Source: an uncultured Candidatus Saccharibacteria bacterium (GTDB lineage: Bacteria > Patescibacteriota > Minisyncoccia > Phycocordibacterales > UBA9973). From it: 64,000 nucleotides of DNA. Below the pieces are notes generated by a model that worked only from the letters and a program-made list of their open reading frames with translations, did no database searches and was not told where the DNA came from. Numbering within the stretch: position 1 is the stretch's first letter; the number at the start of each line of letters is the position of its first letter. Shown one piece after another: positions 1 to 64,000 of this stretch. The stretch spans positions 197,532 to 261,531 of the forward strand of contig CAZGOI010000002.1 of the NCBI GenBank assembly GCA_964527185.1, written 5' to 3'. A program made the translations under genes and the position numbers.

Positions 1-874
1 ATCAGATTTAAAAGAAAATGCGGAAGGTAGGTTGAAAAAAGATGAATACGAAAAAGAATCAGCCCAAGATTTTGCCTTGTGGAAAGCCTGGGACGAAGGC
101 GATGGTGATGTTTTCTGGGAGAGTTCTTTTGGTAAGGGTCGCCCGGGTTGGCATATCGAGTGCTCGGCTATGTGCATCAAAGAACTTGGCGAGAGTATAG
201 ACCTGCACACCGGCGGAGTTGACCTTATATTCCCGCACCACGAAAATGAAATTGCTCAATCGGAATGCGCAACCGGCAAGCCATTTGTAAAATATTTTAT
301 GCACAACGAACACCTCTTGGTTGATGGGGTCAAGATGTCCAAATCTCTTGGTAATTATTATATTTTAAAAGATATAAGAGAGATGGGTGTCGAGCCCCTA
401 GCATTTCGATTGTGGATTTATATGTCGCACTACAAAACACTTTCAAATTTTACAAAAGAGGCGATCGACGGCGCACAGATTGCGTACAAAAGACTTCGTG
501 ATGCATTTTTAAATTTAAAAGAAGATGGCGGTAATATACATCCTGATTATAAAGATAGGTTTGTAGAATATATGGACGATGATCTCGATACGCCAAAGGC
601 TCTAGCTTTAATGTGGGAGCTCGTTCACAATACTGAAATTAGTAACGCTGATAAAAAGGCGACTCTTCTTGATTTTGACCAAGTTTTTGGATTTGGGCTC
701 GCAAAATTAAAAGAAGATGAAATTCCTAAAGATGTACAAGTGCTTGTCGATGAGCGAAACAAAGCACGCGAGCAAAAAGATTGGACTAGGAGCGATGAAA
801 TTCGAGACAAAATAAAAGACCTCGGTTACGAAATCAAAGATACAGAAAATAGTAGCAAGGTTTCAAAAATTTAA
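1..874 (+). CDS. cysS: cysteinyl-tRNA synthetase, C-terminal portion (5' end lies outside the window)
   Basis: KMSKS motif 'KMSKSLGN'; 'HIECSAMCIKELG...FPHHENEIAQ' matches the class I CysRS core; the frame is open to the window edge, so the M at 32 is internal. Confidence 0.85.
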   Translation, partial: SDLKENAEGRLKKDEYEKESAQDFALWKAWDEGDGDVFWESSFGKGRPGWHIECSAMCIKELGESIDLHTGGVDLIFPHHENEIAQSECATGKPFVKYFMHNEHLLVDGVKMSKSLGNYYILKDIREMGVEPLAFRLWIYMSHYKTLSNFTKEAIDGAQIAYKRLRDAFLNLKEDGGNIHPDYKDRFVEYMDDDLDTPKALALMWELVHNTEISNADKKATLLDFDQVFGFGLAKLKEDEIPKDVQVLVDERNKAREQKDWTRSDEIRDKIKDLGYEIKDTENSSKVSKI

Positions 875-876
875 AA

Positions 877-1719
877 TTATTTTACTAGGTTAAGCTCTAT
901 AAAAAACGTCGAGCCTTTGCCAGGGCCTGGTGATTTGACCCAGACTCTACCTTTATGTGCTTCGACAATTTCTTTTGCCAAGTATAGGCCTAGCCCTGAA
1001 CCACTGGTGTTTATTTTTGAGCCTTCACCACGAGCAAATTTTTGAAATAAAGTATTTTTTGTTTCCTCGGTCATGCCCATACCAGTATCGGTAACTGAGA
1101 AAATAACTTTATTATCATTTTTTTTAAGAGCAACCTTGATACTTCCCTCTTTTGTATATTTTATAGAATTGTCTATTAGATTTAGTACAACTTGTCTTAT
1201 TTTTTCTTTATCGCCATTTACTATGTACTGGTGTGGCTCTGAATCAAGAGCCAGGTCTAAACCCTTTTTCTTTGCAGTTATTGAAAGGTCCTTGACCATA
1301 TCAGAGACTACTGCATTTAGATCAAAAGCGGCCATTTCGTATTGCATTCCACCTTGCTCGATTTTTGAAACGTTGAGCAAGTCTTCGACAACTTTTGTTA
1401 AGTTTTGACTTGATTGAAATATGCGGTCAACTGCTTCGTGGGCTTTGTCGTCTATCTTACCAAAGTCACCCTCGAGCACCATAGAAGCATAGCCTTTGAT
1501 GGCTGTTAGTGGCGAACGAAGCTGGTGCGAAGCAAGTGAAAGAAACTCGGTTTTTAATTTATCGAGAGATTTAAGTTTTTCGTTGGCAGTACCGAGCTCG
1601 CCGTTGAGCCGAGCGATCTCTTTATTGAGATCGACCAATTCTTTATTTTTAATATATAGCTCTTCGGTAATTTCTTTAAATTCCTGTGGAGTGACATCTG
1701 TTGCCTTATTGTCTGCCAT
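877..1719 (-). CDS. sensor histidine kinase, soluble (no TM segment), coiled-coil N-terminus
   Basis: HisKA H-box 'LASHQLRSPLTAIKGY'; HATPase_c N/G boxes 'LIDNSIKYT', 'DTGMGM', 'GSGLGL'. Confidence 0.85.
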   Translation of the reverse strand: MADNKATDVTPQEFKEITEELYIKNKELVDLNKEIARLNGELGTANEKLKSLDKLKTEFLSLASHQLRSPLTAIKGYASMVLEGDFGKIDDKAHEAVDRIFQSSQNLTKVVEDLLNVSKIEQGGMQYEMAAFDLNAVVSDMVKDLSITAKKKGLDLALDSEPHQYIVNGDKEKIRQVVLNLIDNSIKYTKEGSIKVALKKNDNKVIFSVTDTGMGMTEETKNTLFQKFARGEGSKINTSGSGLGLYLAKEIVEAHKGRVWVKSPGPGKGSTFFIELNLVK

Positions 1720-1720
1720 A

Positions 1721-2011
1721 TTACTTTAAATTAGAGGGTAATTGATCTTGTGGCACTTCTTTGATTAGATCTTTAACTGCTTCTTTGCAAACTTCATCTG
1801 ACGCTCGGCCAAATAGACGCGAGTATTGGGATATTAATTTTTCGAGAACTTCTTTTTCGTTACCGTCGATAGAGACTTCGGCATTTTTTTGGTCTATGAC
1901 ATGAAAGCCTTGAACTTTTTTCGCCTCTTCCCAAGCCAAAGGGCCAATAATGAGCTCTTGCTCTTTTATTATTCTTATGGCCATTTGTGGAAATTGTAGC
2001 GTAGCATTCAT
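1721..2011 (-). CDS. hypothetical protein (96 aa)
   Basis: ORF packed between the kinase and the membrane-protein gene with 1–3 nt spacing; no recognisable motif. Confidence 0.35.
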   Translation of the reverse strand: MNATLQFPQMAIRIIKEQELIIGPLAWEEAKKVQGFHVIDQKNAEVSIDGNEKEVLEKLISQYSRLFGRASDEVCKEAVKDLIKEVPQDQLPSNLK

Positions 2012-2014
2012 AAA

Positions 2015-2812
2015 CTAATTTACTTTTAACTTATAAAAACCTAAAACACCGAATGAAAGCAAGAATAACCCGAGTGCTAGTAATAAATCTCCAAAATCAG
2101 CATTATAGTAAGTTCCTACAGTAGTAGTGTAAGAAAAAACAGTATCGGCAATAAACATTACCCCAAGACCTATTAAGATAGCGTAGATATCTAATTTGTA
2201 TTTACCTCCTAGGTATTTAAAAGAGAGCCCAGATATTATTATTGCTATAGTTAAACCAACAAAATCCCCTAATGGGTAGGCAATATCTAGAAGTGTTTTC
2301 AGTGGGGTTTCCCCTTGTGGAACCAATACCCCACCTCTGGCGACAGTAACAAGAATATAGTAAGAAAAAATTAAAATTATTATTGGCGCTATTATTACAA
2401 AAAATTTTGCGATTTTGCTTCGAAGGCCATATTTGGCCCCAGTTGCTTTTGCAAGGAAAGCAGCTCCAAGCCCATAGAAAAATATACTTGGAGCAAAACC
2501 AATATCAGCCAGTGACGGATACGGGGCAGGAACATTCATAAAGAAATTGTAGTAAGACCAAATTATTTCACCGCATCCCCACAAGAAAATTCCTAGACCA
2601 ATAAAGAATACTGCTTTACCGACAGCGCTTTTAAGCCCACCCCACACTCGAGATCTGCTTATAGCAATTATGCCTCCAAAAAGAGGAATTAGACCAAACA
2701 AAAACGAGTATAGATAGTTGTAGAAACCCTCTTTGGTTCCAGTAAAAAATAAAGCAGCCCAAAATAGGAAAAGTAGAATAAAGAACCAAAGAAAAATTTT
2801 TTGTAGAGTATT
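2015..2812 (-). CDS. polytopic membrane protein (about 8 TM)
   Basis: Highly hydrophobic repeated helices; likely start at 'MNTLQKIF' (the ORF extends to 2890 but that stretch overlaps the upstream gene). Confidence 0.5.
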   Translation of the reverse strand, partial: NTLQKIFLWFFILLFLFWAALFFTGTKEGFYNYLYSFLFGLIPLFGGIIAISRSRVWGGLKSAVGKAVFFIGLGIFLWGCGEIIWSYYNFFMNVPAPYPSLADIGFAPSIFFYGLGAAFLAKATGAKYGLRSKIAKFFVIIAPIIILIFSYYILVTVARGGVLVPQGETPLKTLLDIAYPLGDFVGLTIAIIISGLSFKYLGGKYKLDIYAILIGLGVMFIADTVFSYTTTVGTYYNADFGDLLLALGLFLLSFGVLGFYKLKVN

Positions 2813-2855
2813 CATGTCTTTACATATCAAATTATAATTCTCATAACAAAAGTAG

Positions 2856-3992
2856 TCAAATAAAATAAACCTTGGGTTTAGGGAAACCATTAAATTTACT
2901 TACGGCGGTTAAAGTATAGGCTCCTACGTTGTGAATGATTAACTTATCACCTACTTCTATATCTGCAGGTAATAAAGCTTCTTTAGTTATGATATCTGGC
3001 GAGTCTCCAGTAGGCCCAGCTAAGGAAAATAATTTCTCGCCCGCTTCACCCACAGGTCTCATGCTAGATATCGGATATCTAGTAGAACCTTGGTACGACA
3101 TCGCTTCGAAAAAAGCATTGTATACACCAGCATCTAGGAATAACCATGTCCCGCTGGCTCTTTCGATCTTGCCTATAATAGTAGCTATGACTATTCCTGT
3201 ATCAGCTATTATTCCTCTACCGGGTTCTAAAAGCAAACGTGGTTTATAGTGTAATTTTTTGTACTGTGAAAGAGTGTTGTTGGCAATTTCTTTTAAAGAG
3301 GGTATGTCTTCGCTTGATATGTATTTGCAAGGATACCCTCCGCCAATATCTAGAACTTCTATTTTTATATTTTTCTTTACTAATTCATCAATTACATAAC
3401 TGAGTGATGCAATTCCGTTAGACCAGGCCAGGGGATTACTTGCCTGCGAACCAACATGAAAACTTATTCCATATGGAACGAGTCCTAACTCTTGAGCCCT
3501 GCTAAGCAATGAAACGACATTGCCGATGTCAGTACCAAATTTTTCAGAAAATTTAAAAACGCTGCCTTTGTCGTTTACCACAACTCGAATATATACTTTT
3601 GATTTTGGCGCGACGGCTGCAATTTTTTCTAATTCTTGGAAAGAATCAGCGCAGAATTTACGAACTCCATATTTATAAAATTCCTTAATGTGAGATATTG
3701 GTTTGACAGAGGTCCCATAAATTATATGGTCTGGTTTGACTTTTATTTTTTTTAGCCAAGTTAGTTCGTATTTAGACGCAACCTCAAAAGAACAATGAGA
3801 GTCATTTAAAAACTTGAGGAGTTCAGGCTCCGAATTGGCCTTCATGGCATAGTGGACTAGAGAATTCGGAAAGAGTTTTTTAAATTCGTTTATATGAGAT
3901 TTTATCTTTCTTTTAGAAAAAAGAAAAAAAGGCGTCTCGTGTTTAAGTTTTTTTAATGAAGAAACGCTAAATTCCTTTTCTAGAGTAAACAT
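2856..3992 (-). CDS. fold-type III PLP-dependent decarboxylase (diaminopimelate/ornithine decarboxylase family)
   Basis: 'HYAMKAN' PLP-lysine motif near the N-terminus; 'DIGGGY' and 'EPGR' motifs typical of the LysA/ODC family. Confidence 0.7.
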   Translation of the reverse strand: MFTLEKEFSVSSLKKLKHETPFFLFSKRKIKSHINEFKKLFPNSLVHYAMKANSEPELLKFLNDSHCSFEVASKYELTWLKKIKVKPDHIIYGTSVKPISHIKEFYKYGVRKFCADSFQELEKIAAVAPKSKVYIRVVVNDKGSVFKFSEKFGTDIGNVVSLLSRAQELGLVPYGISFHVGSQASNPLAWSNGIASLSYVIDELVKKNIKIEVLDIGGGYPCKYISSEDIPSLKEIANNTLSQYKKLHYKPRLLLEPGRGIIADTGIVIATIIGKIERASGTWLFLDAGVYNAFFEAMSYQGSTRYPISSMRPVGEAGEKLFSLAGPTGDSPDIITKEALLPADIEVGDKLIIHNVGAYTLTAVSKFNGFPKPKVYFI

Positions 3993-4001
3993 TTAATGCC
4001 T

Positions 4002-4901
4002 CTATTTTAGCACAGAAAGTATTATTATGCCAAAAATAATAACAAAAGTGCCTATAGTTTGAATGCGATTTGGTCTTTCTTTTAAGAAAATTCTGGCAAG
4101 AATTATAGTCGGCAAAGAAAAAGCTCCACTGACTAGAGCCACGACGCTAGTTTTTGAAGTAGTGCTATAACCCAAACTTATAGACAGATAGCCTATCGTC
4201 TCGCAAAGACCTATGAGAATAAGAAACTTCCAAACATGTGGCTTGTGAAAAATCGTCTTTATTTTTCGTGCATAGCAGACTATCCATATATATATGGTCA
4301 TAGACAAATACATAAACAGCGAATAAGAAAACCAATCTTGACCGCTTATGAATTTGTCCCAAAAAAGAGTCCATAGAGAAGCAAATATAGTAGCTAGAGC
4401 TACTTTTTTAAAGCCGGGAACTTTGCTGATTTTAAAACTTTTTTCCTTTAAAGCTTTTAAATCTAGATTGATGAACAAAATACCAACAAAAACTATAATT
4501 AAAGAAATCACTACGTGCCCAGTTACCATCTCACCAAAAATTAATATAGAAAAAATAGCAGTAAACCCTGAGAACGAAGAAAAGACGGGGTTCAGAACTG
4601 AAACTTGACCCTGGCCGAAACCTTTATAAACTAGAATATAAATAATTGCTTGAAAAACCCCAAAGAAAACTAAGAGGAGTAATACTTTGCTATCTCCAGG
4701 AATTAGAAATGGTTTGCCAATTTTATTAAAATAATAAAATGCAAATATTATGAGAGTAATAACCCCAAAGATATGCGCCCAAGCTAAACTCGCAATGTCT
4801 CCAATTTCATCGATCGTCTTTTTAGCAAAAAAATCGGCCAACCCCCAGCCAAGCATGCCACCAAGCCCAGCCAATATAGCAACAAATAATTCATTTTGCA
4901 T
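4002..4901 (-). CDS. DMT/EamA-like membrane transporter (about 10 TM)
   Basis: Two repeated 5-TM halves; hydrophobicity pattern of the EamA family. Confidence 0.5.
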   Translation of the reverse strand: MQNELFVAILAGLGGMLGWGLADFFAKKTIDEIGDIASLAWAHIFGVITLIIFAFYYFNKIGKPFLIPGDSKVLLLLVFFGVFQAIIYILVYKGFGQGQVSVLNPVFSSFSGFTAIFSILIFGEMVTGHVVISLIIVFVGILFINLDLKALKEKSFKISKVPGFKKVALATIFASLWTLFWDKFISGQDWFSYSLFMYLSMTIYIWIVCYARKIKTIFHKPHVWKFLILIGLCETIGYLSISLGYSTTSKTSVVALVSGAFSLPTIILARIFLKERPNRIQTIGTFVIIFGIIILSVLK

Positions 4902-4933
4902 TGTAAATTAATTATACCATTCTCTATGTAATT

Positions 4934-6037
4934 TTATATCCCCTCTTTTTTTAGATCTTCGATTAAATCTTTAGATTTTTTAGAAAGTTTGCTTGGCATT
5001 TTGATGAGCACTCGCATTATGATGTCGCCTCGGCCGTGGCCGCTCGGCACACCCTTGCCACGAATACGAAGCAATTCGCCGTGGTTTACACCTTCTGGAA
5101 TTTTAACTTCGATAATTTTACCTTCGAGAGTTTTGAGTTCATATGTCATACCAAGAAGCGCGTCGGAGAGTTTGACGTGGACATCAAGATTTAAATTCGA
5201 GCCATCGCGCTTGAAAACCGAGTGCGATTTGACATTGACTTTGATATATAGGTCTCCCGCTTGCCCGCCACGAATTGCTTCACCGAGGCCAGTCATGCGA
5301 ATCATCTCGCCATTGTTAATGCCGCTTGGAATATTTATGGTAATTTCTTCTTGCTTTTTCAAAACTCCAGCTCCGCGACATTCGTTGCATTTTTCTGTTG
5401 GAACTTTGCCTTCGCCGAAACACGTATCACAGGTGCGAACGCTCGAAAAACTTCCAAGTATCGAGCGTTTGACTTCGCGCACTTGGCCTTGGCCGTTACA
5501 GGTCTTGCAGGTTTCCATTTTTGTTCCAGGTTTTGCGCCGGTACCTTTACAGATGTCGCATTTTGATTGTTTTGCGATCAAAATTTTTCTGGTCGCGCCA
5601 AAAATTGAATCTTCAAAAGAAATATCTATCTCGGTTGAGATATCACGCCCGCGGCGAACTCCACGAGACCTGTTCATGCTACTGCCAAAGAAATCGCCAA
5701 AAATATCGCCCAAGTCACCCATATCAAATTCGACATTTCCATTTTGGAAGCCTGATTGAAAGCCACTGAAATCAAAACCGCCAAAACCTTGCCCGTTGAA
5801 ACCGCCAGCGCCCGGGTTGAAACCCTGGGGTCCAGATGAACCAAAGCGATCGTATTGGGCGCGCTTCCCGTCATCAGAGAGAGTCTGATAGGCTTCGTTG
5901 ACTTCTTTAAACTTTTTATCATCACCCTTGTTTTTATCTGGGTGGTGCTTGTGGGCGAGCTTGTGAAAAGCCTTTTTTATTTCATCTTTTGAAGCGTTTT
6001 TAGTAACTCCTAGAATTTCGTAGTAATCTTTAGCCAT
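4934..6037 (-). CDS. dnaJ: chaperone DnaJ
   Basis: J-domain 'YYEILGV...HPDKN'; G/F-rich linker; four CxxCxGxG zinc-finger repeats. Confidence 0.92.
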
Positions 6038-6151
6038 AGTTTTATTATACTGAGAGAATATATTTAGAGCAATCTGCGCTATAAATAGGTAGTCATAGGT
6101 TTTTCAGGCCAGAATGCGAATTGCGGAAAATATATTCCTTAAGTATTTAAT

Positions 6152-8035
6152 TTATTTTTGCCCTTCGTTTTCTTTTGTTTCCGCGTCTTTTACTTCTTGC
6201 CCTTGTTGTTCTGGTGTCGCATTTTCTCCGCCGGCAGATTTACTAACGGCTTCGCCGATTTTTGAGACTTCGGTTGTTAGAGCTTCGAGTGCAAATTTTA
6301 TGGCCTCAAGGTCAGAACCATCTTTTGCGGTTTTAGCCGCTGCAATTTTTTCTTCAACTCCAATTTTTATTTCGCTAGGAATTTTATCGCCATATTCTTT
6401 TAGAGATTTCTCGGCAGAGAATATCATCATCTCGGCGGTGTTTTTCTCATCGACGAGTTCTTTCTTTTTCTTGTCTTCTTCGGCGTGTAGTTCGGCATCG
6501 GCTTGCATCTTTTTAATATCGGCATCGGTCAATCCAGACGAGGCTTCGATACGGATCGACTGCTCTTTGCCACTAGCTTTATCTTTGGCTTTGACATTAA
6601 GAATTCCATTGGCGTCGACATCAAAAGACACTTCGACTTGTGGCATGCCGCGCGGAGCTGGCGGAATGCCATCGAGAATAAACCGCCCGAGGGATTTATT
6701 GTCGCTTGTCATTGGTCGTTCGCCTTGGGTGATATGAATCTCGACACTTGTCTGGTTGTCGGCAGCAGTCGAGAAGACTTGGGCTTTTGAGCTTGGGATA
6801 GTAGTGTTGCGCTCGATTAATTTTGTCGATACGCCGCCCAAAGTCTCGATACCGAGCGATAGTGGAATGACATCAAGGAGTAGCACGTCTTTGACATCGC
6901 CCTGCAAAACTCCGGCCTGAACTGCGGCACCGAGAGCGACGACTTCATCTGGGTTGATAGAGCGATTTGGTTCTTTACCAAATAAATTTTTAACAGCTTC
7001 GACGATAGCCGGCATGCGTGTCTGCCCGCCGACCATGATGATTTCATTTATTTCATTCATCTTAAAAGGTGAGGCTTCCATTGCGCGCTTTGTGATCTCG
7101 ATCGAGCGATCGACATATTCCTGGGCTAGAGATTCGAGAGTGGCGCGAGTCATCTTTATGAGCAAGTGCCTTGGGCCTGAAGAATCTGAAGTTATGAATG
7201 GAATATTTATTTCTGTTTCTGGGGTTGTCGAGAGTTCGATCTTTGCTTTTTCGGCAGCTTCATCGAGACGCTGGAGAGCCAGAGGGTCTTTGGTAATGTC
7301 GATACCACTTTCTTTTTTAAATTCTGTTGCCAGCCAATTGATAATCTTTTGGTCGATATCGCGGCCACCCATGTGTGAATCGCCATCGGTCGATTTGACT
7401 TCGATAACATCGTCTGAAACTTCAAGGACTGAGACGTCGAATGTTCCACCACCAAAATCGTAGACGACTATCTTTTCATTTTTCTTTGTGTTGAATCCAT
7501 AGGCCAAGGCTGCGGCTGTCGGCTCGTTGATAATGCGTTTGACATCGAGGCCTGCGATCGCGCCGGCATCCTTGGTTGCCTTTCTCTGCGCATCGTTGAA
7601 ATAGGCCGGTACGGTTATGATGGCCTCGGTAATTTTTTCACCGAGTTTGGCCTCGGTGTCGGCTTTGAGTTTGGCCAAGATCATTGCAGAAATTTCTTCT
7701 GGGCGATACCATTTGTCTCCAATTGAAACTTCGACACCACCATCCTTACCTTTTTGCGATTTGAATGGGTTTGTTTTTTCATCTTTCTGAATTTCTGCGT
7801 CGTCGAACATGTGCCCCATGTATCGCTTGATACCGTAGATTGTGTTTTGTGGGTTTGTAACTGCTTGGCGCTTGGCGAGAAGCCCAACCAATCGGTCGCC
7901 ATTTTTTGCAACAGCGACGATCGATGGAGTCGTCCTTCCACCTTCGATATTTTCTATAATCTTTGGCTGACCACCTTCGATGATAGCAACCGCGCTATTT
8001 GTTGTACCCAAGTCTATACCAATTATTTTTGACAT
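6152..8035 (-). CDS. dnaK: chaperone DnaK (Hsp70)
   Basis: '[14 protein letters not shown]', 'DLGGGTFD' and a substrate-binding domain with lid; 627 aa. Confidence 0.96.
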
Positions 8036-8047
8036 ATTTTTTATAAA

Positions 8048-8563
8048 TTAACTTTTAATATTTTTAATAACTTCTTCGACTACTTCTTCAAGGGGTTTGT
8101 TTGTATTTATTGGTATTGCACCCATATCAATCATTTTTCTTTCAAAATCCTTATGCCAATCCTTCATCATTTCTTGCACTGACTCATGTTTCCCAAAATC
8201 ATTATTTGTTCGTTCAATAATTCTTTTTATAAATATTTCATTATCTGTTCTAAGTAAAAAAACTTTATCAAATAAATCTAGATATTCCTTTTGGTTATCT
8301 GTAAGGCCAACTGCAATAGATATATCATGGCCCTCAAATAAACTGAATAATTGTTCCTTATCACATATACGTTTATTGTTTTTAAAAAATTCTTTATTTG
8401 TACCAGCATGTCCATGATAAATTTCACTTGTATTTTTATTAACCCATTTACATAACCCTGATACTTTGTCTATATCTACAACATGAAACCCTTTTTTCTT
8501 CAACTCTTCACCAGTCGTAGATTTACCTGTACCAGAGACACCAGTTATATAAAATTTCTTCAT
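8048..8563 (-). CDS. P-loop NTPase / small kinase-like protein
   Basis: Walker A 'GVSGTGKST' at the N-terminus; 171 aa. Confidence 0.55.
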   Translation of the reverse strand: MKKFYITGVSGTGKSTTGEELKKKGFHVVDIDKVSGLCKWVNKNTSEIYHGHAGTNKEFFKNNKRICDKEQLFSLFEGHDISIAVGLTDNQKEYLDLFDKVFLLRTDNEIFIKRIIERTNNDFGKHESVQEMMKDWHKDFERKMIDMGAIPINTNKPLEEVVEEVIKNIKS

Positions 8564-8660
8564 GCGAGCCTAATTATATAGTTAACATTTATTTTTAACA
8601 AGTATTTAGCGACCGCTAAAACTATGTTGATATTATATTTATAGTTGATATAATGTCAAT

Positions 8661-9203
8661 ATGGCAAAAAAATCATTGATCAAAAAGGCTATTTTAAGAG
8701 CTTTTAACGAAAATAAGCCTATTTCTATGGATACGATAAAAAAAACCACCGAGAAGCCTATTTTGCGCGAATACGAGGGTAAAAATGCCAATTATTCTAT
8801 CAATAGGTCTATGAAAAACATGATCGCTGATGGTTTGGTTGAAACCCTAAACTCTGAACACAGCCAATACTTCCGCCTAACCCCTCTTGGCAAACAAGAG
8901 CTAAACAATATCGCCATCGAAGCCGAGGGTGGGCTCGTGTCTACCCATTGGGACGGATATTGGAGGATAATAATTCTTGATATTCCAGAAGATCGCAAGA
9001 GCGAGCGCGAAGCCCTGCGCTACCTGCTTAAAAAAGCGGGGTTTGTGTGTGTAAAAAATTCTGTTTGGATTTCTATGCTTCCGTTTGAAAATCTTTTCAT
9101 AAATATAAAAAAAGATCTCGGCCTAACAACCGAGATGATGATAATAGTGACAGAAAAAATTGATTCTGAAACCGAAGAAGAATTCTTTAAATTAATTAAA
9201 TAA
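8661..9203 (+). CDS. PaaX-like transcriptional regulator (winged helix plus C-terminal domain)
   Basis: C-terminal 'WDGYWRIIILDIPEDRKSEREALRYLLKKAGFVCVKNSVWIS' resembles the PaaX C-domain consensus. Confidence 0.4.
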   Translation: MAKKSLIKKAILRAFNENKPISMDTIKKTTEKPILREYEGKNANYSINRSMKNMIADGLVETLNSEHSQYFRLTPLGKQELNNIAIEAEGGLVSTHWDGYWRIIILDIPEDRKSEREALRYLLKKAGFVCVKNSVWISMLPFENLFINIKKDLGLTTEMMIIVTEKIDSETEEEFFKLIK

Positions 9204-9205
9204 AT

Positions 9206-9787
9206 TTAATTTTTATACTCCCAGATTTTTACACGAGCGGGGCGCAGAACTCGCCCTGCCTCGGTGACAGATGGGTCGCCTATTTTGTAGCCTGATTGGA
9301 TAACACTTTCGATAATGTGGTCTTTGTTTTCTTCGTCGGTCTCTATAGATTCAACGGCTTCGTGAAGGTTGGGATCAAATTTTACTCCGACACTATTTAT
9401 AACTGTGATTTTATTGTCCGCAAAAGCTTGGAGGAATTTTGAATGGATATACTCTATTCCCTGCCGCCAATTTTTATCGACGCTCTCCCAAGCAGTCTTG
9501 TTGCCCATGGCCATATCGAAAGCATCGAGCGCTGGCAAAATCGAATCGACGAGTTCTTCTACCCCGAGTTCTTTGCCTCGCGAAAATTTTGCTTCGGCTT
9601 CTTTTTGCAAGTTAATATAGTCGGCCTTGGCCCTCTGCCAGCCGGTTAAATATTCTTCTTTCTCATCTTTTAGTTTTTTATTTTCGGCGCGAAGTCTCTT
9701 CATCTGGTCTTTTTTCGGCAATTCATCACCGTCTTCGGTACTGTCGACAAAAGCAACGTCTTCAAAATTTTCTTCATCTTTTTCCAT
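9206..9787 (-). CDS. grpE: nucleotide exchange factor GrpE
   Basis: Coiled-coil N-terminus with KLK repeats; C-terminal 'SVIQSGYKIGDPSVTEAGRVLRPARVKI' matches the GrpE beta-domain. Confidence 0.8.
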   Translation of the reverse strand: MEKDEENFEDVAFVDSTEDGDELPKKDQMKRLRAENKKLKDEKEEYLTGWQRAKADYINLQKEAEAKFSRGKELGVEELVDSILPALDAFDMAMGNKTAWESVDKNWRQGIEYIHSKFLQAFADNKITVINSVGVKFDPNLHEAVESIETDEENKDHIIESVIQSGYKIGDPSVTEAGRVLRPARVKIWEYKN

Positions 9788-9847
9788 AAGTGCTACTAGT
9801 ATACAAAAAAGTATGTTTTTTGCAAAAGAAAAACCTCTTGCGAGGTT

Positions 9848-10258
9848 TTATCTTTTACTCCACTGCGGAGCTTTGCGGGCTTTTTTGAGGCCGAACTTGC
9901 GGCGTTCTTTTTGGCGAGGGTCGCGTTTGAGCATTTTTGCTTTTTTCAAATTTGATCGCAGTTCGCTGTCAAACATAACAAGCGCTCGAGAGATGCCGTG
10001 TCGCACAGATTCGGCTTGGGAATTGATGCCCCCGCCTTTGGCGGTGACGACGACTTCAAATTTTTGCGAGTGACCAGCTTGGTCGAAAGCGCCAGTCACG
10101 ATCTTTTTCAGAGTGGCAGTTTTAAAATAATCTTCTAAATTTTTACCGTTTATCGAATAGGTCGTCTTGGTGGCTTTGTGTATTCGCACAACGGCAGTCG
10201 AAGTCTTGCGTCGGCCGATAGCTCTGATGTATTCATTTTTAGAAATTTTCTTTTCCAT
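9848..10258 (-). CDS. rpsI: 30S ribosomal protein S9
   Basis: 'GRRKTSTAVVRI', 'GGGINSQAESVRHGISRAL', C-terminal 'KKARKAPQWSKR'. Confidence 0.92.
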   Translation of the reverse strand: MEKKISKNEYIRAIGRRKTSTAVVRIHKATKTTYSINGKNLEDYFKTATLKKIVTGAFDQAGHSQKFEVVVTAKGGGINSQAESVRHGISRALVMFDSELRSNLKKAKMLKRDPRQKERRKFGLKKARKAPQWSKR

Positions 10259-10261
10259 ATT

Positions 10262-10624
10262 TTAATCGGTTATTGTTAAGCGCTTCATCATTTGCGGGCG
10301 AAGCTTATTGCCAGGCAACATCCCATAGATAGCAAGTTCATATAGCTCTTTCCATCCTTTATTTTTTAAAATCTTGGCATTGGTGCGCAATTTCAAACCG
10401 CCTGGGTGGCCAGAATAGCGCTCATGAATAGTTTTTTCACGGCGAGCTTCGGTCATCTTTGTTTTCGAAGCGTTTACAACATTCACTCGAACATCTGCCA
10501 CGCGGTTGGCTACATAGTCGGCCGAGTTCTTGCCCATAAGAGCCTTGGCGGCAGCCGAAGCTACTCGCCCGAGCGTCTTTCCATCTGCATCGATTGTGTG
10601 TGTCTTTGTCATAAATTTATACAA
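10262..10624 (-). CDS. rplM: 50S ribosomal protein L13
   Basis: 'HTIDADGKTLGRVASAAAKALMGK'. Confidence 0.9.
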   Translation of the reverse strand: MYKFMTKTHTIDADGKTLGRVASAAAKALMGKNSADYVANRVADVRVNVVNASKTKMTEARREKTIHERYSGHPGGLKLRTNAKILKNKGWKELYELAIYGMLPGNKLRPQMMKRLTITD

Positions 10625-10970
10625 ATTCTATTACTACCATCTTGCTCGCATCACCTGCGCGTCGTGGTAACTTTATAATACGGGTATAGCCACCTTTGCG
10701 GTCTTTATATTTTGGAGCAATTGTTTTAATAAGTTTCGATGACGGAGTTTTGAGGTTGTAGAGCTTGGCTGTCACTAAACGAGTCGATGAAAGCGTGCCG
10801 ACGTTTGCCTTGGTTATTAATTTTTCAATCGCTGGGCGAAGTTCTTTTGCCTTGGCTTCGGTCGTTTCTATTCTGCCGTGTGAAATGAGCGACAAGATCA
10901 ACCCCCTCAAGAGAGCGGTTCTGGCATTTTTCTTTCTTCCAAATTTTCTAACATTGCTGTGGTGTCGCAT
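10617..10970 (-). CDS. rplQ: 50S ribosomal protein L17
   Basis: 'MRHHSNVRKFGRKKNARTALLRGL...HGRIETT'. Confidence 0.9.
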   Translation of the reverse strand: MRHHSNVRKFGRKKNARTALLRGLILSLISHGRIETTEAKAKELRPAIEKLITKANVGTLSSTRLVTAKLYNLKTPSSKLIKTIAPKYKDRKGGYTRIIKLPRRAGDASKMVVIEFV

Positions 10971-10976
10971 AAAATA

Positions 10977-11975
10977 TTATTCCTTTAATGTTATACCAAA
11001 ATTACCAAGGACTTTTTTAATTTCCTGAATTCCTTTTTCGCCTATACCTTCGATCTCGAGCAGGTCTTCTTTTTTCTTGCGAGCGACGCCACCGATGGTG
11101 CGAATATTTGCGCCAGTTAGAGCGTTCAACGTGCGGGTCGAGAGGTCGAGGGTATCAATACGGGTTTTTAAAATGTCTGTGATCTCGCTGCTTGAGCTTA
11201 TAGATTCTTTTCTTTCTTCTTTTGGATCGTCAGCCATCTGCGCCATATTTACACGCGATGAAACAGTGAAGCCGACGATGGCTTGCAACTGTTCTACCAT
11301 AGTTGTGATAGCTTTTTCAAGAGCTTCGTGTGGAGAGAGTGTTCCATCTGTCTCAATCGTCATGCGGAGGCGATTGTGGTTGGTCTTGTCGCCGACACGC
11401 ATATTTTCGACTTCGTATGAAACGCGACGGATAGGAGTGAAGATAGCGTCAACGGCAATTTTACCAACTTCATTTTTTTCTTTTTGGTGTAAATCTTTTG
11501 GAACAAAGCCGAGGCCTTTCTCGACTATCATTTCAATAGAAAAATTATTTTTACCGGTCACTTCGGCGATGTGCAAATCTTTGTTTAGGACTTCGACTTG
11601 GCCACCAGCTTCGATATCGCCTGCTTTCACTTCTTTTGGGCCTTTGATCGAGAGTTTTACAATCTGCTGTTCGTCAGTCGACAAGCGGAACCTGACTTGT
11701 TTCAAATGAAGAAGAATCGTGATGACATCTTCTTTGACTCCGTCGAGGACAGAGAATTCATGATCGGCGCCGTCGATCTTGAGCGATGTGATGGCAGCCC
11801 CTGGGAGCGACGATAGTATGATGCGACGAAGCGAGTTACCGAGCGTATGACCGTAGCCTGGATAGAGCCCGTCGATCTCATAGACACCCTTGGTGTCGGT
11901 TTCAGAGACGATAGATAATTTTGATGGTAATAAAATATTTAGGTCAGACATATTTATATATTTTGAGAGCGCCAA
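10977..11975 (-). CDS. rpoA: DNA-directed RNA polymerase alpha subunit
   Basis: 'PGYGHTLGNSLRRILLSS'-type N-terminal domain; C-terminal domain with 'LDLSTRTLNAL'. Confidence 0.95.
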   Translation of the reverse strand: MALSKYINMSDLNILLPSKLSIVSETDTKGVYEIDGLYPGYGHTLGNSLRRIILSSLPGAAITSLKIDGADHEFSVLDGVKEDVITILLHLKQVRFRLSTDEQQIVKLSIKGPKEVKAGDIEAGGQVEVLNKDLHIAEVTGKNNFSIEMIVEKGLGFVPKDLHQKEKNEVGKIAVDAIFTPIRRVSYEVENMRVGDKTNHNRLRMTIETDGTLSPHEALEKAITTMVEQLQAIVGFTVSSRVNMAQMADDPKEERKESISSSSEITDILKTRIDTLDLSTRTLNALTGANIRTIGGVARKKKEDLLEIEGIGEKGIQEIKKVLGNFGITLKE

Positions 11976-12027
11976 GCTCTCGTTATCTTATTAAAAAATA
12001 GAACCTCAAATTTACTAATAATAAAAA

Positions 12028-12636
12028 CTAACGACTATAGAATTCGAGCACGGTGTTAAGGTCAAGGAAACCTTCGACGTTCTTCGGCTTGCCTTCCACC
12101 TTACCTTCTAATTTATCGACATCAAATTTAAGCCAGTTCGGCAGGGTGTATTCCTTCAATTTTTTTGCCATATCTGCAAACAGCGGGCTTTTCTTACTAC
12201 CTTCTCGGACAGCAACAGTGTCGCCTACTTTTACTTGGGCCGAGGCAACTGTCGTTTTTTTACCATTCAAAGTGATGTGGCCATGCGAGACGAGCTGACG
12301 AGCAAGTCTGCGTGTGTGGGCAATGCCGAAGCGATAGACGATGTTGTCGAGTCTTGATTCAAGAATTTCATAAAGTTGTTCGGTCGCCAGGGTGCCTTTG
12401 TGCCCTGAAGCTTGCTTAACATAATTTGAAAATTGCCCTTCGCTTAGACCATACATAAGACGAACTTTTTGTTTTTCTATAAATTGCAAGCCGTATCCAG
12501 AGAGAATTTTTGGCCTCTTGTTTTTTGAATTCTTGGCGTGACGAGCCTCGGACATGACAAACTTGGCGTTTTGACATTTCTCAAATACACCTGGGCCTAG
12601 ACGTCTGCAAATTTTATATTTTTGGACTGTTTTCAT
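12028..12636 (-). CDS. rpsD: 30S ribosomal protein S4
   Basis: 'KICRRLGPGVFEKC' zinc-ribbon N-terminus; S4 domain. Confidence 0.9.
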   Translation of the reverse strand: MKTVQKYKICRRLGPGVFEKCQNAKFVMSEARHAKNSKNKRPKILSGYGLQFIEKQKVRLMYGLSEGQFSNYVKQASGHKGTLATEQLYEILESRLDNIVYRFGIAHTRRLARQLVSHGHITLNGKKTTVASAQVKVGDTVAVREGSKKSPLFADMAKKLKEYTLPNWLKFDVDKLEGKVEGKPKNVEGFLDLNTVLEFYSR

Positions 12637-12654
12637 AATTTTAATTTAAAAATT

Positions 12655-13095
12655 TTATACTCGGCGTGGTTTTTTAGGTTTTGGGCCGTTGTGCGGAACC
12701 GGGGTCATGTCGCGGATGCTCGAGATGTCGATATCATAGGCCATAAATGCTCTGATGGTCGGCTCACGGCCACTGCCAACGCCTTTAACTTTTACATCTA
12801 CATCTTTGATACCTAGTTCTTTTGCTTTCTCACCGATCACTTGGCCAGCTTTGGAAGCGGCAAATGGTGTGCCCTTCTTGGCGCCCTTGAAACCAAGAGC
12901 TCCGGCTGAAGTTGAAAATATTGCATTGCCTTCTTTGTCTGAAAGGACTACTTTGGTGTTATTGAATGTCGCTTCAACGTGAAGAGTCCCAGAAATTATC
13001 TTTTTCTTTGGAATCTTTACGCTAGGTTTTTGAGTTTCAGCCTGACCCTCTTCAGCCTTGGTTTCGTCTTTAGTTATGATTTTTACTTTTCCCAT
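12655..13095 (-). CDS. rpsK: 30S ribosomal protein S11 (with a Lys-rich N-terminal extension)
   Basis: 'GTLHVEATFNNTKVVLSDKEGNAIFSTSAGALGFKGAKKGTPFAA'. Confidence 0.9.
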   Translation of the reverse strand: MGKVKIITKDETKAEEGQAETQKPSVKIPKKKIISGTLHVEATFNNTKVVLSDKEGNAIFSTSAGALGFKGAKKGTPFAASKAGQVIGEKAKELGIKDVDVKVKGVGSGREPTIRAFMAYDIDISSIRDMTPVPHNGPKPKKPRRV

Positions 13096-13104
13096 TTTTA
13101 AAAA

Positions 13105-13485
13105 TTATGTCTTACTCTCCTTTCGACGACCCGAAGCCATGGTCTTGCGAACGTTACCGCGAACTGTACGCGAATTTGTTTTGGTTCGCTGACCTCGAAC
13201 TGGCAATCTGCGCATGTGGCGCAGGCCGCGGTATGCTTTGATGTCTTTCAATCTTTTAATATTGGCAGCGACTTCACGCTTGAGAGTGCCTTCGATCGGC
13301 ATTGTTTCAATTATTTTTCTTATTGTGTTTTCTTGGTCGACTGTCAGTGTGTCGGCTTTGATCATTGGGTCGATTTTGGCTTGGCCTAGTATATATTTGG
13401 CGCGAGAAGTACCGATCCCGTAAATAGACGTGAGACCGATGTAGAGGTGTTTGTTGTTTGGAATAGTTATGCCGAGAATTCTCAT
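13105..13485 (-). CDS. rpsM: 30S ribosomal protein S13
   Basis: 'MRILGITIPNNKHLYIGLTSIYGIG'. Confidence 0.9.
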   Translation of the reverse strand: MRILGITIPNNKHLYIGLTSIYGIGTSRAKYILGQAKIDPMIKADTLTVDQENTIRKIIETMPIEGTLKREVAANIKRLKDIKAYRGLRHMRRLPVRGQRTKTNSRTVRGNVRKTMASGRRKESKT

Positions 13486-13494
13486 TTCAAAAAA

Positions 13495-13605
13495 TTATTG
13501 CTTTTGCTTATGTTTAGGATTTGAACAAATAACTCTAAGGTGACCAGCGCGTTTGACCAGTTTGCATTTCGCACAGATTTTTTTAACGGCTGATTTTATC
13601 TTCAT
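13495..13605 (-). CDS. rpmJ: 50S ribosomal protein L36 (36 aa; absent from the supplied ORF track)
   Basis: Hand translation of the minus strand gives [36 protein letters not shown] with the C-x2-C...C-x4-H zinc-ribbon pattern; it sits between rpsM and infA as expected. Confidence 0.85.
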
Positions 13606-13708
13606 AGACTCCACATAACGCGAAAGAAAAATATCGGGTTCTTACCCTCTATTTTCCGTAAAACGTATGTCTCGATATACTACACTAGAGCCCAAAAAAA
13701 CGCAAGCC

Positions 13709-13924
13709 CTAGCCCCTTTTTATGATGCGGCCCTTGCCTCCATATGGGTCAAGCAGAACTTCTACTTTGTCCCCGACTAGAACTTTGATGCGATTCATGC
13801 GCATTTTGCCTGAAAGATATGAGATTATGACCTTGTCATCGCCGGTATCAACGCGAAATAGCGTGTTTGGCAAAGCTTCGATGACTGTACCAGTTACTGT
13901 ATTGATTTCTCCATTTTGGTTCAT
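13709..13924 (-). CDS. infA: translation initiation factor IF-1
   Basis: S1-like fold 'GTVIEALPNTLFRVDTGDDKVIISYLSGKMRMNRIKVLVGDKVEVLLDPY'. Confidence 0.85.
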   Translation of the reverse strand: MNQNGEINTVTGTVIEALPNTLFRVDTGDDKVIISYLSGKMRMNRIKVLVGDKVEVLLDPYGGKGRIIKRG

Positions 13925-13980
13925 TAGCTGAGATACATTATAGCAGAAAACGGAGATTAAGAAAATTAAGGTAGTAAATT

Positions 13981-15330
13981 TTATTCAATATTGATTTTTA
14001 TTTTAGATGAATCACCAGGCAAGTAGATTTGCCACGGAGGGAATATTTTTGCCGAAGCGTAATCTATGCCTGGGTCTTGTTTGAAAATTCTACCGAGGTC
14101 GTATTTAGGGACTCCGACTAGGCTATTTTTTAATTTCTTTGTGTCTTGTTGCCAAATAAAACCAACATTGCCCGTTAAATCAAAAGGAAACGAAGTCACA
14201 TCTTTGGTGATAGATTGGTTAGCGCTGGCGAAACTGAATGCTAGACTTTCAAGTGCTGGAATTTGTATTTCATTTTCTTCGATTGGAGTTATGTTTGGTA
14301 ATAATTTGTGGACCAGAGCAGTCGACAGGTCGGTTTTCTTTATTATAAATAAAGAGATCGAGCCGTCGATTGGTACTTTGGCATCGGATGTTTTAGATAA
14401 AATATTGTCTGGAATTTTGTATGAGAATGTAAAAGCGCTCGGGTAGAATATATAGCCATCTGGAACTTCTGCATCTGCTTTTTTTAATAAATTGCTTTTG
14501 AAGACAGATTCAGCTTGGGCGTTTAGCATACCAATGTTCTCTGGGGTTGGCTTATAGACTGTGCCTTGGGCCCCACCAGAGAGCGGAGTTTTGAGCGTGC
14601 CATATATTTTACCAGCCTTGGCTGTGCCTTTGAATAAATTAATCGAAAAATTACTTGGTGAACCATTGTATGCATCGCCAGCTAAAAATGACGTTATGCC
14701 AATCGAAGTTTGACCAGGAATAATTTTACCATTTGAAGTCGTGTATCCAGGTATCGTGACGGCCTTGTCTAACTGGTAGGCTTTGCCTGATTGGTCAGAA
14801 ACAAAAGTGTGCCAGGCTAAATTTTGCGATTTTGTACTGTAAGAATTGAAAAGTGTTATCTCGCCGGTTGCTTTAGTCGAAACATCTACTGAATTAGTAA
14901 AAGTCGAATCTATTGTTTCTGTGTCTTCAACTATCATGAGTTCAGAATGTATCGGCGCCCCTGGCGATAAGCCAGCGGTAAAAGTTTCTTGATTAATTGG
15001 CATGTTTGTAGTTTTTTCCTTTATTGTAATTTTTGTAGTCTCATAGTAATTAGCAATAAAATAAATAGCGGCGAGTAACATCGCAATGATGAGTAACCAC
15101 ATAAAAGACCTTCGAACAGCAGTCTGGTCTTTTTTTATTTTTGGGACGCCGCCGAGTTTATGATCTTTGTCTCGCATGCTGACAGAATTTGTTTTCATTA
15201 GATCATCTCTGTTTTGTAAATTCACTCGAGTTGTTTTTTTGCCACTAGCGCGAGCAACGATATCACTGCGAGATATCTCGGTGATTTTAACGCCTTTTGA
15301 TTTTATATCCTCAAGAATTTTTTTTGGCAT
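13981..15330 (-). CDS. hypothetical bitopic membrane protein (about 80-aa basic cytoplasmic N-terminus, one TM, about 350-aa ectodomain)
   Basis: Single TM 'WLLIIAMLLAAIYFIANYY'; no recognisable catalytic motif. Confidence 0.4.
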   Translation of the reverse strand: MPKKILEDIKSKGVKITEISRSDIVARASGKKTTRVNLQNRDDLMKTNSVSMRDKDHKLGGVPKIKKDQTAVRRSFMWLLIIAMLLAAIYFIANYYETTKITIKEKTTNMPINQETFTAGLSPGAPIHSELMIVEDTETIDSTFTNSVDVSTKATGEITLFNSYSTKSQNLAWHTFVSDQSGKAYQLDKAVTIPGYTTSNGKIIPGQTSIGITSFLAGDAYNGSPSNFSINLFKGTAKAGKIYGTLKTPLSGGAQGTVYKPTPENIGMLNAQAESVFKSNLLKKADAEVPDGYIFYPSAFTFSYKIPDNILSKTSDAKVPIDGSISLFIIKKTDLSTALVHKLLPNITPIEENEIQIPALESLAFSFASANQSITKDVTSFPFDLTGNVGFIWQQDTKKLKNSLVGVPKYDLGRIFKQDPGIDYASAKIFPPWQIYLPGDSSKIKINIE

Positions 15331-15338
15331 ACTTATTT

Positions 15339-16517
15339 TTAATTCCTTCGTCTAATACCTATTGCTTCGATCATCAAAAATGGATCACAGGTACCGTCTT
15401 TGACGCTACACATATTTAAAAATTCTGGACCCTCGAGGGTGACGGTCGTACATTTGTGTTCGGTTACTATCGATTTTATATATTCGTCGTTGCAAACAGC
15501 TTTGACAAACCAGTCGCGAATATCGAGGTCGGCGGTTACAAATATAGTGCCGGGCAGTGTCAGGGTGTGCGGCAATGTCCCGATGCAAGCTCTGAATGCT
15601 TCGCCCCAAGAATTTTCTATAGATTGGAATAGCGGTTCGACTTTTTTTAATTTTCGCTCGGCCAGTGCCCCGGTGCTGTAGAGGTTGAAGAGTTCGACGG
15701 CATCGCGGTACTCGATCTCGAGCTTGGTACACATGTATTTAAAGAAAGTATTTTTGCCGAATGGAAAAGATAGCGAGGCTTTGAGAATGCCCTTGGTTAT
15801 GATCGAGACATCGGTAACTTCGCCGCCAATATCAAGCAGAAGATATGAATCTGGTGTTACATATTTTTCACGAACAGCCAGATAAGAACAAAGCGTGAAT
15901 GAAGCAAATGAGATCGGCGTGTGGTGGTAGGAATCTGAAATAGTTTTTCGAATTTTGTCGAGACAAACTTTTGGCGAGAGCGAGATGGCCATGTGCATTT
16001 CGACCGAGCGGCTTTTCATGCCGAGAGGTTCATCTACTAGGTAGCCGTTGAGCGAGACCCCCATGATGTGGTGCTCGATAACTTCGGGTGAGCTTTTGGC
16101 GCTGCCATACTTTTTCTCATATTCCGCGTTGAGAGCTTTGATCTCGCTTTCGAGCATTTCATCGGCCAGTTTGCTAGTGAAAAAAAATGAATGCTCGTGA
16201 ACCATTTTTATAATACGAGTTTCAGACAGATACCAAGGTGAGGCCAGGACACAGACTATCTCATCTGGCGCGCCGACTTTAGAGTTGTATATCGCCTCGG
16301 ATGTTTCCTTTAGAGCTTTTATCATGTCATTTAGAAAGACAGAAAAATTGAGTTCGTCGTGAAAAGAGATATCGACCCTCGATGATTTTATTATAGTCGG
16401 AACACTTTTTTCACCCTGCGGCATGCGAACTATGGCCCCACCGACTGACCCCGAGCCAATATCAAAAACCGCTACAATTTTTTCTTTTTTACTTTTCCCA
16501 CCAAGACCAAATGACAT
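15339..16517 (-). CDS. actin-fold (ASKHA) ATPase, FtsA/PilM-like
   Basis: Phosphate-1 motif 'VAVFDIGSGSVGGAIV' at the N-terminus and a second 'LLDIGGEVTDVSII' motif; 392 aa. The canonical ftsA is elsewhere (32083). Confidence 0.5.
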   Translation of the reverse strand: MSFGLGGKSKKEKIVAVFDIGSGSVGGAIVRMPQGEKSVPTIIKSSRVDISFHDELNFSVFLNDMIKALKETSEAIYNSKVGAPDEIVCVLASPWYLSETRIIKMVHEHSFFFTSKLADEMLESEIKALNAEYEKKYGSAKSSPEVIEHHIMGVSLNGYLVDEPLGMKSRSVEMHMAISLSPKVCLDKIRKTISDSYHHTPISFASFTLCSYLAVREKYVTPDSYLLLDIGGEVTDVSIITKGILKASLSFPFGKNTFFKYMCTKLEIEYRDAVELFNLYSTGALAERKLKKVEPLFQSIENSWGEAFRACIGTLPHTLTLPGTIFVTADLDIRDWFVKAVCNDEYIKSIVTEHKCTTVTLEGPEFLNMCSVKDGTCDPFLMIEAIGIRRRN

Positions 16518-16559
16518 GAGTATATTATACTATAGAATATTGTTGTATTCTATTTTGAG

Positions 16560-18206
16560 CTATTCAAGTATTGCCTTGATTCGGCGAATACCTTGCGCGA
16601 CGGCCTCTTCTTTTGTGATTTTAAACGGACCATGATCCCTCGGCTTTGCTCGGGATGAAGAATCTAGCTCCGCAGTATTCTTCACATGTGGGCCACCACA
16701 GAATTCTTTTGATATTGCGTTACCATTTTTATCTTCTATAAAATAAACAGAAACAATTTCCGGGTATTTTGTGCCAAATTCCATTTCGGCTCCAATTTTT
16801 TCTGCCTCTGCTAGCGGCATTTCTCGGCGGGTAACATCGAGGCCGAGGGCAATTTTGTCATTGACCCAGTCTTCTACTTTTTTCTTTTCCTCATCGGTAA
16901 GTTTATGGTCGCAAAGAAAGTCTATTCGTAACCTTTCTTCGTTTATATTGCTCCCCCGCTGTTTTATATTTTTATCTACAACATTCTGAAGCGCGGCGAG
17001 CAACAAATGGTGCGCGGTGTGCAACCGAATTGTTTTTGGGTCATGGTTAGCAAGACCACCCTTGAACATACCAGCAGACGAAGTCTGTGAGAGTTTCTGG
17101 TGTTCTGTCATCTTTTTATCGAAGTTTTCTCGATCTATCTTTATTCCTTTTTCCTTTGCTAATTCCTCTGTTAACTCAACAGGAAAACCATAAGTTGTGG
17201 CAAGTATAAACGGGTCTGTGTCTTTTTCAAATTCTTTCATTCCCCTATCCAATGTCTCTCTAAATTTATTCTCTTCTTTTGCTATCTCACCATTGTCATC
17301 GAGTTTATAAACACCATTATATATAGACTTAATTCTATTGGCAGTTTCAACGAGTGGTACTTTTGAAAATCTAACTACTCGGCGAATCAAACGCCTCAAT
17401 ATATACCCAGCACCAGTATTTGAAGGAGTAACTCCATCTGAAATCATAAATAGTGATGCTTTTATATGGTCACTAACTATTCTCTCTTCTTTTGTTTTTT
17501 CTCCATTAAACAAATCTGTTTCATAGACATTATTTTTCTTTTGTACTTGCACAAGTAATCGCTCTAGTCCCATACCGGTATCGATTCCTTTGACTTCAAG
17601 CGGAGAATAACTACCATCTTTTGTTTTGTAGTATTCATTAAAAACTATATTCCATATTTCAACGTCGTTAATATATATCTCAGTTGTCGGGCCACATGGA
17701 CCTTCGTCACCTGTTGGACCCCAGAAATTATCTTCTTTCTTGTGTTCAACGATTTTTATATTTGGGTCGATGGTCTGCCAAATCTTGCGAGATTCTTTAT
17801 CTTCAGGAACTCCACTTTCATCGTCTTTAAATATAGAGACGTGGCTTATAGACAGCCCGAGTTCTTTTGTAATAAATTCATACGCGTACTGTATTGCTTC
17901 CTTTTTCCAATATCCGCCGAAAGAAAAGTTGCCCAGCATTTCAAAAAATGTCAGATGGGTATCATCGCCAACTTCATCGATGTCGCCAGTGCGGATACAT
18001 TTTTGCACTGTGACTACATTTTTAGTCTCAAAGTCAGTCATACTATCTTTTGCCCCAGTATAGTATGGCTTGAATTGTTGCATACCAGCAGTTGTAAAGA
18101 GCACAGACGTATCGCCCTCTGGAACAAGGGATGATGATGGTAATATTTTATGATTTTTTGATTCAAAAAATTTTAGGAATTTCTGTCTAACTTCTTCGCT
18201 TTGCAT
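16560..18206 (-). CDS. alaS: alanyl-tRNA synthetase, compact form (catalytic plus editing domains only)
   Basis: N-terminal 'FLKFFESKNHKILPSSSLVPEGDTSVLFTTAGMQQFK'; editing-domain 'HTAHHLL' and 'CGGPHV' motifs; only 548 aa. Confidence 0.85.
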   Translation of the reverse strand: MQSEEVRQKFLKFFESKNHKILPSSSLVPEGDTSVLFTTAGMQQFKPYYTGAKDSMTDFETKNVVTVQKCIRTGDIDEVGDDTHLTFFEMLGNFSFGGYWKKEAIQYAYEFITKELGLSISHVSIFKDDESGVPEDKESRKIWQTIDPNIKIVEHKKEDNFWGPTGDEGPCGPTTEIYINDVEIWNIVFNEYYKTKDGSYSPLEVKGIDTGMGLERLLVQVQKKNNVYETDLFNGEKTKEERIVSDHIKASLFMISDGVTPSNTGAGYILRRLIRRVVRFSKVPLVETANRIKSIYNGVYKLDDNGEIAKEENKFRETLDRGMKEFEKDTDPFILATTYGFPVELTEELAKEKGIKIDRENFDKKMTEHQKLSQTSSAGMFKGGLANHDPKTIRLHTAHHLLLAALQNVVDKNIKQRGSNINEERLRIDFLCDHKLTDEEKKKVEDWVNDKIALGLDVTRREMPLAEAEKIGAEMEFGTKYPEIVSVYFIEDKNGNAISKEFCGGPHVKNTAELDSSSRAKPRDHGPFKITKEEAVAQGIRRIKAILE

Positions 18207-18215
18207 ACATTTATT

Positions 18216-18704
18216 TTAATTTTGATTCATCTCTTCATTATTTGAATTTTTGAAGAGTTTGCTTCGTCTCAACGCTTCTTCGGCAAACCAAAGTATGGTG
18301 AAAACAAAAATTGTAAGGATGCTCGCAATGAATGCAAGCTTGAATAACCCGAAACCGGAAGCCATGCCGATACCAGCGCAGACCCAAAGGCCAGTGGCAG
18401 TTGTTAAGCCAAAAAGTTTTGAATCTTTGGAAAATATTAGACCGGTACCGATGAACCCAACGCCGAGGACGATCTGCGAGACAATCATGATGGGGTTTAA
18501 CCCTGGGAAATTTGAATAAGTCGAGACCATGAAGCTTGAAATGATAACAAACAAAGCCGAGCCCATAGAAACTAGGGCATATGTGCGCATCCCGGCAGTT
18601 TTGTGTGCCCAGACGCGTTCGGTACCGATGAGCATACCCAAAATAAGCGCAATCCCTAGGCGAGTTACAATTTCTAAAGTTACTGGGTCAAATATATTTT
18701 GCAT
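18216..18704 (-). CDS. MgtC/SapB family membrane protein
   Basis: 'LEIVTRLGIALILGMLIGTERVWAHKTAGMRTYALVSMGSALF'; start assumed at 'MQNIFD' (the longer ORF overlaps mnmA). Confidence 0.7.
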   Translation of the reverse strand: MQNIFDPVTLEIVTRLGIALILGMLIGTERVWAHKTAGMRTYALVSMGSALFVIISSFMVSTYSNFPGLNPIMIVSQIVLGVGFIGTGLIFSKDSKLFGLTTATGLWVCAGIGMASGFGLFKLAFIASILTIFVFTILWFAEEALRRSKLFKNSNNEEMNQN

Positions 18705-18727
18705 CGTGTCTGTATTATAGCAAACAT

Positions 18728-19828
18728 CTAGACGACTACGCCACCACCTATGCACACCTCTTTGTCATACAAGACGATAGATTGGCCGGGTGAGATTAGC
18801 GTTGGTTTTTTAAATACGATGCTTGCCTGACCTCTGCCTGCTTGTTTTATCGTGCAGGGTAAATTTTCACCGTGGTAACGAATATTTGCCATGTAGTTTT
18901 TATTTTCCTTCGGTAATCCCGATATCCAATTTGTATTTTTGATTGCGTAGCAAGAAAATGACGTTTTTGAATTTTTTGGTAACCCAACTTCTTGCGAAAC
19001 TATTATCGTATTCTTCTTAATATCTTTGGCGACGACATAGAACGGCCCATCCTTTTCTTTATTATTTATAATTGTAAAACCATGGCGCTCGCCAATTGTA
19101 AAAAATGTCGCGCCATCGTGGCGACCTATAACCTTGCCGAGAGTGTCTAACACATTCCCTTTTTTCGGTTTTATATAGTGCGAAAGAAAATCTTTCATAT
19201 CGAGCGGACCAAGGAAGCAGACCCCTTGGCTGTCTTTTTTTTCGGCTGTTGGCAAATTAAATTTTTTAGCAATTTTTCTAACTTGTATCTTTTTTAAATG
19301 ACCAATCGGAAAAAGCGTGTGCGATAGATCGTCTTGAGTTAGTGTCCAAAGAAAATATGATTGGTCTTTAGTTTTGTCATAGCTTCGTTTCATTAAAAAT
19401 AGCTTCTCTTTTAGGTCCTCTATAGCATAGTGACCAGTCGCTATATAGTCTGCGCCAAAAGATTTAGCAAACTTCCAAAAAACTCCAAATTTTATCTCGC
19501 GATTACACATCACATCTGGGTTTGGGGTATTGCCCTTCTTGTATTCCTTGATCATATACTTTGCAACACCATTTTTATATTCTTTCTCGGCGTTACATTC
19601 AAGAAATGGAATGTCGAGATGGGCGCAAACCCTCATAGCATCTCGGCGTTCATCGCGCCAGGTGCATTCTATAAAATCTGGTTGCCAGGTGCGAATAAAA
19701 ACACCGACGACATTGTAACCTTGGTTTTTCAATAACAGTGCCGAAACGGACGAATCGACCCCGCCTGAAATACCGACAAATACAGTTTTGTTTTTTAGTT
19801 TTTTTGCCACCTGGCAAATATACCACAA
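18728..19828 (-). CDS. mnmA: tRNA-specific 2-thiouridylase MnmA
   Basis: PP-loop 'VFVGISGGVDSSVSALLL'; catalytic Cys region 'SQGVCFLG'. Confidence 0.9.
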   Translation of the reverse strand: MWYICQVAKKLKNKTVFVGISGGVDSSVSALLLKNQGYNVVGVFIRTWQPDFIECTWRDERRDAMRVCAHLDIPFLECNAEKEYKNGVAKYMIKEYKKGNTPNPDVMCNREIKFGVFWKFAKSFGADYIATGHYAIEDLKEKLFLMKRSYDKTKDQSYFLWTLTQDDLSHTLFPIGHLKKIQVRKIAKKFNLPTAEKKDSQGVCFLGPLDMKDFLSHYIKPKKGNVLDTLGKVIGRHDGATFFTIGERHGFTIINNKEKDGPFYVVAKDIKKNTIIVSQEVGLPKNSKTSFSCYAIKNTNWISGLPKENKNYMANIRYHGENLPCTIKQAGRGQASIVFKKPTLISPGQSIVLYDKEVCIGGGVVV

Positions 19829-20670
19829 GGCAGCAGTCTGCCACCAGAGGTCTCGGCGATCGCGAGTTCGCCCGATTCGATACTACCAGAAAAATCTTTT
19901 GTCATATATTTTAAATTATTTTCATAAGTTATCGGCGAGTAACCAGCGGTGTAGCCATTTATGAGTATGAAAAGAGGTTTATCTGACATTATTTCTCTGC
20001 ACAAGTCTATCAAGACCAGAAAATCTTCTTCTATTTTCCAGAGCTCGTCTTTCGGGCCATGTCCGAAAGACGGCGGGTCCATGATTATAGCGTCGTACTT
20101 TCTACCTCTTTTTATTTCTCGTTTCAAAAAAGATATACAATCATCTACTATCCAGCGAATTTTTGCATCTGACATTTTTGACAGTTCGGCATTTTCACGC
20201 GCCCAGGCGACTGCCGTTTTTGAACCGTCGACGTGACAAACTTCGGCGCAAGCCCTGGCGCAAGCAAGTGTTGCCCCGCCGGTGTAGGCAAAAAGATTGA
20301 GGACCTTGATCGGCTCGGTATATGAATTTTTATTTTTTGAAATTAAATTGCTCATCCATTGCCAATTTTTTACCTGTTCTGGAAAGAGACCAGTGTGTTT
20401 GAACGAAGATGGTTTGATAGAAAATTGCAGATCGTCGATTTCTATAGCCCAGCGCTTTGGCAAACCAGGACGAACTAGCCATTTTGTGTTTTTGCCTTCC
20501 CTTTTGAACCTAAGATCGGCCTTGGCCCAAGAACTTTCTGGTAAACTCTTTTTCCATAGAGCTTCAGGATCGGGACGACGAAGGATATATGTGCCATAGC
20601 GCTCGAGTTTTTCATTGTCTCCCGAGTCGATCAATTCATAATCTTTTTGTTTTGTTAATTTTTCAATCAT
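19795..20670 (-). CDS. class I SAM-dependent RNA methyltransferase (RlmI/RlmK-like)
   Basis: 'VLNLFAYTGGATLACA' SAM motif I and 'IIMDPPSFGHG' motif IV. Confidence 0.7.
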   Translation of the reverse strand: MIEKLTKQKDYELIDSGDNEKLERYGTYILRRPDPEALWKKSLPESSWAKADLRFKREGKNTKWLVRPGLPKRWAIEIDDLQFSIKPSSFKHTGLFPEQVKNWQWMSNLISKNKNSYTEPIKVLNLFAYTGGATLACARACAEVCHVDGSKTAVAWARENAELSKMSDAKIRWIVDDCISFLKREIKRGRKYDAIIMDPPSFGHGPKDELWKIEEDFLVLIDLCREIMSDKPLFILINGYTAGYSPITYENNLKYMTKDFSGSIESGELAIAETSGGRLLPCGIFARWQKN

Positions 20671-20673
20671 GAT

Positions 20674-21603
20674 TTATTTTAAATAACGAGCAATATTTTT
20701 TTGGTGCTCTGCAAATGTCGCCGCAAAGTGGGCTGTACCCGTCTTGTCGTGAATGTAGTATAGATAATCTGAAGCCTGGGGGTAAAGTGCTGCTTTGATA
20801 GCCAAGAGCCCGGGGTTTGAGATCGGTTGGACTGGCAAGCCGAGAGTTTTATATGTTTCCCTATCGGCGTCGACTTGGAGTGGGATATTTTTTTCTATCC
20901 GTTTCCAGAGAATACCCGAGATGATGTAAGCGTCTTTTTCATCGCGCGCTTCTTTTTGTATTATCGAAGCCATACTAACAATATCATCTAAGCTGTGAGA
21001 TGAATTATTTATATCTGGCATCAGGCTAGAAATTTTTTTATTAAAATTGCCAGAGAGTTCGTCGACAATTTCACTAGAGGTCGTCAATTGGTAAAAAAAG
21101 TAAGTGTCGGGAAATAAGTAGCCTTGTTTGCTTCGATCATCGCTTAAAAATAAATCTCTTCTGAAAGCAAGCAACTTGTCGCCGAGTGTTTGAGCCATAT
21201 CGATATTTGTAAAACCTTCTTTGAGGGTGATCCTAATCGGGTCTATGCCGTGGTTACCATTGGCAAGCGACCATGCCACACGCCAAACAGGTAGACGTTC
21301 TTTAAAAAGATAGTCGCCGCGCATTATCGGCCGGCCGAGTCTAAAAATTTCTACAAAAAACTGCAGGGCGCTCGCCTGTCTAACAACAGATTTTGCTTCA
21401 AGTTCTGTGGCAACAGCCCGTAGAGATTCACCTGAGGCAACGTGTATCGTGGTGCCTTCACCGCGGACAAACGCTTTATTTGAAAGCGGAGCCGAGAGTG
21501 TGTAGTAAAGAAAGATTGCTAAAAAACACAATATGAAAAAAATATTTAAGATTGGGTTCGGAAAAAATATTTTTAGTTTTTTTGAAAAAGAATTATCCTC
21601 CAT
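20674..21603 (-). CDS. mltG: endolytic murein transglycosylase MltG (YceG family)
   Basis: N-terminal TM; 'IHVASGESLRAVATELE'; catalytic-region 'LQVDA...YNTY'-like segment. Confidence 0.75.
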   Translation of the reverse strand: MEDNSFSKKLKIFFPNPILNIFFILCFLAIFLYYTLSAPLSNKAFVRGEGTTIHVASGESLRAVATELEAKSVVRQASALQFFVEIFRLGRPIMRGDYLFKERLPVWRVAWSLANGNHGIDPIRITLKEGFTNIDMAQTLGDKLLAFRRDLFLSDDRSKQGYLFPDTYFFYQLTTSSEIVDELSGNFNKKISSLMPDINNSSHSLDDIVSMASIIQKEARDEKDAYIISGILWKRIEKNIPLQVDADRETYKTLGLPVQPISNPGLLAIKAALYPQASDYLYYIHDKTGTAHFAATFAEHQKNIARYLK

Positions 21604-21606
21604 AAG

Positions 21607-22896
21607 CTAGACTGGGAGATTAGCAGGAGGCTTGGCAATTTTAGATTCGATACGCTTAAAGCTCGGCGTCTCTGAGACCATACCTGGGAAGTGAAATATC
21701 GTTGCCAGCTCTTCGGACGACATAACAAAAATATTTGGTTTGCCCGATGGAAAGAAAGCTCTAACAATCGCAGGGTACTCAAACGCATATTGAATTGGCG
21801 GATGGAAAAATGTTCGCATGCGATAGAAATTTAGGAGTCGCTTTTTAATTTTTGTCAGAGCAAGACCTGTCGGGTCGCTCCACGGCGCATCGAATTGTGT
21901 CGAGTTAACACGATTGAGTTCATTGATATCCGGCTGGGCGTACTGCCTCCAGATTAGACGAGAAGCTCGACGGAGGTTATTGAATTGTTCTTCGCTGACT
22001 AGGCGCTTGTCTGAAAGAGTGACAACTCGAATACCGCAATCAAAGTGGATCTTGCTTTCATTGTCGGTTACGACTTTTATCAAGTGTTCCACTGGCTTTG
22101 GAGTTCGAACATCCATACCAAAAGTTTCCCCATTTTCATTTTTTTGGATACGAGTGTATGGTTTAAGAATTTGAAATTGAAATTCTTCAGCAGCTGTATA
22201 GAAATCTACGTGCTTGCCAGTTGTATGGCTGTGGTATTTTTTAATACTTTGCCTAATTATTATTTGCACCCACATTTGTTGACCTTTTGACAGCGAGCCC
22301 AGAAATTCTATAACCGGAGTTATCGGGTCGACTTTGTATTCTTCTTTGGTACCAGTATCCATTTCCTCCATATCGCGATAGGTCTTGATCGGTAGGAAAT
22401 CTTCTTTCATTTTTGAATATTCGCAACCCCACACATACCAATCACCACTTTTTGTATACTCTGGAACGTGTCTAGTATAATCATCGACTTCTACAACTTT
22501 TGCTTGTGGGTATTGGGCGTAAATTTGCGTTTCTATAAGATCTCGTACACGAGATGGAGTTCTAATAAAGAAGTGAACCCGGCCGTCGATCGAAGCAATT
22601 TCAAGTGAAAACCAAAACCACGGCGCGCCTTGAATATATTGTTCCCAGAAACCCTTGTTGCTCTGATGATAAAAGGCGTTAGAAAACACAAGTTCCATAG
22701 CCGCTGGACTCTTGATGACTTCGCGCGGAACTTGGACTTCGAGCAGGATCCATTTGATGCCCATGATGAACCTTTCTTGGCGGTAGTGGTGCCAGAGCCT
22801 AAGAGCGATAATAGAAAGAGGGATCGGCATCAGGTAGCCGATAGCGACCAGGAGGAGTTGGAGTATGTTGTGTGTAGCGAAAAAGTCCCCGACCAT
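21607..22896 (-). CDS. hypothetical membrane-anchored protein (429 aa)
   Basis: N-terminal TM; no recognisable domain; 4 nt from mltG. Confidence 0.35.
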   Translation of the reverse strand: MVGDFFATHNILQLLLVAIGYLMPIPLSIIALRLWHHYRQERFIMGIKWILLEVQVPREVIKSPAAMELVFSNAFYHQSNKGFWEQYIQGAPWFWFSLEIASIDGRVHFFIRTPSRVRDLIETQIYAQYPQAKVVEVDDYTRHVPEYTKSGDWYVWGCEYSKMKEDFLPIKTYRDMEEMDTGTKEEYKVDPITPVIEFLGSLSKGQQMWVQIIIRQSIKKYHSHTTGKHVDFYTAAEEFQFQILKPYTRIQKNENGETFGMDVRTPKPVEHLIKVVTDNESKIHFDCGIRVVTLSDKRLVSEEQFNNLRRASRLIWRQYAQPDINELNRVNSTQFDAPWSDPTGLALTKIKKRLLNFYRMRTFFHPPIQYAFEYPAIVRAFFPSGKPNIFVMSSEELATIFHFPGMVSETPSFKRIESKIAKPPANLPV

Positions 22897-22954
22897 GGAA
22901 GTATTATAACATGAAAATAATAAATCCCGCTTGTTTTGCGGGATTTATTTGAAA

Positions 22955-23986
22955 CTAAACTGTAGTATACAGGCCGTTTTTATTTTTTTTGAAATATTTT
23001 GAATTCTGGAGGTTGACCAAGATTGTATTTTTCTTCAGATACCTTTCCTTCATGACTTGCTCGACGATATTTTCCTTTGACATTGGACCATTTTTCTTTA
23101 ACAGTTCTTTTATGACGTCACGGACGACACCAGATTTGTAGCCCCATTCTGACAGAGCGTAGATACCGCGGCCGACGAGCACAAAACGAGGGTCTTTGAT
23201 GAGTTCATTGTGGCAAGTTGCAGTGTGGCACTTTTTGTTAAATGTATTTGAGATCGCTTTGGCAACTTCGCGGAAATGCATTGGTGAACCATGTTTGCGC
23301 ATCATCAGAAACGCATAATCTTTAACCCCTCTTGTTTTAACACCCGAGGAATCAGCCTTGCCCCATTCACCGAGCGGGTTGCGACTAAGATTTTTTGACA
23401 TAGAAAGCCAACGGCGAGCAATCTCTTCGTTTTTATATTGCTCGGATAAATTTTTTACTTCGTCTAAGAAACGCGATATCAACTCGCCTTCTGGCACGAG
23501 TTCGTCATCTGTTAGGTTTGAATATAAATTTTTTAGTGATTTATGAACTTCATCTGCAATCGAATCATCGACACTCCAACGAGTTCTAAAATCGTCATCT
23601 TCTTTGTGCTTTTTGAAACCATCACCGAGAGTTAGATACAGGTGGATATGATTTTGGGTAAGTTTGTCTTTTGAAATATGCTCTAGCAATTCTTGTTCTG
23701 AAACAATAGCCCCGAGAGTGTTGATGAGTTTTTTTAATTCTTCAAAAACCGCTTTTTCATCTTTGAAAGATTGAGACTTTCGAACCATTCCGATGGCAGC
23801 ATTTTCTATTTGTCTGACACGTTCGCGGGTAATGCCATATTTCTGACCGATAGCTTCGAGGGTTTTTCTTTCGGTATCATCGGTAATGCCAAAACGGTTG
23901 GTCACAACTTCATAAGCCCGATCTGGGAGGTCAGATAAGATTCTTTTAGTAACTTGTTTTGGTTTAAATGTGATTGTGTTGGCCAT
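22955..23986 (-). CDS. protein with an N-terminal sigma-70 region-4-like HTH
   Basis: 'RFGITDDTERKTLEAIGQKYGITRERVRQIENAAIGMVRK' matches the sigma-70 r4.2 HTH; no region 2 detected. Confidence 0.45.
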   Translation of the reverse strand: MANTITFKPKQVTKRILSDLPDRAYEVVTNRFGITDDTERKTLEAIGQKYGITRERVRQIENAAIGMVRKSQSFKDEKAVFEELKKLINTLGAIVSEQELLEHISKDKLTQNHIHLYLTLGDGFKKHKEDDDFRTRWSVDDSIADEVHKSLKNLYSNLTDDELVPEGELISRFLDEVKNLSEQYKNEEIARRWLSMSKNLSRNPLGEWGKADSSGVKTRGVKDYAFLMMRKHGSPMHFREVAKAISNTFNKKCHTATCHNELIKDPRFVLVGRGIYALSEWGYKSGVVRDVIKELLKKNGPMSKENIVEQVMKERYLKKNTILVNLQNSKYFKKNKNGLYTTV

Positions 23987-24090
23987 CTAAGTTTTGAAGT
24001 TAATATCTAAATAATTTTTTACAATTTTGATAATATCATTAGTCTCAAATAAAGTCAACTTTCGATCTTGCCCTTGATTTTGGGGATATT

Positions 24091-25911
24091 TTAGATACTT
24101 TCTTTTGAAGATTTTGACTTTGTTCTACCCTGTTCGGTGAGTATCTTCTTGCGCAAGCGGACACTTTTGGGTGTAATTTCCAAATATTCATCGTCGGCCA
24201 TTATCTCAAGACCGCGCTCGATGTTTAGTGTAAGTGGCGGCTTGAGAACTATAGCCTCATCGCTGCCGCTGGCCCGCATATTTGTTAGCTGTTTGCCTTT
24301 GATCGGGTTGACTACCATTTCCTCGCCCTTGGTTACATTGCCAACAACCATGCCTTCATAGACTTCGGTACCATGATCTATATATAGTGTCCCACGCTCT
24401 TGGAGGTTCCATAGCGAATAGGCGACGGCTTTGCCGAGGATCATTGAAGTCATCGAGCCGACGTCTCGCTTTTTAATTTCCCCAGTATAATCTTTGAAGC
24501 CGATAAATCGCGAAGCCAATATCCCCTCGCCTTTTGTGTCGACGATAAACTGATTACGGTAACCGAGCAGCCCGCGAGTTGGAATTTCGATTTGGATTCG
24601 AGAGATGCCTTCTTTTTCGTGCATGTTTGTGATCTGGCCGCGGCGAGCTGTTAATTTCTCGATGACCGTACCAGAGAATTCGCTTCGAACATCTATCGTG
24701 ACTTCTTCATATGGTTCTAATTTTTTTCCATTTTCTTCTTTGATGATAACGTGTGGTTGCGAAACTTGCAGTTCATAACCTTCGCGCCGCATATTTTCGA
24801 GCAAGACTGCAATATGAAGCTCGCCACGGCCATAGACTAGGTAACCCTCTTGGACTTCTTCTTTGTCTTCGTTATTAAAATTAATCCGCAGGCCGACATT
24901 GACCTCGAGCTCTTTTTCCAAACGCTCTCTTATTTGTCTGCCGGTTACAAATTTACCCTCGCGACCGGCAAACGGCGAATCGTTGACCAAGAAATTAAGT
25001 GATATCGTCGGCTCATCGATAGCGATAGATGGCATGGCTTCTGTACCCTCGCTATCGCAAATAGTCTCGCCGATAAATACATCTGGAATACCAGCGACGA
25101 TACCGATATCGCCTGTGCTTAAATTCTCTACTTCTTTTCTATTTATTCCTTCAAAGCTAAAGAGCTTTGTGATGCGAGCGCTTCGCGAGGTTCCACCTTC
25201 GTTTTTGACTATTATTTGACTACCAGTTTTGACAGAGCCAGCATAGACGCGGACGATGGCCAAGCGACCGAGGAAATTGTCGTAGCCCAAGTTAAAAACT
25301 TGAGCCTGAAAGGGCTTGTCTATATCTTTGCTCGCGTCTTTGACTTCGTGGAGTACGAGATCAAGCAGTGGCGAGAGGTCTTTTGATTCATCGTCTAGAT
25401 TGTTTTTGGCAATTCCATCGCGGCTGATGGCATAGATGGTCTTGAAATTTATCTGTTCTTCGTTTGCGCCGAGTTCGAGGAATAGTTCGAGTACTTCTTC
25501 GTGCACCCGATTTGGGTCGGCTGCATTTTTATCTATTTTATTTATAACGACGATTGGTTTGAGACCAAGTTCGAGCGATTTCTTTAGGACAAATCTTGTT
25601 TGCGGCATCGGGCCTTCTTGGGCATCGACTAGGAGAAGCACCGAGTCGATAGCGCGTAAAACACGCTCGACTTCTGAACCAAAATCGGCGTGGCCGGGAG
25701 TATCGACGATATTTATTTTTGTGCCTTTATAATTTACGCTTGTATTTTTTGAATAGATAGTGATACCGCGTTCAAGTTCAAGGGCGTTCGAATCCATCGA
25801 GACGCCTTCTTCTACCATACCGCATTGTTTCATCAATTGGTCTGTCAGTGTAGTCTTGCCGTGGTCGACGTGCGCGATGATTGCTATATTTCTAATTTCT
25901 TTTGGTTCCAT
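24091..25911 (-). CDS. typA: translational GTPase TypA/BipA
   Basis: 'IRNIAIIAHVDHGKTTLTD', 'DTPGHADF', 'NKID'; 606 aa. Confidence 0.92.
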   Translation of the reverse strand: MEPKEIRNIAIIAHVDHGKTTLTDQLMKQCGMVEEGVSMDSNALELERGITIYSKNTSVNYKGTKINIVDTPGHADFGSEVERVLRAIDSVLLLVDAQEGPMPQTRFVLKKSLELGLKPIVVINKIDKNAADPNRVHEEVLELFLELGANEEQINFKTIYAISRDGIAKNNLDDESKDLSPLLDLVLHEVKDASKDIDKPFQAQVFNLGYDNFLGRLAIVRVYAGSVKTGSQIIVKNEGGTSRSARITKLFSFEGINRKEVENLSTGDIGIVAGIPDVFIGETICDSEGTEAMPSIAIDEPTISLNFLVNDSPFAGREGKFVTGRQIRERLEKELEVNVGLRINFNNEDKEEVQEGYLVYGRGELHIAVLLENMRREGYELQVSQPHVIIKEENGKKLEPYEEVTIDVRSEFSGTVIEKLTARRGQITNMHEKEGISRIQIEIPTRGLLGYRNQFIVDTKGEGILASRFIGFKDYTGEIKKRDVGSMTSMILGKAVAYSLWNLQERGTLYIDHGTEVYEGMVVGNVTKGEEMVVNPIKGKQLTNMRASGSDEAIVLKPPLTLNIERGLEIMADDEYLEITPKSVRLRKKILTEQGRTKSKSSKESI

Positions 25912-25975
25912 AAAAATAAATCGCCCACCGGCGAAATGTGTTTTGATATTATCATAAATTTTCTAAAATGTAAAT

Positions 25976-27070
25976 TTATAGAAGTTTTAAAATGTCGTGG
26001 TATGTGACAACGGCCATGAGGATCATTAGAATGCTGAAGCCGACGGCGTTGGCGATGTTTGCAATTTTGGGTTTTATGCGCGAACCTTTAATTTTTTCAA
26101 TAAATAAAAATAGTAGTCGCCCACCATCGAGCGCCGGAAACGGAATGAGGTTGATGACTGCAAGATTTATAGAAATAAATGCAGTGAAAGACATGAGGTA
26201 AATAAACCCGAGCTTGGCCACTTGGCCTACGACTTGGGTAATGCCGACCGGCCCCGAAATATCATCGAGGCTGCCATGGCCACGAAACGCATTGCCTATC
26301 AAAATACCAAAGCCTTTAATAATATTTGCAAAGGAATCGATGGTGAGGTTAAATCCATAACCAATCGCTTGGACAAATGGCAACTTGAGCGTGCCAATAA
26401 TATCTAGGCCGACCCCGATGGCTGGAGAATTTTTGACAACATCATTTGCTGGTGTGATTTCGGTTTGGTTTGTAACTCCGGCGCGCGAATATGTCAGTGT
26501 GATTGGTTCGCTTGGGTGTCTCTTGATAAAATACTGCACGCTTTCAACCGATGGCGTTTCTGTAGAGTCGTTTTTTGTTTTCATCGATAAGATCGCATCT
26601 CCGGGCAACAGACCGGCTTTGTCGGCCGGAGAAGATTTTGAAACGAGGGTGATAGTCAGAGCTTGGTTTTCAAGTTTAGCGCCAATTGGAGTTTGACCGA
26701 GGGATGTCGGCAAACCAGACATGAAACAAATAGAGAATAAAAACCATGCAAGAACCAGATTCATAAAAATCCCGGCGACGAGGACCGCGGCTTGGGTAAA
26801 AAACGGTTTATTTACAAAACTTCTATTGCTGCCCTTTCCATTTATAGAATCTTCGTCAGGGTTCTCGCCAAAAATTTTTACATACCCGCCAAACGGCAAC
26901 GCGTTGAAATTGTAGCTCGTCTCGCCCTTTTTTATTCCAAAAAGTTTTGGCGGAAAACCAAAAGAAAATTCATCGACCCGCATACCCGAGCGCTTGGCCA
27001 CGATAAAATGCCCAAACTCGTGGGAAATAACAAGCACAAGCAAAATTAGCAAGAAAATTAAGATGTTCAT
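25976..27070 (-). CDS. rseP: site-2 protease RseP (M50 zinc metalloprotease with PDZ)
   Basis: 'HEFGHF' zinc motif in TM1; PDZ-like middle region; 'LDGG' motif near the C-terminus. Confidence 0.85.
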   Translation of the reverse strand: MNILIFLLILLVLVISHEFGHFIVAKRSGMRVDEFSFGFPPKLFGIKKGETSYNFNALPFGGYVKIFGENPDEDSINGKGSNRSFVNKPFFTQAAVLVAGIFMNLVLAWFLFSICFMSGLPTSLGQTPIGAKLENQALTITLVSKSSPADKAGLLPGDAILSMKTKNDSTETPSVESVQYFIKRHPSEPITLTYSRAGVTNQTEITPANDVVKNSPAIGVGLDIIGTLKLPFVQAIGYGFNLTIDSFANIIKGFGILIGNAFRGHGSLDDISGPVGITQVVGQVAKLGFIYLMSFTAFISINLAVINLIPFPALDGGRLLFLFIEKIKGSRIKPKIANIANAVGFSILMILMAVVTYHDILKLL

Positions 27071-27082
27071 CTGTATTGTAGG

Positions 27083-27616
27083 TTAGCTCATCACCTCGTT
27101 TTCTTTTTTAGTAAATATTGCTTCGAGGTTTTTATTTGCTTCGTCGACACACTTTTGTATTTCTTCTTTGGCGCGCTTTTTTTCATCTTCACTCATATTG
27201 TCGGTCTTGTTTATCTCGTCTGTTCTATCTTTCCTGACATTGATACGCGCATCTTCGAGTTTTTCTTTTAAAATTTTTGTCAGATTTGTTCGGTTCTCGG
27301 TTGTCAGCGCTGGAAATATGGCTCGCACACCTTCGTTGTCAGAGGCAACACTGAGGCCCAAGTTTGCGCCCGATATTGCACTCTCTATATCTTTTATCTG
27401 GCCTTTGTCCCACGGTACAACGCGAAGGGTTTTTGGGTCTTCGATTGTGATACTTGCAACCGAATTGAGTGGAACTTTAGTCCCATAAGATTCAACTCGA
27501 ACACTATCGAGCACAATCGGTGTGGCGCGGCCAGTGTGAACCTGAGAATAATCTCGAGACAATCGCTCTTCGATTTTTTTTAGTTCCTGCTTAAAATTTA
27601 GAGCATTATATACCAT
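27083..27616 (-). CDS. frr: ribosome recycling factor
   Basis: 177 aa; 'HTGRATPIVLDSVRVESYG'. Confidence 0.9.
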   Translation of the reverse strand: MVYNALNFKQELKKIEERLSRDYSQVHTGRATPIVLDSVRVESYGTKVPLNSVASITIEDPKTLRVVPWDKGQIKDIESAISGANLGLSVASDNEGVRAIFPALTTENRTNLTKILKEKLEDARINVRKDRTDEINKTDNMSEDEKKRAKEEIQKCVDEANKNLEAIFTKKENEVMS

Positions 27617-27625
27617 GTCGGTTTA

Positions 27626-28321
27626 TTATAGCACAAGAGATATATGTTCTAATATCATTTTGACCGATGAACCGGGGTTTCGTAAATAGTTGCGATTGCT
27701 AGAAATTTCTTCGAGCGCAAATTGCGTATCGGTATTTTCCTTATCTGCCTGCCATTTTTTATAGACCGCGCGCTCAAGGGCATTGAGCCATTCGATCGCC
27801 TCGTGCCTAAGGCCACCCGAATCTTCGTCTTCGCTATGAGTTTTGATCATATCTGAAATTAGATCAATTCTTTTTTCTTTTTTTGATTTAATAAATTCAT
27901 TTATTTTTTTATCCAGATCATTCCCCACTTGGGTTTCAGATTTAACTACTTGAACTCGCGACAAAATAGTATCGAGCAAGGCGTTTACTTTTGGAACAAT
28001 TATGAAAAAATGTGTTTCTTGACCAGGTTCTTCGATAATCTTAAGCAGTGTGCGTTCGGCATCGTGGTTTATAAATTTTGCGCCGATGATGCAAAATTTC
28101 TTACCACCGAGTGCCGGCAACTCGGCGTGCCAAGATTTTATTCTCGAACTATCTTCGATATTAAACGAGTCATAGACTTCAATGAACATATCTATGCTGT
28201 TTTTTTGAGCATAACCGCTATTGATTAAAAAATCTCGGAGGCTGTACGGTAGAGCGTTTGGGTTACCCTCAATCACGTATGCATGGTATAAATTTTTTGG
28301 GAAAATTTTTTTGAAATCCAT
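27626..28321 (-). CDS. holB: DNA polymerase III delta'-like clamp-loader subunit
   Basis: 'LYHAYVIEG', 'LLKIIEEPGQETHFFII', 'ILSRVQVV' (sensor-1/SRC-like); no intact Walker A. Confidence 0.55.
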   Translation of the reverse strand: MDFKKIFPKNLYHAYVIEGNPNALPYSLRDFLINSGYAQKNSIDMFIEVYDSFNIEDSSRIKSWHAELPALGGKKFCIIGAKFINHDAERTLLKIIEEPGQETHFFIIVPKVNALLDTILSRVQVVKSETQVGNDLDKKINEFIKSKKEKRIDLISDMIKTHSEDEDSGGLRHEAIEWLNALERAVYKKWQADKENTDTQFALEEISSNRNYLRNPGSSVKMILEHISLVL

Positions 28322-28348
28322 TTTTATTGAGTTTTTGCATTTATTATT

Positions 28349-29368
28349 TTATCTCTTGCTGACAATTGTTTTTTTGTAAGTATCTAGGTGGTTGAGGGCT
28401 TCTCCGGTACCACGAGCAACACACAGTAGTGGCTCCTCGGCTATATAGGCTTTGACTCCAGTGCGCCGATAAATAAGATCGGCTAGATTGCGAAGTTGCG
28501 AAGTACCGCCTGTCATTATTATACCATCGTCGATAATGTCAGCGGCCAATTCTGGTGGAGTTTGTGACAACACGTCTTTAATAGCGCTAAGCATTGTCCG
28601 CAGTTCTTTGTCTATGGCTTTGACTATTTCATTTGTCGAGATCTGGGCTGTTCGAGGAAGGCCTTGGATATAGTCGCGACCTTTGATTGTAATTGTCAGT
28701 TCTTCTTCGAGTGGTACGGCCGCGCCAATTTTTATTTTTATTGCTTCTGCAGTTTTGTCACCGATAGCTAAGTTGAATGTTTTTTTAATATAGTCGGCGA
28801 TAGCTTGGTCGATCTTGTCGCCGGCGCATTTAACAGAAGTCGAGGCGACTATTCCGCCGAGTGATATAACAGCGATGTCGGTCGTGCCACCACCGATATC
28901 CATGATCATGTGGCCTTTTGATTCTTGGATCGGAATACCAGCGCCGATGGCTGCCAAGATTGGCTCTTTGACAACGTATGCATTCTTGGCGCCAGCCCGA
29001 ACAGCCGCTTCAACAACTGCGCGGCGCTCGGTCGAAGTAATTCCCGCCGGCACCGAGACCATGACGTCTGGTTTAAATAAATTATATTTGCCAAGAGCTT
29101 TGTTTATAAAATATCGGAGCATGGCTTCGGTCACTCGGTAGTCAGCGATGACGCCGTCTTTCATCGGCCGGTAGACTATGATGCTCTCAGGGGTTTTGCC
29201 GATCATGTCTTTTGCCTCGGCCCCAATGGCAAGAATGATATTGTCTTGTTCGGCGACCGCCACAACCGAGGGTTCGTTCAAAACTATGCCCTTACCAGGC
29301 AAGTAGACGAGGGTGTTTGCCGTTCCCAAATCAATCCCTAATTTTTTTGAAATTAAAGCCATAATCAA
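28349..29368 (-). CDS. mreB: rod-shape-determining protein MreB
   Basis: 'LGIDLGTANTLVYLPGKGIVLNEPSVVAV', 'DIGGGTTDIAVISLGG'. Confidence 0.92.
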   Translation of the reverse strand: MIMALISKKLGIDLGTANTLVYLPGKGIVLNEPSVVAVAEQDNIILAIGAEAKDMIGKTPESIIVYRPMKDGVIADYRVTEAMLRYFINKALGKYNLFKPDVMVSVPAGITSTERRAVVEAAVRAGAKNAYVVKEPILAAIGAGIPIQESKGHMIMDIGGGTTDIAVISLGGIVASTSVKCAGDKIDQAIADYIKKTFNLAIGDKTAEAIKIKIGAAVPLEEELTITIKGRDYIQGLPRTAQISTNEIVKAIDKELRTMLSAIKDVLSQTPPELAADIIDDGIIMTGGTSQLRNLADLIYRRTGVKAYIAEEPLLCVARGTGEALNHLDTYKKTIVSKR

Positions 29369-29434
29369 ATGTTATAGAGCTACTATAGCATAAAATCATA
29401 TCTTTAGGATGGACCTCTATGCTAGGATATTAGT

Positions 29435-31387
29435 ATGTATATTGTGACAATCATCCCGATAAAGAAGGGTTTGCAGAAGGAAAATCTGACCTATTTTTCA
29501 GCTAACAATATTGCCCTAGGGACGATCGTGACTGTGCCGGTGCGCTCAAAAAAAATTGAGGCGCTTGTAATCGGTGTCGAAGACGCCAAAGTATTGAAAA
29601 CTGATTTAAAAAATAGAGAATACCAGTTAAAAAAAATTGTTGGGATCAAGGGTCGGGCTCCATTTACAAAAGAATTCTTTACTGCTTGCCAAATACTCGG
29701 GGATTATTTCATCGGTTCGACTGGTTCGATTATTGGTAATTTATTTCCAAAAATATTTTTGGAAAACATTAGAGATCTCAAAGAAAAAAATTCTAGTGAA
29801 ATAGAAAATCGAAAAGAAAATGTCAAGCACGAGAAATTAATATTTCAAGCTAATTTTGAAGACCGTGCTGCTTTTTATCGCACGCTCATCCGCGAGGCAT
29901 TTGCCAAGAAACAATCTGTCTATATTTGTGTACCAACTAAATACGACATAAAAGAGTGGGAGGGGGCGCTGGTCAAAGGTATCGAGCAGTATCTTTTTAC
30001 TTTTTACTCTGAAATGACAAAAAAATCTCTGATCAGTGCATACAATGGTGTCCTAAATACTAAACATCCAGTAATCATAATTGGTACCGGAGTTTTTTTG
30101 TCGATCCCGAGACGAGATATCGGGACGATAATACTTGAAAGAGAAAGTGGTGATGGTTATAAACAACTTTCAAAACCATACATAGATATTAGAACTTTTG
30201 TTGAGATATTTTCCGGAATTGAAAAAACAAAATTAATTTTTGGCGATACGCTTCTGCGACCAGAGACTCTCTATAGGCACGACCAAGGTGAACTCGGTGA
30301 AGTCTCTTCCCCTAGCTATAGACTACTACAGCTCGAAAACGAAACTGTTGTTGATGTTAAAAAAGAAAATAATATAGACTCGAAGACAAAAATTTTCAGT
30401 GTTCTTTCAGAAAAAGCAAAAAAACAAGTCGAGCAAAATATCACTATTGACAAATCGACATTTCTTTTTAGCTTGCGCAAGGGTCTGGCGCCGATTACAG
30501 TCTGTCACGATTGTGGTCACACTCTGCTTTGCCCAAATTGTTCCGCCCCGATGGTCCTTTACGGTGCAAAACAACGGACTTCTACCAAGATCGAGCAGAC
30601 CCGTATATTTATGTGCAACAAATGTGGTCACCGGGAAACAACTGGCGTTAAATGCAAAGAATGCAGTAGCTGGAACTTGACCCCGATCGGTATCGGTACC
30701 GATCGAGTTTACGAAGAGGTTAGAGAATTGTTCCCCAAAACTCATATCATTCAAATAGATAAAGAAAGTGTTGCAAACGACAAAGAAGCTCGGGTCTTAG
30801 TTGAAAATTTTTATAAAAAGCCAGGAAGTATTCTAATTGGCACCGAGATGGCGTTTTCTTATTTAGATTCTATGGTTGATTCTAGTATTATAGTCTCGCT
30901 TGATGGGTTGCTGTCAATTCCAAGTTTCAATATTACTCAAAAAATTTTACATATCATTGAACGATTGACCAGAAGAACGAGTGGTACACTTATAATCCAA
31001 ACGAGGATGCCAGAAAATGAAATATTACGATATATAAATTCTGGAAATGTTTTACCGCTCTACCGAGAAGATTTAGCCGATCGAAAAAAATTTGGTTATC
31101 CACCATTTAAACGGCTGATAAAAATTACATTTGCTGGAACTGCAAGTGAAACAGAGAAAGCCAGGGAGTATATATCAAATGCGCTCGGCAAATATGAACC
31201 GCAAATATTTTCTGCATTCATCGGTAAAGTAAAAGGTCAGTATGTAACAAATACAGTTCTAAAGATAGACCCTAATGACTGGCGCTTGCCTGAAAAAGAT
31301 AAATCAAAAAATTTAGAGCTTCAAAATATTTTGTTTAGTTTACCGCCGCAATTTGCCGTAAACGTCGACCCCGAGGATTTACTCTAG
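29435..31387 (+). CDS. priA: primosomal protein N' (PriA-like) with a degenerate helicase core
   Basis: Cys4 zinc-binding region 'CHDCGHTLLCPNCSAPMV...CNKCGH...CKECSS'; 3'-DNA-binding N-terminal domain; no canonical GxGKT/DEAH motifs seen. Confidence 0.7.
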   Translation: MYIVTIIPIKKGLQKENLTYFSANNIALGTIVTVPVRSKKIEALVIGVEDAKVLKTDLKNREYQLKKIVGIKGRAPFTKEFFTACQILGDYFIGSTGSIIGNLFPKIFLENIRDLKEKNSSEIENRKENVKHEKLIFQANFEDRAAFYRTLIREAFAKKQSVYICVPTKYDIKEWEGALVKGIEQYLFTFYSEMTKKSLISAYNGVLNTKHPVIIIGTGVFLSIPRRDIGTIILERESGDGYKQLSKPYIDIRTFVEIFSGIEKTKLIFGDTLLRPETLYRHDQGELGEVSSPSYRLLQLENETVVDVKKENNIDSKTKIFSVLSEKAKKQVEQNITIDKSTFLFSLRKGLAPITVCHDCGHTLLCPNCSAPMVLYGAKQRTSTKIEQTRIFMCNKCGHRETTGVKCKECSSWNLTPIGIGTDRVYEEVRELFPKTHIIQIDKESVANDKEARVLVENFYKKPGSILIGTEMAFSYLDSMVDSSIIVSLDGLLSIPSFNITQKILHIIERLTRRTSGTLIIQTRMPENEILRYINSGNVLPLYREDLADRKKFGYPPFKRLIKITFAGTASETEKAREYISNALGKYEPQIFSAFIGKVKGQYVTNTVLKIDPNDWRLPEKDKSKNLELQNILFSLPPQFAVNVDPEDLL

Positions 31388-31432
31388 TTTTTCTTGCTTA
31401 AAGTAGCATCGTATGCTAACATATGTTTCACT

Positions 31433-31681
31433 ATGGTTACAGTAGTTGAAGTAAAGAAAAACACAAATGAAAGCAACATGAACTTGGTGCGCAGATTTCA
31501 GCGCAAGGTTCAAGAGCACGGTATGATACAGAAAGTCAAAGCAAAGCGTTACAACGAACGCCCGCTCTCAAAACTAAAAGTAAAACAGGCAACCCTAAAG
31601 CGAATTGCTCGCAGAAAAAATCAGGAGAGGTTGGTCAAGCTAGGCAAACTCGGTAGTGTCGGTGGCCGAATGAAAAGATAA
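31433..31681 (+). CDS. rpsU: 30S ribosomal protein S21
   Basis: 'VEVKKNTNESNMNLVRRFQRKVQEHGMIQKVKAKRYNERP' fits the S21 pattern (V.V..NE...ALRRFKR...YEKP); start taken at the internal M of ORF 31394. Confidence 0.6.
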   Translation: MVTVVEVKKNTNESNMNLVRRFQRKVQEHGMIQKVKAKRYNERPLSKLKVKQATLKRIARRKNQERLVKLGKLGSVGGRMKR

Positions 31682-32065
31682 ATGAATAGTGAAACCCTGA
31701 CAATCTTAAATGATACAAAAGGCAAGCTTCCACGCTTGCCTTTTGTATCGATCAAAGATAAAATTTTGGGGCAAAAATATGAGTTGTCGGTTGGTTTTTT
31801 ACCTTCAACTGGGCAGAAAAAATTAAATAGAATATATCGAGGCAAAAACTGTTCGACCAACGTTTTGTCTTTTTCCCTCTCAAAAAACTCGGGTCAAATT
31901 ACCTTCGACCCAAAGATTGTAAAGGCCGAGGCTCCAAAATTTTCAATGAGCTATTCAAAATTCCTAAAATACTTATTTATCCACGGCTGTCTTCATTTGA
32001 AAGGATTCGTTCATAGTAGTACAATGGACTTACAAGAGAAGAAATATCTCGAAATGTTTGGGTAG
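31682..32065 (+). CDS. ybeY: rRNA maturation endoribonuclease YbeY
   Basis: 'HGCLHLKGFVH' His-triad metal site. Confidence 0.8.
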   Translation: MNSETLTILNDTKGKLPRLPFVSIKDKILGQKYELSVGFLPSTGQKKLNRIYRGKNCSTNVLSFSLSKNSGQITFDPKIVKAEAPKFSMSYSKFLKYLFIHGCLHLKGFVHSSTMDLQEKKYLEMFG

Positions 32066-32082
32066 TTCTCTTTTTTAGACCG

Positions 32083-33258
32083 ATGGCAAGAAATAATTAC
32101 ACATGTGGCATAGATGTGGGTACGCACAATACACGCGTCGTAGTGCTTGGTTATAACAAGGATGATAAATTCCCTAATTTGATTGCGACAGGTCAGTCGA
32201 GCACCCAGGGTATGCGTTTGGGTTATATCACCAACGTCGAACAAGTTGCATCTTCTATCCGTGACGCACTTGGGCAAGCCGAAGCGATAGCTCGTTTTAA
32301 AATCAAGCGCGCTTATATTTCAATCGGTGGGATAAGTTTAAGTTCGATAACTTCAAGCGGTCAAGTTATCATCTCGCGAGCCGACCAAGAGATAACTCAA
32401 TTAGATATTTCAAAGGCATTGGCCGACTCTGAAGAAAATCTTGAAATATTAAATAAAAAAATAATACATATGATCCCAATCGGCTACAAATTAGACGGTA
32501 AAGATTTGCACGGTCGACCTGAAGGTATGAAGGGTGTGAAGCTTGAAATCAAAACTTTATTTGTCACTTGCCTTAAGCAAAATATTGAGGACTTGATCAC
32601 CGCCCTCGGGTACGCAGGAATCGAACCGCTCGATGTCATTGCATCGCCAATTGCAACCTCTTTTGTATTACTCAACCATAAACAAAAAACTGCTGGTTGC
32701 GCATTGATTGACATCGGGGCCGAGACGGTCTCGATCGCAGTCTTTGAAAACAATTTATTGATATCTCTCCAAGTTTTTTCTATCGGTAGTATGGACATCA
32801 CCAAAGATGTAGCACTTGGTTTCCGTATAGCGCTCGAGGAAGCAGAGAGTATTAAGCTTGGTTCGGTTATTGGTGGTGATTATCCAAAGAAAAAAGTCGA
32901 TGAGATCATCGAAGCCAGACTCTCTGATATTTTTGAACTGGTGAACAACCACTTGAAGCGTTTGCGACGCGATGAACTCCTGCCTGCTGGTGTTATTATC
33001 ACCGGCGGAGGTTCGCACGTCGGTCAGATAGAAGAACTTGCTCGCCGAGAACTCAAACTTCCATCTCGAGTCGGTCCTATCGATAGTACTTTGAATAATA
33101 AATTTAAAATTAGAGATTCTTCTTGGTACACAGCCTTTGGTCTAGCTATGTCAGCAAACAATAATTCTCTAAATAACACCATCGAGAACTCTATCGGTGA
33201 TAGTGCCAATCAAGTGAAGGGATTTTTCAAATCTTTACTCTCGCAACTGTTACCATAA
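32083..33258 (+). CDS. ftsA: cell division protein FtsA
   Basis: Actin-fold 'CGIDVGTHNTRVVVLGY', 'DIGAETVSIAVF'; directly upstream of ftsZ. Confidence 0.8.
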   Translation: MARNNYTCGIDVGTHNTRVVVLGYNKDDKFPNLIATGQSSTQGMRLGYITNVEQVASSIRDALGQAEAIARFKIKRAYISIGGISLSSITSSGQVIISRADQEITQLDISKALADSEENLEILNKKIIHMIPIGYKLDGKDLHGRPEGMKGVKLEIKTLFVTCLKQNIEDLITALGYAGIEPLDVIASPIATSFVLLNHKQKTAGCALIDIGAETVSIAVFENNLLISLQVFSIGSMDITKDVALGFRIALEEAESIKLGSVIGGDYPKKKVDEIIEARLSDIFELVNNHLKRLRRDELLPAGVIITGGGSHVGQIEELARRELKLPSRVGPIDSTLNNKFKIRDSSWYTAFGLAMSANNNSLNNTIENSIGDSANQVKGFFKSLLSQLLP

Positions 33259-33363
33259 AAAAATAATTTGTCAAATATCTAACCTCTAGCCTTTTTGGGC
33301 GTTTCTGCTATTATGTACGTACAAAATATTTATTAGTAACGGAAAGATTAAACCTTAAAATAT

Positions 33364-34530
33364 ATGGCTAAAATTAACCCAGAAATAGAATCTTTTGCCA
33401 GAATCAAGGTCATCGGTATTGGCGGTTCGGGCAAAAACGCTCTCAACCACATGATCAATTCGAAGGTTAAAGGTGTCGAGTTCATAGCTATGAACACCGA
33501 TACTCAAGACTTGCACAATTCAGAGGCAGAAAAAAAAGTTCATCTTGGTAAAAATCTCACCAAAGGTCTTGGTGCTGGTATGAACCCAGAGATCGGTAAG
33601 CGTGCTGCTGAAGAAACAAAAGCAGAAATTCAAGATGTTATAAAAGGTGCAGACATGGTTTTTATAGCTTGTGGTATGGGTGGTGGTACTGGTACTGGTG
33701 CTGCGCCAATCATTGCCCAAGCAGCTAAGGAACAAGGAATTCTGACAGTTGCAGTTGTAACAAAACCATTTTCATTCGAAGGCAATCAACGTATGCGACT
33801 AGCCGAAGAAGGCCTCGCTCTACTTGAACGCGAAGTCGATGCAATACTTGTGATACCAAATGATAGGTTGATAATAATTTCAGGAAAAGAAGTTGGCTTC
33901 AGAACTGCTTTCGCCCTTTGCGACGAAGTTTTGAAGCAGGCAGTCGAAGGTATATCTGAATTGATCACAACTCCAGGCATGATCAACCTCGATTTCGCAG
34001 ACATCAGAGCAGTCATGCACGATGCCGGCTCGGCCCTCATGGGTGTTGGTATTGCTGCCGGTGAAGGCCGCGCAGAAAAAGCCGCGCTCGACGCTATCAA
34101 TTCCCCATTGCTCGACCTTTCAATCTCTGGCGCCAAGGGAGTTTTGTTTGCAATCTCTGGCGGTGATGATTTGACAATCCACGAGATAAGCGAGGCGGCA
34201 AAAATAATCACCGAGTCTATCGATAAGGATGCAAAAGTAATATTTGGCACGATCCGCGATGAGAAATTAAAGAAGGGCGAAATGAAAGTGACCGTGATTG
34301 CCACTGGCTTCCCTACAGATATGCCCAAGCGCTCGCTCTTCCAAGCCGGAAGTAGAGTCGATGAACCGACAGTTGCAAATTCAACAAAAGAGGAAATTAT
34401 AGCTGCTGTAACAAAAGAAACTGGCAAAGAATATATAAAGAAAGCCGACAAAGAAAAAGCAAATGACCTATTCATTGACGATACCGATGATTGGAGTACG
34501 GTCCCAGCATTTCTACGACGTAAAAAGTAA
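33364..34530 (+). CDS. ftsZ: cell division protein FtsZ
   Basis: '[17 protein letters not shown]', tubulin signature '[13 protein letters not shown]', T7-loop 'NLDFAD'. Confidence 0.96.
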
Positions 34531-34535
34531 AATTA

Positions 34536-34566
34536 AAATTCCCCAAGTTTGGGGAATTTTAATTTA
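34536..34566 (+). terminator. rho-independent terminator after ftsZ
   Basis: 'AAAATTCCCCA-AGTT-TGGGGAATTTT' hairpin followed by an A/T-rich tail. Confidence 0.6.
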
Positions 34567-34583
34567 TGTTATAGAATAGCCCT

Positions 34584-35510
34584 ATGTACGATTTGATTAT
34601 CATCGGCGGTGGGCCGGCTGGAGCAGCCGGGGCAGTCTATGCCGCCAGAAAACAATTGAAGACATTGGTTATAACCCAAGACTTTGGTGGCCAGTCGAGC
34701 GTTTCTACTCTCATATACAACTGGATCGGCACACCAGAGGTTTCTGGCGTGGACTTGGCTGAAAATCTAAAAAAGCATATTCTCTATTACAAAGGGCCGT
34801 ATCTTGATGTTATGTATGGTGAGAAAGTTGTGATGGTAAAGAAAGAAAATGAAGTTATAAATGTTACAGCTGAATCTGGAAAAAATTATATGGCAAAAAG
34901 CCTGCTCGTCGCAGCTGGTTCCGGTCGCAGAAAACTCGAAGCAATAAATGCAGACGTCTTTGAACAAAAAGGTATCACCTATTGCGCTTCTTGCGATGGG
35001 CCACTATTTGCCGATCAAGATGTAGTCGTAGTCGGTGGTGGTAACGCTGGGTTTGATACTGCCGCCCAGTTGCTCGCCTATTGCAAAAGCGTAACGATGA
35101 TCCACCGCAGTGACACTTTCAAAGCCGATGAAATTACTGTTAAAAAAGTTTTAGACAATCCAAAATTTAAAGTTATAAAAAATGCAGAGATTCTGCGTGT
35201 CGACGGCGACCAATTCGTGGCTTCGATAACCTACAAAGACAAAAATAGCGACAAAGAAGAAAAAATAGAAACGACTGGCATATTTGTCGAGATCGGTCAA
35301 CTGCCAAACACCGATTTTATGAAAGACGTCGTCAAGCTCGACCAATTCAATAAAATTATTGTCGACCCGATGACAGGGCAAGCAAGCGAGGCAGGGATCT
35401 GGGCAGCTGGAGATTGCTCAAATGGTAAGTACCATCAAAACAATATCGCCGCTGGCGATGCCGTCAAAGCACTGGAGGATATTTACATCTGGCTACACAA
35501 AAATAAATAA
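34584..35510 (+). CDS. trxB: thioredoxin reductase
   Basis: FAD motif 'DLIIIGGGPAGAAGAVYAAR', redox 'CASCDG', NADPH motif 'VVVVGGGNAGFD'. Confidence 0.88.
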   Translation: MYDLIIIGGGPAGAAGAVYAARKQLKTLVITQDFGGQSSVSTLIYNWIGTPEVSGVDLAENLKKHILYYKGPYLDVMYGEKVVMVKKENEVINVTAESGKNYMAKSLLVAAGSGRRKLEAINADVFEQKGITYCASCDGPLFADQDVVVVGGGNAGFDTAAQLLAYCKSVTMIHRSDTFKADEITVKKVLDNPKFKVIKNAEILRVDGDQFVASITYKDKNSDKEEKIETTGIFVEIGQLPNTDFMKDVVKLDQFNKIIVDPMTGQASEAGIWAAGDCSNGKYHQNNIAAGDAVKALEDIYIWLHKNK

Positions 35511-36278
35511 TTATTTTAGCAGATTTTCGAGTATCTCGAGTTCGGCTTTTGAGTTTGGCTGAAAGGCCTCAAGGGTATTTTCTATAGGAACCCCGATTAC
35601 ATTTTTGCCTTGTTTAAAAGCATGACCTATGAGGTCGGTTAGATAGTATTCGCCTTGGGTGTTTTCGTTTTTTAAGCTATCTATATTTTGCCAGAGCCAA
35701 TCAGAATCGAAAACATAGAGCGCGGGGTTAACTTCGGTAATTTTTTTTTCATTTTCATTTGCATCTTTGAATTCTACATTTCGAACAACATTATTATTCT
35801 CGTCTCTAATAATTCTACCAAAATTAACGAGCCCAACCCTCCAATCAGAAAAATCTGGTAATAAAACTGTACCTATTGTTATTGTTGGTCTACTCTGATT
35901 GTGGACATTGATTATCTTTTCTATAGTGTCCTTTGAGACAAGTGGCTGATCTGTTGACAAAACCATTATAGTTTTGTGATTACCAGATAGTGAATTTTTT
36001 GCTGATAAAACAGCGTGGCCAGTACCGAGTTGCTCTACTTGGTGAGCGTAATTGTGGTCATCACCCAGTACTTCGAAAATTCTTTCTTTTTTATGACCAA
36101 CAACTATCACGGGCTTGGTTGGAAGATTGAGAGTCGAAAGTGTATCGAGTATATGTTTCAAAAATGGCTTACCCCTAAGCATAGCAAGGGCTTTGGGTTC
36201 ATCAGATCCCATTCTTTTCCCCTTCCCAGCCGCCAGTATTATGATCTGTGTATTTTCCATACCAAAATATATTAGCAA
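35511..36278 (-). CDS. sugar-phosphate nucleotidyltransferase (GlmU N-domain-like)
   Basis: '[19 protein letters not shown]' nucleotidyltransferase signature. Confidence 0.65.
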
Positions 36279-36342
36279 AATAAAAACTATTTACAATATT
36301 AAAAGTCCTAGACTGCGCGAGGCAACCTAAGACTTTAAAAAA

Positions 36343-37026
36343 TTAGAATGCAATTCCGAGCGAGAGGGATGGGAGTACACTATTCCCGAAATCATAAATA
36401 TAGATTGGGTCTTTACCTACTTTGTTGTTGTAGGTTATACCCAAAGCGCTGGTCAAAAATATATTTTTCCAACTTTTTGGCCGGTATAAAACCCGAGCTT
36501 GTACATTGAATTGGTCTTGATATAACAATATTTCATTACTATTTAGGAAGTTTTTTTCTTTACTTTCCCTTGCAAAGATATCTATGCCTAACTCGAAATT
36601 TTGGTTTATAACCCGCATCAATTCTCCGTAGACAAGATATATAGACTTGTCTTCTTTATTTAAAGAGCGCAGGTGTTTGAAATAAAGATACGATTTGACG
36701 CCGCTTATTTCCCCACTTACAAAGAGCAAAGAATAAGAGTAGTAAAATCTGCCTCGCTCTTCAAATGCTACCCCGGGCATGACAGCCAATCTGGCCATGT
36801 CTTCATATTTTTTTGATACTATTGGCCCAGCCGAGAAGCTGTATATGCCGTCTTCGTCGAACCGTAGCCGTAGGTCGGATGCGAGGGTCGTGGTAAAAAA
36901 ATTCGCGAAACCATAGCCATTTTTTTGTTTTGAAGTTTTGCCTTCGGCCATTCCGCTAAAATTTTCCTGGCTTATGGCTAGATTGAGCCACAAGAGGTGT
37001 ATCAGAGAGAGGGTAAATTTTTTCAT
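36343..37026 (-). CDS. hypothetical secreted protein with signal peptide
   Basis: N-terminal 'MKKFTLSLIHLLWLNLAISQ' signal; alternating beta-like pattern; C-terminal '...LGIAF'. Confidence 0.35.
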   Translation of the reverse strand: MKKFTLSLIHLLWLNLAISQENFSGMAEGKTSKQKNGYGFANFFTTTLASDLRLRFDEDGIYSFSAGPIVSKKYEDMARLAVMPGVAFEERGRFYYSYSLLFVSGEISGVKSYLYFKHLRSLNKEDKSIYLVYGELMRVINQNFELGIDIFARESKEKNFLNSNEILLYQDQFNVQARVLYRPKSWKNIFLTSALGITYNNKVGKDPIYIYDFGNSVLPSLSLGIAF

Positions 37027-37130
37027 AATGTAAAGTTTTTATTTCTCTAAATTATGAACTTTGTGCAAGTATTGTCAATAGAAATCTTTTTGTGTTTTCG
37101 GTTAAAAATGTTATACTCGTTTCCACTATT

Positions 37131-37191
37131 GGCCCTATCGTCCCCGCCAGCCCTCCCGTCGGTCGGGAGCGGGCTGGTAACGGTTAGGACA
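37131..37191 (+). other. duplicated 5' half of tRNA-Glu (acceptor 5' strand plus D-arm) interrupted by a 35-nt GC-rich hairpin
   Basis: GGCCCTATCGTC (37131-37142) and TAACGGTTAGGACA (37178-37191) are identical to positions 1-26 of the tRNA-Glu at 37438; the insert CCCGCCAGCCCTCCCGTCGGTCGGGAGCGGGCTGG is self-complementary. Confidence 0.6.
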
Positions 37192-37204
37192 AGCAAATTT
37201 ATTT

Positions 37205-37459
37205 ATGTACTTCGTCTATGTTTTAAAAAGTAAAAAGGATCAAAGACTTTACTATGGTTCTACAGACAATCTTGAAAGAAGACTAGGAGAGCATAATAAA
37301 GGTAGAGTTAGGTCAACTAAATCAAGAATTCCTTTTGAATTGGAATATTTTGAGAAAGTTGATAGTATAATAGATGCGCGGAAGAAAGAAAGATATTTTA
37401 AAACAGGTTTTGGTAGGAAATACATAAAAAATAAACTGGCCCTATCGTCTAACGGTTAG
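37205..37459 (+). CDS. small GIY-YIG nuclease-domain protein
   Basis: 'YFVYVLKSKKDQRLYYGSTDNLERRLGEHNKG' gives the GIY...YIG...R...E...N motifs; 84 aa; the 3' end overlaps tRNA-Glu. Confidence 0.8.
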   Translation: MYFVYVLKSKKDQRLYYGSTDNLERRLGEHNKGRVRSTKSRIPFELEYFEKVDSIIDARKKERYFKTGFGRKYIKNKLALSSNG

Positions 37460-37509
37460 GACATCGGCTTTTCAAGCCGGTAATCCGGGTTCGATTCCCG
37501 GTAGGGTCA
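37438..37509 (+). tRNA. tRNA-Glu (anticodon TTC)
   Basis: Hand fold: acceptor GGCCCTA/TAGGGTC, anticodon stem TCGGC/GCCGG with loop TTTTCAA, T-arm CCGGG-TTCGATT-CCCGG. Confidence 0.85.
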
Positions 37510-37669
37510 CAAAAAGAAAAATCCAGTATCACTACTGGCATAATTATTATTTTTTTCATGTTATACACTATTTAAGATAATTTGTCAAGAGATATAATCA
37601 ATTATTGTTAAGTGGGTTTGATATGTTTTCTCGTAAAAAATTTGGGCAAATGCTAAAATAAACCCACAA

Positions 37670-38341
37670 ATGAAATCTCCTATATTATTTCATACCTCTT
37701 ATAATCCCAAACAAGAAGCAATCGAATATCTAGCTATGGTTTTGAAAGAAAATTTAACTGCTGGAAAAAAGGTTTTATGGTTTGTGCCTGGTGGCTCTGG
37801 GGTTAAGGTCGCATCCGAAGTTTCCGTCTTGCTTGATGACATGCCGTGTCAAAACCTCTCGATTGCTCTTACCGATGAGCGGTATGGGGAAATTGGTCAT
37901 AAAGATTCAAATTGGTTAAAATTAGAGCAAGCTGGTTTTAAAATTAAGAATGCAAAGCTCTACCCTACTCTTTACGGTAAAGACGTAGGCGAGACGATCA
38001 AAGATTTTAATTTTTGTGTAGAAAAAATTTTGGGCGAGTCTGACTTTACCATCGGTCTCTTTGGAATTGGCGCCGATGGTCACACCGCCGGTATAATGCC
38101 ACAAAGCGTTGTGGTTAATTCAACTGATTTTGTTTCTGGTTATCAAGCTAAAGATTATCTCCGGGTTACCATAACGCCAAAAGCTATCGCAGAGATTGAT
38201 GAAGCAGTACTGTACGCAGACGATAAGGCAAAAATAAAAGCATTAAAAGATCTAGAGAGCGATATCCCCTACGAAATAGAGCCAGCTCAAGCATTAAAAC
38301 AAGCAGGGGGGCTTATTATTTTTAATAAGAAATATAGATAA
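37670..38341 (+). CDS. pgl: 6-phosphogluconolactonase
   Basis: 'LFGIGADGHTAGIMP' motif of the Pgl/NagB family. Confidence 0.75.
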   Translation: MKSPILFHTSYNPKQEAIEYLAMVLKENLTAGKKVLWFVPGGSGVKVASEVSVLLDDMPCQNLSIALTDERYGEIGHKDSNWLKLEQAGFKIKNAKLYPTLYGKDVGETIKDFNFCVEKILGESDFTIGLFGIGADGHTAGIMPQSVVVNSTDFVSGYQAKDYLRVTITPKAIAEIDEAVLYADDKAKIKALKDLESDIPYEIEPAQALKQAGGLIIFNKKYR

Positions 38342-39562
38342 ATGAAAAAATCTACAACCCTTATCATCTTTGGCATAACCGGCGACTTGGCGACGCGCAA
38401 ACTCCTGCCAGCCATAAACGAAATTTTGAAAAAAGAAATTTTGCCAGAGCATTTCAAGATCGTCGGCATTAGCCGAAAGAAGAACGTAGATGTCGGTAAA
38501 CTATTGCGAAATATTGAGGACCAAGAAAAAATACGCGAACATCTTTCTATATTTTCAATTTCTTCAGAAGAAGACAGCGAGTATGACCGCCTCGATAAAT
38601 ATTTGACCGAAATCGAATCAAACAACGCAGAGGGTCTGCAACGGCTCTTTTACCTAGCAGTTCCACCCCAAGCGTTGCTAGAGATTGTTAGCAAACTCGG
38701 CTTTTCTGGCATTTCAAAAAAAGTCGAGACCAAGATAATGCTCGAAAAGCCTTTTGGTGTTGATTTAGAATCTGCCAGAGGGCTTTCAAAAGAGATTGGT
38801 ACATATTTCAAAGAAAGCCAAGTCTATCGCATAGATCACTACCTGGCCAAAGAAATGGCGCAAAATATTATCGTATTTCGAAACGACAATTCCCTATTCA
38901 AACATACTTGGAATAATAATTTTATTGAAAAAATCGAAATCATCGCAAGCGAAACTATCGGTATCGAGGGCCGGACAAAATTCTATGAAGAAACAGGTGC
39001 ATTTCGCGACCTGATTGTGAGCCACTTATTCGAGTTTGTAGCTATTACTCTCATGGATATCAGAGATGAAGAATCAAATATGCAAAAAATGAGGCTCGGA
39101 GCCCTGAAAAATCTACACCTTAAATCGGCCGGAAACATTTATGAAGTTGTCAAAAGGGGTCAATACAGAAAATATAGAGATGAGGTAGGCAATAGTGAAA
39201 GCACAACCGAGACATATGTAAACTTAAGTCTAGAATCGAGCGATAAAAGATGGCAAGGTGTACCGATAAGGCTTGTTACTGGTAAGTGTCTGAAGGAGAA
39301 AATAACACAAATTAAAATTTATAAAAAAGATAAAACTGCCGAACCCAGTGAAATAATTTTTGACTATTTAAAATCTGGTGGAGATGCAAATGAAGATTAT
39401 AAACGGATATTGCACGATGCGATAAATGATAATCATGATTTATTTATTTCAAATGACGAGGTAGTTGAATCTTGGCGGATTGTCGCGCCAATTCAAGAGG
39501 CTTGGAAGAAATCAAGTGACGATCTATTTATCTACGAAGAAGGAAGTGATTATAATCTATAA
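38342..39562 (+). CDS. zwf: glucose-6-phosphate dehydrogenase (short form)
   Basis: NADP site 'IIFGITGDLATRKLLPAI'; active-site 'RIDHYLAKE'; 1-nt gap from pgl. Confidence 0.85.
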   Translation: MKKSTTLIIFGITGDLATRKLLPAINEILKKEILPEHFKIVGISRKKNVDVGKLLRNIEDQEKIREHLSIFSISSEEDSEYDRLDKYLTEIESNNAEGLQRLFYLAVPPQALLEIVSKLGFSGISKKVETKIMLEKPFGVDLESARGLSKEIGTYFKESQVYRIDHYLAKEMAQNIIVFRNDNSLFKHTWNNNFIEKIEIIASETIGIEGRTKFYEETGAFRDLIVSHLFEFVAITLMDIRDEESNMQKMRLGALKNLHLKSAGNIYEVVKRGQYRKYRDEVGNSESTTETYVNLSLESSDKRWQGVPIRLVTGKCLKEKITQIKIYKKDKTAEPSEIIFDYLKSGGDANEDYKRILHDAINDNHDLFISNDEVVESWRIVAPIQEAWKKSSDDLFIYEEGSDYNL

Positions 39563-39818
39563 AAAAGTCCTCCTGTGGAAACAGGAGGGCTCGGTTAATA
39601 TTTTGAGGATGAGTTCCCCAAAACAACAAAAACCACCACATATATAAAGAACTTTATTTGTGGGCACGCACCCGTTTTAGCCAACCTGTTTTAGATGCGT
39701 ACCCTTTTACCAAAACCAACTGGTGAGATATTACAATGTTTATCAAAAATATGCAAGGTTTAAATTGTTGATAATATAAAATAAATTCTATATAATACCG
39801 CAGACAAGGCACTTTTAG

Positions 39819-39905
39819 GGAAGCGTGGCTGAGTGGTTGAAGGCACCGCTCTCGAAAAGCGGCAGGGGCGAAAGTCTCTCGTGAGTTCAAATCTCACCGC
39901 TTCCG
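39819..39905 (+). tRNA. tRNA-Ser (anticodon CGA) with a long variable arm
   Basis: Acceptor GGAAGCG/CGCTTCC, D-loop GAGTGGTTGAA, anticodon stem CCGCT/AGCGG with loop CTCGAAA, long variable arm, T-arm GTGAG-TTCAAAT-CTCAC. Confidence 0.8.
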
Positions 39906-39907
39906 CA

Positions 39908-40001
39908 AGTAATGTAAACATTACGAGGACAGATTTGAAGGTCGGAGCGCGGCGGCGAGAGACGGGGTCGCGAAATTTTTCAGAAGAAAAATATTTGTGA
40001 A
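39908..40001 (+). repeat. conserved structured about 100-nt element, copy 1, flanked by 20-nt direct repeats of the tRNA-Ser 3' end
   Basis: CAAATCTCACCGCTTCCGCA occurs at 39888-39907 and 40002-40021. The insert has a perfect 6-bp hairpin GTAATG-TAAA-CATTAC and the core GGGGTCGCGAAATTTTTCAGAAGAAAAATATTTGTGA, which is shared with copy 2 at 57461. Confidence 0.5.
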
Positions 40002-40027
40002 CAAATCTCACCGCTTCCGCAGATTAT

Positions 40028-40100
40028 GCGCGGTTAGCTCAGTTGGTAGAGCGTCCCCTTGACGTGGGGAAGGCCACAGGTTCGAATCCTGTATCGCGCA
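40028..40100 (+). tRNA. tRNA-Val (anticodon GAC)
   Basis: Acceptor GCGCGGT/ATCGCGC, D-arm GCTC-AGTTGGTA-GAGC, anticodon stem GTCCC/GGGGA? with loop CTTGACG, T-arm CAGG-TTCGAAT-CCTG. Confidence 0.8.
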
Positions 40101-40286
40101 CAAAATAGCTTTATATTTCAAGCCTATTTGGCTTGACTTTTTGTTATATTTGTGATATGATTGAACCAGAAAATTGTACTTTGAAAGTAGTTGTTTTATG
40201 TTTGCTTTGAGGACAACTCTCGCCTTCCCTACCAAGGTTAGACTTGTTCTCAAAGTAAACAAATTTTTTTTAAAAAATAAAACAAC

Positions 40287-41198
40287 ATGAATATGCAAAA
40301 CACATCACAATCGGGTGATATAAAAATGCCCAAAACAAAAACGCCTCTGGGTGTTCGACTTTTACTCTTATTGATTATTACTATCTTGTATTTTGGTATG
40401 TTTATCTTTGTTGACTGGGTGATCTGTCTTATTGTAGTCTCTGTAATATTAGCTGCTACAAACACGCTGTATTCAGTGACTACACCGGCATATCATTGTG
40501 CAATTGTATTAAACGTTTTAACCCGTGAAAAAAGAGTTGTTTATGAAGGATTCAGTCTTTTACTGCCATGGGAAAAATTACACAAGGTTATTGATCTTCG
40601 TTTTGAGCTTGCAAAAGAATGTATGAAAGAATTTCCTACTCTTGATGCGAAAATGATTGCGGAATATATTTTCACAATTCGTCCCTGCATTTCAATCGGA
40701 AATCCTGATGAAAACATTTTGCGATTTGCAAGTTATGAACCGACTGTTATTCAGAAAGGGAGTGAAGGATTCTACAGCCAAAAATTTTCCGACTATTATG
40801 GGAAAAATAGTGCAAAAGACCTTATAGACAAGGAAGCAATATGCAATTCATTATTCGGAGATGATGGCACAGCAAAAGCTGAAGAGGATATTATAAAAGC
40901 TAGATATGGTATTGAATCAGCTGTAAGATTAGTGAGCTCTAAATGGGATCAAGAAACCCAGAAGTTCAGAGATCTAATATCCGGTGCTAAATCTTTTGAT
41001 GAAGCCATTGGAATCCTGATGGGTAAAGATGGTAAAAAGATGTCGAAAGATCAGGCAATAAGAGTAGCAAAATTGATGAATTTCCCTGAAAATGTGAGGG
41101 AAGATATGTATGACGTAAAAATCGATGGCCTGAGCAACTTACGACACCTTAATGTCGTGGGTGGACTAGGTAATAAAAAACAAGGAGGTATGAAATGA
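40287..41198 (+). CDS. hypothetical membrane protein (two N-terminal TM; possible SPFH/band-7-like ectodomain)
   Basis: TM helices at residues about 20-60; weak resemblance of 'IVLNVLTREKRVVYEGFSLLLPWEKLHKVIDLR' to the start of the SPFH domain. Confidence 0.3.
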   Translation: MNMQNTSQSGDIKMPKTKTPLGVRLLLLLIITILYFGMFIFVDWVICLIVVSVILAATNTLYSVTTPAYHCAIVLNVLTREKRVVYEGFSLLLPWEKLHKVIDLRFELAKECMKEFPTLDAKMIAEYIFTIRPCISIGNPDENILRFASYEPTVIQKGSEGFYSQKFSDYYGKNSAKDLIDKEAICNSLFGDDGTAKAEEDIIKARYGIESAVRLVSSKWDQETQKFRDLISGAKSFDEAIGILMGKDGKKMSKDQAIRVAKLMNFPENVREDMYDVKIDGLSNLRHLNVVGGLGNKKQGGMK

Positions 41199-41650
41199 CA
41201 CCGAACAACGCAACAAACCAGCAACAAACACAGACACCTCAACCACTTCCTATAGAAAAAGGAAGCAAGGTGTTTATGTATGCATTTTTGGTAATTGCAA
41301 TTATCGCCACTGCTCTTCATATAAGAAGTAATATTCTTGAAAACAGAAATAAACTTCCTAAAAAGAAGAGTGGTGTGTCGACATCATATAACGGTTTTAT
41401 GCTACCCAAAGATTCCACCTACAAGTTGACCAGAGGTGACACCGTAACGGTAGAAATACCGAGTGGTGTAACTGTCTTATGTTCAAGTGGTGGGACCAGT
41501 GAACGCCCGCACAAATATTTTCACAGAAATCAAAATGATTCCTGGGAAGTATGGGGTGATGGTACGAAACACATGGGCGAGACCGGTGCTTACATTCAAA
41601 TGACGGCCTATGATACGACCATATATGTGAATTGCCAGTTTTCAAAGTAA
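41195..41650 (+). CDS. hypothetical membrane-anchored protein
   Basis: Gln/Thr-rich N-terminus, one TM 'VFMYAFLVIAIIATAL'; 4-nt overlap with the upstream gene. Confidence 0.35.
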   Translation: MTPNNATNQQQTQTPQPLPIEKGSKVFMYAFLVIAIIATALHIRSNILENRNKLPKKKSGVSTSYNGFMLPKDSTYKLTRGDTVTVEIPSGVTVLCSSGGTSERPHKYFHRNQNDSWEVWGDGTKHMGETGAYIQMTAYDTTIYVNCQFSK

Positions 41651-41674
41651 TTTGTACAAAACATTAAATTATAA

Positions 41675-41706
41675 ACACCCCCAGATTTATTCGGGGTGTT
41701 TTTTTA
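41675..41706. terminator. bidirectional rho-independent terminator between convergent genes
   Basis: ACACCCC-AGATTTATTC-GGGGTGT followed by TTTTTTT; A-rich on the other side. Confidence 0.6.
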
Positions 41707-43173
41707 TCTAGGCGATTGCACTGCTACCCAGTAGTCGTATTTATAGACTGGTTCGTCTGGGTAATACTTTTCAATATTAGTAACAGTAAAGACTCGGTCA
41801 TTCACATAATATTTTTCTTCAGGCATAACTTTGTGGACTATGTTGTTGATGCTATGAACACCCTTCATTTTGGCAATTAGAACTAGGGCATTGTTTATGG
41901 CGATACTTCTTGCGCCGATAAATGTACTATCAACTCCCGAGCCGACAGCTCGGTAAAATTGAGCGTCTGAAACATACGTACCCTGTAGTGGGTTTGCTCT
42001 TTGGCTTTCAGATGAGGTTGCGATATCGGGCAACAAGTTGCAATCTTCTGGCTTTCCCCCATTTATCTGCGCTCTAGCATCTTGCCAGACATAATACATC
42101 TTGCCCTTGCTATCGTAAGAGACTTGGCTGCCATAGACAGTCGGCAGATTGGGATCTGCGGTCGAGTCGTCTAAGCTGTTGTCGCTGATAAATTGCTGGC
42201 GAATTTTTTTCTTTATATCCTGGAGAGTTTTATACTCTGTAGTATCTTGGGCGAGTATATCTCTATGCCAGCAAATATTCGGCTGCTCGATATATACTTT
42301 TGTGAATGGATTCGTGGTAAACGATGTGACGGGTGTGTTCGGCGCATTCGTCAGACTGAAATCTGAAGGAACGCTTATTTCCTCTACTGGTTGGCCAGGC
42401 AATTCTTTGGCTGGTTGTAACTCTTGCAATTTACAATCGTGATCTACACCCGTGCCGATCGGGGCCCGAGCGTCTATCCAGGCATAGTATTGGCCAGGCG
42501 GATTAAGAGGTGTGTCTGGGTTCGGGTTCTTGTATTTTTGATATAAGACTTCGGTTGAATATATGGTCGGGTATTTTTGTTTTGATTGGTCTTTTTCAGA
42601 TATCCCGTTAGTAGATAGGTACTTTGATCTAGCAGCCAGTTTTATTGTATTTATCGCATCAAATTCTGTCGAAGCAGTTTTGTAATCTACATAGCGCCAA
42701 CAAAGAGAGTTGTTGGCTTTGTATTGCGGAAATGGATCCGTGGTAAAAGTTTCGATTGGCCAATTTTCTGTATTTTGGGAACTTATATCAAGAAGATTCC
42801 CAAAAATATCTTTGTTGTTGTTTGGGTTGTCGGCAACATTTTTACCTACAAGATTATCGCCGTTAACAGCAAAATTTCCATTGTCGTTTATTTTTATTTT
42901 ATTCTCTCCAAAACTACTCAATATGATTTGCATTAAACCAAAAACAGCAACCATTATAAAAAGGCCGAGCACGCCCCATAGCATCTGCGACTTGGCCTTT
43001 TTTCTAACTTCTTCGTTTTGAGGAGAGAGTAAATATTGCGCCAGCCCATATATGAAATATGCGAGGGCAACTGCAAAAAGAAATATGATGATAGGATTGA
43101 TTAGAACCTTATCAATACTTTTGACTAACGTCAAAACACTAGCTTCTGCAACTGGCACAATATAAAAATGCAT
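41704..43173 (-). CDS. VirB2/TrbC-like two-helix pilin-fold protein with a large (about 400 aa) C-terminal ectodomain
   Basis: N-terminal 'INPIIIFLFAVALAYFIYGLAQYLLSPQNEEVRKKAKSQMLWGVLGLFIMVAVFGL' (helix, charged EE-KKAK loop, helix); the C-terminal region holds two internally repeated Cys-containing modules. Confidence 0.5.
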   Translation of the reverse strand: MHFYIVPVAEASVLTLVKSIDKVLINPIIIFLFAVALAYFIYGLAQYLLSPQNEEVRKKAKSQMLWGVLGLFIMVAVFGLMQIILSSFGENKIKINDNGNFAVNGDNLVGKNVADNPNNNKDIFGNLLDISSQNTENWPIETFTTDPFPQYKANNSLCWRYVDYKTASTEFDAINTIKLAARSKYLSTNGISEKDQSKQKYPTIYSTEVLYQKYKNPNPDTPLNPPGQYYAWIDARAPIGTGVDHDCKLQELQPAKELPGQPVEEISVPSDFSLTNAPNTPVTSFTTNPFTKVYIEQPNICWHRDILAQDTTEYKTLQDIKKKIRQQFISDNSLDDSTADPNLPTVYGSQVSYDSKGKMYYVWQDARAQINGGKPEDCNLLPDIATSSESQRANPLQGTYVSDAQFYRAVGSGVDSTFIGARSIAINNALVLIAKMKGVHSINNIVHKVMPEEKYYVNDRVFTVTNIEKYYPDEPVYKYDYWVAVQSPR

Positions 43174-43181
43174 TTAGTTTA

Positions 43182-43538
43182 TTAGCAAACTACACCTGGG
43201 CCTGGAATGCAAGGAATGTTGCTACCGCCCAACTGTTCAGGGCCGACACCAAAGGTGTTGGTTATGATACGGATAATTCCCCAGAAAGCAATGATGACGA
43301 ATAGCCCGATTAGACCCATGATGATCTTGTGGCGAGCCTTTTTCTTGGCCTCTTCATCGGTCGAGAGAGTGTATTGGATGACCCCCCAGATAAAGTAAAC
43401 GACTGCCAAGGTTATGAGGATTGGAATAACTGTGGCTAGGATTTTGTTGACGACCGTTAGAATACTGAAGGCATCTGCCGCAAACACCACGAATGGGGCA
43501 ACCGAGAGCGCGATACCAAAAGAAATTATTTTCTTCAT
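43182..43538 (-). CDS. VirB2/TrbC-like pilin-fold protein
   Basis: Signal peptide, then 'VIPILITLAVVYFIWGVIQYTLSTDEEAKKKARHKIIMGLIGLFVIIAFWGII'. Confidence 0.6.
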   Translation of the reverse strand: MKKIISFGIALSVAPFVVFAADAFSILTVVNKILATVIPILITLAVVYFIWGVIQYTLSTDEEAKKKARHKIIMGLIGLFVIIAFWGIIRIITNTFGVGPEQLGGSNIPCIPGPGVVC

Positions 43539-43644
43539 ATTTGTTCGCCTTTTGGGCGAAGATTAATGATAAATTAATAAACGACTTTTTCGAACCTATT
43601 TATGGGTTTATTATACCATAACATAAGACTATTTTAGCAAGGAT

Positions 43645-44028
43645 CTATTGGGAGAGCTGTGGAATCAATGTTTTAAAGCCAAAAGTGTTCGTTAGGACAT
43701 TGACCAACCCCCAGAGGCTGATCATGACAAAAAGCGCAATTAGGCCCCATATCATGAAAGTCTTGCCATTTTTTCTTTTCTCTTCATTTTCGGCATTGAT
43801 GACATATTGGATAACTCCCCAGATAAAAGCGGCGGTCGCCAAAGTGAAAAAGAAGGGTATTACTGTTTTGATAATGGTACAACTAGCCCAGTTGAAAATC
43901 TGGCCGATGCTTTTAAACGGGGCACCGATGTCTTTACAATAATCTTTCGTATCTGTTATCGTAGGAGCAGCATAGACCAAAACAGGAAGCAGGGATAAAC
44001 TTATAAGAAATATTTTTATTTTTTTCAT
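43645..44028 (-). CDS. VirB2/TrbC-like pilin-fold protein
   Basis: Signal peptide, then 'IPFFFTLATAAFIWGVIQYVINAENEEKRKNGKTFMIWGLIALFVMISLWGLV'. Confidence 0.6.
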   Translation of the reverse strand: MKKIKIFLISLSLLPVLVYAAPTITDTKDYCKDIGAPFKSIGQIFNWASCTIIKTVIPFFFTLATAAFIWGVIQYVINAENEEKRKNGKTFMIWGLIALFVMISLWGLVNVLTNTFGFKTLIPQLSQ

Positions 44029-44037
44029 AATATTTTT

Positions 44038-44595
44038 TTATTGACTTTGGCTTGTAATTTGGTCGACTGTTCCCTGTATAGCCCCAGCTATAACATAGCA
44101 GCCAAGCAACAGGGCAGCACCTATTAAAGTAGCTATTATAGTTTTTTTAGCTTTTTTGAGTTTCTCTGAATTACCTTGGGCTGTCACAAAAAGAAAGCCA
44201 GAGTATATGATGGCGAGTGTGACGATCGGCACGCCTATCAAAACTACAAAGTTTAGTATGGCTTTTATAAACGATGGTATATCTGTCGTCGAACCCCCGA
44301 GCGGATTGTTGATATGGGTGTTTATTTGATTAGTCGTACTACCGTCTGGAGTATTTTTAGTACTACCATTAGGAGTATTTGTTGTACTACCATCTGGTTT
44401 ACATTCAGATAGATTTTCTTTACCAGTAAAATCACATCCCTCAGGCATCGCAATCCCTTGTTTACTATCCCAACAAGTGCAAGGCCCTTGAGCAAAAACA
44501 GGGTGAGAATGGGAAGTAAAATTTAATATAAAAGCAAAAACAAAAATTGTGCTTAAAACTTTGGGGAGAATATTAGATTTACTTTTTTCTATCAT
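44038..44595 (-). CDS. VirB2/TrbC-like pilin-fold protein with a Cys-rich, Thr/Asn-repeat N-terminal region
   Basis: Signal peptide; 'CTCWDSK...CDF...C'; imperfect repeats 'GSTTNTPNGSTKNTPDGSTTN'; C-terminal 'VLIGVPIVTLAIIYSGFLFVTAQGNSEKLKKAKKTIIATLIGAALLLG'. Confidence 0.55.
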   Translation of the reverse strand: MIEKSKSNILPKVLSTIFVFAFILNFTSHSHPVFAQGPCTCWDSKQGIAMPEGCDFTGKENLSECKPDGSTTNTPNGSTKNTPDGSTTNQINTHINNPLGGSTTDIPSFIKAILNFVVLIGVPIVTLAIIYSGFLFVTAQGNSEKLKKAKKTIIATLIGAALLLGCYVIAGAIQGTVDQITSQSQ

Positions 44596-44610
44596 ATTAA
44601 TATTATAACA

Positions 44611-45084
44611 TTATTTGCCATTACTTTGTTGGGGCACCAAGTAATCTGGTCCTTTAAAATTAAGTGTCGTATATATAGTATGAACAATAATCCAAGCCGC
44701 CAGAGCTATAACATAACCTATGACCAAGTTTTTCAATATCTTTTTTGCCTTGTTAATATTCTCTGAACTGCCACCAGCGGTAATCAGTAGGAACCCTGCC
44801 CAGCATATAATAAGCGCAGCCAGCGGGGTGGCAACATCAATCAATAAAAAATGAATTATGTTGTTGATTAAATTAATCCCCCATGTAAAATCGCAAGGGT
44901 CACTGTATTCTGCAACGTCAATGCTATGTGTTGGGTTATTAGGATTTTGAACCGTCTTGTGAATAATTTTTGTATTACAAGTAGGAACCAATCCACCGTC
45001 GGCCTGAGCTATGCCAAAGCCAGAGAATTGTAATACTAGCGCAAGAGATAGAAAGATTATTGAATTTTTAGTTGCTTTATTCAT
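44611..45084 (-). CDS. VirB2/TrbC-like pilin-fold protein
   Basis: Signal peptide; 'LLIDVATPLAALIICWAGFLLITAGGSSENINKAKKILKNLVIGYVIALAAWII'. Confidence 0.55.
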   Translation of the reverse strand: MNKATKNSIIFLSLALVLQFSGFGIAQADGGLVPTCNTKIIHKTVQNPNNPTHSIDVAEYSDPCDFTWGINLINNIIHFLLIDVATPLAALIICWAGFLLITAGGSSENINKAKKILKNLVIGYVIALAAWIIVHTIYTTLNFKGPDYLVPQQSNGK

Positions 45085-45086
45085 GT

Positions 45087-46397
45087 TTATTTTATTATAG
45101 ATTGCATCTCGCCTTGGGCTTTGGTTATGGCATCCTCGACCGAGAGTTTATTAGATATGATGTTTTGAATTAGTTCCGAAAATATAGTATCGCTTGCATT
45201 TGGGTCTGGGTCGGCAAAGCTTCGCGAGACTATTGCTGATTTGAAAAAAGTGAAGAGATATGGGTCTGTTGGGTTTGTCGCAAGTATTTGCCGAGAAGCC
45301 GGTGGTAATGAAAGAGCGGTGCTTAGATTTTTAATATTATCCCCTCCAGCAAGCAAACCTGCCACACTAAAAGCGGCAGAAATATTTGCTGATTTTTTAT
45401 TAACAGCGATAGCGTAAATATCGGCGTCGGTACGTTTTAGGTTTGTGCCTTTTGTCTGCATAATCTGCGCAACATCAAAACTTAAATTTGGATTTATAGA
45501 TTCAATTTTAAAAAGTTCGCTGGCTCGGCCGATATAGAAAACGAGCTTGCCACCGGTAAACATATCGAGAGAATTTGGCAGAGATCTGTTCCACGAATAA
45601 GCATTGTCGGCCGGGTTTGAAAATTCTGTAAAGAAGTTTAGTATCTGGACAAATGGGGACGTCGGTGAGCTGGTTTGGTTGTTATTTAGCACAGAAACGT
45701 ATTTGCCGCCAGTGTAATCTACTATAGGATTGTTGCTCTGCAGAAGGAGCGTGGCCAAGATATCTTTTGCATGGTTTACATTGTCATAGCGACCGAGGGC
45801 GATCATGCTTTGTGAGATACTGCCGTCTGAATTCCTTTTTGTTAATTGATTGTTTAGAGAAAACAGATCGCTCCAGTATTGTGGCGGCTGCGATATGCCT
45901 TCGTTTGAAAGAAGATCTTTGTTGTAATAAAGAACAATCGGGTCAACGACGAGCGGAAAGCCGATCGCCCCATCGTCGTTTAGGTAGACACTGGCCCCAT
46001 CGATAAAAGCGTCTTGAAATGTTTTTTGCGGGTAGCTAGCATAAGGAATCTTGTAAACAAAATCTTTAAAGTGATCGATCATATCGGGGGTGACGATAAA
46101 AAGATCTGGGCCATTGCCTGCAGCAAAAGATTCTACTAGGTCTTGTGCGTATGTCAATTTATTTTTCTTTGTGTAACTTACTACCAAATCTTTGTTTGCA
46201 CTATTCATGTCTTCAAAAACTTTTTCAAATTCTGGAGTGCTATCGAAAGTTCCCCAGATTACTATTTTTCCAGTCGGAGTTGAACTACTGCTCGATGAAC
46301 CGCCGATTTTGAGCAGGCCAGAGAATATCAAAACTGCAAAGACAAAGAAGGCGATAAATATTGCAACTAAAATTGTCTGGAAATTATTCATGTACAA
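45087..46397 (-). CDS. extracellular solute-binding protein (ABC transporter SBP, family 1-like)
   Basis: N-terminal TM/lipobox-like anchor, Ser-rich linker, 'KIVIWGTFDSTPEF' start typical of sugar SBPs. Confidence 0.65.
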   Translation of the reverse strand: MYMNNFQTILVAIFIAFFVFAVLIFSGLLKIGGSSSSSSTPTGKIVIWGTFDSTPEFEKVFEDMNSANKDLVVSYTKKNKLTYAQDLVESFAAGNGPDLFIVTPDMIDHFKDFVYKIPYASYPQKTFQDAFIDGASVYLNDDGAIGFPLVVDPIVLYYNKDLLSNEGISQPPQYWSDLFSLNNQLTKRNSDGSISQSMIALGRYDNVNHAKDILATLLLQSNNPIVDYTGGKYVSVLNNNQTSSPTSPFVQILNFFTEFSNPADNAYSWNRSLPNSLDMFTGGKLVFYIGRASELFKIESINPNLSFDVAQIMQTKGTNLKRTDADIYAIAVNKKSANISAAFSVAGLLAGGDNIKNLSTALSLPPASRQILATNPTDPYLFTFFKSAIVSRSFADPDPNASDTIFSELIQNIISNKLSVEDAITKAQGEMQSIIK

Positions 46398-46911
46398 AAA
46401 TTATACCATATTGGTGCGCCGAGACATTCACATCTTCGACTTTTTTAAATCCCCTCTTTGTAAAAAGTTCTTCAGTGGTTTCATATTTGACTAGGTGCTG
46501 ATGCGATGGGCCGATGCCACCATACTTGTCGCGCCAATCGATAACCAAGACTTTACCACCCTTTTTTAAAATTCTTTTTGCTTCATCGACGAGACCGAGC
46601 TTGTCGCCCACTTGGAATAATATGTTTGTCATTATCAACCGGTCGATACTTTGATCGGCGAGTTTTGAACCATGTAGTGTCTCGACATCGCCCCAAATGC
46701 ATTCGACATTTTTAATACTTTTGTCTTTTAGTTCGGCTTCCAGGTGCTTTACCAATTCTTTTTGCACTTCTATTGCATAGACTTTACCAAAGTTGCCGAC
46801 TAATTCACTTGCGGCCATGGCATAGTATCCTCGGCCTGCGCCAAAATCGGCAACGCGCATACCCTCTCTGATTTCGAGAGGGCCGAGGTTTAATTTAGTA
46901 TGTGAAAACAT
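46384..46911 (-). CDS. class I SAM-dependent methyltransferase
   Basis: Motif I 'VADFGAGRGYYAMAASELVG'; 175 aa. Confidence 0.7.
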   Translation of the reverse strand: MFSHTKLNLGPLEIREGMRVADFGAGRGYYAMAASELVGNFGKVYAIEVQKELVKHLEAELKDKSIKNVECIWGDVETLHGSKLADQSIDRLIMTNILFQVGDKLGLVDEAKRILKKGGKVLVIDWRDKYGGIGPSHQHLVKYETTEELFTKRGFKKVEDVNVSAHQYGIIFVHE

Positions 46912-46935
46912 AGTAAAATTATATCACAATTTAAC

Positions 46936-49380
46936 CTAGAGACAGGTGATCGAGGCAATCGAATCGCCAGGACGGAGCTTCATGATGGTCACACCTTGGG
47001 TTTGGCGGCCAGAAGTTGGGATCGATGAGAGCGGCACGCGGATGACTTGACCTTTTTGCGAAACAGCGATGATTTCATTTTCTTCGCCGACAATTTTAGC
47101 AACGATCAGTTTGCCAGTTTTCGAAGTTACTTTGGCAGTTTTGATGCCCGAGCCGCCACGTTTTTGGGTTTTGTATTCTTTGATGTTGGTTTTTTTACCG
47201 AGACCGTTTGAGCCCATAGTCAATATTGAAGGGCTGGCTTCACTTTTTCGAACTCGATCAAAACCGATGACTGAATCACCTTTTGAAAGTTTGATGGCTC
47301 GCACCCCACCAGCGGCCCGGCCCATTTCACGCACATCAGATTCCTTGAAGCGAATAGACTGACCCAAAGACGTTGCCAGCATGACATCGTCGCCTTTTGA
47401 AACTGTAATGACAGATTGTAATTCATCGCCTTTATCAAGCGAGATGGCGATCAGACCACTGCGACGGACGTCTTTAAAATTCTCAGCTTTAACTTTTTTA
47501 GCAACGCCACCCGAAGTCACCATCATTAATTGTTCGACACTTTGTTTTGTCTCTTTGTCTATCGATAAGATCGAGGTGACCTTCTCGTCGGTATCAAGCG
47601 AGATGAAATTCATGATCGATTTGCCTTTTGTCGCCCGCTTACCTTCGGGAATATCATACATTTTTATTTGGTAGGCCTTACCACGATTGGTAAAAAACAG
47701 TAGGTCGCTATGGGTATTGGCAGAGATGAGCATCGTAACAAAATCTTCCTCTTTAGTTTCTATGTCGATGACGCCGACGCCGCCACGCTTCTGGGTGCGG
47801 TATTCGCTCGGGTCTGTGCGCTTAACGTAGCCGCCCTTGGTAAAAACGAGGACTGATTCTTTCTCGGGAATCAGGTCTTCTTCGTTGATCGCTTTGACTC
47901 CGCCTTTGACGATTTTGGTTCGACGTTCGTCGCCGTATTTACTGCGGATATCTTTGAGTTCATCTGAAATAACTTTGAGCATCTTTTTTGGCGAAGCTAG
48001 AAGCTCTTCTAGTGCTTTAATCAATTCCTGTTTTTCTTTTAGTTCGAGTTCGATATTTTTTCGCTCAAGGCCAGCCAACTTTTGGAGCTTCATATCTAAA
48101 ATGGCGATGGTTTGAAGTTCTGAGAATTTAAATTCTTTCATCAAATTTGTTTTGGCGACCGTAGTGTCTTTTGAAGCGCGGATGACCGAAATGACTTTAT
48201 CGATGTGGTCGAGTGCTTTTTTTAAACCAAGTAGTATGTGTTCGCGTTCTTTTGCGCCCTTTAAGTCAAACTCTGTGCGACGACGAACAACGGTCGTACG
48301 GTGCTCGACAAAAAGACCGAGCAAGCTTTTTAGCGAGAGCGTCTGTGGCACACCGTCAACGAGTGCAACGATATTGAAATTGAAAGATTGTTCGAGTTGG
48401 GTATGTTTGTATAAATAATTTAAAATTTTCTGCGGGAAAACACCGGACTTCAAATCAATGACAATACGGATGTCTTTGGTCGATTCATCGCGCAGGCCTT
48501 TGACGCCTTCTAATTTTTTTTCTTGGACGAGCAGTGCGATCGATTCGATGAGCGCAGATTTATTTACCCGATACGGGATTGAAGTGATGATGATTTGGAA
48601 TGTTCCACTTTTTTGTTCGACGACCTCGGCTTCGCCACGTGTCACAACCCCACCACGGCCAGTCGAATAGGCGTGGAGCATATCTTGGGCGCCATAGACT
48701 ATACCACCGGTCGGAAAATCTGGGCCCTTGATGAACTCCATTAGATCTTCGGTAGTGGCATCTTTGTTGTCTATAAGATGGATAGCGGCATCGATGGTTT
48801 CAGAAAGATTGTGCGGCGGAATGTTTGTGGCCATTCCAACAGCAATGCCGAGCGTGCCATTTAACAATAAATTTGGTACAGCCGTCGGTAGGACGTTTGG
48901 CTCTTTACGTGTTTGGTCATAGTTGGGACGAAAATCTACTGTATTCTTTTCAAGATTAAGTAAAAGGAGCGATGAGAGTCTAGACATTTTTGCTTCGGTA
49001 TAACGCATAGCCGCTGGACCATCACCATCGATCGAGCCGAAATTCCCCTGCCCAGTGATGAGTGGGTAGCGATATGAAAAATCTTGAGCCATGCCGACCA
49101 TCGAATCATAGACGGCTACATCTCCATGCGGGTGATATTTACCGAGTACGTCACCGACGACGAGGGCTGACTTGCGGAATTTTGCGCTCGAACCGAGGCC
49201 TAGCTCGTTCATCGAATATAGAATGCGACGGTGGACGGGTTTCAATCCGTCACGGACGTCAGGCAAGGCGCGATCGGTAATGACCGACATAGCGTAATCG
49301 ATGAAAGATTCTTTCATCTCACTTGCAATGTTGACATCGACGATATTTACCCGTTCTTGTTTTGGTTCTTCTTTGGCCAT
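46936..49380 (-). CDS. gyrA: DNA gyrase subunit A
   Basis: '[21 protein letters not shown]', active-site Tyr region 'RYTEAKM', C-terminal beta-pinwheel repeats. Confidence 0.95.
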
Positions 49381-49382
49381 GC

Positions 49383-49691
49383 TTATTGATTTTGAGGTTC
49401 AACTGGGACTAGGTTTATTTGCTTTTGGGTGTTGGTCGTGCCTGAATTTAGATTGGCATTTCCAGCTGAAGCATCTTGATTGTAGAGGTTGCTAAGCGAG
49501 TTGAAAAAAAGTGTGAATGGTTTTGCATCGCTTGAAGCTTGTTCTGAAATCGAGCCGCTCGACAATCTGCCGGTCATATCATAGACCCAAACCATGACGA
49601 CAACCGTCATGACGAGCAACATCGAAACAACTAAAATTCTTTGTCGAACTTCTTCTGGTTTTGATTGTAATTTTTTTATATATGATTGCAT
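49383..49691 (-). CDS. hypothetical small membrane protein
   Basis: One TM '[19 protein letters not shown]'; 2 nt from gyrA. Confidence 0.35.
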
Positions 49692-49700
49692 ATAAAAATT

Positions 49701-50327
49701 TTATGCTTGTAAGACTACGATCTCGCCTTCTTTGCCGACTAGCTCTTTGGCTTTGATCGTCAGTTTCTCGATCGCTTGGACTTTTTCTTGGCTACCTTCT
49801 TTTAGAAATACTTTCAGGGTTTTATCGTCGTATTCCATCGGGATTATGATTTTAGGTTCGAGCGAAACCGCCAACTTGTAGGCTTCAGCTGGCGACAGCA
49901 GATCACCATTGCCAACTGGAACAAATAAAATGTCTGGTGATTCGATTTGACCGATGACATCGGTGTCGAGCTTGCTTTGCGACAGCGCGCCGAGGAAACA
50001 AAGCGAGATATTTTCGACAGACATCGAATAGATAGTGTTGATATACTTCTTGCCGGCAATTTCAGTCTCGGTTAGCAAGCCTTTGATAAAAATATCTTTG
50101 ATCTCATAATCCCCTGGGCCATTGATAGCAAATGGAACCGTGTCACCATGCGAAACCATTTCGAAACCATTGTAATCTTCTTGGTTGACACTCGATAGCG
50201 CGATGGTGGCGCCGAAACGCGACGGTGAAACGCCAGATTTTGAATCTTTACTGATCGGATTGTAGGCGATTACCAACTCCCCCTGCTGAATTTTGAAGAA
50301 CTGCTTACCTAAATACGTGATAATCAT
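49701..50327 (-). CDS. MBL-fold-like metal-dependent hydrolase homologue
   Basis: 'MIITYLGKQFFKIQ' start typical of the UlaG/YtkL-like MBL fold; the HxHxDH motif is not obvious. Confidence 0.4.
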   Translation of the reverse strand: MIITYLGKQFFKIQQGELVIAYNPISKDSKSGVSPSRFGATIALSSVNQEDYNGFEMVSHGDTVPFAINGPGDYEIKDIFIKGLLTETEIAGKKYINTIYSMSVENISLCFLGALSQSKLDTDVIGQIESPDILFVPVGNGDLLSPAEAYKLAVSLEPKIIIPMEYDDKTLKVFLKEGSQEKVQAIEKLTIKAKELVGKEGEIVVLQA

Positions 50328-50445
50328 ATGGGTATTATAGCAAATTTTGAGCTAAAATGAAAGTCTATTTTTTATTGTTTTTCTTAAAATGGAGCTCGGT
50401 AAAACATAGGTAAAGGCCCGCTTAGTTAAAAGCAGGCCTGATAAA

Positions 50446-50796
50446 TTAGTTGAATCTTGCTCCGAGTTTAAGATCGTTAACCATTGCCATGATTTCATTG
50501 GCTTTGGGCATCTTGAATTTAGGACATGGATTATTAAAATATCTGCGGAATTCATTAAAAAGATGGATGATCCATTCGAACAGTTGGTGTAACCTTTTAT
50601 ACGTCCATAATTTTATAGATTGAATTTGCGATAGATCAAGACAGCCGGCAGCCATGTCGATTGCATCCTGTTTGATTACAGTAATGTTGTAAATCAGGTC
50701 TTGTCTGACTTCACAAACTTTTGCCTCGAACCCTTGTTGAGCAAGCGAAGACTCAAAGCTATAGGCAACCATAGTTACCATTTTGGTTTTTTTCAT
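50446..50796 (-). CDS. hypothetical protein (116 aa)
   Basis: ORF only; no motif. Confidence 0.3.
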   Translation of the reverse strand: MKKTKMVTMVAYSFESSLAQQGFEAKVCEVRQDLIYNITVIKQDAIDMAAGCLDLSQIQSIKLWTYKRLHQLFEWIIHLFNEFRRYFNNPCPKFKMPKANEIMAMVNDLKLGARFN

Positions 50797-50988
50797 AAAA
50801 AACAGTTTTAATTTAAAAATTGGTTTACTTTTTAAATACTTTAATTTTATTTTTATCTAAAGTCAATATATCTATAGCACTTGTATTTTCTAAACACTTG
50901 TGATATAGTCATGCTGTTACAAGCCCAGGTTGAGATTAACCCTTTGCGAGCCGATTGAAAAATCAGTTCGTGAAAACCTCAAACTGCG

Positions 50989-51009
50989 CCGCAATCGTGC
51001 GGTTTTTTT
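50989..51009 (+). terminator. hairpin plus T-run 10 nt upstream of the rpsA start (terminator or attenuator-like)
   Basis: CCGCA-ATCG-TGCGG followed by TTTTTTT, ending 10 nt before the ATG at 51019. Confidence 0.45.
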
Positions 51010-51018
51010 AATGCAAAT

Positions 51019-52149
51019 ATGAAAAAAATAAAAGAAGAAGATTCAAATATCATAGACTCGATCGCTGAAAATGCAAAGATCGAACTCTCGAGCGTCGGCA
51101 AGATGCTTGAGAAAAGTGAATTGCCTCCGCAAATAGACACGCTCGTCGAAGGCCCAGTCATTTCGATCCAGAAGTCATCGGTCTATATCGACCTTGCCCC
51201 ATTTGGTACGGGTATTATCTATGGTCGCGAGTTTATAAACGCCAAAGATATTATAAAAAAAGTAAATATAGGCGACGTGGTCAAAGCCAAAGTCGTTTCG
51301 ACCGACAACGACGACGGCTACATCGAACTATCGCTCAAAGAAGCCAAGCAAGCCCTGATCTGGAGCGAAGCCGAGAAAGCTATCAAATCAAAAATGCCGA
51401 TCGAACTCACCATCAAGGAGGCAAACAAGGGTGGCCTGATACTAGAGTGGCAAGGCATTCAGGGTTTCTTGCCGGCATCGCAATTAAAGAGCGAACACTA
51501 CCCGCGAGTTGAAGATTCAGACAAAGATAAAATTTTGAAAGCTTTGAAAACACTCGTCGGCAAGCGCATAAACGTTGTCATGATCTCGGCCCTGCCAAAA
51601 GAAGGTAAATTAATTTTCTCTGAGAAAGACAACAACCCAGAAGAGCGGCAAGAAATAGTCGGCAAATACACTGTTGGCGACGAACTCGATTGCACGGTCG
51701 CTGGCATTGTCGACTTTGGCGTTTTCTTAAAAGTTGAAGAAGGTCTCGAGGGTCTCGTACATATTTCAGAACTCGATTGGGGCCTCGTCGAAGACCCTCG
51801 AGCGATGTTTAAAGTCGGCGATAAAGTTCGCGCAAAGATTATTGAAATCAAAGATGGCAAGATTTCTCTTTCGATCAAAGCCCTCAAAGAAAATCCGTGG
51901 CACGAATTTGAAAATACATTGAAGAAGGGCGACATCGTTTCAGGTGTTGTCATCAAGTTCAACAAGCACGGCGCGCTCGTCTCGATAAAGCAGGGTGTGG
52001 CCGGCTTGGTGCACAATTCGAGTTTTGGCTCTGAAGAAAAATTAAAGAAAGCGCTCGAACTCGGAAAAACTTATGACTTCCAAGTCACCCTCTTTGAACC
52101 AAGAGAGCAGCGCATGACGCTTGTCTATCTCGACAAAAAAACTGAATAA
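51019..52149 (+). CDS. rpsA: 30S ribosomal protein S1 (four S1 domains)
   Basis: Repeated S1 OB-fold motifs 'GDVVKAKVVS...', 'GDELDCTVAGIVDFGVFLKV', 'GDKVRAKIIEI', 'GDIVSGVVIKFNKHGALV'. Confidence 0.8.
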   Translation: MKKIKEEDSNIIDSIAENAKIELSSVGKMLEKSELPPQIDTLVEGPVISIQKSSVYIDLAPFGTGIIYGREFINAKDIIKKVNIGDVVKAKVVSTDNDDGYIELSLKEAKQALIWSEAEKAIKSKMPIELTIKEANKGGLILEWQGIQGFLPASQLKSEHYPRVEDSDKDKILKALKTLVGKRINVVMISALPKEGKLIFSEKDNNPEERQEIVGKYTVGDELDCTVAGIVDFGVFLKVEEGLEGLVHISELDWGLVEDPRAMFKVGDKVRAKIIEIKDGKISLSIKALKENPWHEFENTLKKGDIVSGVVIKFNKHGALVSIKQGVAGLVHNSSFGSEEKLKKALELGKTYDFQVTLFEPREQRMTLVYLDKKTE

Positions 52150-52169
52150 TATTCACACCGTGGAGGCTT

Positions 52170-52754
52170 TTAATTATACAAACTCATAGCTTTTTGTTTG
52201 CCGTCTTCAGAAACAGTAGTTAAAATTTCGGAAACTTTTTTGGAAAGTTTTTTGAGGGTTTTTAATTCTTCGTCTTTGAAATTTCCGAGCAGGAATTTAA
52301 GAACTTCTTTTTCGCCTTTTGGTTTTTTGATTTTACCAGTCAGTGTATGCGGCGAGACGCCGATTCGAATGCGCAAAAATTCTTGCGATTTAACTTTTTT
52401 GATGACCGACTGCAGGCCATTGTGCCCACCGCTCGAGCGATCAAAAGAAATTTTTAAACTCCCAACTGGAATATCGAGATCATCGTAAACAACAATCAAA
52501 TTTTTTAATTTTTTAGAATTATCGATAATTTGCGCTACGGCGTTGCCTGAATTGTTCATGAATGTTTCAGGGAGTAGGAAGTCAAATTTTTCTCCATTGA
52601 TTTCACCTTTTGATTTAAGTGATTTTGTTTTCATATCGCTTTTCCAATCTAAGAAGTTATTTTCTTTTGCAACAAATTCCAAAACAATCCGCCCGGCATT
52701 GTGGCGGGTTTTTTCATATTCTTTTCCTGGGTTTCCAAGACCAACGATTAGCAT
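52170..52754 (-). CDS. pth: peptidyl-tRNA hydrolase
   Basis: 'MLIVGLGNPGKEYEKTRHNAGRIVLEF', 'GGHNGLQS'. Confidence 0.9.
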   Translation of the reverse strand: MLIVGLGNPGKEYEKTRHNAGRIVLEFVAKENNFLDWKSDMKTKSLKSKGEINGEKFDFLLPETFMNNSGNAVAQIIDNSKKLKNLIVVYDDLDIPVGSLKISFDRSSGGHNGLQSVIKKVKSQEFLRIRIGVSPHTLTGKIKKPKGEKEVLKFLLGNFKDEELKTLKKLSKKVSEILTTVSEDGKQKAMSLYN

Positions 52755-52933
52755 GTGTGGAATTATTGTATCACAAGTAAAAACTTTTTTATAAAAACGT
52801 CTGGTCCGCGCCGCGATCGAGCCGACGGGAGATCCGAAAACTTTTTTATGTAAGAAGTTTATTTAAAATCTATCAGAACACACAAAATTCTATTCTGTCA
52901 ATAGTATTTGTGTGCTAAAATAAGGCCTATTAA

Positions 52934-53539
52934 ATGGAAAACCAAAACACAACACCGTCACCGCAAGTAACTCCACAGAAATCAGCTCTGCGGAAGCATG
53001 CCGAGAATGCATGGGATTTGGTAAAGTTTGCAATCATCGCACTTGCAATCGTGGTACCGATACGCATGTGGGTTGCCCAACCATTTGTCGTTTCGGGCGA
53101 CTCGATGTTCCCTACTTTTCACGACGGGCAGTATCTCATCATCGATGAAATTTCATATATCCTCGGCACACCACGCCGCGGCGATGTCATAGTCTTCCAC
53201 TATCCAGCCGACCAATCACGATATTTCATAAAGCGCATCATCGGCTTGCCAAATGAAAGAGTTGAGATTAAAGATGGGGTGGTCACAATCTACAACGACC
53301 AAAATAAAAATGGCTTCACTCTAAACGAACCATATATCGATGAAAAATTTTCTGACACCAAATCATACACTCTCGGCGCCGGCCAATACTTTGTCATGGG
53401 AGACAATCGTAACCGCAGTTCAGATTCGCGCTCGTGGGGCCTGCTACCACGAAATCTAATCGTCGGCCGCGTCTACTTGAGGCTTCTGCCAACAAATACC
53501 GTCGCCTACTTGCCTGGCGCATTTAAAGAAGATAAATAA
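52934..53539 (+). CDS. lepB: signal peptidase I
   Basis: Catalytic Ser 'VSGDSMFPTF', Lys box 'KRIIGLPNE', 'GDNRNRSSDSRSWG'. Confidence 0.88.
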   Translation: MENQNTTPSPQVTPQKSALRKHAENAWDLVKFAIIALAIVVPIRMWVAQPFVVSGDSMFPTFHDGQYLIIDEISYILGTPRRGDVIVFHYPADQSRYFIKRIIGLPNERVEIKDGVVTIYNDQNKNGFTLNEPYIDEKFSDTKSYTLGAGQYFVMGDNRNRSSDSRSWGLLPRNLIVGRVYLRLLPTNTVAYLPGAFKEDK

Positions 53540-53541
53540 TT

Positions 53542-54837
53542 ATGACCGAAAAGAAAAAATCAAATAAAGAAACATTTCAAACCGTCAGAGGCATGCGAGA
53601 TATTTCTGGCGACGTTTACTACCACTTTCAAGGTTTATTTGAAAAGGCTCAAGAAGTTGCAGTCTACTATGGCTTCAAACCGATAGACACGCCGATCGCC
53701 GAACACGAAGAAGTTTTCACTTCATCGATCGGCGTTGGCACAGATATCGTCGATAAAGAAATGTATACCCTAAAAACAAAGGGTGGCGACCACTTGGCCC
53801 TGCGACCCGAGCACACGGCCGGTCTAATGCGAAGCTATATCGAGCACGGCATGCAAGCCGAGCCGCAGCCGTTGCTTTTCTATAACTACGGCCCGGTTTT
53901 CAGACACGATAGCCCGCAGAAAGGGCGCTACCGACAATTTTGGCAGTTCGACATGGACGCCCTCGGCAGCGACAAGAGCATTCTAGATGCGCTCGTCATC
54001 AAAGCTACGTGGACGATTTTAATGGAGGCCGGGGCAGAGGGTTTATCTCTTGATATCAATTCGATCGGCGACAAAGAATGCCGCGCAAGCTATATAAAAG
54101 AGTTAGTCGCCTACTACCGCAAACATGCGAATGCTCTGCCGACGATCGATCGCGAGAGGTTGAAGTCAAACCCGCTCAGAGTTTTAGATTCGAAAGAAGA
54201 AAAAACTATCGAGCTCAACCAAAACGCGCCTGACATGCTTTCGTATCTATGCCCGGCGTGCAAAAAACATTTTAAAGAAGTGCTTGAATACTTGGAGCAG
54301 ATGGAAATCCCCTACAACATAAACAAGTGCCTCGTTCGCGGGCTTTCATACTACACTCGCACAGTGGCCGAAGTCATGATCGACGACAGAGAGTCTGGCA
54401 AAAAAGTCACGATCGCCGCTGGTGGGCGGTATGACTACCTCGGCCGGCAACTCGGCAGTAAAAAAGACGTGCCAGCCGTCGGTATGTCAATCGGTGTTGA
54501 CCGCATTGTCGAGGCCCCGTGGTTTGCCAAACTCACGCCGAGGATTTTGAAAAAACCAAAAATATATTTTATCCAACTCGGTTGGGAAGCAAAATTAAAA
54601 TCTCTGAACGTCATTGAAATATTGCGCAAGGGTAAAGTGCCGATCGCCCAGTCGATATCAAAAGACAATCTGAGTTCTCAACTTTCTATGGCAGAGAAGC
54701 TCGGCATGCACTACGCCATAATATTTGGCCAAAAAGAAGCGATGGAAAATTCTGTCATCGTTCGCGATATGAACAATCGCTCCCAAGAGACGGTTAAATT
54801 GCCAAAACTCCTCGAATACATAAAAGAATTAAAATAA
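53542..54837 (+). CDS. hisS: histidyl-tRNA synthetase
   Basis: Class II motifs 'FQTVRGMRD', 'LRPEHTAGLMRSY', 'GGRYD'. Confidence 0.9.
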   Translation: MTEKKKSNKETFQTVRGMRDISGDVYYHFQGLFEKAQEVAVYYGFKPIDTPIAEHEEVFTSSIGVGTDIVDKEMYTLKTKGGDHLALRPEHTAGLMRSYIEHGMQAEPQPLLFYNYGPVFRHDSPQKGRYRQFWQFDMDALGSDKSILDALVIKATWTILMEAGAEGLSLDINSIGDKECRASYIKELVAYYRKHANALPTIDRERLKSNPLRVLDSKEEKTIELNQNAPDMLSYLCPACKKHFKEVLEYLEQMEIPYNINKCLVRGLSYYTRTVAEVMIDDRESGKKVTIAAGGRYDYLGRQLGSKKDVPAVGMSIGVDRIVEAPWFAKLTPRILKKPKIYFIQLGWEAKLKSLNVIEILRKGKVPIAQSISKDNLSSQLSMAEKLGMHYAIIFGQKEAMENSVIVRDMNNRSQETVKLPKLLEYIKELK

Positions 54838-54838
54838 T

Positions 54839-55384
54839 ATGGTTTCAATCATTCAAAATGGCCACCCGACTTTGCGCAAAGTTGCAAAAGAGGTTCATAT
54901 TGCCAAAGTCACAGAACCAAAAATAAAAAAAGTTTTGAAAGATATGGCCGAGGCCCTGCATAGAGAAGACGACGGTGTGGCAATCGCCGCGCCGCAGATC
55001 AATGTGCCTCTGCGAATTTTTATTGTCAATGGTAAAATTTTTGAAGATGGTTTTGAGCGCGGAAAAAAAGAAAGTTTGCGAAAAACTTCGGCAAAAAAAA
55101 TCCCAGACATGGTTTTCGTAAACCCGGTATTCAAAAAAATTTCAAAAGATAAAAAACTCTTAGCCGAAGGCTGCCTGTCGGTCAGACCGCTTTATGGCAA
55201 AGTGCGCCGAGCAACACGAGCGACGGTCGAAGCCTATGACGAGCACGGAAAAAAATTTACCAAATCAGGCAGCGGGTTGCTGGCCCACATATTTCAACAC
55301 GAGATCGACCATTTAGAAGGTATCTTATTCATAGATAAGGCTCGCGACATCCACGAGTCGACGCCTGAAGAAGAATATAAATAG
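54839..55384 (+). CDS. def: peptide deformylase
   Basis: 'EGCLSV' and 'HEIDHLEG' metal-binding motifs. Confidence 0.9.
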   Translation: MVSIIQNGHPTLRKVAKEVHIAKVTEPKIKKVLKDMAEALHREDDGVAIAAPQINVPLRIFIVNGKIFEDGFERGKKESLRKTSAKKIPDMVFVNPVFKKISKDKKLLAEGCLSVRPLYGKVRRATRATVEAYDEHGKKFTKSGSGLLAHIFQHEIDHLEGILFIDKARDIHESTPEEEYK

Positions 55385-55386
55385 CC

Positions 55387-56214
55387 ATGAGTAAAAATTT
55401 TGCATTTTGGGGCAGCCCGATGGTTGCAAGCCAGACGCTTGAAATCTTGCATAGAGCTGGGTTTGTGCCGACTGTTATAGTAACTTCACCCGACAGGCCG
55501 GCCGGCCGCGGTATGCGCCTGACCGAGACCGAGGTCGCAACTTGGGCGAAAAATAATAAAATTGAATGTCTAAAACCGGAAAAAATCAATAAAGATTTTA
55601 TCGAAAAATTTAAAAGTTACAAAATAGATCTTTCAATCGTCGTTGCTTATGGAAAAATTTTGCCAGAGGAAATTATAAATTTGCCTCGACTTGGAACCCT
55701 CAATATTCACTACTCACTTTTGCCAAAATATCGCGGGGCTTCGCCTGTTGAGCAAGCGCTACTTTTGGGCGAGACTGTAACTGGGGTTAGCATTCAACAG
55801 ATGGAAGAGAGGCTCGACAGCGGACCGATACTTGCAAACAAAGAACTCGAAATTGGCAGCCATGAAATGAAGGGTGAACTTTTATCTAGATTGATCAACC
55901 TCGGCGCAGAACTTTTGCGAGACATATTGCCGAGAGTTTTTGAATCTAGGATCGAGAAAATAAAACAAGATGAGGGTTTGGCAACGTTTTGTAAAAAAAT
56001 AGAAAAGAGCGATGGAGAAATCGACCCGACTGGCAGTCCAGTAGAAAATTACAATAAATATCGGGCTTTTGAAGGCTGGCCGGGAGTTTATTTTTTCAAA
56101 AATGGCAAAAGAATAAAAATAACGAAGGCAAAATTTGAAAATGGCTCGTTTTTGATCGAGACGGTTATCCCCGAAGGTAAAAAAGAAATCGATTGGTCTA
56201 GTATTTCGAAGTAA
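55387..56214 (+). CDS. fmt: methionyl-tRNA formyltransferase
   Basis: 'SPDRPAGRGMRL', 'NIHYSLLPKYRGASPVEQALLLGE' (formyltransferase SLLP motif). Confidence 0.9.
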   Translation: MSKNFAFWGSPMVASQTLEILHRAGFVPTVIVTSPDRPAGRGMRLTETEVATWAKNNKIECLKPEKINKDFIEKFKSYKIDLSIVVAYGKILPEEIINLPRLGTLNIHYSLLPKYRGASPVEQALLLGETVTGVSIQQMEERLDSGPILANKELEIGSHEMKGELLSRLINLGAELLRDILPRVFESRIEKIKQDEGLATFCKKIEKSDGEIDPTGSPVENYNKYRAFEGWPGVYFFKNGKRIKITKAKFENGSFLIETVIPEGKKEIDWSSISK

Positions 56215-56581
56215 ATGGGTTGCGCTTCGATAAACCCTTTAGCATTTTTTTGACACTAGTTGCCCCGCGCTTAAAAAGTGTTTGCTTTCTGTCTTTGGTG
56301 TGGGTAATCCGCCCAAAAATTTGATCTTTGGCATTGTCGATGGCGGTGTAGAGGTCGCTACTTTCCGATTGAGCAAAAAAACGTTTTCCTTGAAAAGAAA
56401 TATCGAACTCGGCTTTGTAAAAATCTCCTTGCTTGTGGTGGTTGGTTGTCTTGCCTACTTCGACATAGCCAAAAATATCGTCGCCCTGGGTAAATTTTTC
56501 TAAAGTTAATAATTTTTTCTTAACATAATCGTTGATAGCCTCGGTCAATTCCATATTGGTCGCTTTAATATTTATGTTCAT
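56198..56581 (-). CDS. hpf: ribosome hibernation promoting factor (RaiA/HPF family)
   Basis: 'MNINIKATNMELTEAINDYVKKKLLTLEKF'. Confidence 0.8.
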   Translation of the reverse strand: MNINIKATNMELTEAINDYVKKKLLTLEKFTQGDDIFGYVEVGKTTNHHKQGDFYKAEFDISFQGKRFFAQSESSDLYTAIDNAKDQIFGRITHTKDRKQTLFKRGATSVKKMLKGLSKRNPFTSKY

Positions 56582-56855
56582 GTTCTGATTATAACAAAAT
56601 CTCTGCTATAATATCCATATGTCTAAAAAAGCGCTCAAAATACATCAAAAGGGTGTTCGACCAGGCCTCTTCACCGCCCACCGGTTGCAACCAAATGTCA
56701 AAAATTTTGGCAGTCGTCAAGTGCGTAAGTCTAAAAAATCTTAGGTGGTGGGCAAGCCAAATTCGGCTTGTTTTTTGTCACAATGTATTTTTTTGAACGT
56801 TAGTGTATAATGTGTTTCGTCGATATTATTTATTAATTAACTTAACAATAAAATA

Positions 56856-57317
56856 ATGTTAAACAAGAATTTTGCTAAAACCATTGCAGCTGTCGGTATC
56901 ATGAGTGCGCTTGCATTCACAGCTTTTGCCGAAAATAGTTCTGGTACATCGGGTGGTACTACACCAGCCGTTACAAGTAATACAGTTTCTGCAACAGCTA
57001 TCGCTTGCGTCGGTCAGGCCGTTAGTGCTCGCGAGCAAGCTATAGATGCTGCTACAACTACATTTACAAGTGCTGCCAATGCAGCATACAGTGCTCGTGC
57101 TTCTGCATTAGCTGCTGCATATCAAAAAACAACAAAAGCTGATGTGAAGAGTGCGGTTAAAGCTGCTTGGAGTGCATTTAATTCAGCTATGAAGAGCGCT
57201 CGCTCTGCATGGAATAGTGCCCGCAAGAGTGCTTGGAGTGCATTTAGAACTGCAGCAAGAGCTTGCAAAGCTTCTTCAATTGTCGATTCTAGTTCACAAG
57301 AAAATTCTGGTTTGTAA
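56856..57317 (+). CDS. secreted Ala/Ser-rich repeat protein
   Basis: Signal peptide 'MLNKNFAKTIAAVGIMSALAFTAFA'; repeats 'SAFNSAMKSARSAWNSARKSAWSAFRTAARA'. Confidence 0.5.
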   Translation: MLNKNFAKTIAAVGIMSALAFTAFAENSSGTSGGTTPAVTSNTVSATAIACVGQAVSAREQAIDAATTTFTSAANAAYSARASALAAAYQKTTKADVKSAVKAAWSAFNSAMKSARSAWNSARKSAWSAFRTAARACKASSIVDSSSQENSGL

Positions 57318-57335
57318 TTTAAAACCTCTATCAGA

Positions 57336-57362
57336 AAAAGCCCGCTCTGCGGGCTTTTTCTT
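57336..57362 (+). terminator. rho-independent terminator
   Basis: AAAAAGCCCGC-TCT-GCGGGCTTTTTCTTT. Confidence 0.75.
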
Positions 57363-57411
57363 TGCCTTTTGAGTCTTTTTTTGATAGTATATTTGGCATT
57401 CCAGAGTAGCT

Positions 57412-57528
57412 GAAATGCGAAGCATTTCAGAGGCGGACTTCGACCTTGGGTCGAGGAGCTGGGGTCGCGAAATTTTCTAGCAAGAAAATATTAGTGACCA
57501 GCGGTTCCGCTTTGCTACTCTAGAAACC
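57412..57528 (+). repeat. conserved structured about 100-nt element, copy 2, flanked by 16-nt direct repeats of the tRNA-Asn 5' end
   Basis: GCATTCCAGAGTAGCT (57396-57411) matches GCATTCCGGAGTAGCT (57529-57544). The insert has a perfect 8-bp hairpin TGAAATGC-GAA-GCATTTCA and the core GGGGTCGCGAAATTTTCTAGCAAGAAAATATTAGTGA. Confidence 0.5.
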
Positions 57529-57532
57529 GCAT

Positions 57533-57604
57533 TCCGGAGTAGCTCAGCGGTAGAGCAGTCGCCTGTTAAGCGATTGGTCGCAGGTTCGATCCCTGCCTCC
57601 GGAG
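57533..57604 (+). tRNA. tRNA-Asn (anticodon GTT) with a U1:A72 acceptor pair; CC of CCA encoded
   Basis: Acceptor TCCGGAG/CTCCGGA, D-arm GCTC-AGCGGTA-GAGC, anticodon stem GTCGC/GCGAT with loop CTGTTAA, T-arm GCAGG-TTCGATC-CCTGC, discriminator G then CC. Confidence 0.8.
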
Positions 57605-58205
57605 CCCTATAGGTTGGTTAGAAGTTGCAAGTATCTTGTCAAAGGGAGAACGCATTGAAAACACTAGGTTTTTTCCTTCTAACTGACAGTTCTGAAGTAG
57701 AAAATTAAGAAGTTGCCTTTTTTCAGGCACTTCAGAACTCTTGAAAATCTCAAGAGCTCTTTTTGCTATGTTTAGTATTGTATTTGCAATCAAATAGAAC
57801 TCTTCATCTGCTTCAGAGTGAATACTCATATCTGTGAGAATAGCACTTTGTCTTTCTTTGAACTCTTTCAATTTTCTGTCATACATTTCATCAGTAATTC
57901 GCCTCATACGATATACCATATTCGCCTATAATATTCTCAGCTAGTTTAGTATATTTATTATTTGTTGCAGTTTGAGCTTCTCGTTTTAGTTTCTCATATC
58001 TATCAGAAATTGAGTAAACCATAGGCAGTTTTCTGAAATTAGTTTCTTTATTTTTCTCTTTTTTCAGTAGTTTTATTTTATTAACAAATGGTTTGTTTTT
58101 CAATAATTCACTAAGATAAGAAACCATTTTTGTATTGGCTTTTGATTTTTTGCCGATAAAGTAATCTGGGTATTCAATATCAGATATATCTTTCATATTA
58201 TTCAC
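57566..58205 (-). pseudogene. two overlapping out-of-frame ORFs resembling the C-terminal region of a large serine recombinase (remnant); the 3' end reads antisense through tRNA-Asn
   Basis: ORFs 57891-58205 and 57566-57919 overlap by 29 nt in different frames. The distal C-terminus 'KRQLLNFLLQNCQLEGKNLVFSMRSPF' resembles the LSR C-terminal motif, and the last 13 codons are the reverse complement of the tRNA. No catalytic N-terminal domain is present. Confidence 0.3.
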
Positions 58206-58283
58206 TTTACTTTAGTTTACAATACTTAGCAACATTTTGTTGTATAAATACGCAAATTAAGTTATAATTCAGATACAAAAATT

Positions 58284-58751
58284 ATGGATAAAAATCATCA
58301 ATTATTAGCATATTTAGCTAAAGAACATCCTTCAGCTTCTATCACAGTATTGATGAAGCTCTCTTATTTAGTTGATCTTGTAAGCGTAAAAAAATTAGGT
58401 CAAAAGATTTCTTCTTTTGATTATATTCGTTATAGTTATGGTCCATTTGCTCAAGAGGTTTATGGTATTGTTGAGGACCTAACTCTTAAAAAAATACTCG
58501 CTACAAAAAATGATTATGCAGGTGGTAGTGTTGAATATATAACTTATACATTTACTAATTCTGAAGATTTTTCTTTTGATAAATTGTCAGAAGAAGAGGT
58601 TTCTGTAATAAATGAAATGATGTCTGAACTAAAGGGCTATGGTGCTAAAACTTTAACTGAAATAGCATACAAAACTAAACCTATGGTTGGTCTAGGTGCA
58701 ACGCTTGGTGGGACTGAGGGTCTTTTCAAAAAACTTGATCTAGCTCAATAA
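58284..58751 (+). CDS. Panacea (DUF4065)-domain protein, putative antitoxin-like
   Basis: 'SITVLMKLSYLVDLVSVKKLGQKISSFDYIRYSYGPFAQEVYGIV' matches the Panacea/SocA-GepA-like core (KLxKLxY...W..GPV...Y pattern). Confidence 0.5.
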   Translation: MDKNHQLLAYLAKEHPSASITVLMKLSYLVDLVSVKKLGQKISSFDYIRYSYGPFAQEVYGIVEDLTLKKILATKNDYAGGSVEYITYTFTNSEDFSFDKLSEEEVSVINEMMSELKGYGAKTLTEIAYKTKPMVGLGATLGGTEGLFKKLDLAQ

Positions 58752-58754
58752 TAT

Positions 58755-59261
58755 ATGCAGATGCCTGAAGCGGTTACTTTGATGTATTATCATCCTAGAA
58801 ATACATTTGCTGATAAAACTTCAGAAGAAGAAAGAACGGGTGTAATCAAAAAGAAATATAAGTTGTTATTCAAACAGCATAAAGAATTAGGTCTTTATGT
58901 GTTTTTTGTTTTGACTAGTAGTCCTTCTGCTTGTGTGAAGGAAAGAATGTTTTCTATAAATAAAACAGATTGGGAAGAAAGATTAGGAAACAGCTTAGAT
59001 GCTGATTGCTCATACACTGATATTCAAAGCCATTCAGTAGTTCACGATAAAAGCGAGGTTTTAGAAAAAGCCAGTAATCCTAAAATAGGTTTTTCTTATG
59101 TGGCTAAACTATATCAATCAAAGTTCAATGAATTATCCACTGCAATAGAAAACTATCTTTCTGCTACAACAGCAAAGACGGATATTGAAAAAAGAGATTT
59201 CTTAAAAAGTATTGTTCTTGAAGATAAAGCTACAGATTTTATCAATAAGTTTAAGGTTTAG
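58755..59261 (+). CDS. hypothetical protein, candidate toxin partner of the Panacea-domain gene
   Basis: 168 aa; starts 4 nt after the Panacea ORF stop; no recognisable motif. Confidence 0.35.
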   Translation: MQMPEAVTLMYYHPRNTFADKTSEEERTGVIKKKYKLLFKQHKELGLYVFFVLTSSPSACVKERMFSINKTDWEERLGNSLDADCSYTDIQSHSVVHDKSEVLEKASNPKIGFSYVAKLYQSKFNELSTAIENYLSATTAKTDIEKRDFLKSIVLEDKATDFINKFKV

Positions 59262-59340
59262 CTTCCAGTTTGCTGTATCTTGGAAAGAAGGTCATTATTT
59301 GGCTAAAACCTAATTCTTTTTGTATTTCTTTCCAGTTTAT

Positions 59341-59401
59341 AGTTCTGAACTCGGACAATACAGGGAGCCAACTTGACTTTTATATATTTTTATGCTACTA
59401 T
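59341..59401 (+). promoter_or_regulatory. operator-like inverted repeat plus sigma-70-type promoter (module copy 1)
   Basis: IR AGTTC-T-GAACT (59341-59351); -35 TTGACT (59373-59378), 17-nt spacer, -10 TACTAT (59396-59401). Confidence 0.45.
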
Positions 59402-59517
59402 ACGAATGTAGCGGCTCTTTGATATTAATGGTTGTTTATGATTGATTTTGTTGGGTTTTCCCTACACCTTTATAGGACTAGAGAAAACTCAATAATTCAA
59501 AAACTAAAACAATTAAA

Positions 59518-59976
59518 ATGAAAAAAATTCTTGATGAAGAAATCGTAATAAGCAATATCCAATACATCTATCCTGTATTACCTACAGGAGACGAATTAAG
59601 GATTGCACTAGGTGCACTATCTCTGACCAATCAAAAATCGAACGTCAATGATGATTGCCATCCAATGATAGTTGGGTGGAACGAAAACTCCGCAGTCGAT
59701 TTTGCTGACTTTCAATGGTGGATTAAGTGCCTCATTGAAGAAAGCCATTTTATTATTGGGAAGAAGATTATCACTTTTGCAGAAAAATTAGATCTGTACC
59801 CTGAGGAAGCTTGTGGAGAACCTTCTGTCACTTTAAAATTCAAAGACGGTACAATGTTCAGAATTACACAAAGAGACATCAGCAAGCCGATTGAAGTTTG
59901 CGTACGAGGCGATGGCCCAAATTTCCTGAAGATGAAAATTAAGGAATACGGGTACACTCCTATTCCTTTCGATTAA
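59518..59976 (+). CDS. hypothetical protein (152 aa), cassette 1
   Basis: ORF preceded by the module promoter and leader, followed by a terminator hairpin. Confidence 0.4.
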   Translation: MKKILDEEIVISNIQYIYPVLPTGDELRIALGALSLTNQKSNVNDDCHPMIVGWNENSAVDFADFQWWIKCLIEESHFIIGKKIITFAEKLDLYPEEACGEPSVTLKFKDGTMFRITQRDISKPIEVCVRGDGPNFLKMKIKEYGYTPIPFD

Positions 59977-60001
59977 ATTCATCTAAAATAGAAAATAATT
60001 T

Positions 60002-60031
60002 AAGTTCCTTGCCAAAACAAGGAACTTTTTA
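60002..60031 (+). terminator. rho-independent terminator after cassette 1
   Basis: AAGTTCCTTG-CCAAAA-CAAGGAACTT followed by TTTTT. Confidence 0.65.
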
Positions 60032-60072
60032 TATACATAGCTGATATAAAGTAAAAATGTTAATATTAATTA

Positions 60073-60600
60073 ATGGAATATTTGGATATCTGTGATGAAA
60101 AAGGAAATTTGACAGGAATCAAAGCTTTGAAAAAAGAAGCTCATGAGAAAGGCCTCTGGCATAGATCAGTTCATATCTGGATTTTAAACTCAAAAAATGA
60201 ATTATTAGTGCAAAAAAGATCTCCGTTAATGGATAACCATCCTAATGAGTGGGATATTTCAGCTGCAGGGCATGTATCAGCTGGAGAAGATAACATAACT
60301 TCTGCCTTACGAGAAACCGAAGAAGAACTTGGTTTAAAACTTTCTCCTGGAAATTTTACTCTCATTGGGACTATTCAACAAAGGTCTGCGCGTGAAGGAT
60401 ATATAAATAATGAAGTAAACCCTATCTATGTTGTTAAAATGGATTTAGATCTAAGTAATATAAAAAAGCAGGTAGAAGAAGTTTCAGAAGTAAAATTTAT
60501 TCCTTATCTTGAATTGAAAAAACTTATTGATAATAAAGACCCTTATTTTGTTAAACACCCTAGTGAGTACGAACTTCTTTTCAGTTATTTATCACAATAA
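60073..60600 (+). CDS. NUDIX hydrolase
   Basis: Nudix box 'GHVSAGEDNITSALRETEEELGL' (G-x5-E-x7-REUxEExGU). Confidence 0.8.
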   Translation: MEYLDICDEKGNLTGIKALKKEAHEKGLWHRSVHIWILNSKNELLVQKRSPLMDNHPNEWDISAAGHVSAGEDNITSALRETEEELGLKLSPGNFTLIGTIQQRSAREGYINNEVNPIYVVKMDLDLSNIKKQVEEVSEVKFIPYLELKKLIDNKDPYFVKHPSEYELLFSYLSQ

Positions 60601-60633
60601 AGCCATTCTAACTTCATCCCAGGTTCGGAGCAA

Positions 60634-60670
60634 TAAACAGAAACGGCACCTTTTGGTGCCTTTTCTGTTT
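60634..60670 (+). terminator. rho-independent terminator after the NUDIX gene
   Basis: AAACAGAAACGGCACC-TTTT-GGTGCCTTTTCTGTTT. Confidence 0.75.
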
Positions 60671-60770
60671 ATCTAACTCCGGGGTAAGAAAGCAAACTAC
60701 TTTGCTTTCGACAGGGATCGAAGGATTGATAATGTTTTATTTATAAAACTATCAATCACGCGCCGTGGGC

Positions 60771-60792
60771 GAGATTCCCTGCCTCCGGAGCC
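60771..60792 (+). repeat. direct repeat of the tRNA-Asn 3' end (att-like)
   Basis: CCCTGCCTCCGGAGCC (60777-60792) is identical to tRNA-Asn 57591-57606; the upstream GAGATTC resembles the T-loop. Confidence 0.6.
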
Positions 60793-60794
60793 AG

Positions 60795-60823
60795 TTGACA
60801 AATATATTAAATTATTCTATACT
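60795..60823 (+). promoter_or_regulatory. sigma-70-type promoter (module copy 2)
   Basis: -35 TTGACA (60795-60800), 17-nt spacer, -10 TATACT (60818-60823), immediately after the tRNA-like repeat. Confidence 0.45.
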
Positions 60824-60835
60824 AGAAACAGTATC

Positions 60836-60922
60836 GTAGTTCTTTGATATTTTTTGGTTATTTAGTTGTATTTGGTGGATTATCCTTGCTTCTTTTTAGG
60901 AGGTTAAGATAATTCACTAAAT
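60836..60922 (+). repeat. conserved 87-nt leader, copy A (near-identical to 61450-61536)
   Basis: GTAGTTCTTTGATATTTTTTGGTTATTTAGTTGTATTTGGTGGATTATCCTTGCTTCTTTTTAGGAGGTTAAGATAATTCACTAAAT, with 1 substitution relative to copy B. Confidence 0.7.
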
Positions 60923-60947
60923 AATTCACAATTAAATACCAAAAAAA

Positions 60948-61229
60948 ATGGATGCAAATCAATTTCCCAACGACAACGATTTAGTTAATCCTGAAGACCC
61001 TTACTCACCAACCGAAAAAGAGGTTCGTGAATATATGGAAATGGGATATAGTCGTTCAGGTGCAATATCTTCACTCACCACAACCAAAAAAAATCGTGAA
61101 GAAGAATACGACCCTTTTCAGGAAGGTGATGCTGAGGAAATGGATGCAATTCGTAACCCCCATGTATCAATGGAGGGTATGATGTTAAAAGTTAATCAGC
61201 ACTATGGACCACCTTCAAATGAGGACTAA
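60948..61229 (+). CDS. hypothetical acidic protein (93 aa) with a UBA-like motif, cassette 2
   Basis: 'EVREYMEMGYSRSGAISSL' resembles the UBA helix-1/2 consensus (..L.eMGF.r..a..AL); Asp/Glu-rich. Confidence 0.35.
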   Translation: MDANQFPNDNDLVNPEDPYSPTEKEVREYMEMGYSRSGAISSLTTTKKNREEEYDPFQEGDAEEMDAIRNPHVSMEGMMLKVNQHYGPPSNED

Positions 61230-61244
61230 GTCATTTTTATTTAA

Positions 61245-61288
61245 AGCCCTAAGCTTTGTAGAAAAACTCTACTTGCTAGGGCTTTTTC
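61245..61288 (+). terminator. rho-independent terminator after cassette 2
   Basis: AGCCCTAAGC ... GCTAGGGCT followed by TTTTT. Confidence 0.6.
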
Positions 61289-61296
61289 TATATTAT

Positions 61297-61417
61297 GAGT
61301 TCTGAAGTGTTCATCATTTGAAACATCTCAAAAATATTACTAAACTCAATATCTCTTTTAATTTGAACCCAGTTAAGAGTTCTGAACTCATCCACTAGTG
61401 GGAGCAAATACTTGACT
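61297..61417 (+). repeat. inter-cassette repeat (about 120 nt) carrying the IR operator and the -35 (copy 1)
   Basis: Starts TGAGTTCTGAAG, contains CATCTCAAAAATATTACTAAACTCAATATCTCTTTTAATTTGAACCCAGTTAAGAGTTCTGAACTCATCCACTAGTGGGAGCAAATACTTGACT. It is closely similar to 62101-62215. Confidence 0.6.
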
Positions 61418-61440
61418 TTTTATATATTTTATGCTATCAT
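61378..61440 (+). promoter_or_regulatory. operator-like inverted repeat plus promoter (module copy 3)
   Basis: IR GAGTTC-T-GAACTC (61378-61390); -35 TTGACT (61412-61417), 17-nt spacer, -10 TATCAT (61435-61440). Confidence 0.45.
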
Positions 61441-61449
61441 GCTCAGGTA

Positions 61450-61536
61450 GTAGTTCTTTGATATTTTTTGGTTATTTAGTTGTATTTGGTGGATTATCCT
61501 TGCTTCTTTTTTGGAGGTTAAGATAATTCACTAAAT
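61450..61536 (+). repeat. conserved 87-nt leader, copy B
   Basis: Near-identical to 60836-60922. Confidence 0.7.
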
Positions 61537-61559
61537 ATAAACAATTAAATAATCAAAAG

Positions 61560-62039
61560 ATGAACATAAGTAACAGAACAAAGAAGTATGCCGAGATGTT
61601 GAACTATCAAGGTCATAGGCATCCAGTAATTAAGGCATTGATAGTTGTTTTTGAAATACTTGATGATTACACAAGTAGAGTAAAAGCAGGAGAAGACGGA
61701 GACCGTTTTCTTTCAATGTTGGGAGGGCTGGAAAAAGCAGATAGGCAGAGTTTGGTCAAAAAAAGCAATCGTGCTTTCTGGGGACAGGGACATTTCACCA
61801 GCGAAAATACGTCAGAATTATTTGCTCTCATCGGAGTAACTGATGAAAAAGCAAAAGTTTTTGAAGGATATGATTTCATATGGGAAATATTTAGCTCAAA
61901 AGGAAATACTCCCGAAGAAATATTTTCAAATATGAGAACGGCTATGTCACCTCCTGCCAGATTCTTGTTGGAACAAACCTATGATTCCTTCAAGAATGAA
62001 ATGATTACAATGTATTATCGTTACTTCCAAGTAAGGTAA
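61560..62039 (+). CDS. hypothetical protein (159 aa), cassette 3
   Basis: ORF with the module promoter and leader upstream and a strong terminator downstream. Confidence 0.4.
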   Translation: MNISNRTKKYAEMLNYQGHRHPVIKALIVVFEILDDYTSRVKAGEDGDRFLSMLGGLEKADRQSLVKKSNRAFWGQGHFTSENTSELFALIGVTDEKAKVFEGYDFIWEIFSSKGNTPEEIFSNMRTAMSPPARFLLEQTYDSFKNEMITMYYRYFQVR

Positions 62040-62043
62040 AAAC

Positions 62044-62099
62044 AAATCCGCTTCAGTAGAAGGAAAATCCCTTCATTAAACTGAAGCGGATTTTCTTTT
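62044..62099 (+). terminator. rho-independent terminator after cassette 3
   Basis: 14-bp perfect stem AAATCCGCTTCAGT ... ACTGAAGCGGATTT followed by TCTTTT. Confidence 0.75.
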
Positions 62100-62100
62100 A

Positions 62101-62215
62101 TGAGTTCTGAAACCCTGCTACAGGAAATGTCTCAAAAATCTTAGAAAACTCAATATCTCTTTTAATTTTAACCCAATTAAGAGTTCTGAACTTGTCCACT
62201 AGGGGGAGCATTTTT
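62101..62215 (+). repeat. inter-cassette repeat, copy 2 (degenerate, no intact promoter)
   Basis: TGAGTTCTGAAACC...CTCAATATCTCTTTTAATTTTAACCCAATTAAGAGTTCTGAACTTGTCCACTAGGGGGAGCA. Confidence 0.55.
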
Positions 62216-62221
62216 ATAAAA

Positions 62222-62258
62222 TAAAAAACCTCATCACATCACTATGATTAGGTTTTTA
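62222..62258. terminator. bidirectional terminator hairpin
   Basis: AACCTCATCA-catcactatga-TGATTAGGTT with T-runs on both strands. Confidence 0.5.
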
Positions 62259-62277
62259 ACTTAAAGTTCTGTATTAA

Positions 62278-62628
62278 CTATACGAAGTTATTTTCGTACC
62301 ATTTCTGCCTTTGATCCATTTTTCCTCTTCGGTCGTAATTACAAAATTTAGCTACTGCGTCCATAAATTTTTCGAAAATACTGTTGCTCGCAGAAGCATC
62401 ATCTTTATTTTTTTCTCGATTCTCCACATACCATTTTAATGGATTTTGCTTTTTGATAAGACCCAACTCTATTTGCATAAAATCGTCAGGAATTTCAAAA
62501 AAGTTTTCCGATTTTATCTGAGGAGGGATTTGAAGGCAAAATGTTCCCATTCTGTATGTAGCGTCCTCAGACTGGAACTCAATTACTTCATGTCCACCTA
62601 TATGTGAACTTATTAATTTAATGAGCAT
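62278..62628 (-). CDS. hypothetical protein (116 aa)
   Basis: ORF only. Confidence 0.35.
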   Translation of the reverse strand: MLIKLISSHIGGHEVIEFQSEDATYRMGTFCLQIPPQIKSENFFEIPDDFMQIELGLIKKQNPLKWYVENREKNKDDASASNSIFEKFMDAVAKFCNYDRRGKMDQRQKWYENNFV

Positions 62629-62733
62629 AGCGTTTATTTTTTAGTTTACAAATAATCTATCATAAAATAATCTTTTGTAAATACCACTGGTTCTGAAACA
62701 GTTGAACTGGAAACACATCAAAAATCTTAGGTT

Positions 62734-63867
62734 TTAGAATTTCACAGTAAGTGGCGAGCCAAGACCAGTGACATAATCGTAATGAGCTCGGGCTTCGCAA
62801 TAATAACCGCAGTTACCGTTTGATCCGTTTTTAATATCTCTAAAAAATTTAGTGGGAGAATTGGAAGATTTATCAGTATAAAATTTTTCGTTACCAGTTG
62901 AAAGTCCGAGTGACTGGATAGCTGCCCATTGTGGGGCAGCAGCGCTAGTGCCACCGACTACATACCAATTGCCATGCCTATAAACTGGAAAACCTGATTT
63001 CGGATCTGCGTCGTAAGAAACATCAGGAATCGAACGCATTCCATTAGCACGAGGAATCGCATAGCTATTTTGATAATTAGGTTGTTTTTCGTAAGCACTT
63101 ACTCCTCCACCCGAACCATTCCAAGCCAATTCTTTTAAAAAAGATCCATGCGAGTCAAATGTCAGACTAGTGCCACCGACAGCCACTACAAATGGTGATG
63201 CAGCAGGCCAACTAGCTCCAGTGCCATTGTCTCCCGAGGCGGCAAAGAAAACCGCGCCAAAGTTACTTTGAAAATGTGAGTCGAGCGATAGTTCTTCTGG
63301 AAATTCTGCTCCGCCGAAACTCATAGATATTGCTACTGTATTTGGATTATTGCGGGCATAATCAATGGCGTCTAAAAGATTTTTTCCGGATGGAGTTTTT
63401 GCTTCTACCAAAAGAATTTTTGCCAAAGGGGCAATAGCATGGGCCCACTCTACATCGAGTGAGGTTTCCATAGCCCAGCCACTGTTCGTTTTCGTGTCTT
63501 TTGCCATCAGGTGTTTTTCGAAACAACTATTTGTAACAGTACACGAAGGTAGGTTAAATTGAGAACTGAATACATTCAGGTCTTTTTCGATTGTACTATC
63601 GTCATAAGCTCCGATAATAGCTATGGTTCCTTGCCCGCCACTATCAGGCAGATTGTAAATTTTTTTAATTATATCTGGCGAGATTCCTTTTGGGGTGTTA
63701 GTTGCTTTACCATACACATGAATTGGATGTTTAGCTTTGAAATTGTTAAAATGATAATCCGCCAAAGCGAATTGAGGTATACAAAAACTCAAAACTATAA
63801 TAATCAAATAAAATTTTCTCATTGTTTTATAAACTTTAACATAAAGGGAAGATTTTTTATTTACCAA
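62734..63867 (-). CDS. secreted S53 (sedolisin)/S8-like serine peptidase
   Basis: Signal peptide; 'GTIAIIGAYDD', 'ASGDNGTGA', 'VGGTSAAAPQWAAIQSL' match the subtilase-clan SB Asp/Ser motifs, and the SGD motif favours S53. Confidence 0.65.
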   Translation of the reverse strand: MVNKKSSLYVKVYKTMRKFYLIIIVLSFCIPQFALADYHFNNFKAKHPIHVYGKATNTPKGISPDIIKKIYNLPDSGGQGTIAIIGAYDDSTIEKDLNVFSSQFNLPSCTVTNSCFEKHLMAKDTKTNSGWAMETSLDVEWAHAIAPLAKILLVEAKTPSGKNLLDAIDYARNNPNTVAISMSFGGAEFPEELSLDSHFQSNFGAVFFAASGDNGTGASWPAASPFVVAVGGTSLTFDSHGSFLKELAWNGSGGGVSAYEKQPNYQNSYAIPRANGMRSIPDVSYDADPKSGFPVYRHGNWYVVGGTSAAAPQWAAIQSLGLSTGNEKFYTDKSSNSPTKFFRDIKNGSNGNCGYYCEARAHYDYVTGLGSPLTVKF

Positions 63868-64000
63868 TTTAATCTATTTTTAGCATTTTATTCTTGGTCA
63901 ACTAGATATGTTTGCAGAAAGGTTTCTATCGCAATTATCGTACCGTCTTTAAGGTGAGCATTACTTTCTGCTACCCATTTCGCAAAATTATATAGCTCTT

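Follow-up and report, generated by a model that had tools for sequence, protein, structure and literature searches.

Probable stacked insertions between two copies of the 17-nt tRNA-Asn end in a Paceibacterota-like bacterium

The window considered here is a 64-kb stretch of DNA from a CPR bacterium, a Paceibacterota-like host with a single tRNA-Asn gene. This tRNA-Asn(GTT) gene is intact and without an intron, and lies on the forward strand at 57533-57606 (ARAGORN, 57532-57607; Rfam RF00005, 57533-57604, 70.8 bits; and the sequence itself). The exact direct repeat TCCCTGCCTCCGGAGCC occurs on the same strand at the end of tRNA-Asn (proximal copy, 57590-57606) and again downstream (distal copy, 60776-60792), at a spacing of 3186 nt. 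An earlier note on this DNA had described such a repeat; the two exact copies are real, but they are 17 nt long rather than 16. The repeat corresponds to tRNA positions 59-75, beginning with the final two bases of the T loop and continuing through the 3' strand of the T stem, the 3' strand of the acceptor stem, and the discriminator G73 to CC. The 16-mer occurs exactly twice in the window, even with two mismatches tolerated, and not once in 100 shuffles (chance expectation, none). At the proximal copy the tRNA end reads ...GGAGCC and then C (CCC), so the encoded CCA of tRNA-Asn was lost at the junction at 57606. The distal copy has GAGAT on its left and A on its right, and therefore encodes CCA; a -35 box begins two bases on. 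An A occupies the post-CC position in 56 of 57 other metagenomic tRNA-Asn genes sharing the same 22-nt 3' end, and a second copy of the 14-nt end is found at none of these 57 loci (14 of which include more than 3.2 kb downstream). G+C is 0.29-0.35 across 58-63 kb, compared with about 0.41 elsewhere.

The region next to the tRNA (57607-59369) is a 1.76-kb non-autonomous mini-element. It contains a fragment of a large serine recombinase (LSR), namely the C-terminal coiled-coil part, then a Panacea antitoxin and the partner gene of this antitoxin, and, last, a segment termed module 1. The recombinase fragment (57607-57919, minus strand) comprises the distal coiled-coil motif and the last strands of the zinc-ribbon domain. 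Its 117-aa ORF (57566-57919) reads antisense into the tRNA (...QPIGL/RRQGSNLRPIA, the slash marking the junction), and homology with relatives stops at 57898-57903. The earlier identification of the tRNA-abutting ORF as a recombinase remnant is borne out by its 58 homologues, the longer of which carry PF07508 (Recombinase) and PF13408 (Zn_ribbon_recom), and by a match of the family profile to the C-terminal domain of the A118 integrase (4kis_A, E 2.3e-6), in which the fragment falls in the coiled-coil motif. In L112, a relative with the same gene backbone, a resolvase catalytic domain lies beside tRNA-Asn (PF00239, E 6.5e-6, on hand-stitched, error-ridden sequence). Most of the copies found consist of the coiled-coil part alone, cut at one recurrent breakpoint; about 20 homologues run into antisense tRNA, and the tail is present in about 22. 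The dN/dS of the fragment (0.03-0.18) points to purifying selection. Between the fragment and the toxin-antitoxin (TA) pair is a 104-aa ORF without a family match (57891-58205, minus strand), which is missing from the version of the mini-element in L047, a second Paceibacterota genome. The candidate antitoxin (58284-58751, plus strand; PF13274, E 1.1e-16) has a Panacea domain and is SocA-like. Its partner (58755-59261, plus strand; 168 aa) is a candidate toxin with no family assigned, and an analogous but unrelated gene stands beside the Panacea protein in L047 and in contig L043. Module 1 (59283-59369, plus strand) contains AGTTCTGAACT and ends in a GGAGCC core at 59364-59369; its minus strand encodes a recombinase tail, LPVLSEFRTINWKEIQKELGFS..., which matches the tail of P0002 over the first 22 residues.

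The cargo segment that follows (59370-60676, plus strand) includes a promoter (TTGACT-17-TACTAT, 59373-59401) with a hairpin leader, a 152-aa ORF (59518-59976), a terminator (60002-60027), a NUDIX hydrolase (60073-60600; PF00293, E 6.5e-17), and a second terminator (60645-60672), all on the plus strand. The recombinase remnant, Panacea protein, cassette 1, and NUDIX protein previously listed for the interval are thus all present. A structured tRNA-like element (60677-60792, plus strand) then ends in the distal repeat copy. The element has an acceptor-like closing stem (CTCCGGGG with CCTCCGGAG), a hairpin (AAAGCAAA-CTAC-TTTGCTTT), and a T-arm-like stem of CAGGG with CCCTG around a 50-nt insert, and its folding z-scores are -5.1 as RNA and -7.2 as DNA. 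A similar 5' mimic and hairpin lie upstream of tRNA-Asn in L047.

The array extends beyond the distal repeat, with all of its features on the plus strand. A cassette at 60795-61229 is composed of a promoter (TTGACA-17-TATACT, 60795-60823), an 88-nt hairpin leader (60836-60923), and a 93-aa ORF (60948-61229). Module 3 (61298-61406), which resembles a scar of the recombinase P arm, has a GGAGC core at 61401-61405 and retains an open tail ORF on its minus strand (LPLVDEFRTLNWVQIKRDIEFS...). The next cassette (61412-62039) begins directly afterward with a promoter (61412-61440), a leader (61450-61537) 99% identical to the first, and a 159-aa ORF (61560-62039). A second P-arm scar, module 4 (62103-62210; core GGAGC, 62205-62209; tail ORF LPLVDKFRTLNWVKIKRDIEFS...), is followed by AT-rich sequence without a promoter, and only the left part of a P arm, lacking the core, is left in partial module 5 (62688-62740). 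The presence of recombinase-arm scars past the distal repeat indicates that insertions accumulated one after another to form the island. The readable part of the island, to about 65.4 kb, contains no intact recombinase, so that it can now be mobilized only by a recombinase supplied in trans. The GGAGC(C)A box noted earlier beside the -35 of each module does occur there; it is the core site of the recombinase rather than part of the promoter. The module consensus, which had been considered as a possible source of the 16-nt match, does not explain it, because only GGAGC(C)A is common to both.

Comparison of related contigs identifies the partner of the tRNA junction. Judged from sequence, a serine-recombinase crossover took place within the 6 nt GGAGCC at 57601-57606 (plus strand), the attL core at which the tRNA B arm meets the P' arm; the same junction, GGAGCC/CTATAGG, is found in L042, L047, and L112. 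In L044, a contig from other samples, window positions 57898-57601 (96.3% identity) are fused to 59369-59303 (94%). The two alignments overlap by exactly 6 nt, GGCTCC (GGAGCC on the other strand), and have nothing else in common. L044 thus represents the joined attP form, and the partner of 57601-57606 is module 1 (59364-59369) rather than the 17-nt repeat; module 1 is the P arm of the recombinase attP and forms the attR of the mini-element. Similarly, L047 (integrated at its own tRNA-Asn) and L043 (a joined form) are circular permutations of one mini-element, with Panacea proteins and partner genes about 72% identical. GTTC lies at positions 22-25 from the center in the P arm and at positions 17-20 in the tRNA arm (T-loop GGTTCGA), an offset that agrees with the 5-bp shift of a motif toward the center in attB described for serine integrases (PMC3783163).

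The LSR family adjoins tRNA-Asn in L042, L047, L108, and L112; L108 and L112 have the HisRS-Def-Fmt backbone in common, with HPF as well in L108. L047 has the same layout as the window. Its tRNA-Asn end is different, TCCTACCTGCGGAGCC, and a 16-nt distal copy of this end lies 1.73 kb downstream, about 190 nt past the apparent terminator of the tRNA itself, with the same left boundary as in the window (GAGAT/TCC) and followed by A and a promoter. This arrangement, with its own repeat sequence, is present in three assemblies of that genome (L047-L049). The distal copy appears to be locally derived. A distal copy is absent from L108 (10 kb examined), L112 (4.4 kb), the tRNA-His-targeting relative L113 (8.3 kb), and the unoccupied relatives L006 and, as far as its sequence goes, L004. 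No empty site was recovered: a single metagenome scan gave only distantly related tRNA-Asn loci, and Logan contigs of the same sample contain the integrated arrangement only.

The 3.2 kb between the repeat copies consist of two or more insertions stacked together and do not form a single element. The att-type signature proposed in the earlier note is genuine and marks a tRNA integration hotspot, but the view of the copies as attL and attR of a single 3.2-kb element is not supported; the note's caveat that the locus may reflect serial insertions was correct, the interval being composite. In the preferred reading, to which we assign a probability of about 0.6, the 3' end of tRNA-Asn is a recombination hotspot and the downstream island was built by successive insertions (events A-D). 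In event A, the youngest and the one traced by comparison, a large serine recombinase supplied in trans inserted the mini-element 57607-59369 by a crossover within GGAGCC, where tRNA-Asn has its discriminator/CCA end. In this LSR family attP is part of the recombinase gene and lies within its 3' end: the P' arm codes for the end of the protein with the coiled coil, and the P arm, or module (GAGTTCTGAACTC, then GGGAGCC), encodes the last ~35 residues. [quoted passage not shown] The Panacea antitoxin and its partner gene probably stabilize the insertion. The 17-nt repeat would be the footprint of a separate, older integration, event B, that brought in 59370-60775 (promoter, 152-aa ORF, NUDIX gene, and the left, structured portion of the tRNA-like element). 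The tRNA end present before it, together with the CCA it encodes and the promoter downstream, would thereby have been pushed to 60776 onward. The event B recombinase would since have been lost from the island; no recombinase able to make a 17-nt repeat, tyrosine-type or other, is seen in 57.6-65.4 kb. In the oldest events, C and D, earlier serine-recombinase insertions may have introduced promoter-leader-ORF cassettes, leaving modules 3, 4, and 5 as P-arm scars.

Several observations count against successive insertions. A passive scar does not explain why the distal copy is part of a well-folded tRNA-like element with a 5' acceptor mimic, and the clean core/promoter junctions of modules 1 and 3 (similar in L050) are unlike the random decay of ordinary elements. 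No empty site is available, no recombinase that would account for the 17-nt repeat is seen in 57.6-65.4 kb, L108, L112, and L113 have no distal copy, and no recombinase motif is recognizable in the right-hand half-sites. Event B in particular is weakened by L047, where the distal copy lies so close beyond the terminator that the inserted "element" would be almost empty.

A single integration of 57607-60775, with the 17-nt copies as attL/attR, the remnant as the element's own integrase, and module 1 as internal cargo, is disfavored and very unlikely. The perfect flanking repeat, the remnant at the tRNA-proximal end, and the uniformly low G+C would fit such an element; however, the partner demonstrated for the serine-recombinase remnant is module 1, through a 6-nt core with no long repeat (as also in L047/L043), and the same P-arm modules lie both inside and outside the interval. 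A junction of the left flank of the distal copy with the remnant is found in none of about 100 homologous ORFs. One Logan contig covers nearly exactly the interval (57560-60865), but its ends arise from k-1 overlaps at the tRNA branch and the 88-nt leader repeat. That chance or misassembly produced the 17-nt match is barely credible: the window does come from a metagenome assembly, in which tRNA ends are common break and chimera points, yet the shuffles yield not even one copy, independent Logan contigs have both copies in the same contexts, and L047-L049 repeat the arrangement with a different sequence.

An unlikely account views the island as a serine-recombinase cassette platform with integron-like logic. 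The tRNA-Asn end would act like attI, and a trans-acting recombinase would insert discrete promoter-leader-ORF-terminator-P-arm units one by one at GGAGCC. The 17-nt copy and the tRNA-like element around it would be a functional second attB-type site or a cassette end with a B-type arm, and the conserved coiled-coil fragment an expressed regulator of recombination. This account fits the -35 box within 1-10 nt after every core in the window (59373, 60795, 61412) and in L050, the open tail ORFs kept in P arms, a distal site whose identity with the tRNA arm extends as far as position 15 from the center, and cargo that varies between recombination modules otherwise 94-96% identical. The recombinase fragment, with its low dN/dS, also has one common starting nucleotide across independent contexts. 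In L040 the fragment does not differ in amino-acid sequence from the longer L042 gene, which shows that truncation recurs at this point. By the rules of serine integrases, however, P/B' hybrid sites are products rather than substrates (PMC3783163). Furthermore, the distal copy lacks GTTC at positions 17-20, no cassette is seen in two different arrays, the window has no intact recombinase, and the P-arm modules are not attC-like in structure (z -1.2, +1.2, -0.5). It is quite unlikely that the distal copy is no recombination scar at all but a member of a resident tRNA-Asn-derived structured RNA or pseudo-tRNA family on both flanks of the gene, with ends kept identical by duplication or gene conversion. 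The strong structure of the distal element, the match of each distal copy to its own tRNA in both genomes, and the partial tRNA 5'-end copies and hairpins upstream of tRNA-Asn (57397-57530 in the window, z -5.45; a 68-nt repeat and 110-nt insert in L047; also L042) favor this possibility, as do the 5' mimic and GAAGCAAA-N4-TTTGCTTTC hairpin shared by the L047 upstream element and the window distal element. Yet no Rfam family matches, the two distal elements cannot be aligned in their interiors, structure prediction gives no shared closing stem for L047, and the unoccupied relatives L006 and (as far as it goes) L004 have no such copy. The identity edge GAGAT/TCC is sharp and the same in both genomes, the mark of a site-specific crossover; tracts of gene conversion would not be expected to stop at one common base in the two.

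The successive-insertion reading invites comparison with known systems. Like integrons (attI plus attC arrays), the island consists of short single-gene units, each with a conserved terminal site module, beside one fixed site; in contrast to integrons, it lacks IntI, its modules do not fold into attC-like hairpins, its cassettes bring promoters and leaders of their own, and a tRNA end serves as the fixed site. The recombinase has the domain set of the phage large serine integrases (A118/LI, Bxb1, phiC31), namely resolvase, recombinase domain, and zinc ribbon with coiled coil, and similarly uses short sites that have a minimal core in common and lack a long duplication, a motif being 5 bp nearer the center in attB than in attP. 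It differs in its target, a tRNA 3' end, and in having attP within its own ORF, at the 3' end, so that integration replaces the last ~35 codons; most copies are truncated to the coiled-coil part and still under purifying selection. The SSV1-type archaeal integrases are tyrosine recombinases that have attP within the int gene and integrate into tRNA genes. As here, a site inside the integrase ORF means that integration partitions the gene; the SSV1 gene is split roughly midway, whereas the serine recombinase loses its C-terminal tail only. At enterobacterial asn-tRNA hotspots (HPI/ICE family, with a P4-like tyrosine integrase), 17-bp attO repeats, CCAGTCAGAGGAGCCAA, bound both integrase-bearing islands and integrase-less modules (PMC2801613). 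The target gene and repeat anatomy are the same: both repeats are 17 nt, start at the 3' strand of the T stem after GGTTCGA(N), and run through the acceptor strand to CCA, and in both cases several successive repeats delimit tandem islands and integrase-less modules. Unlike those hotspots, the locus has no tyrosine integrase, the sole recombinase trace being of the serine type with a 6-nt core at the tRNA end; the distal copy lies within a tRNA-like fold, and the bacterium belongs to the CPR and has only one tRNA-Asn. In the tycheposon islands of Prochlorococcus, serial integration leaves fragmented integrases and partial tRNAs, and a minority of elements use large serine recombinases (bioRxiv 10.1101/2020.12.28.424599). 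Repeated integration at the same tRNA likewise drives older elements inward there and leaves integrase fragments. In contrast to tycheposons, most scars in this island are P arms of the recombinase and not partial tRNAs, and the demonstrated mobile unit (57607-59369) has neither recombinase nor replication module and carries a TA pair as cargo.

The tRNA-Asn(GTT) gene at 57533-57604, on which ARAGORN and Rfam agree, is followed by CC, and the island begins at 57607, the first base past its ...GGAGCC end. This tRNA gene is an integration hotspot with two types of att signature: a 6-nt serine-recombinase core accompanied by P-arm scars (the P arm is one half of the recombinase attP), and a classical 17-nt repeat of the tRNA end. 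The direct repeat that the earlier note described as a 16-mer is confirmed, with two copies in the window even at two mismatches and none in 100 shuffles; its full length is 17 nt (TCCCTGCCTCCGGAGCC), at 57590-57606 and 60776-60792. The contents listed for the 3.2-kb interval between the copies are also recovered: a recombinase-like ORF, a Panacea gene (PF13274), a 152-aa ORF, and a NUDIX gene (PF00293). The interpretation offered with the repeat is partly supported. A single 3.2-kb element with the 17-nt copies as its ends does not hold: the joined form is observed only for a mini-element at 57607-59369, no joined form of the interval bounded by the 17-nt copies occurs among homologous ORFs, and at least two insertions lie within the interval. 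The accompanying caveat of serial insertions fares better, as more P-arm scars are present beyond the interval.

The 17-nt repeat spans the last two T-loop bases, the 3' strands of the T stem and acceptor stem, the discriminator, and CC. The next base is C at the proximal copy and A at the distal copy, and an encoded CCA is present only at the latter. As a control, the 22-nt end of tRNA-Asn was scanned in the metagenome collection, yielding 57 loci from many phyla, in organisms unrelated to the host. A follows GGAGCC in 56 of these loci, and a second copy of the tRNA end occurs in none of the 57 (14 of which have more than 3.2 kb of downstream sequence). In the viral collection, every match to the 17-mer is a tRNA-Asn gene within a large tRNA array on a jumbo-phage-like contig, and neither the attL pattern nor the distal-copy pattern has a match there. 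The comparison of composition proposed in the earlier note also sets the region apart, with a G+C content of 0.29-0.35 across 58-63 kb versus about 0.41 elsewhere. Further low-G+C stretches (0.32-0.35) are found at 2000-5000 and 8000-9000, in an otherwise housekeeping region.

The ORF that abuts the tRNA encodes 117 aa on the minus strand (57566-57919). Alone it has no match in Pfam, PHROGs, NCBIfam, or PDB sequences, nor does a 104-aa ORF in the same searches; recombinase identity was reached only through a homology search and then a family profile. The 117-aa ORF has 58 close homologues in CPR metagenomes. A search from a longer relative, on the Vogelbacteria contig L042, leads to proteins of up to 389 aa with PF07508 (Recombinase) and PF13408 (zinc ribbon), domains that are absent from the window fragment and present in homologues with the same C-terminus. 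The family profile (A5) matches the A118 serine integrase in its C-terminal domain (4kis_A, E 2.3e-6), where the window fragment corresponds to the coiled-coil motif plus the final zinc-ribbon strands. L112, a nanopore-style contig with the same chromosomal backbone, has the gene in full length at this position; in a hand-stitched sequence, its N-terminus matches the PF00239 resolvase catalytic domain (E 6.5e-6) and contains the motif ALARVSAKEQ. On the basis of the domains of the longer homologues, the 4kis_A profile match, and the L112 gene, the remnant, earlier described as recombinase-like, is the C-terminal tail end of a large serine recombinase.

The resolvase catalytic domain with its nucleophilic serine is absent from the window and also from the 389-409-aa copies. 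Only a C-terminal fragment of 95-117 aa lies next to the att site in the window, and no intact recombinase is found in 57.6-65.4 kb. Tyrosine integrase (PF00589) is absent among the ORFs of 57.6-64 kb; precomputed Pfam labels were used for the 1.4-kb extension on L030, a Logan contig that continues past the window. When the large ORFs of the window were coarsely scanned with Pfam for a recombinase able to act in trans, the 25 families listed, of 81, were all housekeeping. Recombinase homology begins at one point (...NGGNGN|ATTAC..GATGAAATGTATGAC) in at least eight independent contexts, with any upstream sequence. This breakpoint is at 57898-57903 in the window and, in metagenome or Logan contigs with related loci, at about 9996 in L040, 1043 in L044, 10105 in L047, 9984 in L050, 9925 in L043, and 8000 in L113. 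Because the L040 fragment protein is identical to the longer L042 gene (pS 0.036), truncation at the breakpoint has recurred and is not inherited. The 95 retained codons are under purifying selection, with dN/dS of 0.03-0.18 among copies that consist of the fragment alone; a selected function for the free coiled-coil domain is possible. An inverted repeat (AGTTCTGAAGT...ACTTCAGAACT) lies at 57688-57739 within the fragment coding region (codons KSSEV...LLQNC); it bears the GTTCTGAA word of the P-arm motif and is kept in L040, L042, and L047.

The homologues include two C-terminal classes. About 20 end in antisense tRNA (...QGSNLRPIA, ...QDSNLRPID), and about 22 have the conserved tail ...LP[LV]L[DS]EFRT[LI][DN]W.... 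The DNA that codes for this tail in L040, CCTATAGGGCTCCCTCTACTGGACGAGTTCAGAACTC, is the reverse complement of the consensus of the window's modules, repeated units first taken as promoter modules. The minus strands of modules 1, 3, and 4 each translate into an open tail, 36-39 codons long, and the module 1 tail matches that of P0002, the homologous protein encoded on L044, over the first 22 residues. The attP of this family sits within the 3' end of the recombinase ORF, so that integration swaps out roughly the last 35 codons.

The junctions of the mini-element are visible in L044, which comes from other samples. In a blastn comparison, L044 bases 1044-1341 correspond to window 57898-57601 (96.3% identity) and bases 1336-1402 to window 59369-59303 (94%), and the two matches overlap by 6 nt, GGCTCC. 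This is the classical pattern, in which L044 is attP (P|P') and the window has attL (tRNA|P') and attR (P|B'), all sharing the GGAGCC core. A second, independent pair of contigs repeats this relation. The order in L047 is tRNA-Asn, fragment, Panacea gene, partner gene, and P arm; in L043 the fragment crosses the core and enters the tail, after which come the partner gene and the Panacea gene, with about 72% protein identity between the two contigs. The two arrangements are a circular permutation opened at the core. From the L044 junction and the L047/L043 permutation, 57607-59369 is a discrete 1.76-kb mini-element without its own recombinase. A 391-aa ORF by the joined form in L043 was a candidate for the N-terminal half that a split recombinase would lack, and was rejected, as it has no recombinase domain. 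The mini-element encodes a 155-aa Panacea protein (PF13274, E 1.1e-16), a candidate antitoxin, and an overlapping 168-aa partner, the candidate toxin, which has no family match.

The att sites share only 6 nt, and integration leaves no long duplication. Counted from the AG of GGAGCC, GTTC occupies positions 22-25 of the P arm (GAGTTCTGAAC) and 17-20 of the tRNA arm (T-loop GGTTCGA). The motif bound by the zinc-ribbon domain is 5 bp nearer the centre in attB than in attP (Rutherford et al., PMC3783163). The 5-bp shift of GTTC fits this serine-integrase rule and is suggestive only, with the motif found in left arms and in none of the right-hand arms, and with GTTCAGAAC also encoding the conserved residues FRT.

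The island and its array run on past the distal repeat, as the earlier note had observed, with P-arm scars in module 3 (core 61401-61405), module 4 (core 62205-62209), and a partial module 5. The region's three best promoter matches, at 59373, 60795, and 61412, each start a few bases past a core (at 59364, 60787, and 61401, respectively), and the same core|promoter arrangement recurs in L050. The leaders driven by these promoters fold, with z of -3.5 to -9.5, into long, G·U-rich hairpins that extend to the start codon. The hairpins are strand-specific and lie at 59408-59520 (z -3.45), 60830-60950 (z -7.9), and 61447-61562 (z -9.5). The leaders at 60836-60923 and 61450-61537 are 99% identical, and the ORFs downstream of them are unrelated; the leaders may be cis-regulatory or processing elements. 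A weak Rfam match to mir-4662 in the leader region is only the leader hairpin. Because the core|promoter junctions are so clean, the promoter-leader-ORF-terminator-P-arm units are suggested to be discrete cassettes. The modules were also considered as attC-like hairpins, a candidate rejected on folds no better than those of shuffles (z -1.2, +1.2, and -0.5).

Four recombinase P-arm/tail units are found at L050 7860-10700, with no tRNA and with an rve-family transposase nearby; one unit is joined, in the attP form, to a coiled-coil fragment, and outward promoters come after two or more of the units. In the window, the minus strand at 62734-63867 encodes a 377-aa secreted protein with a faint subtilisin-like match (NCBIfam QhpE, E 0.0035), and partial module 5 overlaps the 3' end of its gene. 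Accessory genes persist beyond the window on L030, where a protease-like gene is followed by a Fic/Doc gene paired with an HTH_17 gene. The Fic/Doc protein (138 aa) and the HTH_17 protein upstream of it (97 aa) are encoded at L030 2407-3121 (about 63.9-64.6 kb, straddling 64000). They are probably another toxin-antitoxin pair, and from their position the island reaches past 64 kb.

Crossover by a serine recombinase at GGAGCC cannot duplicate 17 nt of sequence, and the distal copy must therefore have arisen in another way. L047 also has a distal copy, 16 nt long (TCCTACCTGCGGAGCC) and 1.73 kb downstream, which is identical to the end of its own tRNA-Asn, an end that differs from the window's at several positions. 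Its identity starts at the T-loop/T-stem border after GAGAT, and it is followed by A and a strong promoter. Since the L047 copy reproduces its own tRNA end with the same GAGAT boundary, the distal copy is locally derived and its left boundary site-specific. In an asn-tRNA hotspot of Enterobacter, 17-bp attO repeats of the same anatomy (CCAGTCAGAGGAGCCAA, just past GGTTCGAGT) delimit both integrase-bearing islands and integrase-less modules (PMC2801613). The simplest reading of the distal copy is an earlier integration with an identity block from the T-loop to the 3' end, which would have brought in 59370-60775 and displaced the original tRNA end to 60776. The recombinase responsible would since have been lost, as in the integrase-less Enterobacter modules. 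The distal copy retains the encoded CCA of native tRNA-Asn genes, with a promoter directly after it. At the proximal end, the A was lost to the mini-element junction; without the mini-element, this end would read ...GGAGCC|AACTTGAC, again CCA and then a promoter. Serial integration in tycheposons leaves fragmented integrases and partial tRNAs. The distal copy is absent from other occupied loci (L108, L112, and L113).

The fold around the distal copy is unexplained by an earlier integration. This copy closes a 116-nt tRNA-like element (60677-60792; z versus shuffles, -5.1 as RNA and -7.2 as DNA), with an 8-bp acceptor-like stem formed with an upstream TCCGGGG that mimics the tRNA 5' end. These genomes may instead contain a family of tRNA-Asn-like structured elements. 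The distal copy of L047 lies only about 190 nt past the apparent tRNA terminator (the unoccupied tRNA-Asn of L004, for comparison, has a terminator directly after it), and in the window (57397-57530, z -5.45), L047, and L042 the tRNA-Asn gene is preceded by partial copies of the tRNA 5' end with hairpins after them. The partial copy upstream in L047 is a 68-nt repeat, promoter included, and the element it belongs to has the 5' mimic and an GAAGCAAA-N4-TTTGCTTTC hairpin in common with the window's distal element. Rfam, however, gives no match for the tRNA-like element, and an earlier integration remains the simpler account. A common fold for the window and L047 distal elements was sought, and none was found. 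The region directly upstream of tRNA-Asn in the window, 57385-57530, is strongly structured (RNA z -5.45); its first bases, GCATTCCAGAGTAGCTGAA, nearly duplicate the tRNA 5' end with 4 nt of flank, and a 12-bp stem with GCTACTCTAGAA, immediately before the real tRNA, closes it. Within it, 57461-57498 shares 84% identity with sequence that precedes the tRNA-Asn gene of L042. At L004 12018-12140, the terminator has a long stem that forms a palindrome with the 3' end of the tRNA itself (GGGGGAGC ATAATAAAAAAGCGCC ... GGCGCTTTTTTATTAT GCTCCCCC).

A wider and rather unlikely proposal is a serine-recombinase cassette-capture platform, with tRNA-Asn as the fixed site, P-arm-ended promoter-leader-ORF units as cassettes, and the tRNA-like element as a second B-type site. 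The 95-residue fragment would be an expressed recombination-control protein that, for example, blocks or redirects synapsis. This coiled-coil fragment is ubiquitous, adjoins the core, and is cut at one recurrent point; yet under the serine-integrase rule hybrid sites are not substrates, and no cassette is seen in two arrays. If true, CPR bacteria, with their streamlined genomes, would have a new way of building integron-like arrays, without an integron integrase. In contrast to integrons, no IntI is found here, the modules fold like shuffles, and the cassettes have their own strong promoters. The P4-like (HPI) island also has a 17-bp asn-tRNA 3'-end repeat that starts after the T-loop, but it encodes a tyrosine integrase (PF00589), unlike the ORFs of 57.6-64 kb here. 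Large serine recombinases have short att sites with few common bases and a coiled coil in the zinc-ribbon domain, and both features match.

The type of island is already known; the new variants are the recombinase family, an attP within its own gene, putative toxin-antitoxin mini-elements, and the tRNA-like element. Mobile elements of the CPR/Patescibacteria are poorly known, their genomes are tiny with single-copy tRNAs, and the locus is a concrete case of how they take up accessory genes. Here a recombinase family and both of its att sites are defined from sequence alone (GGAGCC core, tRNA-Asn T-arm attB, and attP in the gene 3' end), together with non-autonomous, putative toxin-antitoxin mini-elements that use those sites, and the island records several insertion events. 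As tools for genome engineering, compact serine integrases that target tRNAs are also of interest. For annotation, the repeated “promoter modules” are recombination-site scars, and a perfect tRNA-end repeat need not bound one single element.

The host is a CPR bacterium, as the Fmt adjoining the locus is closest (63% identity) to those of Candidatus Paceibacterota and Nomurabacteria MAGs. The window is recovered in Logan contigs of run SRR12313479, of which L028 ends at 57589, L029 covers 57560-60865, and L030 covers 61482-65427. Population heterogeneity at the repeat was considered from these contig ends and rejected; k-1 (30-nt) overlaps at a tRNA k-mer common to other organisms, and the 88-nt leader repeat, explain them, with no sign of an alternative arrangement. 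The recombinase family adjoins tRNA-Asn in L042, L047-49, L108-111, and L112, and a more distant branch adjoins tRNA-His in L113. A GyrA...HisRS-Def-Fmt backbone is common to the window, L108, and L112 (with HPF also in L108). Because L108 and L112 have this backbone and are both occupied, by other elements of the same recombinase family, this tRNA-Asn is a hotspot in the lineage. An empty site of the island was not recovered among the loci compared; the 57 loci with the same tRNA end, all unoccupied, belong to unrelated organisms, and the contig of the unoccupied L004 tRNA-Asn ends 50 nt past the tRNA. The window's tRNA-Asn is intron-less. At L047 10411-11020 and L042 ~625-900, the tRNA-Asn genes, missed by ARAGORN and Rfam, have anticodon-loop introns of about 250-560 nt, and the L047 intron holds a 109-aa ORF with an HNH-like CxxC...HH pattern.

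Follow-up and report, generated by a model that had tools for sequence, protein, structure and literature searches.

The window, by which we mean the whole 64,000-nucleotide stretch of DNA analysed here, contains two closely adjoining genes, panA and panT, within a small island that begins at a tRNA-Asn gene. The features of the island are given below in order of position.

57532..57607, + strand: tRNA-Asn(GTT), called by ARAGORN and matching Rfam RF00005 at 70.8 bits; target of the element's integration, with the left att repeat formed by the 3′ end of the gene
57566..57919, − strand: C-terminal remnant of a large serine recombinase, a 117-aa ORF with the catalytic domain missing
57590..57606, + strand: left (attL-like) copy of a 17-nt direct repeat, the exact repeat TCCCTGCCTCCGGAGCC, equal to the final 17 nt of the tRNA
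57891..58205, − strand: ORF of 104 aa, divergent from panA, in the place of ~7.8 kb of the related locus L001
58263..58268, + strand: candidate −10 hexamer, a perfect TATAAT read from the sequence, 15 nt 5′ of the panA ATG
58284..58751, + strand: panA (ORF1), 155 aa, a standalone Panacea-domain protein and putative antitoxin, lacking an N-terminal HTH, PAD1 or ZBD domain
58755..59261, + strand: panT (ORF2), 168 aa, a putative endoribonuclease toxin of predicted MazF/PemK/CcdB fold with a C-terminal helical extension
60776..60792, + strand: right (attR-like) copy of the 17-nt repeat, exact

The island and its gene pair

The direct repeats bound ~3.2 kb, in which GC content is 28–36%, as against 41–50% upstream. 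The mobile context proposed in the preliminary description, next to recombinase remnants and a tRNA-Asn att-like repeat, is borne out. An intact form of the element is carried by L001, a locus found through a PanT homologue of 87% identity, where the order of genes is a 494-aa large serine recombinase, a type I-like specificity subunit, a 703-aa methyltransferase, an HTH_17 protein, a 378-aa Phage_CRI-like protein, proteins of 59 and 531 aa, and then a Panacea gene followed by the PanT homologue. Window positions 57577–57901 are 94.8% identical to L001 1–325, which is the 3′ end of the 494-aa Resolvase/Recombinase/Zn_ribbon_recom gene; DNA homology resumes at 58204, and from there to 59368 the window is 86% identical to the PanA/PanT end of L001. 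Since the ~7.8 kb of L001 that lie between these two homologous stretches are replaced by ~300 bp, the window holds a decayed, immobilised copy of a serine-recombinase element that kept the pair. No family in Pfam, PADLOC, PHROGs or NCBIfam matches the 104-aa ORF that now occupies the gap, nor do the related loci encode a protein akin to it. A related element with a serine recombinase, an HTH_17 protein, a 374-aa protein, a DNA methylase and an HNH protein (L006–L008) harbours the same pair, with a PanT identity of 43%. The HisRS encoded nearby reaches 86% identity with proteins from Patescibacteria MAGs that bear the labels Paceibacterota, Ca. Nomurabacteria or Parcubacteria.

The two ORFs exist as first described and are tightly adjoining: the TAA stop of panA ends at 58751, is followed by TAT, and the ATG of panT begins at 58755, leaving a gap of 3 nt. 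In the window both genes lie in the same reading frame, which prompted consideration of a PanA–PanT fusion made by stop-codon read-through; this was dropped, as neither spacing nor frame is constant among family members. An alternative ATG at 58761, chosen by some gene callers, yields a protein of 166 aa, while the NCBI record of panT gives 168 aa; the start at 58755 is favoured by the pattern M-x-[LM]-P at the N-terminus of family members. Residue numbers of PanT used below are nonetheless counted from the ATG at 58761. The TATAAT hexamer is a candidate promoter box that would give panA a very short leader, and −10-like boxes are found 6–34 nt 5′ of panA in most related loci; the accompanying −35 is weak (3/6), so the candidate is absent from a consensus scan. 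No intrinsic terminator was found in the window sequence directly 3′ of panT.

PanA and the conservation of the pairing

The identification of ORF1 as a Panacea (DUF4065) protein stands: run against Pfam PF13274 (SocA_Panacea) it scores 62.1 bits, with a cut-off of 25.7 (E = 1.1e-16), and aligns to positions 1–110 of the 113-position profile. Its AlphaFold2 model is predicted with confidence (pLDDT 91.2, pTM 0.88), and in it the conserved tail (residues 137–155) appears as an ordered extended segment rather than a floppy one. The PanA partners of the PanT family form a subfamily of their own, 39–58% identical, that shares the C-terminal motif AYKTKPMxxLGATLGG. The window protein is acidic (pI 5.4). 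Acidic PanA (median pI 5.9) and basic PanT (9.2) are the rule in 34 of 38 pairs.

A critical issue is whether the association of the two genes extends beyond this one island. A search that took the PanA subfamily, better conserved than PanT, as its query yielded 67 metagenomic loci, 66 of them with a PanA match, and in 58 of the 66 a PanT-family gene lies directly 3′ of PanA on the same strand. In six of the eight loci that show no PanT, the sequence runs out no more than 180 nt beyond the end of PanA; among loci with room for a second gene the pairing is therefore kept in 58 of 60, the two that lack it (L140 and L148) being orphan antitoxins. Viewed from the toxin side the picture is the same, with a Panacea gene directly upstream in all five independent contexts (PanT identity 27–87%). 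The spacing ranges from −41 to +7 nt with a median of +2 across 37 unique full-length related pairs, and a Shine-Dalgarno-like motif precedes panT in just 5 of 36 pairs; the panT of the window has no Shine-Dalgarno sequence.

There is no conserved third gene: of ~72 loci, at most 8 share any one flanking ORF cluster, and the commonest neighbours – IS1-like and IS1595 transposases, a Rep-like protein, serine recombinases and a methyltransferase – vary in position and are each present in at most 8 loci. The identities of PanA and PanT co-vary across loci (r = 0.94, a value driven in part by one close pair). Both genes are intact in 44 metagenomic loci. PanA is kept and PanT truncated or absent in four (L124, L125, L140, L148), while the reverse, an N-terminally truncated PanA beside an intact PanT, is seen in one (L154); in L156 both genes are broken. 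This asymmetry of four to one, small as the numbers are, lies in the direction expected if PanT is the toxin.

The loci thus display the properties by which PanAT modules have been recognised in silico (Kurata 2022): a Panacea domain above the PF13274 threshold, a partner on the same strand no more than 100 nt away (3 nt in the window), no longer conserved operon (at most three genes), and a pairing conserved across many divergent loci. The initial proposal of a candidate PanAT-type pair therefore holds, given the criteria and the 58 of 60 loci in which the pairing persists. Its corollary, that the order might be inverted and ORF2 be the antitoxin, found no support.

Sequence family and predicted fold of PanT

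Searches of Pfam, NCBIfam, PADLOC and PHROGs gave no significant match to PanT. A word-indexed search suggested an orphan, returning two near-identical proteins (six when a profile was used), and the single PanT protein found no loci when used as a query against genome contigs. The orphan status was overturned by an index-free HMMER search of 1.84 billion representatives, which recovered 145 at E ≤ 1e-3 and 53 at E ≤ 1e-10; nearly all are 160–177 aa in length and align from end to end. One apparent member, P0145 (707 aa, seven weak repeat matches, unrelated context), was discarded as spurious. Named records of the family are without exception labelled 'hypothetical protein' and stem from Ca. 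Parcubacteria or unclassified MAGs; of 16 members checked, two are present in NCBI nr (both MAG-derived) and none in UniRef.

An alignment of 78 members, the basis of the motifs and conservation figures reported here, reveals the motifs Y-x-D-x-K-S-x-E, T-G-x-x-K-x-K-Y-K-L-A-G, F-F-V-L-T, D-W-E-x-R and N-G-F-x-x-V-A-x-L, together with a C-terminal L-x-K-L-G-L. Across it K32 is invariant; D18, S21, E23, K34, F48, K103 and F111 are conserved in at least 90% of members, and T52 in 82%, with Asn in its place in the close relatives L001 and L002. The window protein retains all near-invariant family residues except N109, being Ile at a position where 91% of the family have Asn. Comparison of the window to L001 gives a dN/dS of 0.093 for panT (dS 0.76) and of 0.065 for panA (dS ~0.7), and between L001 and L002 panT differs by 19 synonymous and no non-synonymous changes. 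Both genes of the window are under strong purifying selection. A membrane toxin was ruled out, the maximum Kyte-Doolittle value over a 19-residue window being 1.06, with no TM segment.

The preliminary description regarded ORF2 as unrecognisable, which is correct at the level of sequence family and incorrect at the level of predicted fold. The AlphaFold2 model, built on the 78-member alignment (pLDDT 90.7, pTM 0.85), has seven strands and follows the order of MazF – strands at residues 14–22, 29–40, 45–52, 63–67, 83–87 and 91–94, a helix at 97–105, a strand at 112–117 and a helix at 119–134 – with two further helices (142–152 and 157–164) after the MazF-like C-terminal helix. When the model was compared to the PDB with Foldseek the top 50 matches were all MazF, Kid, MoxT or YdcE (best E = 1.3e-5, probability 1.0; the best match has a TM-score of ~0.70, normalised to target), and in BFVD phage PemK/MazF toxins rank highest. 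The model thus assigns to PanT the SH3-like beta-barrel of the MazF/CcdB fold, which is also that of ToxN/CptN-type toxins; the structure check suggested at the outset pointed to a toxin family and not to a housekeeping protein.

Sequence comparison carries no trace of this relationship. None of the 78 family members matches PF02452 (MazF/PemK), Pfam yielding only scattered noise; the family profile found nothing among PDB sequences at E ≤ 10; hhalign of the family against four canonical MazF/Kid sequences, and then against 124 MazF sequences, returned probabilities of 0.2–0.3% (the latter profile is narrow, the final homologue search having yielded almost exclusively Bacillaceae EndoA orthologues); and reciprocal HMM searches between PanT and MazF gave E > 0.1 with filters off. 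The connection between PanT and MazF is accordingly established at the level of the predicted fold only. In length, too, the two differ, PanT measuring 160–177 aa as against ~105–120 aa for the single domain of MazF-type toxins.

In MazF, Arg25 serves as general acid/base and Thr48 stabilises the transition state (Bacillus MazF numbering). In the PanT model K30, the invariant K32 and K34 lie on strand β2, along which they alternate and should therefore face one side, and T52 lies at the end of β3; judged by secondary-structure topology, these residues are the probable equivalents of the catalytic Arg and Thr. The conserved D18, S21 and E23, placed by the model at the end of β1, recall the G-S-E-Q loop of MazF. 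The substitution of Lys for Arg in this proposal has precedent in M. tuberculosis MazF4, which has Lys instead of the catalytic Arg (PMC7354611). The active site of ToxN comprises Tyr29, Lys33, Thr52, Ser53 and Lys55 (PMC5086642).

A putative PanAT module

We consider it probable, at roughly 0.7, that panA and panT constitute a type II PanAT toxin–antitoxin module whose MazF-fold toxin cleaves RNA. The two genes would be co-transcribed from a promoter just 5′ of panA. Ribosomes terminating on panA probably re-initiate at panT, given the lack of a Shine-Dalgarno sequence before panT and the 3 nt that separate its start from the stop of panA; such coupling would keep the antitoxin at least as abundant as the toxin. 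The beta-barrel of PanT, with a probable active site composed of the lysine ladder K30/K32/K34 on β2 and T52 at the end of β3, would most likely cut single-stranded RNA, bringing translation and growth to a halt, and the acidic, standalone PanA probably neutralises it by direct binding. Neutralisation of this kind has been demonstrated for standalone PanAs (Ernits 2023). The module is carried by small serine-recombinase integrative elements of Patescibacteria and by IS-rich regions, where its role would probably be that of an addiction or stabilisation module and possibly that of abortive-infection defence. Either role would explain why the pair is intact while the recombinase, replication and restriction genes of the element around it are gone.

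As a counterpoint to the RNase reading, CcdB has the same fold and is a gyrase poison and no RNase. The pair could accordingly be a genuine PanAT module with a CcdB-like PanT that poisons DNA gyrase or another protein target and leaves RNA uncut; we regard this as quite improbable. The similarity of PanT to CcdB is lower than that to the RNase members of the fold, and in CcdAB, where CcdB targets gyrase, the antitoxin CcdA is unrelated to Panacea. A more serious contender, albeit an unlikely one, is that Panacea senses an infection cue and releases or activates a MazF-fold effector, the pair being a two-gene phage-defence system, or that PanT is not toxic and serves as an RNA-binding or regulatory protein. 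Type III toxins that share this fold act as Abi effectors, restriction-modification genes accompany the pair in L001 and L006, and PanA weakly matches the PADLOC candidate model PDC-M19A (E = 7e-7); a sensory role for Panacea has, moreover, been proposed (Ernits 2023). Against this, PanA belongs to the standalone Panacea proteins, for which the same study demonstrated direct neutralisation, PanT itself matches no PADLOC model, and no relative of the PanA subfamily was found in viral contigs. In mechanism the sensor–effector idea overlaps the toxin–antitoxin explanation, from which it differs mainly in biological role.

The notion that PanT is spurious or a decaying ORF, placed beside PanA by chance in a degenerate island, draws on the evident decay of the element (the ~7.8 kb deletion relative to L001 and the recombinase remnant) and on the word-indexed search that gave only two close homologues. 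It is refuted by the size of the family, by the selection acting on panT and by the pairing, while the confidently predicted fold and the retention of near-invariant residues, N109 excepted, argue in the same direction; we accord it next to no credence. The type II module with an RNA-cleaving toxin remains our preferred reading.

How the module relates to known systems depends on which feature is compared. Panacea domains were found with 88 clusters of toxins, antitoxin-first being the commoner order; the MazF/PemK-like clusters among them – T5, T6 and T29 of Dataset S1, recognised by HHpred as EndoA, PemK or MazF at ~99.5% – include a validated pair, the PanA–PanT of Pseudomonas moraviensis in T6 (Kurata 2022). 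MazF/PemK is likewise among the commonest toxin folds of the NetFlax network (Ernits 2023). Because pairs of Panacea and MazF-like toxins are thus published, one of them validated (Kurata 2022), the class of system is already known, and the earlier suggestion of an undescribed toxin survives with regard to the family and fails with regard to the kind of toxin. The pair of the window resembles T5, T6 and T29 in that a standalone Panacea comes first, the toxin follows a few nt away or overlaps, the (predicted) fold is MazF/PemK/CcdB, and the whole is a two-gene module on mobile DNA. It differs in lacking profile signal to MazF or PF02452, in being ~50 residues longer by virtue of the C-terminal helical extension, in having Lys for the catalytic Arg, and in its hosts, which are Patescibacteria and environmental MAGs absent from Kurata's RefSeq set. 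T14, the only CPR cluster found in Kurata's table (Saccharibacteria), was considered as the same family and rejected: its toxin resembles HigB-2/RelE and its antitoxin is an HTH-PanA. PanT would thus represent a new, sequence-undetectable family within the known Panacea–MazF-like class; it may yet coincide with one of the un-annotated clusters among T1–T88. What is new in it is invisibility to profiles, some 50 residues in excess of MazF, a conserved set based on lysine, a dedicated PanA subfamily, and an origin in Patescibacteria and environmental MAGs.

Other toxins of this fold differ chiefly in their partners. In MazEF, Kis-Kid and PemIK the antitoxin is of AbrB/MazE type or Kis, whereas here it is Panacea; the toxin there has ~105–120 aa and the signature GSEQ…R-P, whereas PanT has 166–168 aa, no match to PF02452 and D-x-K-S-x-E…K-x-K-Y-K-L. 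ToxN, AbiQ and CptN are structurally less similar to PanT than is MazF, and PanT has no Pfam ToxN match. A type III RNA antitoxin was ruled out, given that no tandem-repeat array or structured RNA adjoins PanT – Rfam finds only the tRNA near the pair – and that a protein-coding Panacea gene lies upstream. In SocAB of Caulobacter, the namesake of PF13274, SocB inhibits the beta sliding clamp and SocA is a ClpXP adaptor, not a stoichiometric inhibitor. The antitoxin of that system has the same Panacea/DUF4065 domain, its toxin (Kurata T10) is unrelated, and nothing in the analysis of PanA and PanT points to its mechanism.

A bolder proposal, to which we assign a low probability, is that the PanT family is a separate deep branch of MazF/CcdB/ToxN that combines a MazF-like core, ToxN-like size and a Lys/Tyr/Thr active site with a conserved C-terminal helical module, closed by L-x-K-L-G-L, conferring a new substrate, a regulatory handle or a docking site for Panacea. 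If true, PanT and the type III toxins would be cousins, the former neutralised by a protein and the latter by RNA; the PanT branch would be largely restricted to Patescibacteria and could be an abortive-infection or element-stabilisation system in organisms mostly without CRISPR.

While the finding leaves the current picture of toxin–antitoxin biology unchanged, it adds to the Panacea network a sizeable unannotated toxin family, comprising 145 clusters or more when grouped at 50% identity, and shows that toxins invisible to sequence profiles are assignable by structure prediction. The 37 unique natural PanA–PanT pairs besides that of the window (34 of them aligned as fused sequences) are usable for co-evolution analysis and for modelling of the complex by which Panacea would block a MazF-fold toxin. 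The module is documented in Patescibacteria/CPR, whose tiny, uncultured genomes are poorly covered by RefSeq-based surveys of toxin–antitoxin systems; and that in the window it outlives the element that carried it is the behaviour expected of an addictive module.

Repeats and small ORFs 3′ of panT

Low GC extends on to ~62900 in the window, and the sequence of this region, with two kinds of repeat and several small ORFs, resembles cassettes arranged in tandem. The features concerned are these:

59283-59369, 61320-61406 and 62124-62210: three copies of a ~87-nt segment (63-89% identity)
59518-59976: orphan ORF, 152 aa, with a terminator-like hairpin after it (60002-60027)
60073-60600: NUDIX hydrolase (PF00293, 62 bits), with a terminator-like hairpin after it (60645-60660)
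60795-60823: predicted sigma70-like promoter, TTGACA-17-TATACT
60836-60923 and 61450-61537: two copies of an 88-nt leader (99% identity)

Read on the minus strand, the ~87-nt segment carries a conserved peptide-like pattern, LP[LV][LV][DS][EK]FRT[IL]NW..I[QK][KR][DE].., and contains no long ORF. The first copy is also kept 3′ of panT, the putative MazF-fold toxin gene, in L001 (a contig with an intact relative of the window element) and in the close relative L002. Each copy of the 88-nt leader lies ~25 nt 5′ of a short orphan ORF, one at 60948 (93 aa) and the other at 61560 (159 aa), and a 71%-similar version of the leader precedes the 152-aa ORF at 59518. The predicted promoter, at 11/12 the region's top sigma70-like match, begins 3 nt past the right att-like repeat and is directed into the downstream cassette region. 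An Rfam search of the cassette-like repeats returned nothing credible. The 152-aa orphan ORF and the NUDIX hydrolase gene belong to the same island as panA and panT; relatives of their proteins, sought in other PanAT loci, were not found.

Divergence from L001 and the tRNA-Asn end

Comparison of the window with L001 covered the stretches 57577-57901 and 58204-59368. Divergence is mosaic: dS is 0.22 for the serine recombinase remnant and ~0.7 for panT and panA, the putative Panacea-domain antitoxin gene, a disparity which suggests that element lineages have recombined with one another. A further difference lies at the tRNA-derived end of L001, which departs from the 3′ end of the window tRNA-Asn (CCCTACCCACGGAGCC versus CCCTGCCTCCGGAGCC).

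Just 5′ of tRNA-Asn, 56856-57317 encodes an Ala/Ser-rich protein of 153 aa whose N-terminus resembles a signal peptide and which has internal repeats (SAWNSARKSAWSAF); the gene contains a 35-nt direct repeat (copies at 57146 and 57212), and a Pfam search found no family match for the protein.

Panacea genes: shared frame, possible second pairing and weak likeness to defence proteins

In the window panA and panT (58284-59258) share a reading frame with TAA-TAT alone between them, such that read-through of one stop codon would join the two into a fusion. Since spacing and frame vary among family members, the common frame is probably a coincidence.

At L140, a metagenomic locus, a second, unrelated Panacea-type gene of 142 aa adjoins the orphan PanA-subfamily copy. 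Directly 3′ of this second gene on the minus strand, with a 2-nt overlap, lies a 73-aa ORF; the two (591-1242, minus strand) are possibly a further PanAT pair with a small partner.

Finally, panA (58284-58751) weakly matches the C-terminal part of DarG, an antitoxin (PADLOC E=2.8e-4; NCBIfam E=0.02), as well as PDC-M19A, a candidate in PADLOC (E=7e-7), and part of the model for a type I R-M specificity subunit. These matches hint that Panacea-like modules are embedded within other defence proteins.

What the first reader, a model, noticed from the sequence alone, without database searches (positions are those of the whole stretch)
59341..62258. Tandem array of small-ORF cassettes that share an inverted-repeat operator, a promoter and an 87-nt leader but carry unrelated coding sequences
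Three consecutive + strand units (ORFs at 59518, 60948 and 61560) each have their own TTGAC(T/A)-N17-TA(C/T)N(A/C)T promoter and end in a strong rho-independent terminator. The units differ as follows.
- Units 1 and 3 carry the inverted repeat GAGTTC-T-GAACTC 27–28 bp upstream of the -35, which is a good candidate operator for a dimeric regulator.
- Units 2 and 3 share an 87-nt leader with only one substitution, and a further similar ~25 nt up to the ATG, although the ORFs behind them are unrelated.
- Unit 1 has a diverged version of the same leader.
- A fourth, degenerate copy of the inter-cassette repeat (62101-62215) has lost the promoter.
The leader has no start-codon-proximal SD; the GGAGG it contains is about 45 nt upstream of the ATG. 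It could encode an 11-codon TTG-initiated uORF or a structured regulatory RNA. One promoter-and-leader unit driving interchangeable cargo recalls moron, anti-defence or polymorphic immunity-gene arrays, and I do not recognise it as a described system. The motif GAGTTCTGAA recurs at least 7 times between 57.7 and 62.7 kb.
Basis: seen in the sequence. Interest (0 to 1): 0.75.

Follow-up and report, generated by a model that had tools for sequence, protein, structure and literature searches.

The report
Gene cassettes with shared RNA leader
Next to a tRNA gene in an uncultured Nomurabacteria-type (candidate phyla radiation, CPR) genome, small genes sit in interchangeable cassettes separated by tRNA-end-like repeats, and three of them begin with a previously undescribed long RNA hairpin leader that related genomes use in front of many unrelated genes.

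Summary
Three + strand units at 59373, 60795 and 61412 each have a sigma-70-type promoter. Each also has a conserved box (TTCTTTGATATT) and a terminator. Units 2 and 3 share 88 nt at 99% identity.

The interpretation needs revision in three ways.
- **Leader.** The "leader" is one long RNA hairpin of about 45 bp that runs up to the ATG. It is strand-specific, with 15 of 37 pairs showing compensatory changes. It belongs to a family of at least 21 members in Nomurabacteria/Paceibacterota genomes, placed before unrelated genes, including a sigma-70 gene. It has no Rfam match.
- **"Operator".** GAGTTCTGAACTC is the end of a ~115-nt repeat (D1) that is conserved in other genomes, with or without a promoter after it. 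It resembles the T-arm-to-3' end of tRNA-Asn.
- **Setting.** The region is an integration hotspot at tRNA-Asn. It holds a 3' fragment of a large serine recombinase gene. An exact 17-nt repeat of the tRNA 3' end bounds a 3.2-kb island. One cassette (ORF159) is flanked by D1 copies and is absent at the same site in a relative. A relative carries 17 same-strand repeats, each pair enclosing one gene.

My best reading is a tRNA-linked cassette array plus a new cis-acting 5'-UTR hairpin. What the hairpin does is inferred, not shown.

The parts
57532..57607 (+). tRNA-Asn (GTT), the integration target. Its last 17 nt (57590-57606) are the left copy of the direct repeat.
   Evidence: ARAGORN and Rfam; repeat family D17.
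57566..57919 (-). 3' fragment (C-terminal ~110 aa) of a large serine recombinase gene. Its end overlaps the tRNA 3' end.
   Evidence: 1884 homologues were found. In the ~500-aa ones the match lies at the C-terminus, and they carry Resolvase + Recombinase + Zn_ribbon_recom. tblastn confirms the match. Intact copies convergent with a tRNA are seen in L007 and L003.
58284..59261 (+). Island cargo: a SocA/Panacea-domain gene (58284-58751) and an unknown 168-aa partner (58755-59261).
   Evidence: Pfam PF13274, E = 1e-16.
59258..59370 (+). D1a, a diverged copy of the D1 repeat, ending in TAGTTCTGAACTC...GGGAGCCA.
   Evidence: 63% identity to D1b; alignments.
59373..59517 (+). Unit 1 control region: promoter 59373-59401, box 59416-59426, hairpin 59429-59515.
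   Evidence: CM score 88 bits.
59518..60027 (+). ORF152 (59518-59976) and a terminator-like hairpin (60002-60027).
   Evidence: There are 13 homologues at 62-73% identity. The model has a PH-like beta fold and no functional match.
60073..60672 (+). NUDIX hydrolase gene (60073-60600), a repeat-like TCCCAGGTTCGGAGCA (60617-60636) and a terminator (60633-60672).
   Evidence: Pfam NUDIX; nhmmer hit; inverted repeat I12. ORF152 is also adjacent to a NUDIX gene in L059 and, on the opposite strand, in L067.
60678..60793 (+). tRNA-like arm followed by an exact 17-nt copy of the tRNA-Asn 3' end (60776-60792). This is the right boundary of the 3.2-kb island.
   Evidence: Repeat family D17. A similar-looking segment in L059 ends in a copy of tRNA-Gln instead; the similarity was judged by eye from the sequences.
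60795..60947 (+). Unit 2 control region: promoter 60795-60823, box 60841-60851, hairpin 60850-60946.
   Evidence: CM score 96 bits.
60948..61289 (+). ORF93 (60948-61229) and its terminator (61245-61289).
   Evidence: The L062 orthologue has the same neighbours: a tRNA-end-like sequence before it and D1 after it.
61295..61406 (+). D1b repeat: ATGAGTTCTGAAG ... AAGAGTTCTGAACTCATCCACTAGTGGGAGCA.
   Evidence: The 3' end aligns to the L062-type tRNA-Asn 3' end (z = 4.1, 0 of 500 shuffles).
61412..61559 (+). Unit 3 control region: promoter 61412-61440, box 61455-61465, hairpin 61462-61559.
   Evidence: CM score 104 bits.
61560..62100 (+). ORF159 (61560-62039) and its terminator (62037-62100).
   Evidence: The model is all-alpha with no match. 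The whole cassette is absent at the same site in L062.
62100..62211 (+). D1c repeat with no promoter behind it. It corresponds to the single D1 of L062.
62213..62730 (-). Reverse-oriented cassette: terminator, ORF116 (62278-62628), promoter-like site 62681-62654, and a partial D1 copy (62690-62730, + strand).
   Evidence: (family D3). There is no similarity to the gene at this position in L062.
40125..40289 (+). Fourth leader of the family in the window. It lies just after tRNA-Val and before a 303-aa ORF.
   Evidence: CM score 35 bits, E = 6e-5. Sequence read. Fold -39 kcal/mol, z = -5.8.

Best explanation
Two things overlap at this locus.

**(A) Cassette array at tRNA-Asn.** The stretch from about 57.6 to 62.7 kb is a variable region that has grown at the 3' end of tRNA-Asn.
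- An element moved by a large serine recombinase integrated into the T-loop/3' end of the tRNA.
- It left the recombinase 3' fragment beside the tRNA and a 17-nt copy of the tRNA end 3.2 kb downstream.
- Further downstream, one- or two-gene modules are separated by same-orientation repeats that derive from a tRNA-Asn T-arm-to-3' end. These repeats are the D1 ends, which contain the GAGTTCTGAACTC "operator".
- I infer that the repeats are attachment-site copies, and that modules are gained, lost and swapped at them.
- The ORF159 module, together with one D1 copy, is such a gain relative to L062.

**(B) Shared leader.** Three of the modules start with the same expression unit.
- It has a strong extended -10 sigma-70 promoter, then a conserved box (TTCTTTGATATT) about 12-17 nt after the -10.
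- A 25-45-bp RNA hairpin follows. Its AU/GU-rich base pairs the U-run after the box with the A-run just before the ATG.
- The unit belongs to a wider Nomurabacteria/Paceibacterota leader family.
- In a genome whose mRNAs are mostly SD-less and apparently leaderless, I infer that the hairpin acts in cis on the mRNA. It would occlude the start region and serve as a double-stranded RNA target (RNase III-type processing) or as a protein platform, setting translation and stability.
- The 88-nt identity of units 2 and 3 is best explained by recent gene conversion between two family members in one genome.

**Shown:** the anatomy, the conservation, the covariation, the strand bias, the recombinase identity and the insertion/deletion difference.

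**Inferred:** that the repeats are recombination sites, which enzyme uses them, and what the hairpin does.
For: **Organism and genome style**
- The closest Fmt matches are Nomurabacteria/Paceibacterota MAGs.
- Only 7 of 59 genes have an SD-like 4-mer, and many have TGnTATAAT 6-9 nt before the ATG.

**Hairpin**
- Folding energy is -41/-43 kcal/mol (z = -7.9/-9.3) for units 2/3 and -26.9 (z = -3.3) for unit 1.
- The reverse complement reaches only -18 to -21 kcal/mol, and the sense fold holds 4-9 G-U pairs.
- Across 21 members the sense strand is the more stable in 17 (Wilcoxon p = 2e-4).
- Covariation on 6 sequences: 89% of cells paired; 15 of 37 pairs changed on both sides, against 6.1 +/- 1.6 in shuffles (0 of 500) and 1-6 with slid partners.
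- In the 13-sequence CM alignment 90% of pairs are canonical, and ten consecutive upper-stem pairs are 100% canonical with 2-4 pair types each.

**Family members found elsewhere**
- L031, L029 (two copies), L041, L059, L061 (two), L062 (two), L009, L001, L033, L064, L065 (four) and L067.
- There is no Rfam match.

**Leaders differ for the same gene**
- The ORF152 homologue in L061 has the unit-2/3 leader type (87% identity over 117 nt).
- The ORF93 orthologue in L062 has the unit-1 type.

**Hotspot**
- The tRNA and its 17-nt repeat.
- The recombinase fragment.
- Intact recombinases convergent with tRNA-Asn and tRNA-Gly in L007 and L003.

**D1**
- D1 is 80-89% identical in L062 and L009, although Fmt is only 47-63% identical across the related MAGs.
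- L062 has ORF93-terminator-D1 once, whereas the window has an extra promoter-leader-ORF159-terminator-D1.

**Repeat arrays in relatives**
- L062 has 17 same-strand ~30-nt repeats over 9 kb, with about one called gene on either strand per interval.
- L061 has three tandem repeat-promoter-ORF-terminator units.
- The repeats align to the tRNA-Asn T-arm-to-3' end at z = 4-5.

**Published analogues**
- Dehalococcoides ssrA islands (PMC3146451).
- Tycheposons (10.1101/2020.12.28.424599).
Against: - No intact recombinase lies in the part of the window examined (55-64 kb), and tblastn with the serine recombinases finds only the fragment anywhere in the window. None lies in the 20-kb L062 locus either.
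- D1 is about 115 nt, far longer than a serine-recombinase att site. Its central ~45 nt is highly conserved for reasons I cannot explain.
- The ORF159 difference could have arisen by homologous recombination between D1 copies.
- The similarity of the repeats to a tRNA end needs several small gaps. It is best to the L062-type tRNA-Asn, not to the window's own.
- I have no pair of near-identical genomes that differ by a single cassette.
- No transcript data exist, so the TSS, any processing and the role of the box are unknown.
- About 20 single-stranded nt precede the hairpin. This argues against a simple 5'-end stabiliser.
- Most L062 cassettes lack the leader, and the leader also occurs outside arrays. 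Parts (A) and (B) may therefore be linked only by co-occurrence.
Confidence: 0.6

Rival explanations
1. A dimeric regulator binds the GAGTTC-T-GAACTC palindrome and co-regulates a set of promoter-leader modules that drive interchangeable moron, anti-defence or immunity cargo.
For: - The palindrome sits at a similar distance upstream of the -35 in units 1 and 3.
- The motif is strongly over-represented, with 6 copies against 0.16 expected.
- The cargo is small, unannotated and variable.
- One leader-driven gene just beyond the window has a weak SAM-lyase-like hit.
Against: - The palindrome occurs without a promoter in D1c and in L062 D1.
- In L009 it is split by a 19-nt insertion, and there it precedes promoters at different distances.
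- Unit 2 and most family members lack it.
- Related repeats in L062 keep one orientation on both sides of genes of either strand.
- It aligns to a tRNA T-arm.
- No PADLOC or PHROGs hit supports a defence or anti-defence function for the three cargo ORFs.
Confidence: 0.12
2. Plain local duplication and gene conversion. The repeats (D1, promoter, leader) spread by unequal crossing-over and conversion inside a fast-evolving region, without any site-specific recombination. The tRNA-end likeness of D1 is chance or an old scar.
For: - The 88-nt block at 99% identity has sharp edges inside otherwise diverged promoters and tails, which looks like a conversion tract.
- The D1 copies are long enough for homologous recombination.
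- No active recombinase is present.
Against: - The exact 17-nt tRNA-end repeat, together with the recombinase fragment, shows at least one site-specific event.
- The same cassettes sit behind different tRNA-end copies in other genomes: tRNA-Gln in L059, a tRNA remnant in L031.
- The 17 same-strand repeats in L062, with about one gene each, are hard to produce by unequal crossing-over.
Confidence: 0.18
3. The intergenic repeats are REP/BIME-like palindromic elements, spread by a RAYT-type transposase or by another copying process. They mark gene ends but are not cassette recombination sites.
For: - They are short imperfect palindromes placed just after stop codons or between convergent genes.
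- One or two copies occur in several other loci.
Against: - In L062 all 17 copies lie within 9 kb next to tRNA-Asn, and none lie in the other 11 kb of the locus.
- All are on one strand.
- They resemble a tRNA 3' end.
- No IS200/IS605-type gene was seen in the loci.
Confidence: 0.1
4. The leader hairpin is a miniature inverted-repeat element (Correia/ERIC-like) that happened to insert into 5' UTRs.
For: - It is a long imperfect palindrome present in many copies per genome.
- Near-identical copies occur within one genome.
Against: - It always has the same orientation and the same place between the box and the ATG.
- There are no target-site duplications (read from the sequences).
- The sense strand folds better than the antisense strand because of G-U pairs.
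- Compensatory changes keep the stem while the sequence drifts.
- None was found away from a promoter.
Confidence: 0.05

Closest known systems
Tandem genomic islands at the 3' end of tRNA/tmRNA genes moved by large serine recombinases (Dehalococcoides ssrA-GIs; PMC3146451)
   Same: - The serine recombinase gene lies on the reverse strand right next to the target gene.
- Integration is in the T-loop/3' end.
- A short direct repeat of the 3' end marks the far boundary.
- Many such repeats lie downstream, bounding strain-specific modules, some of which lack any integration genes.
- A tRNA-like sequence lies inside the element.
   Different: - The modules here are one or two genes (0.2-1.3 kb), not ~10-kb islands.
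- Most repeats are diverged, carry small insertions and form hairpins.
- The target is tRNA-Asn (tRNA-Gln in L059), not ssrA.
- No intact integration module is left in this window.
Tycheposons and tRNA-seeded genomic islands of Prochlorococcus (10.1101/2020.12.28.424599)
   Same: - Repeated integration at a tRNA pushes older elements inward.
- Partial tRNAs and recombinase fragments are scattered through a hypervariable island.
- The cargo is small and strain-specific.
   Different: - Tycheposons use tyrosine recombinases and carry replication modules.
- The recombinase here is a large serine recombinase.
- The granularity here is a single gene.
Chromosomal integron cassette arrays (my own knowledge)
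   Same: - The arrays consist of single-ORF cassettes separated by same-orientation imperfect-palindrome sites.
- The sites are similar within one genome and differ between genomes.
- The cargo is mostly unknown small proteins, and some cassettes are reversed.
   Different: - There is no IntI, attI or Pc.
- The sites are about 30 nt, tRNA-end-like, and lack the RYYYAAC...GTTRRRY ends.
- The cassettes carry their own promoters.
RNase III-processed or translation-occluding 5' leaders, e.g. the phage lambda N leader, T7 early mRNAs, E. coli adhE and rnc (my own knowledge)
   Same: - A long, nearly perfect double-stranded RNA stem lies in the 5' UTR.
- It ends at or overlaps the translation start region.
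- It is conserved by compensatory change.
   Different: - Cleavage is untested here.
- The host uses almost no SD, so nothing SD-like is being masked.
- A conserved single-stranded box precedes the stem.
- The same leader serves many unrelated genes.

Membership tests
Integron | IntI-type tyrosine recombinase gene with attI and Pc at the head of the array | tested here: not met
   No recombinase domain other than the serine recombinase fragment was found among the 10 ORFs of 57.5-64 kb. None is on record in the 20-kb L062 locus. The rest of the window was not scanned protein by protein.
Integron | attC sites: 57-141-nt imperfect palindromes with RYYYAAC ... GTTRRRY ends | tested here: not met
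   The repeat sequences lack these end motifs. They are about 30 nt (about 115 nt for D1) and align to a tRNA 3' end.
Integron | Mostly promoter-less cassettes expressed from Pc | tested here: not met
   Each unit has its own strong promoter-like site and a terminator.
tDNA-targeted integrative elements in tandem (ssrA-GI / tycheposon type) | Integration in the 3' part of a tRNA/tmRNA gene, with a direct repeat of that end at the far boundary | tested here: met
   57590-57606 equals 60776-60792, a 17-nt exact repeat that starts in the T-loop. L059 shows the same arrangement with tRNA-Gln.
tDNA-targeted integrative elements in tandem (ssrA-GI / tycheposon type) | Recombinase gene adjacent to the target gene | tested here: met
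   Only a C-terminal fragment remains in the window. Intact copies that overlap a tRNA are present in L007 and L003.
tDNA-targeted integrative elements in tandem (ssrA-GI / tycheposon type) | Further copies of the att repeat downstream that bound separate modules | tested here: inconclusive
   The D1 ends and the L062/L061 repeats align to the tRNA-Asn T-arm-to-3' end at z = 4-5, but with gaps. One cassette difference is flanked by D1. Recombination at these sites has not been shown.
tDNA-targeted integrative elements in tandem (ssrA-GI / tycheposon type) | Excision and circularisation at the repeats | not testable with these tools
   This needs reads, PCR across junctions, or an in-vitro recombination assay.
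Described RNA families (Rfam 15), including riboswitches and leaders | Match to a curated covariance model | tested here: not met
   Only tRNAs reach the gathering score. Below it there are only chance-level miRNA-type hairpin hits.
MITE (Correia / ERIC type) | Both orientations, variable insertion sites, target-site duplication | tested here: not met
   All 21 members have one orientation and one position relative to promoter and ATG. The fold is strand-asymmetric.
REP/BIME | Genome-wide dispersal of short palindromes, usually with a RAYT gene | tested here: inconclusive
   The repeats are clustered and on one strand in L062. Whole genomes could not be read.
Type I toxin or regulatory uORF in the leader | Conserved small ORF | tested here: not met
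   The hydrophobic 22-31-codon frame of units 2 and 3 is interrupted in unit 1 and in L061 (sequences).

The most novel reading that the evidence does not exclude
Nomurabacteria-type CPR bacteria have an integron-like gene-capture system of their own. Single-gene cassettes, each with its own promoter, would be inserted, excised and shuffled at ~30-nt hairpin sites derived from the T-loop/3' end of tRNA-Asn. A large serine recombinase acting in trans would do this. In addition, the hairpin leader would be a new class of cis-regulatory RNA that lets a leadered mRNA be translated or controlled in an organism whose ribosomes otherwise work on SD-less, leaderless mRNAs.
Probability: 0.2. Interest if true: 0.8.

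Novelty: new variant of a known kind. Interest (0 to 1): 0.6.

Why it matters
- **How CPR genomes vary.** CPR bacteria have tiny genomes, and few of their mobile elements have been described. How they gain and exchange accessory genes is poorly understood. Single-gene cassette arrays seeded at a tRNA would be a simple answer, and one that metagenomic reads can test.
- **A new RNA motif.** The hairpin leader is a well-supported new RNA motif. Its evidence is compensatory change, strand bias, at least 21 members and no Rfam match. It sits in a lineage with almost no known regulatory RNAs.
- **A question about translation.** The genome appears largely leaderless and SD-less. The motif therefore raises a concrete question about how leadered mRNAs are translated there.
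- **A practical point.** The near-identical leaders break short-read assemblies. The Logan contig L001 starts inside the unit-3 leader.

Tried and rejected
**Searches that found nothing or little**
- Four pattern scans of viral contigs, with leader and D1 motifs, gave 0 hits.
- The metagenome pattern scan gave 24 hits, but only L041 was genuine. The rest were chance matches without a hairpin.
- The genome scan anchored on Fmt gave relatives too distant (47-63% identity) for synteny across the island.

**Cargo function**
- Pfam, PHROGs, NCBIfam and PADLOC gave nothing for ORF152, ORF93, ORF159 or ORF116.

**Ideas about D1 and the leader**
- *D1 as the 3' end of a minus-strand gene* was rejected. 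Substitutions between copies are mostly non-synonymous, L009 has an in-frame stop, and the recombinase family ends at the tRNA overlap instead.
- *D1 as a structured RNA* has only weak support: consensus folds are poor on both strands.
- *The box pairing with the region before the ATG* holds in only some members, by inspection.
- *GGAGG as an SD presented by the hairpin* was rejected, because it is not conserved and the genome is SD-less.

**Literature**
- Full-text searches found no description of such a leader or such arrays in Patescibacteria.

Full report
**Observation**

The three units exist as described.
- Repeat finding gives an 88-nt block (60836-60923 and 61450-61537) at 99% identity. 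It also gives a ~87-nt upstream repeat, D1 (59283-59369 at 63%, 61320-61406, and 62124-62210 at 89%), and a partial copy at 62690-62730.
- The consensus scan finds TTGACT/A-17-TAnnnT promoters at 59373, 60795 and 61412. It also finds terminator-like hairpins after ORF152 and after the NUDIX gene.
- The terminators after ORF93 and ORF159 are visible in the sequence and as inverted repeat I1.
- GAGTTCTGAA occurs 6 times in the window, against 0.16 expected.

**Organism**

- The best Fmt matches (63% identity) are MAGs labelled Candidatus Nomurabacteria or Paceibacterota, so this is a CPR genome.
- Its genes almost never have an SD. Only 7 of 59 have any SD-like 4-mer.
- Many genes have TGnTATAAT 6-9 nt before the ATG, which is the signature of leaderless mRNAs.
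- A structured 5' UTR of about 110 nt is therefore unusual in this genome.

**The leader is a long RNA hairpin**

- From the box to the ATG, units 2 and 3 fold into one stem of 41-46 pairs at -41 and -43 kcal/mol (z = -7.9 and -9.3). Unit 1 folds at -26.9 (z = -3.3).
- The reverse complements reach only -18 to -21 kcal/mol, because the sense fold uses 4-9 G-U pairs.
- The base of the stem pairs the U-run after the box with the A-run before the ATG.

**The leader is a family**

- Upstream of an 85%-identical orthologue of ORF159 (L031) there is the same promoter and box, and a hairpin with the same basal stem but a different apex.
- The family also precedes unrelated genes in the Patescibacteria contig L029.
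- It precedes homologues of ORF152 in L059 and L061 and the ORF93 orthologue in L062.
- On six sequences, 89% of cells pair. Fifteen of 37 pairs have changes on both sides, against 6.1 +/- 1.6 in shuffles (0 of 500) and 1-6 when partners are slid.
- A covariance model built from these finds more members, listed here.
  - Window 40172-40289, after tRNA-Val.
  - L001 3285-3362, just beyond the window end.
  - L009, a second copy in L062, L033, L041, L064, four copies in L065 (one before a sigma-70 gene) and L067.
- With filters off, the window holds exactly four copies.
- In the 13-sequence model alignment 90% of pairs are canonical, and ten consecutive upper-stem pairs are 100% canonical with 2-4 pair types each.
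- Across 21 members the sense strand folds better in 17 (p = 2e-4).
- Rfam has no match.
- No small ORF is conserved in the leader.
- Box consensus is TTCTTTGA(TATT), 12-17 nt after the -10. Its role is unknown.
- Leader types are not tied to genes. ORF152 has the unit-1 type here and the unit-2/3 type in L061 (87% identity over 117 nt, although the proteins are only 66% identical). ORF93 has the unit-2 type here and the unit-1 type in L062.
- The sharp-edged 88-nt identity between units 2 and 3 looks like a recent conversion tract.

**The setting is a tRNA-Asn integration hotspot**

- The minus-strand ORF at 57566-57919 has 1884 homologues.
- In the ~500-aa homologues the match is at the C-terminus, and they carry Resolvase, Recombinase and Zn_ribbon_recom domains.
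- Their C-termini (…LPGWDSNPRP…) read through the reverse complement of a tRNA T-arm.
- The window therefore keeps only the last ~110 codons of a large serine recombinase gene, abutting tRNA-Asn.
- Intact genes in the same convergent, overlapping arrangement exist in L007 (tRNA-Asn) and L003 (tRNA-Gly).
- Together with the 17-nt repeat, this defines a 3.2-kb island (57608-60792). It carries a Panacea-domain pair, D1a, unit 1 with ORF152, and the NUDIX gene.
- In L059 the ORF152-NUDIX pair instead follows tRNA-Gln, a 130-nt segment and a 19-nt copy of the tRNA-Gln end. That 130-nt segment resembles window 60678-60775 by eye.

**D1 and the "operator"**

- D1 recurs at 80-89% identity in L062 and L009, although Fmt is only 47-63% identical across the related MAGs. 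It always lies directly after a terminator.
- In L062 it follows the ORF93 orthologue once and is followed by a convergent gene.
- The window has, in addition, promoter-leader-ORF159-terminator and a second D1.
- The genes to the right of D1 are unrelated in the two genomes.
- The D1 3' end (AAGAGTTCTGAACTCATCCACTAGTGGGAGCA) aligns to the T-arm-to-3' end of the L062-type tRNA-Asn (z = 4.1-4.8, 0 of 500 shuffles). It does not align well to the window's own tRNA-Asn.
- In most cassette-type members the -35 is preceded within 1-5 nt by such a ...GGAGC(C)A end.
- In L009 the palindrome centre carries a 19-nt insertion.
- These points argue against an operator and for a decayed attachment-site copy.

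**Arrays in relatives**

- L061 has three tandem units of the form [AAGGTTCCCACTTCGTCCCATGTGGGGAGCC]-promoter-ORF-terminator; the first two also carry the leader.
- L062 has 17 copies of (A)TTCCGAACATCCTC(T/C)A(A/C)GGTTCGGAGCA between 4517 and 13628. All are on the tRNA-Asn strand, spaced 224-1122 nt apart. In nearly every interval there is one called gene, on either strand.
- This array starts 1.8 kb after tRNA-Asn.
- No recombinase is on record in that locus.
- The same repeat type occurs once or twice in L031, L061, L065 and L067, and as a partial copy at window 60617-60636.
- Because the orientation is independent of gene strand, these are not promoter or terminator elements.

**Comparison with known systems**

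- The closest described systems are the Dehalococcoides ssrA islands (PMC3146451). Their shared features are listed here.
  - A 540-aa serine recombinase lies on the reverse strand next to attL.
  - Insertion is in the T-loop.
  - The islands are tandem and bounded by 20-bp repeats of the 3' end.
  - Some islands lack integration genes.
- Tycheposons are also close.
- The difference here is granularity (one gene per module) and the hairpin form of the repeats, which gives the arrays an integron-like look.
- The defining integron features (IntI, attC end motifs, promoter-less cassettes) are not met.

**Cargo**

- The three ORFs have no family hit.
- Models are confident but match nothing informative.
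- A defence, anti-defence or immunity role therefore remains speculation.

**Verdict**

- The finding is genuine and more interesting than a local curiosity, but its parts need renaming.
  - The "operator" is an att-like tRNA-end repeat.
  - The "leader" is a member of a new structured 5'-UTR family.
  - The "array" is a small example of tRNA-seeded cassette arrays in Nomurabacteria.
- Still to be shown are the function of the hairpin and the mobility of single cassettes.

Noticed in passing
window 1-57000 (gene starts): Almost no gene has a Shine-Dalgarno sequence (7 of 59). Many have TGnTATAAT 6-9 nt before the ATG, so the organism probably translates mainly leaderless mRNAs.
   Followed up: partly
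L062:2378-2750: The tRNA-Asn of this relative carries an insertion of about 300 nt in the anticodon loop (...cgcctgt | insert | taagcgattgg...). This is presumably an intron, and ARAGORN misses the gene.
   Followed up: no
window 60678-60793 and L059 ~9730-9853: These tRNA-like segments look alike by eye. Each has an acceptor-like 5' strand, a hairpin with a CUAC/CUGC loop, and CAGGGAT ... ATTCCCTG around a ~60-nt insert. Each ends in a copy of the neighbouring tRNA's 3' end plus GCCA (Asn in the window, Gln in L059). They may be an att arm or a real tRNA-like RNA. The Dehalococcoides islands also hold a tRNA-like sequence.
   Followed up: partly
L009:14470-14520 and 16270-16300 (reverse strand); L065:1728-1775 and 2642-2689: A 19-21-nt insert, C(C)NCCAAAGGCGG(A/G)CAGGC(T/A), sits inside the repeat hairpin in two different genomes and two repeat types.
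   Followed up: no
window 57687-57740: Inside the recombinase fragment there is an inverted pair of the D1-type motif 42 nt apart: CAGTTCTGAAGTA on the + strand and GAGTTCTGAAGTG on the - strand. The second is the same 13-mer as at the start of D1b.
   Followed up: no
window 58284-59261: A SocA/Panacea-domain gene is followed by an unknown 168-aa gene, a likely toxin-antitoxin-type pair carried by the island. There is a weak PADLOC hit to PDC-M19A/DarG.
   Followed up: no
L001:2407-3701 (about window 63.9-65.2 kb, beyond the window end): Fic and HTH_17 genes lie on the minus strand. After them comes another promoter-box-hairpin leader (L001 3285-3362) before a 111-aa protein with a sub-threshold SAM-lyase hit (E = 4e-5).
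   Followed up: partly
L001 start (= window 61482): The only public short-read contig carrying ORF159 begins inside the unit-3 leader. This suggests the near-identical leaders break assemblies.
   Followed up: no
L064:700-3800: Six copies of another 57-nt repeat (…CCCTCACCTTTTC…GTTCTGGATTCTGAA…) lie between small co-directional ORFs. This looks like a further array type in another Patescibacteria contig.
   Followed up: no
window 56856-57317: An alanine-rich 153-aa protein with a signal-peptide-like start has internal 66-nt repeats (AWSAF…SAR) and lies just upstream of tRNA-Asn.
   Followed up: no
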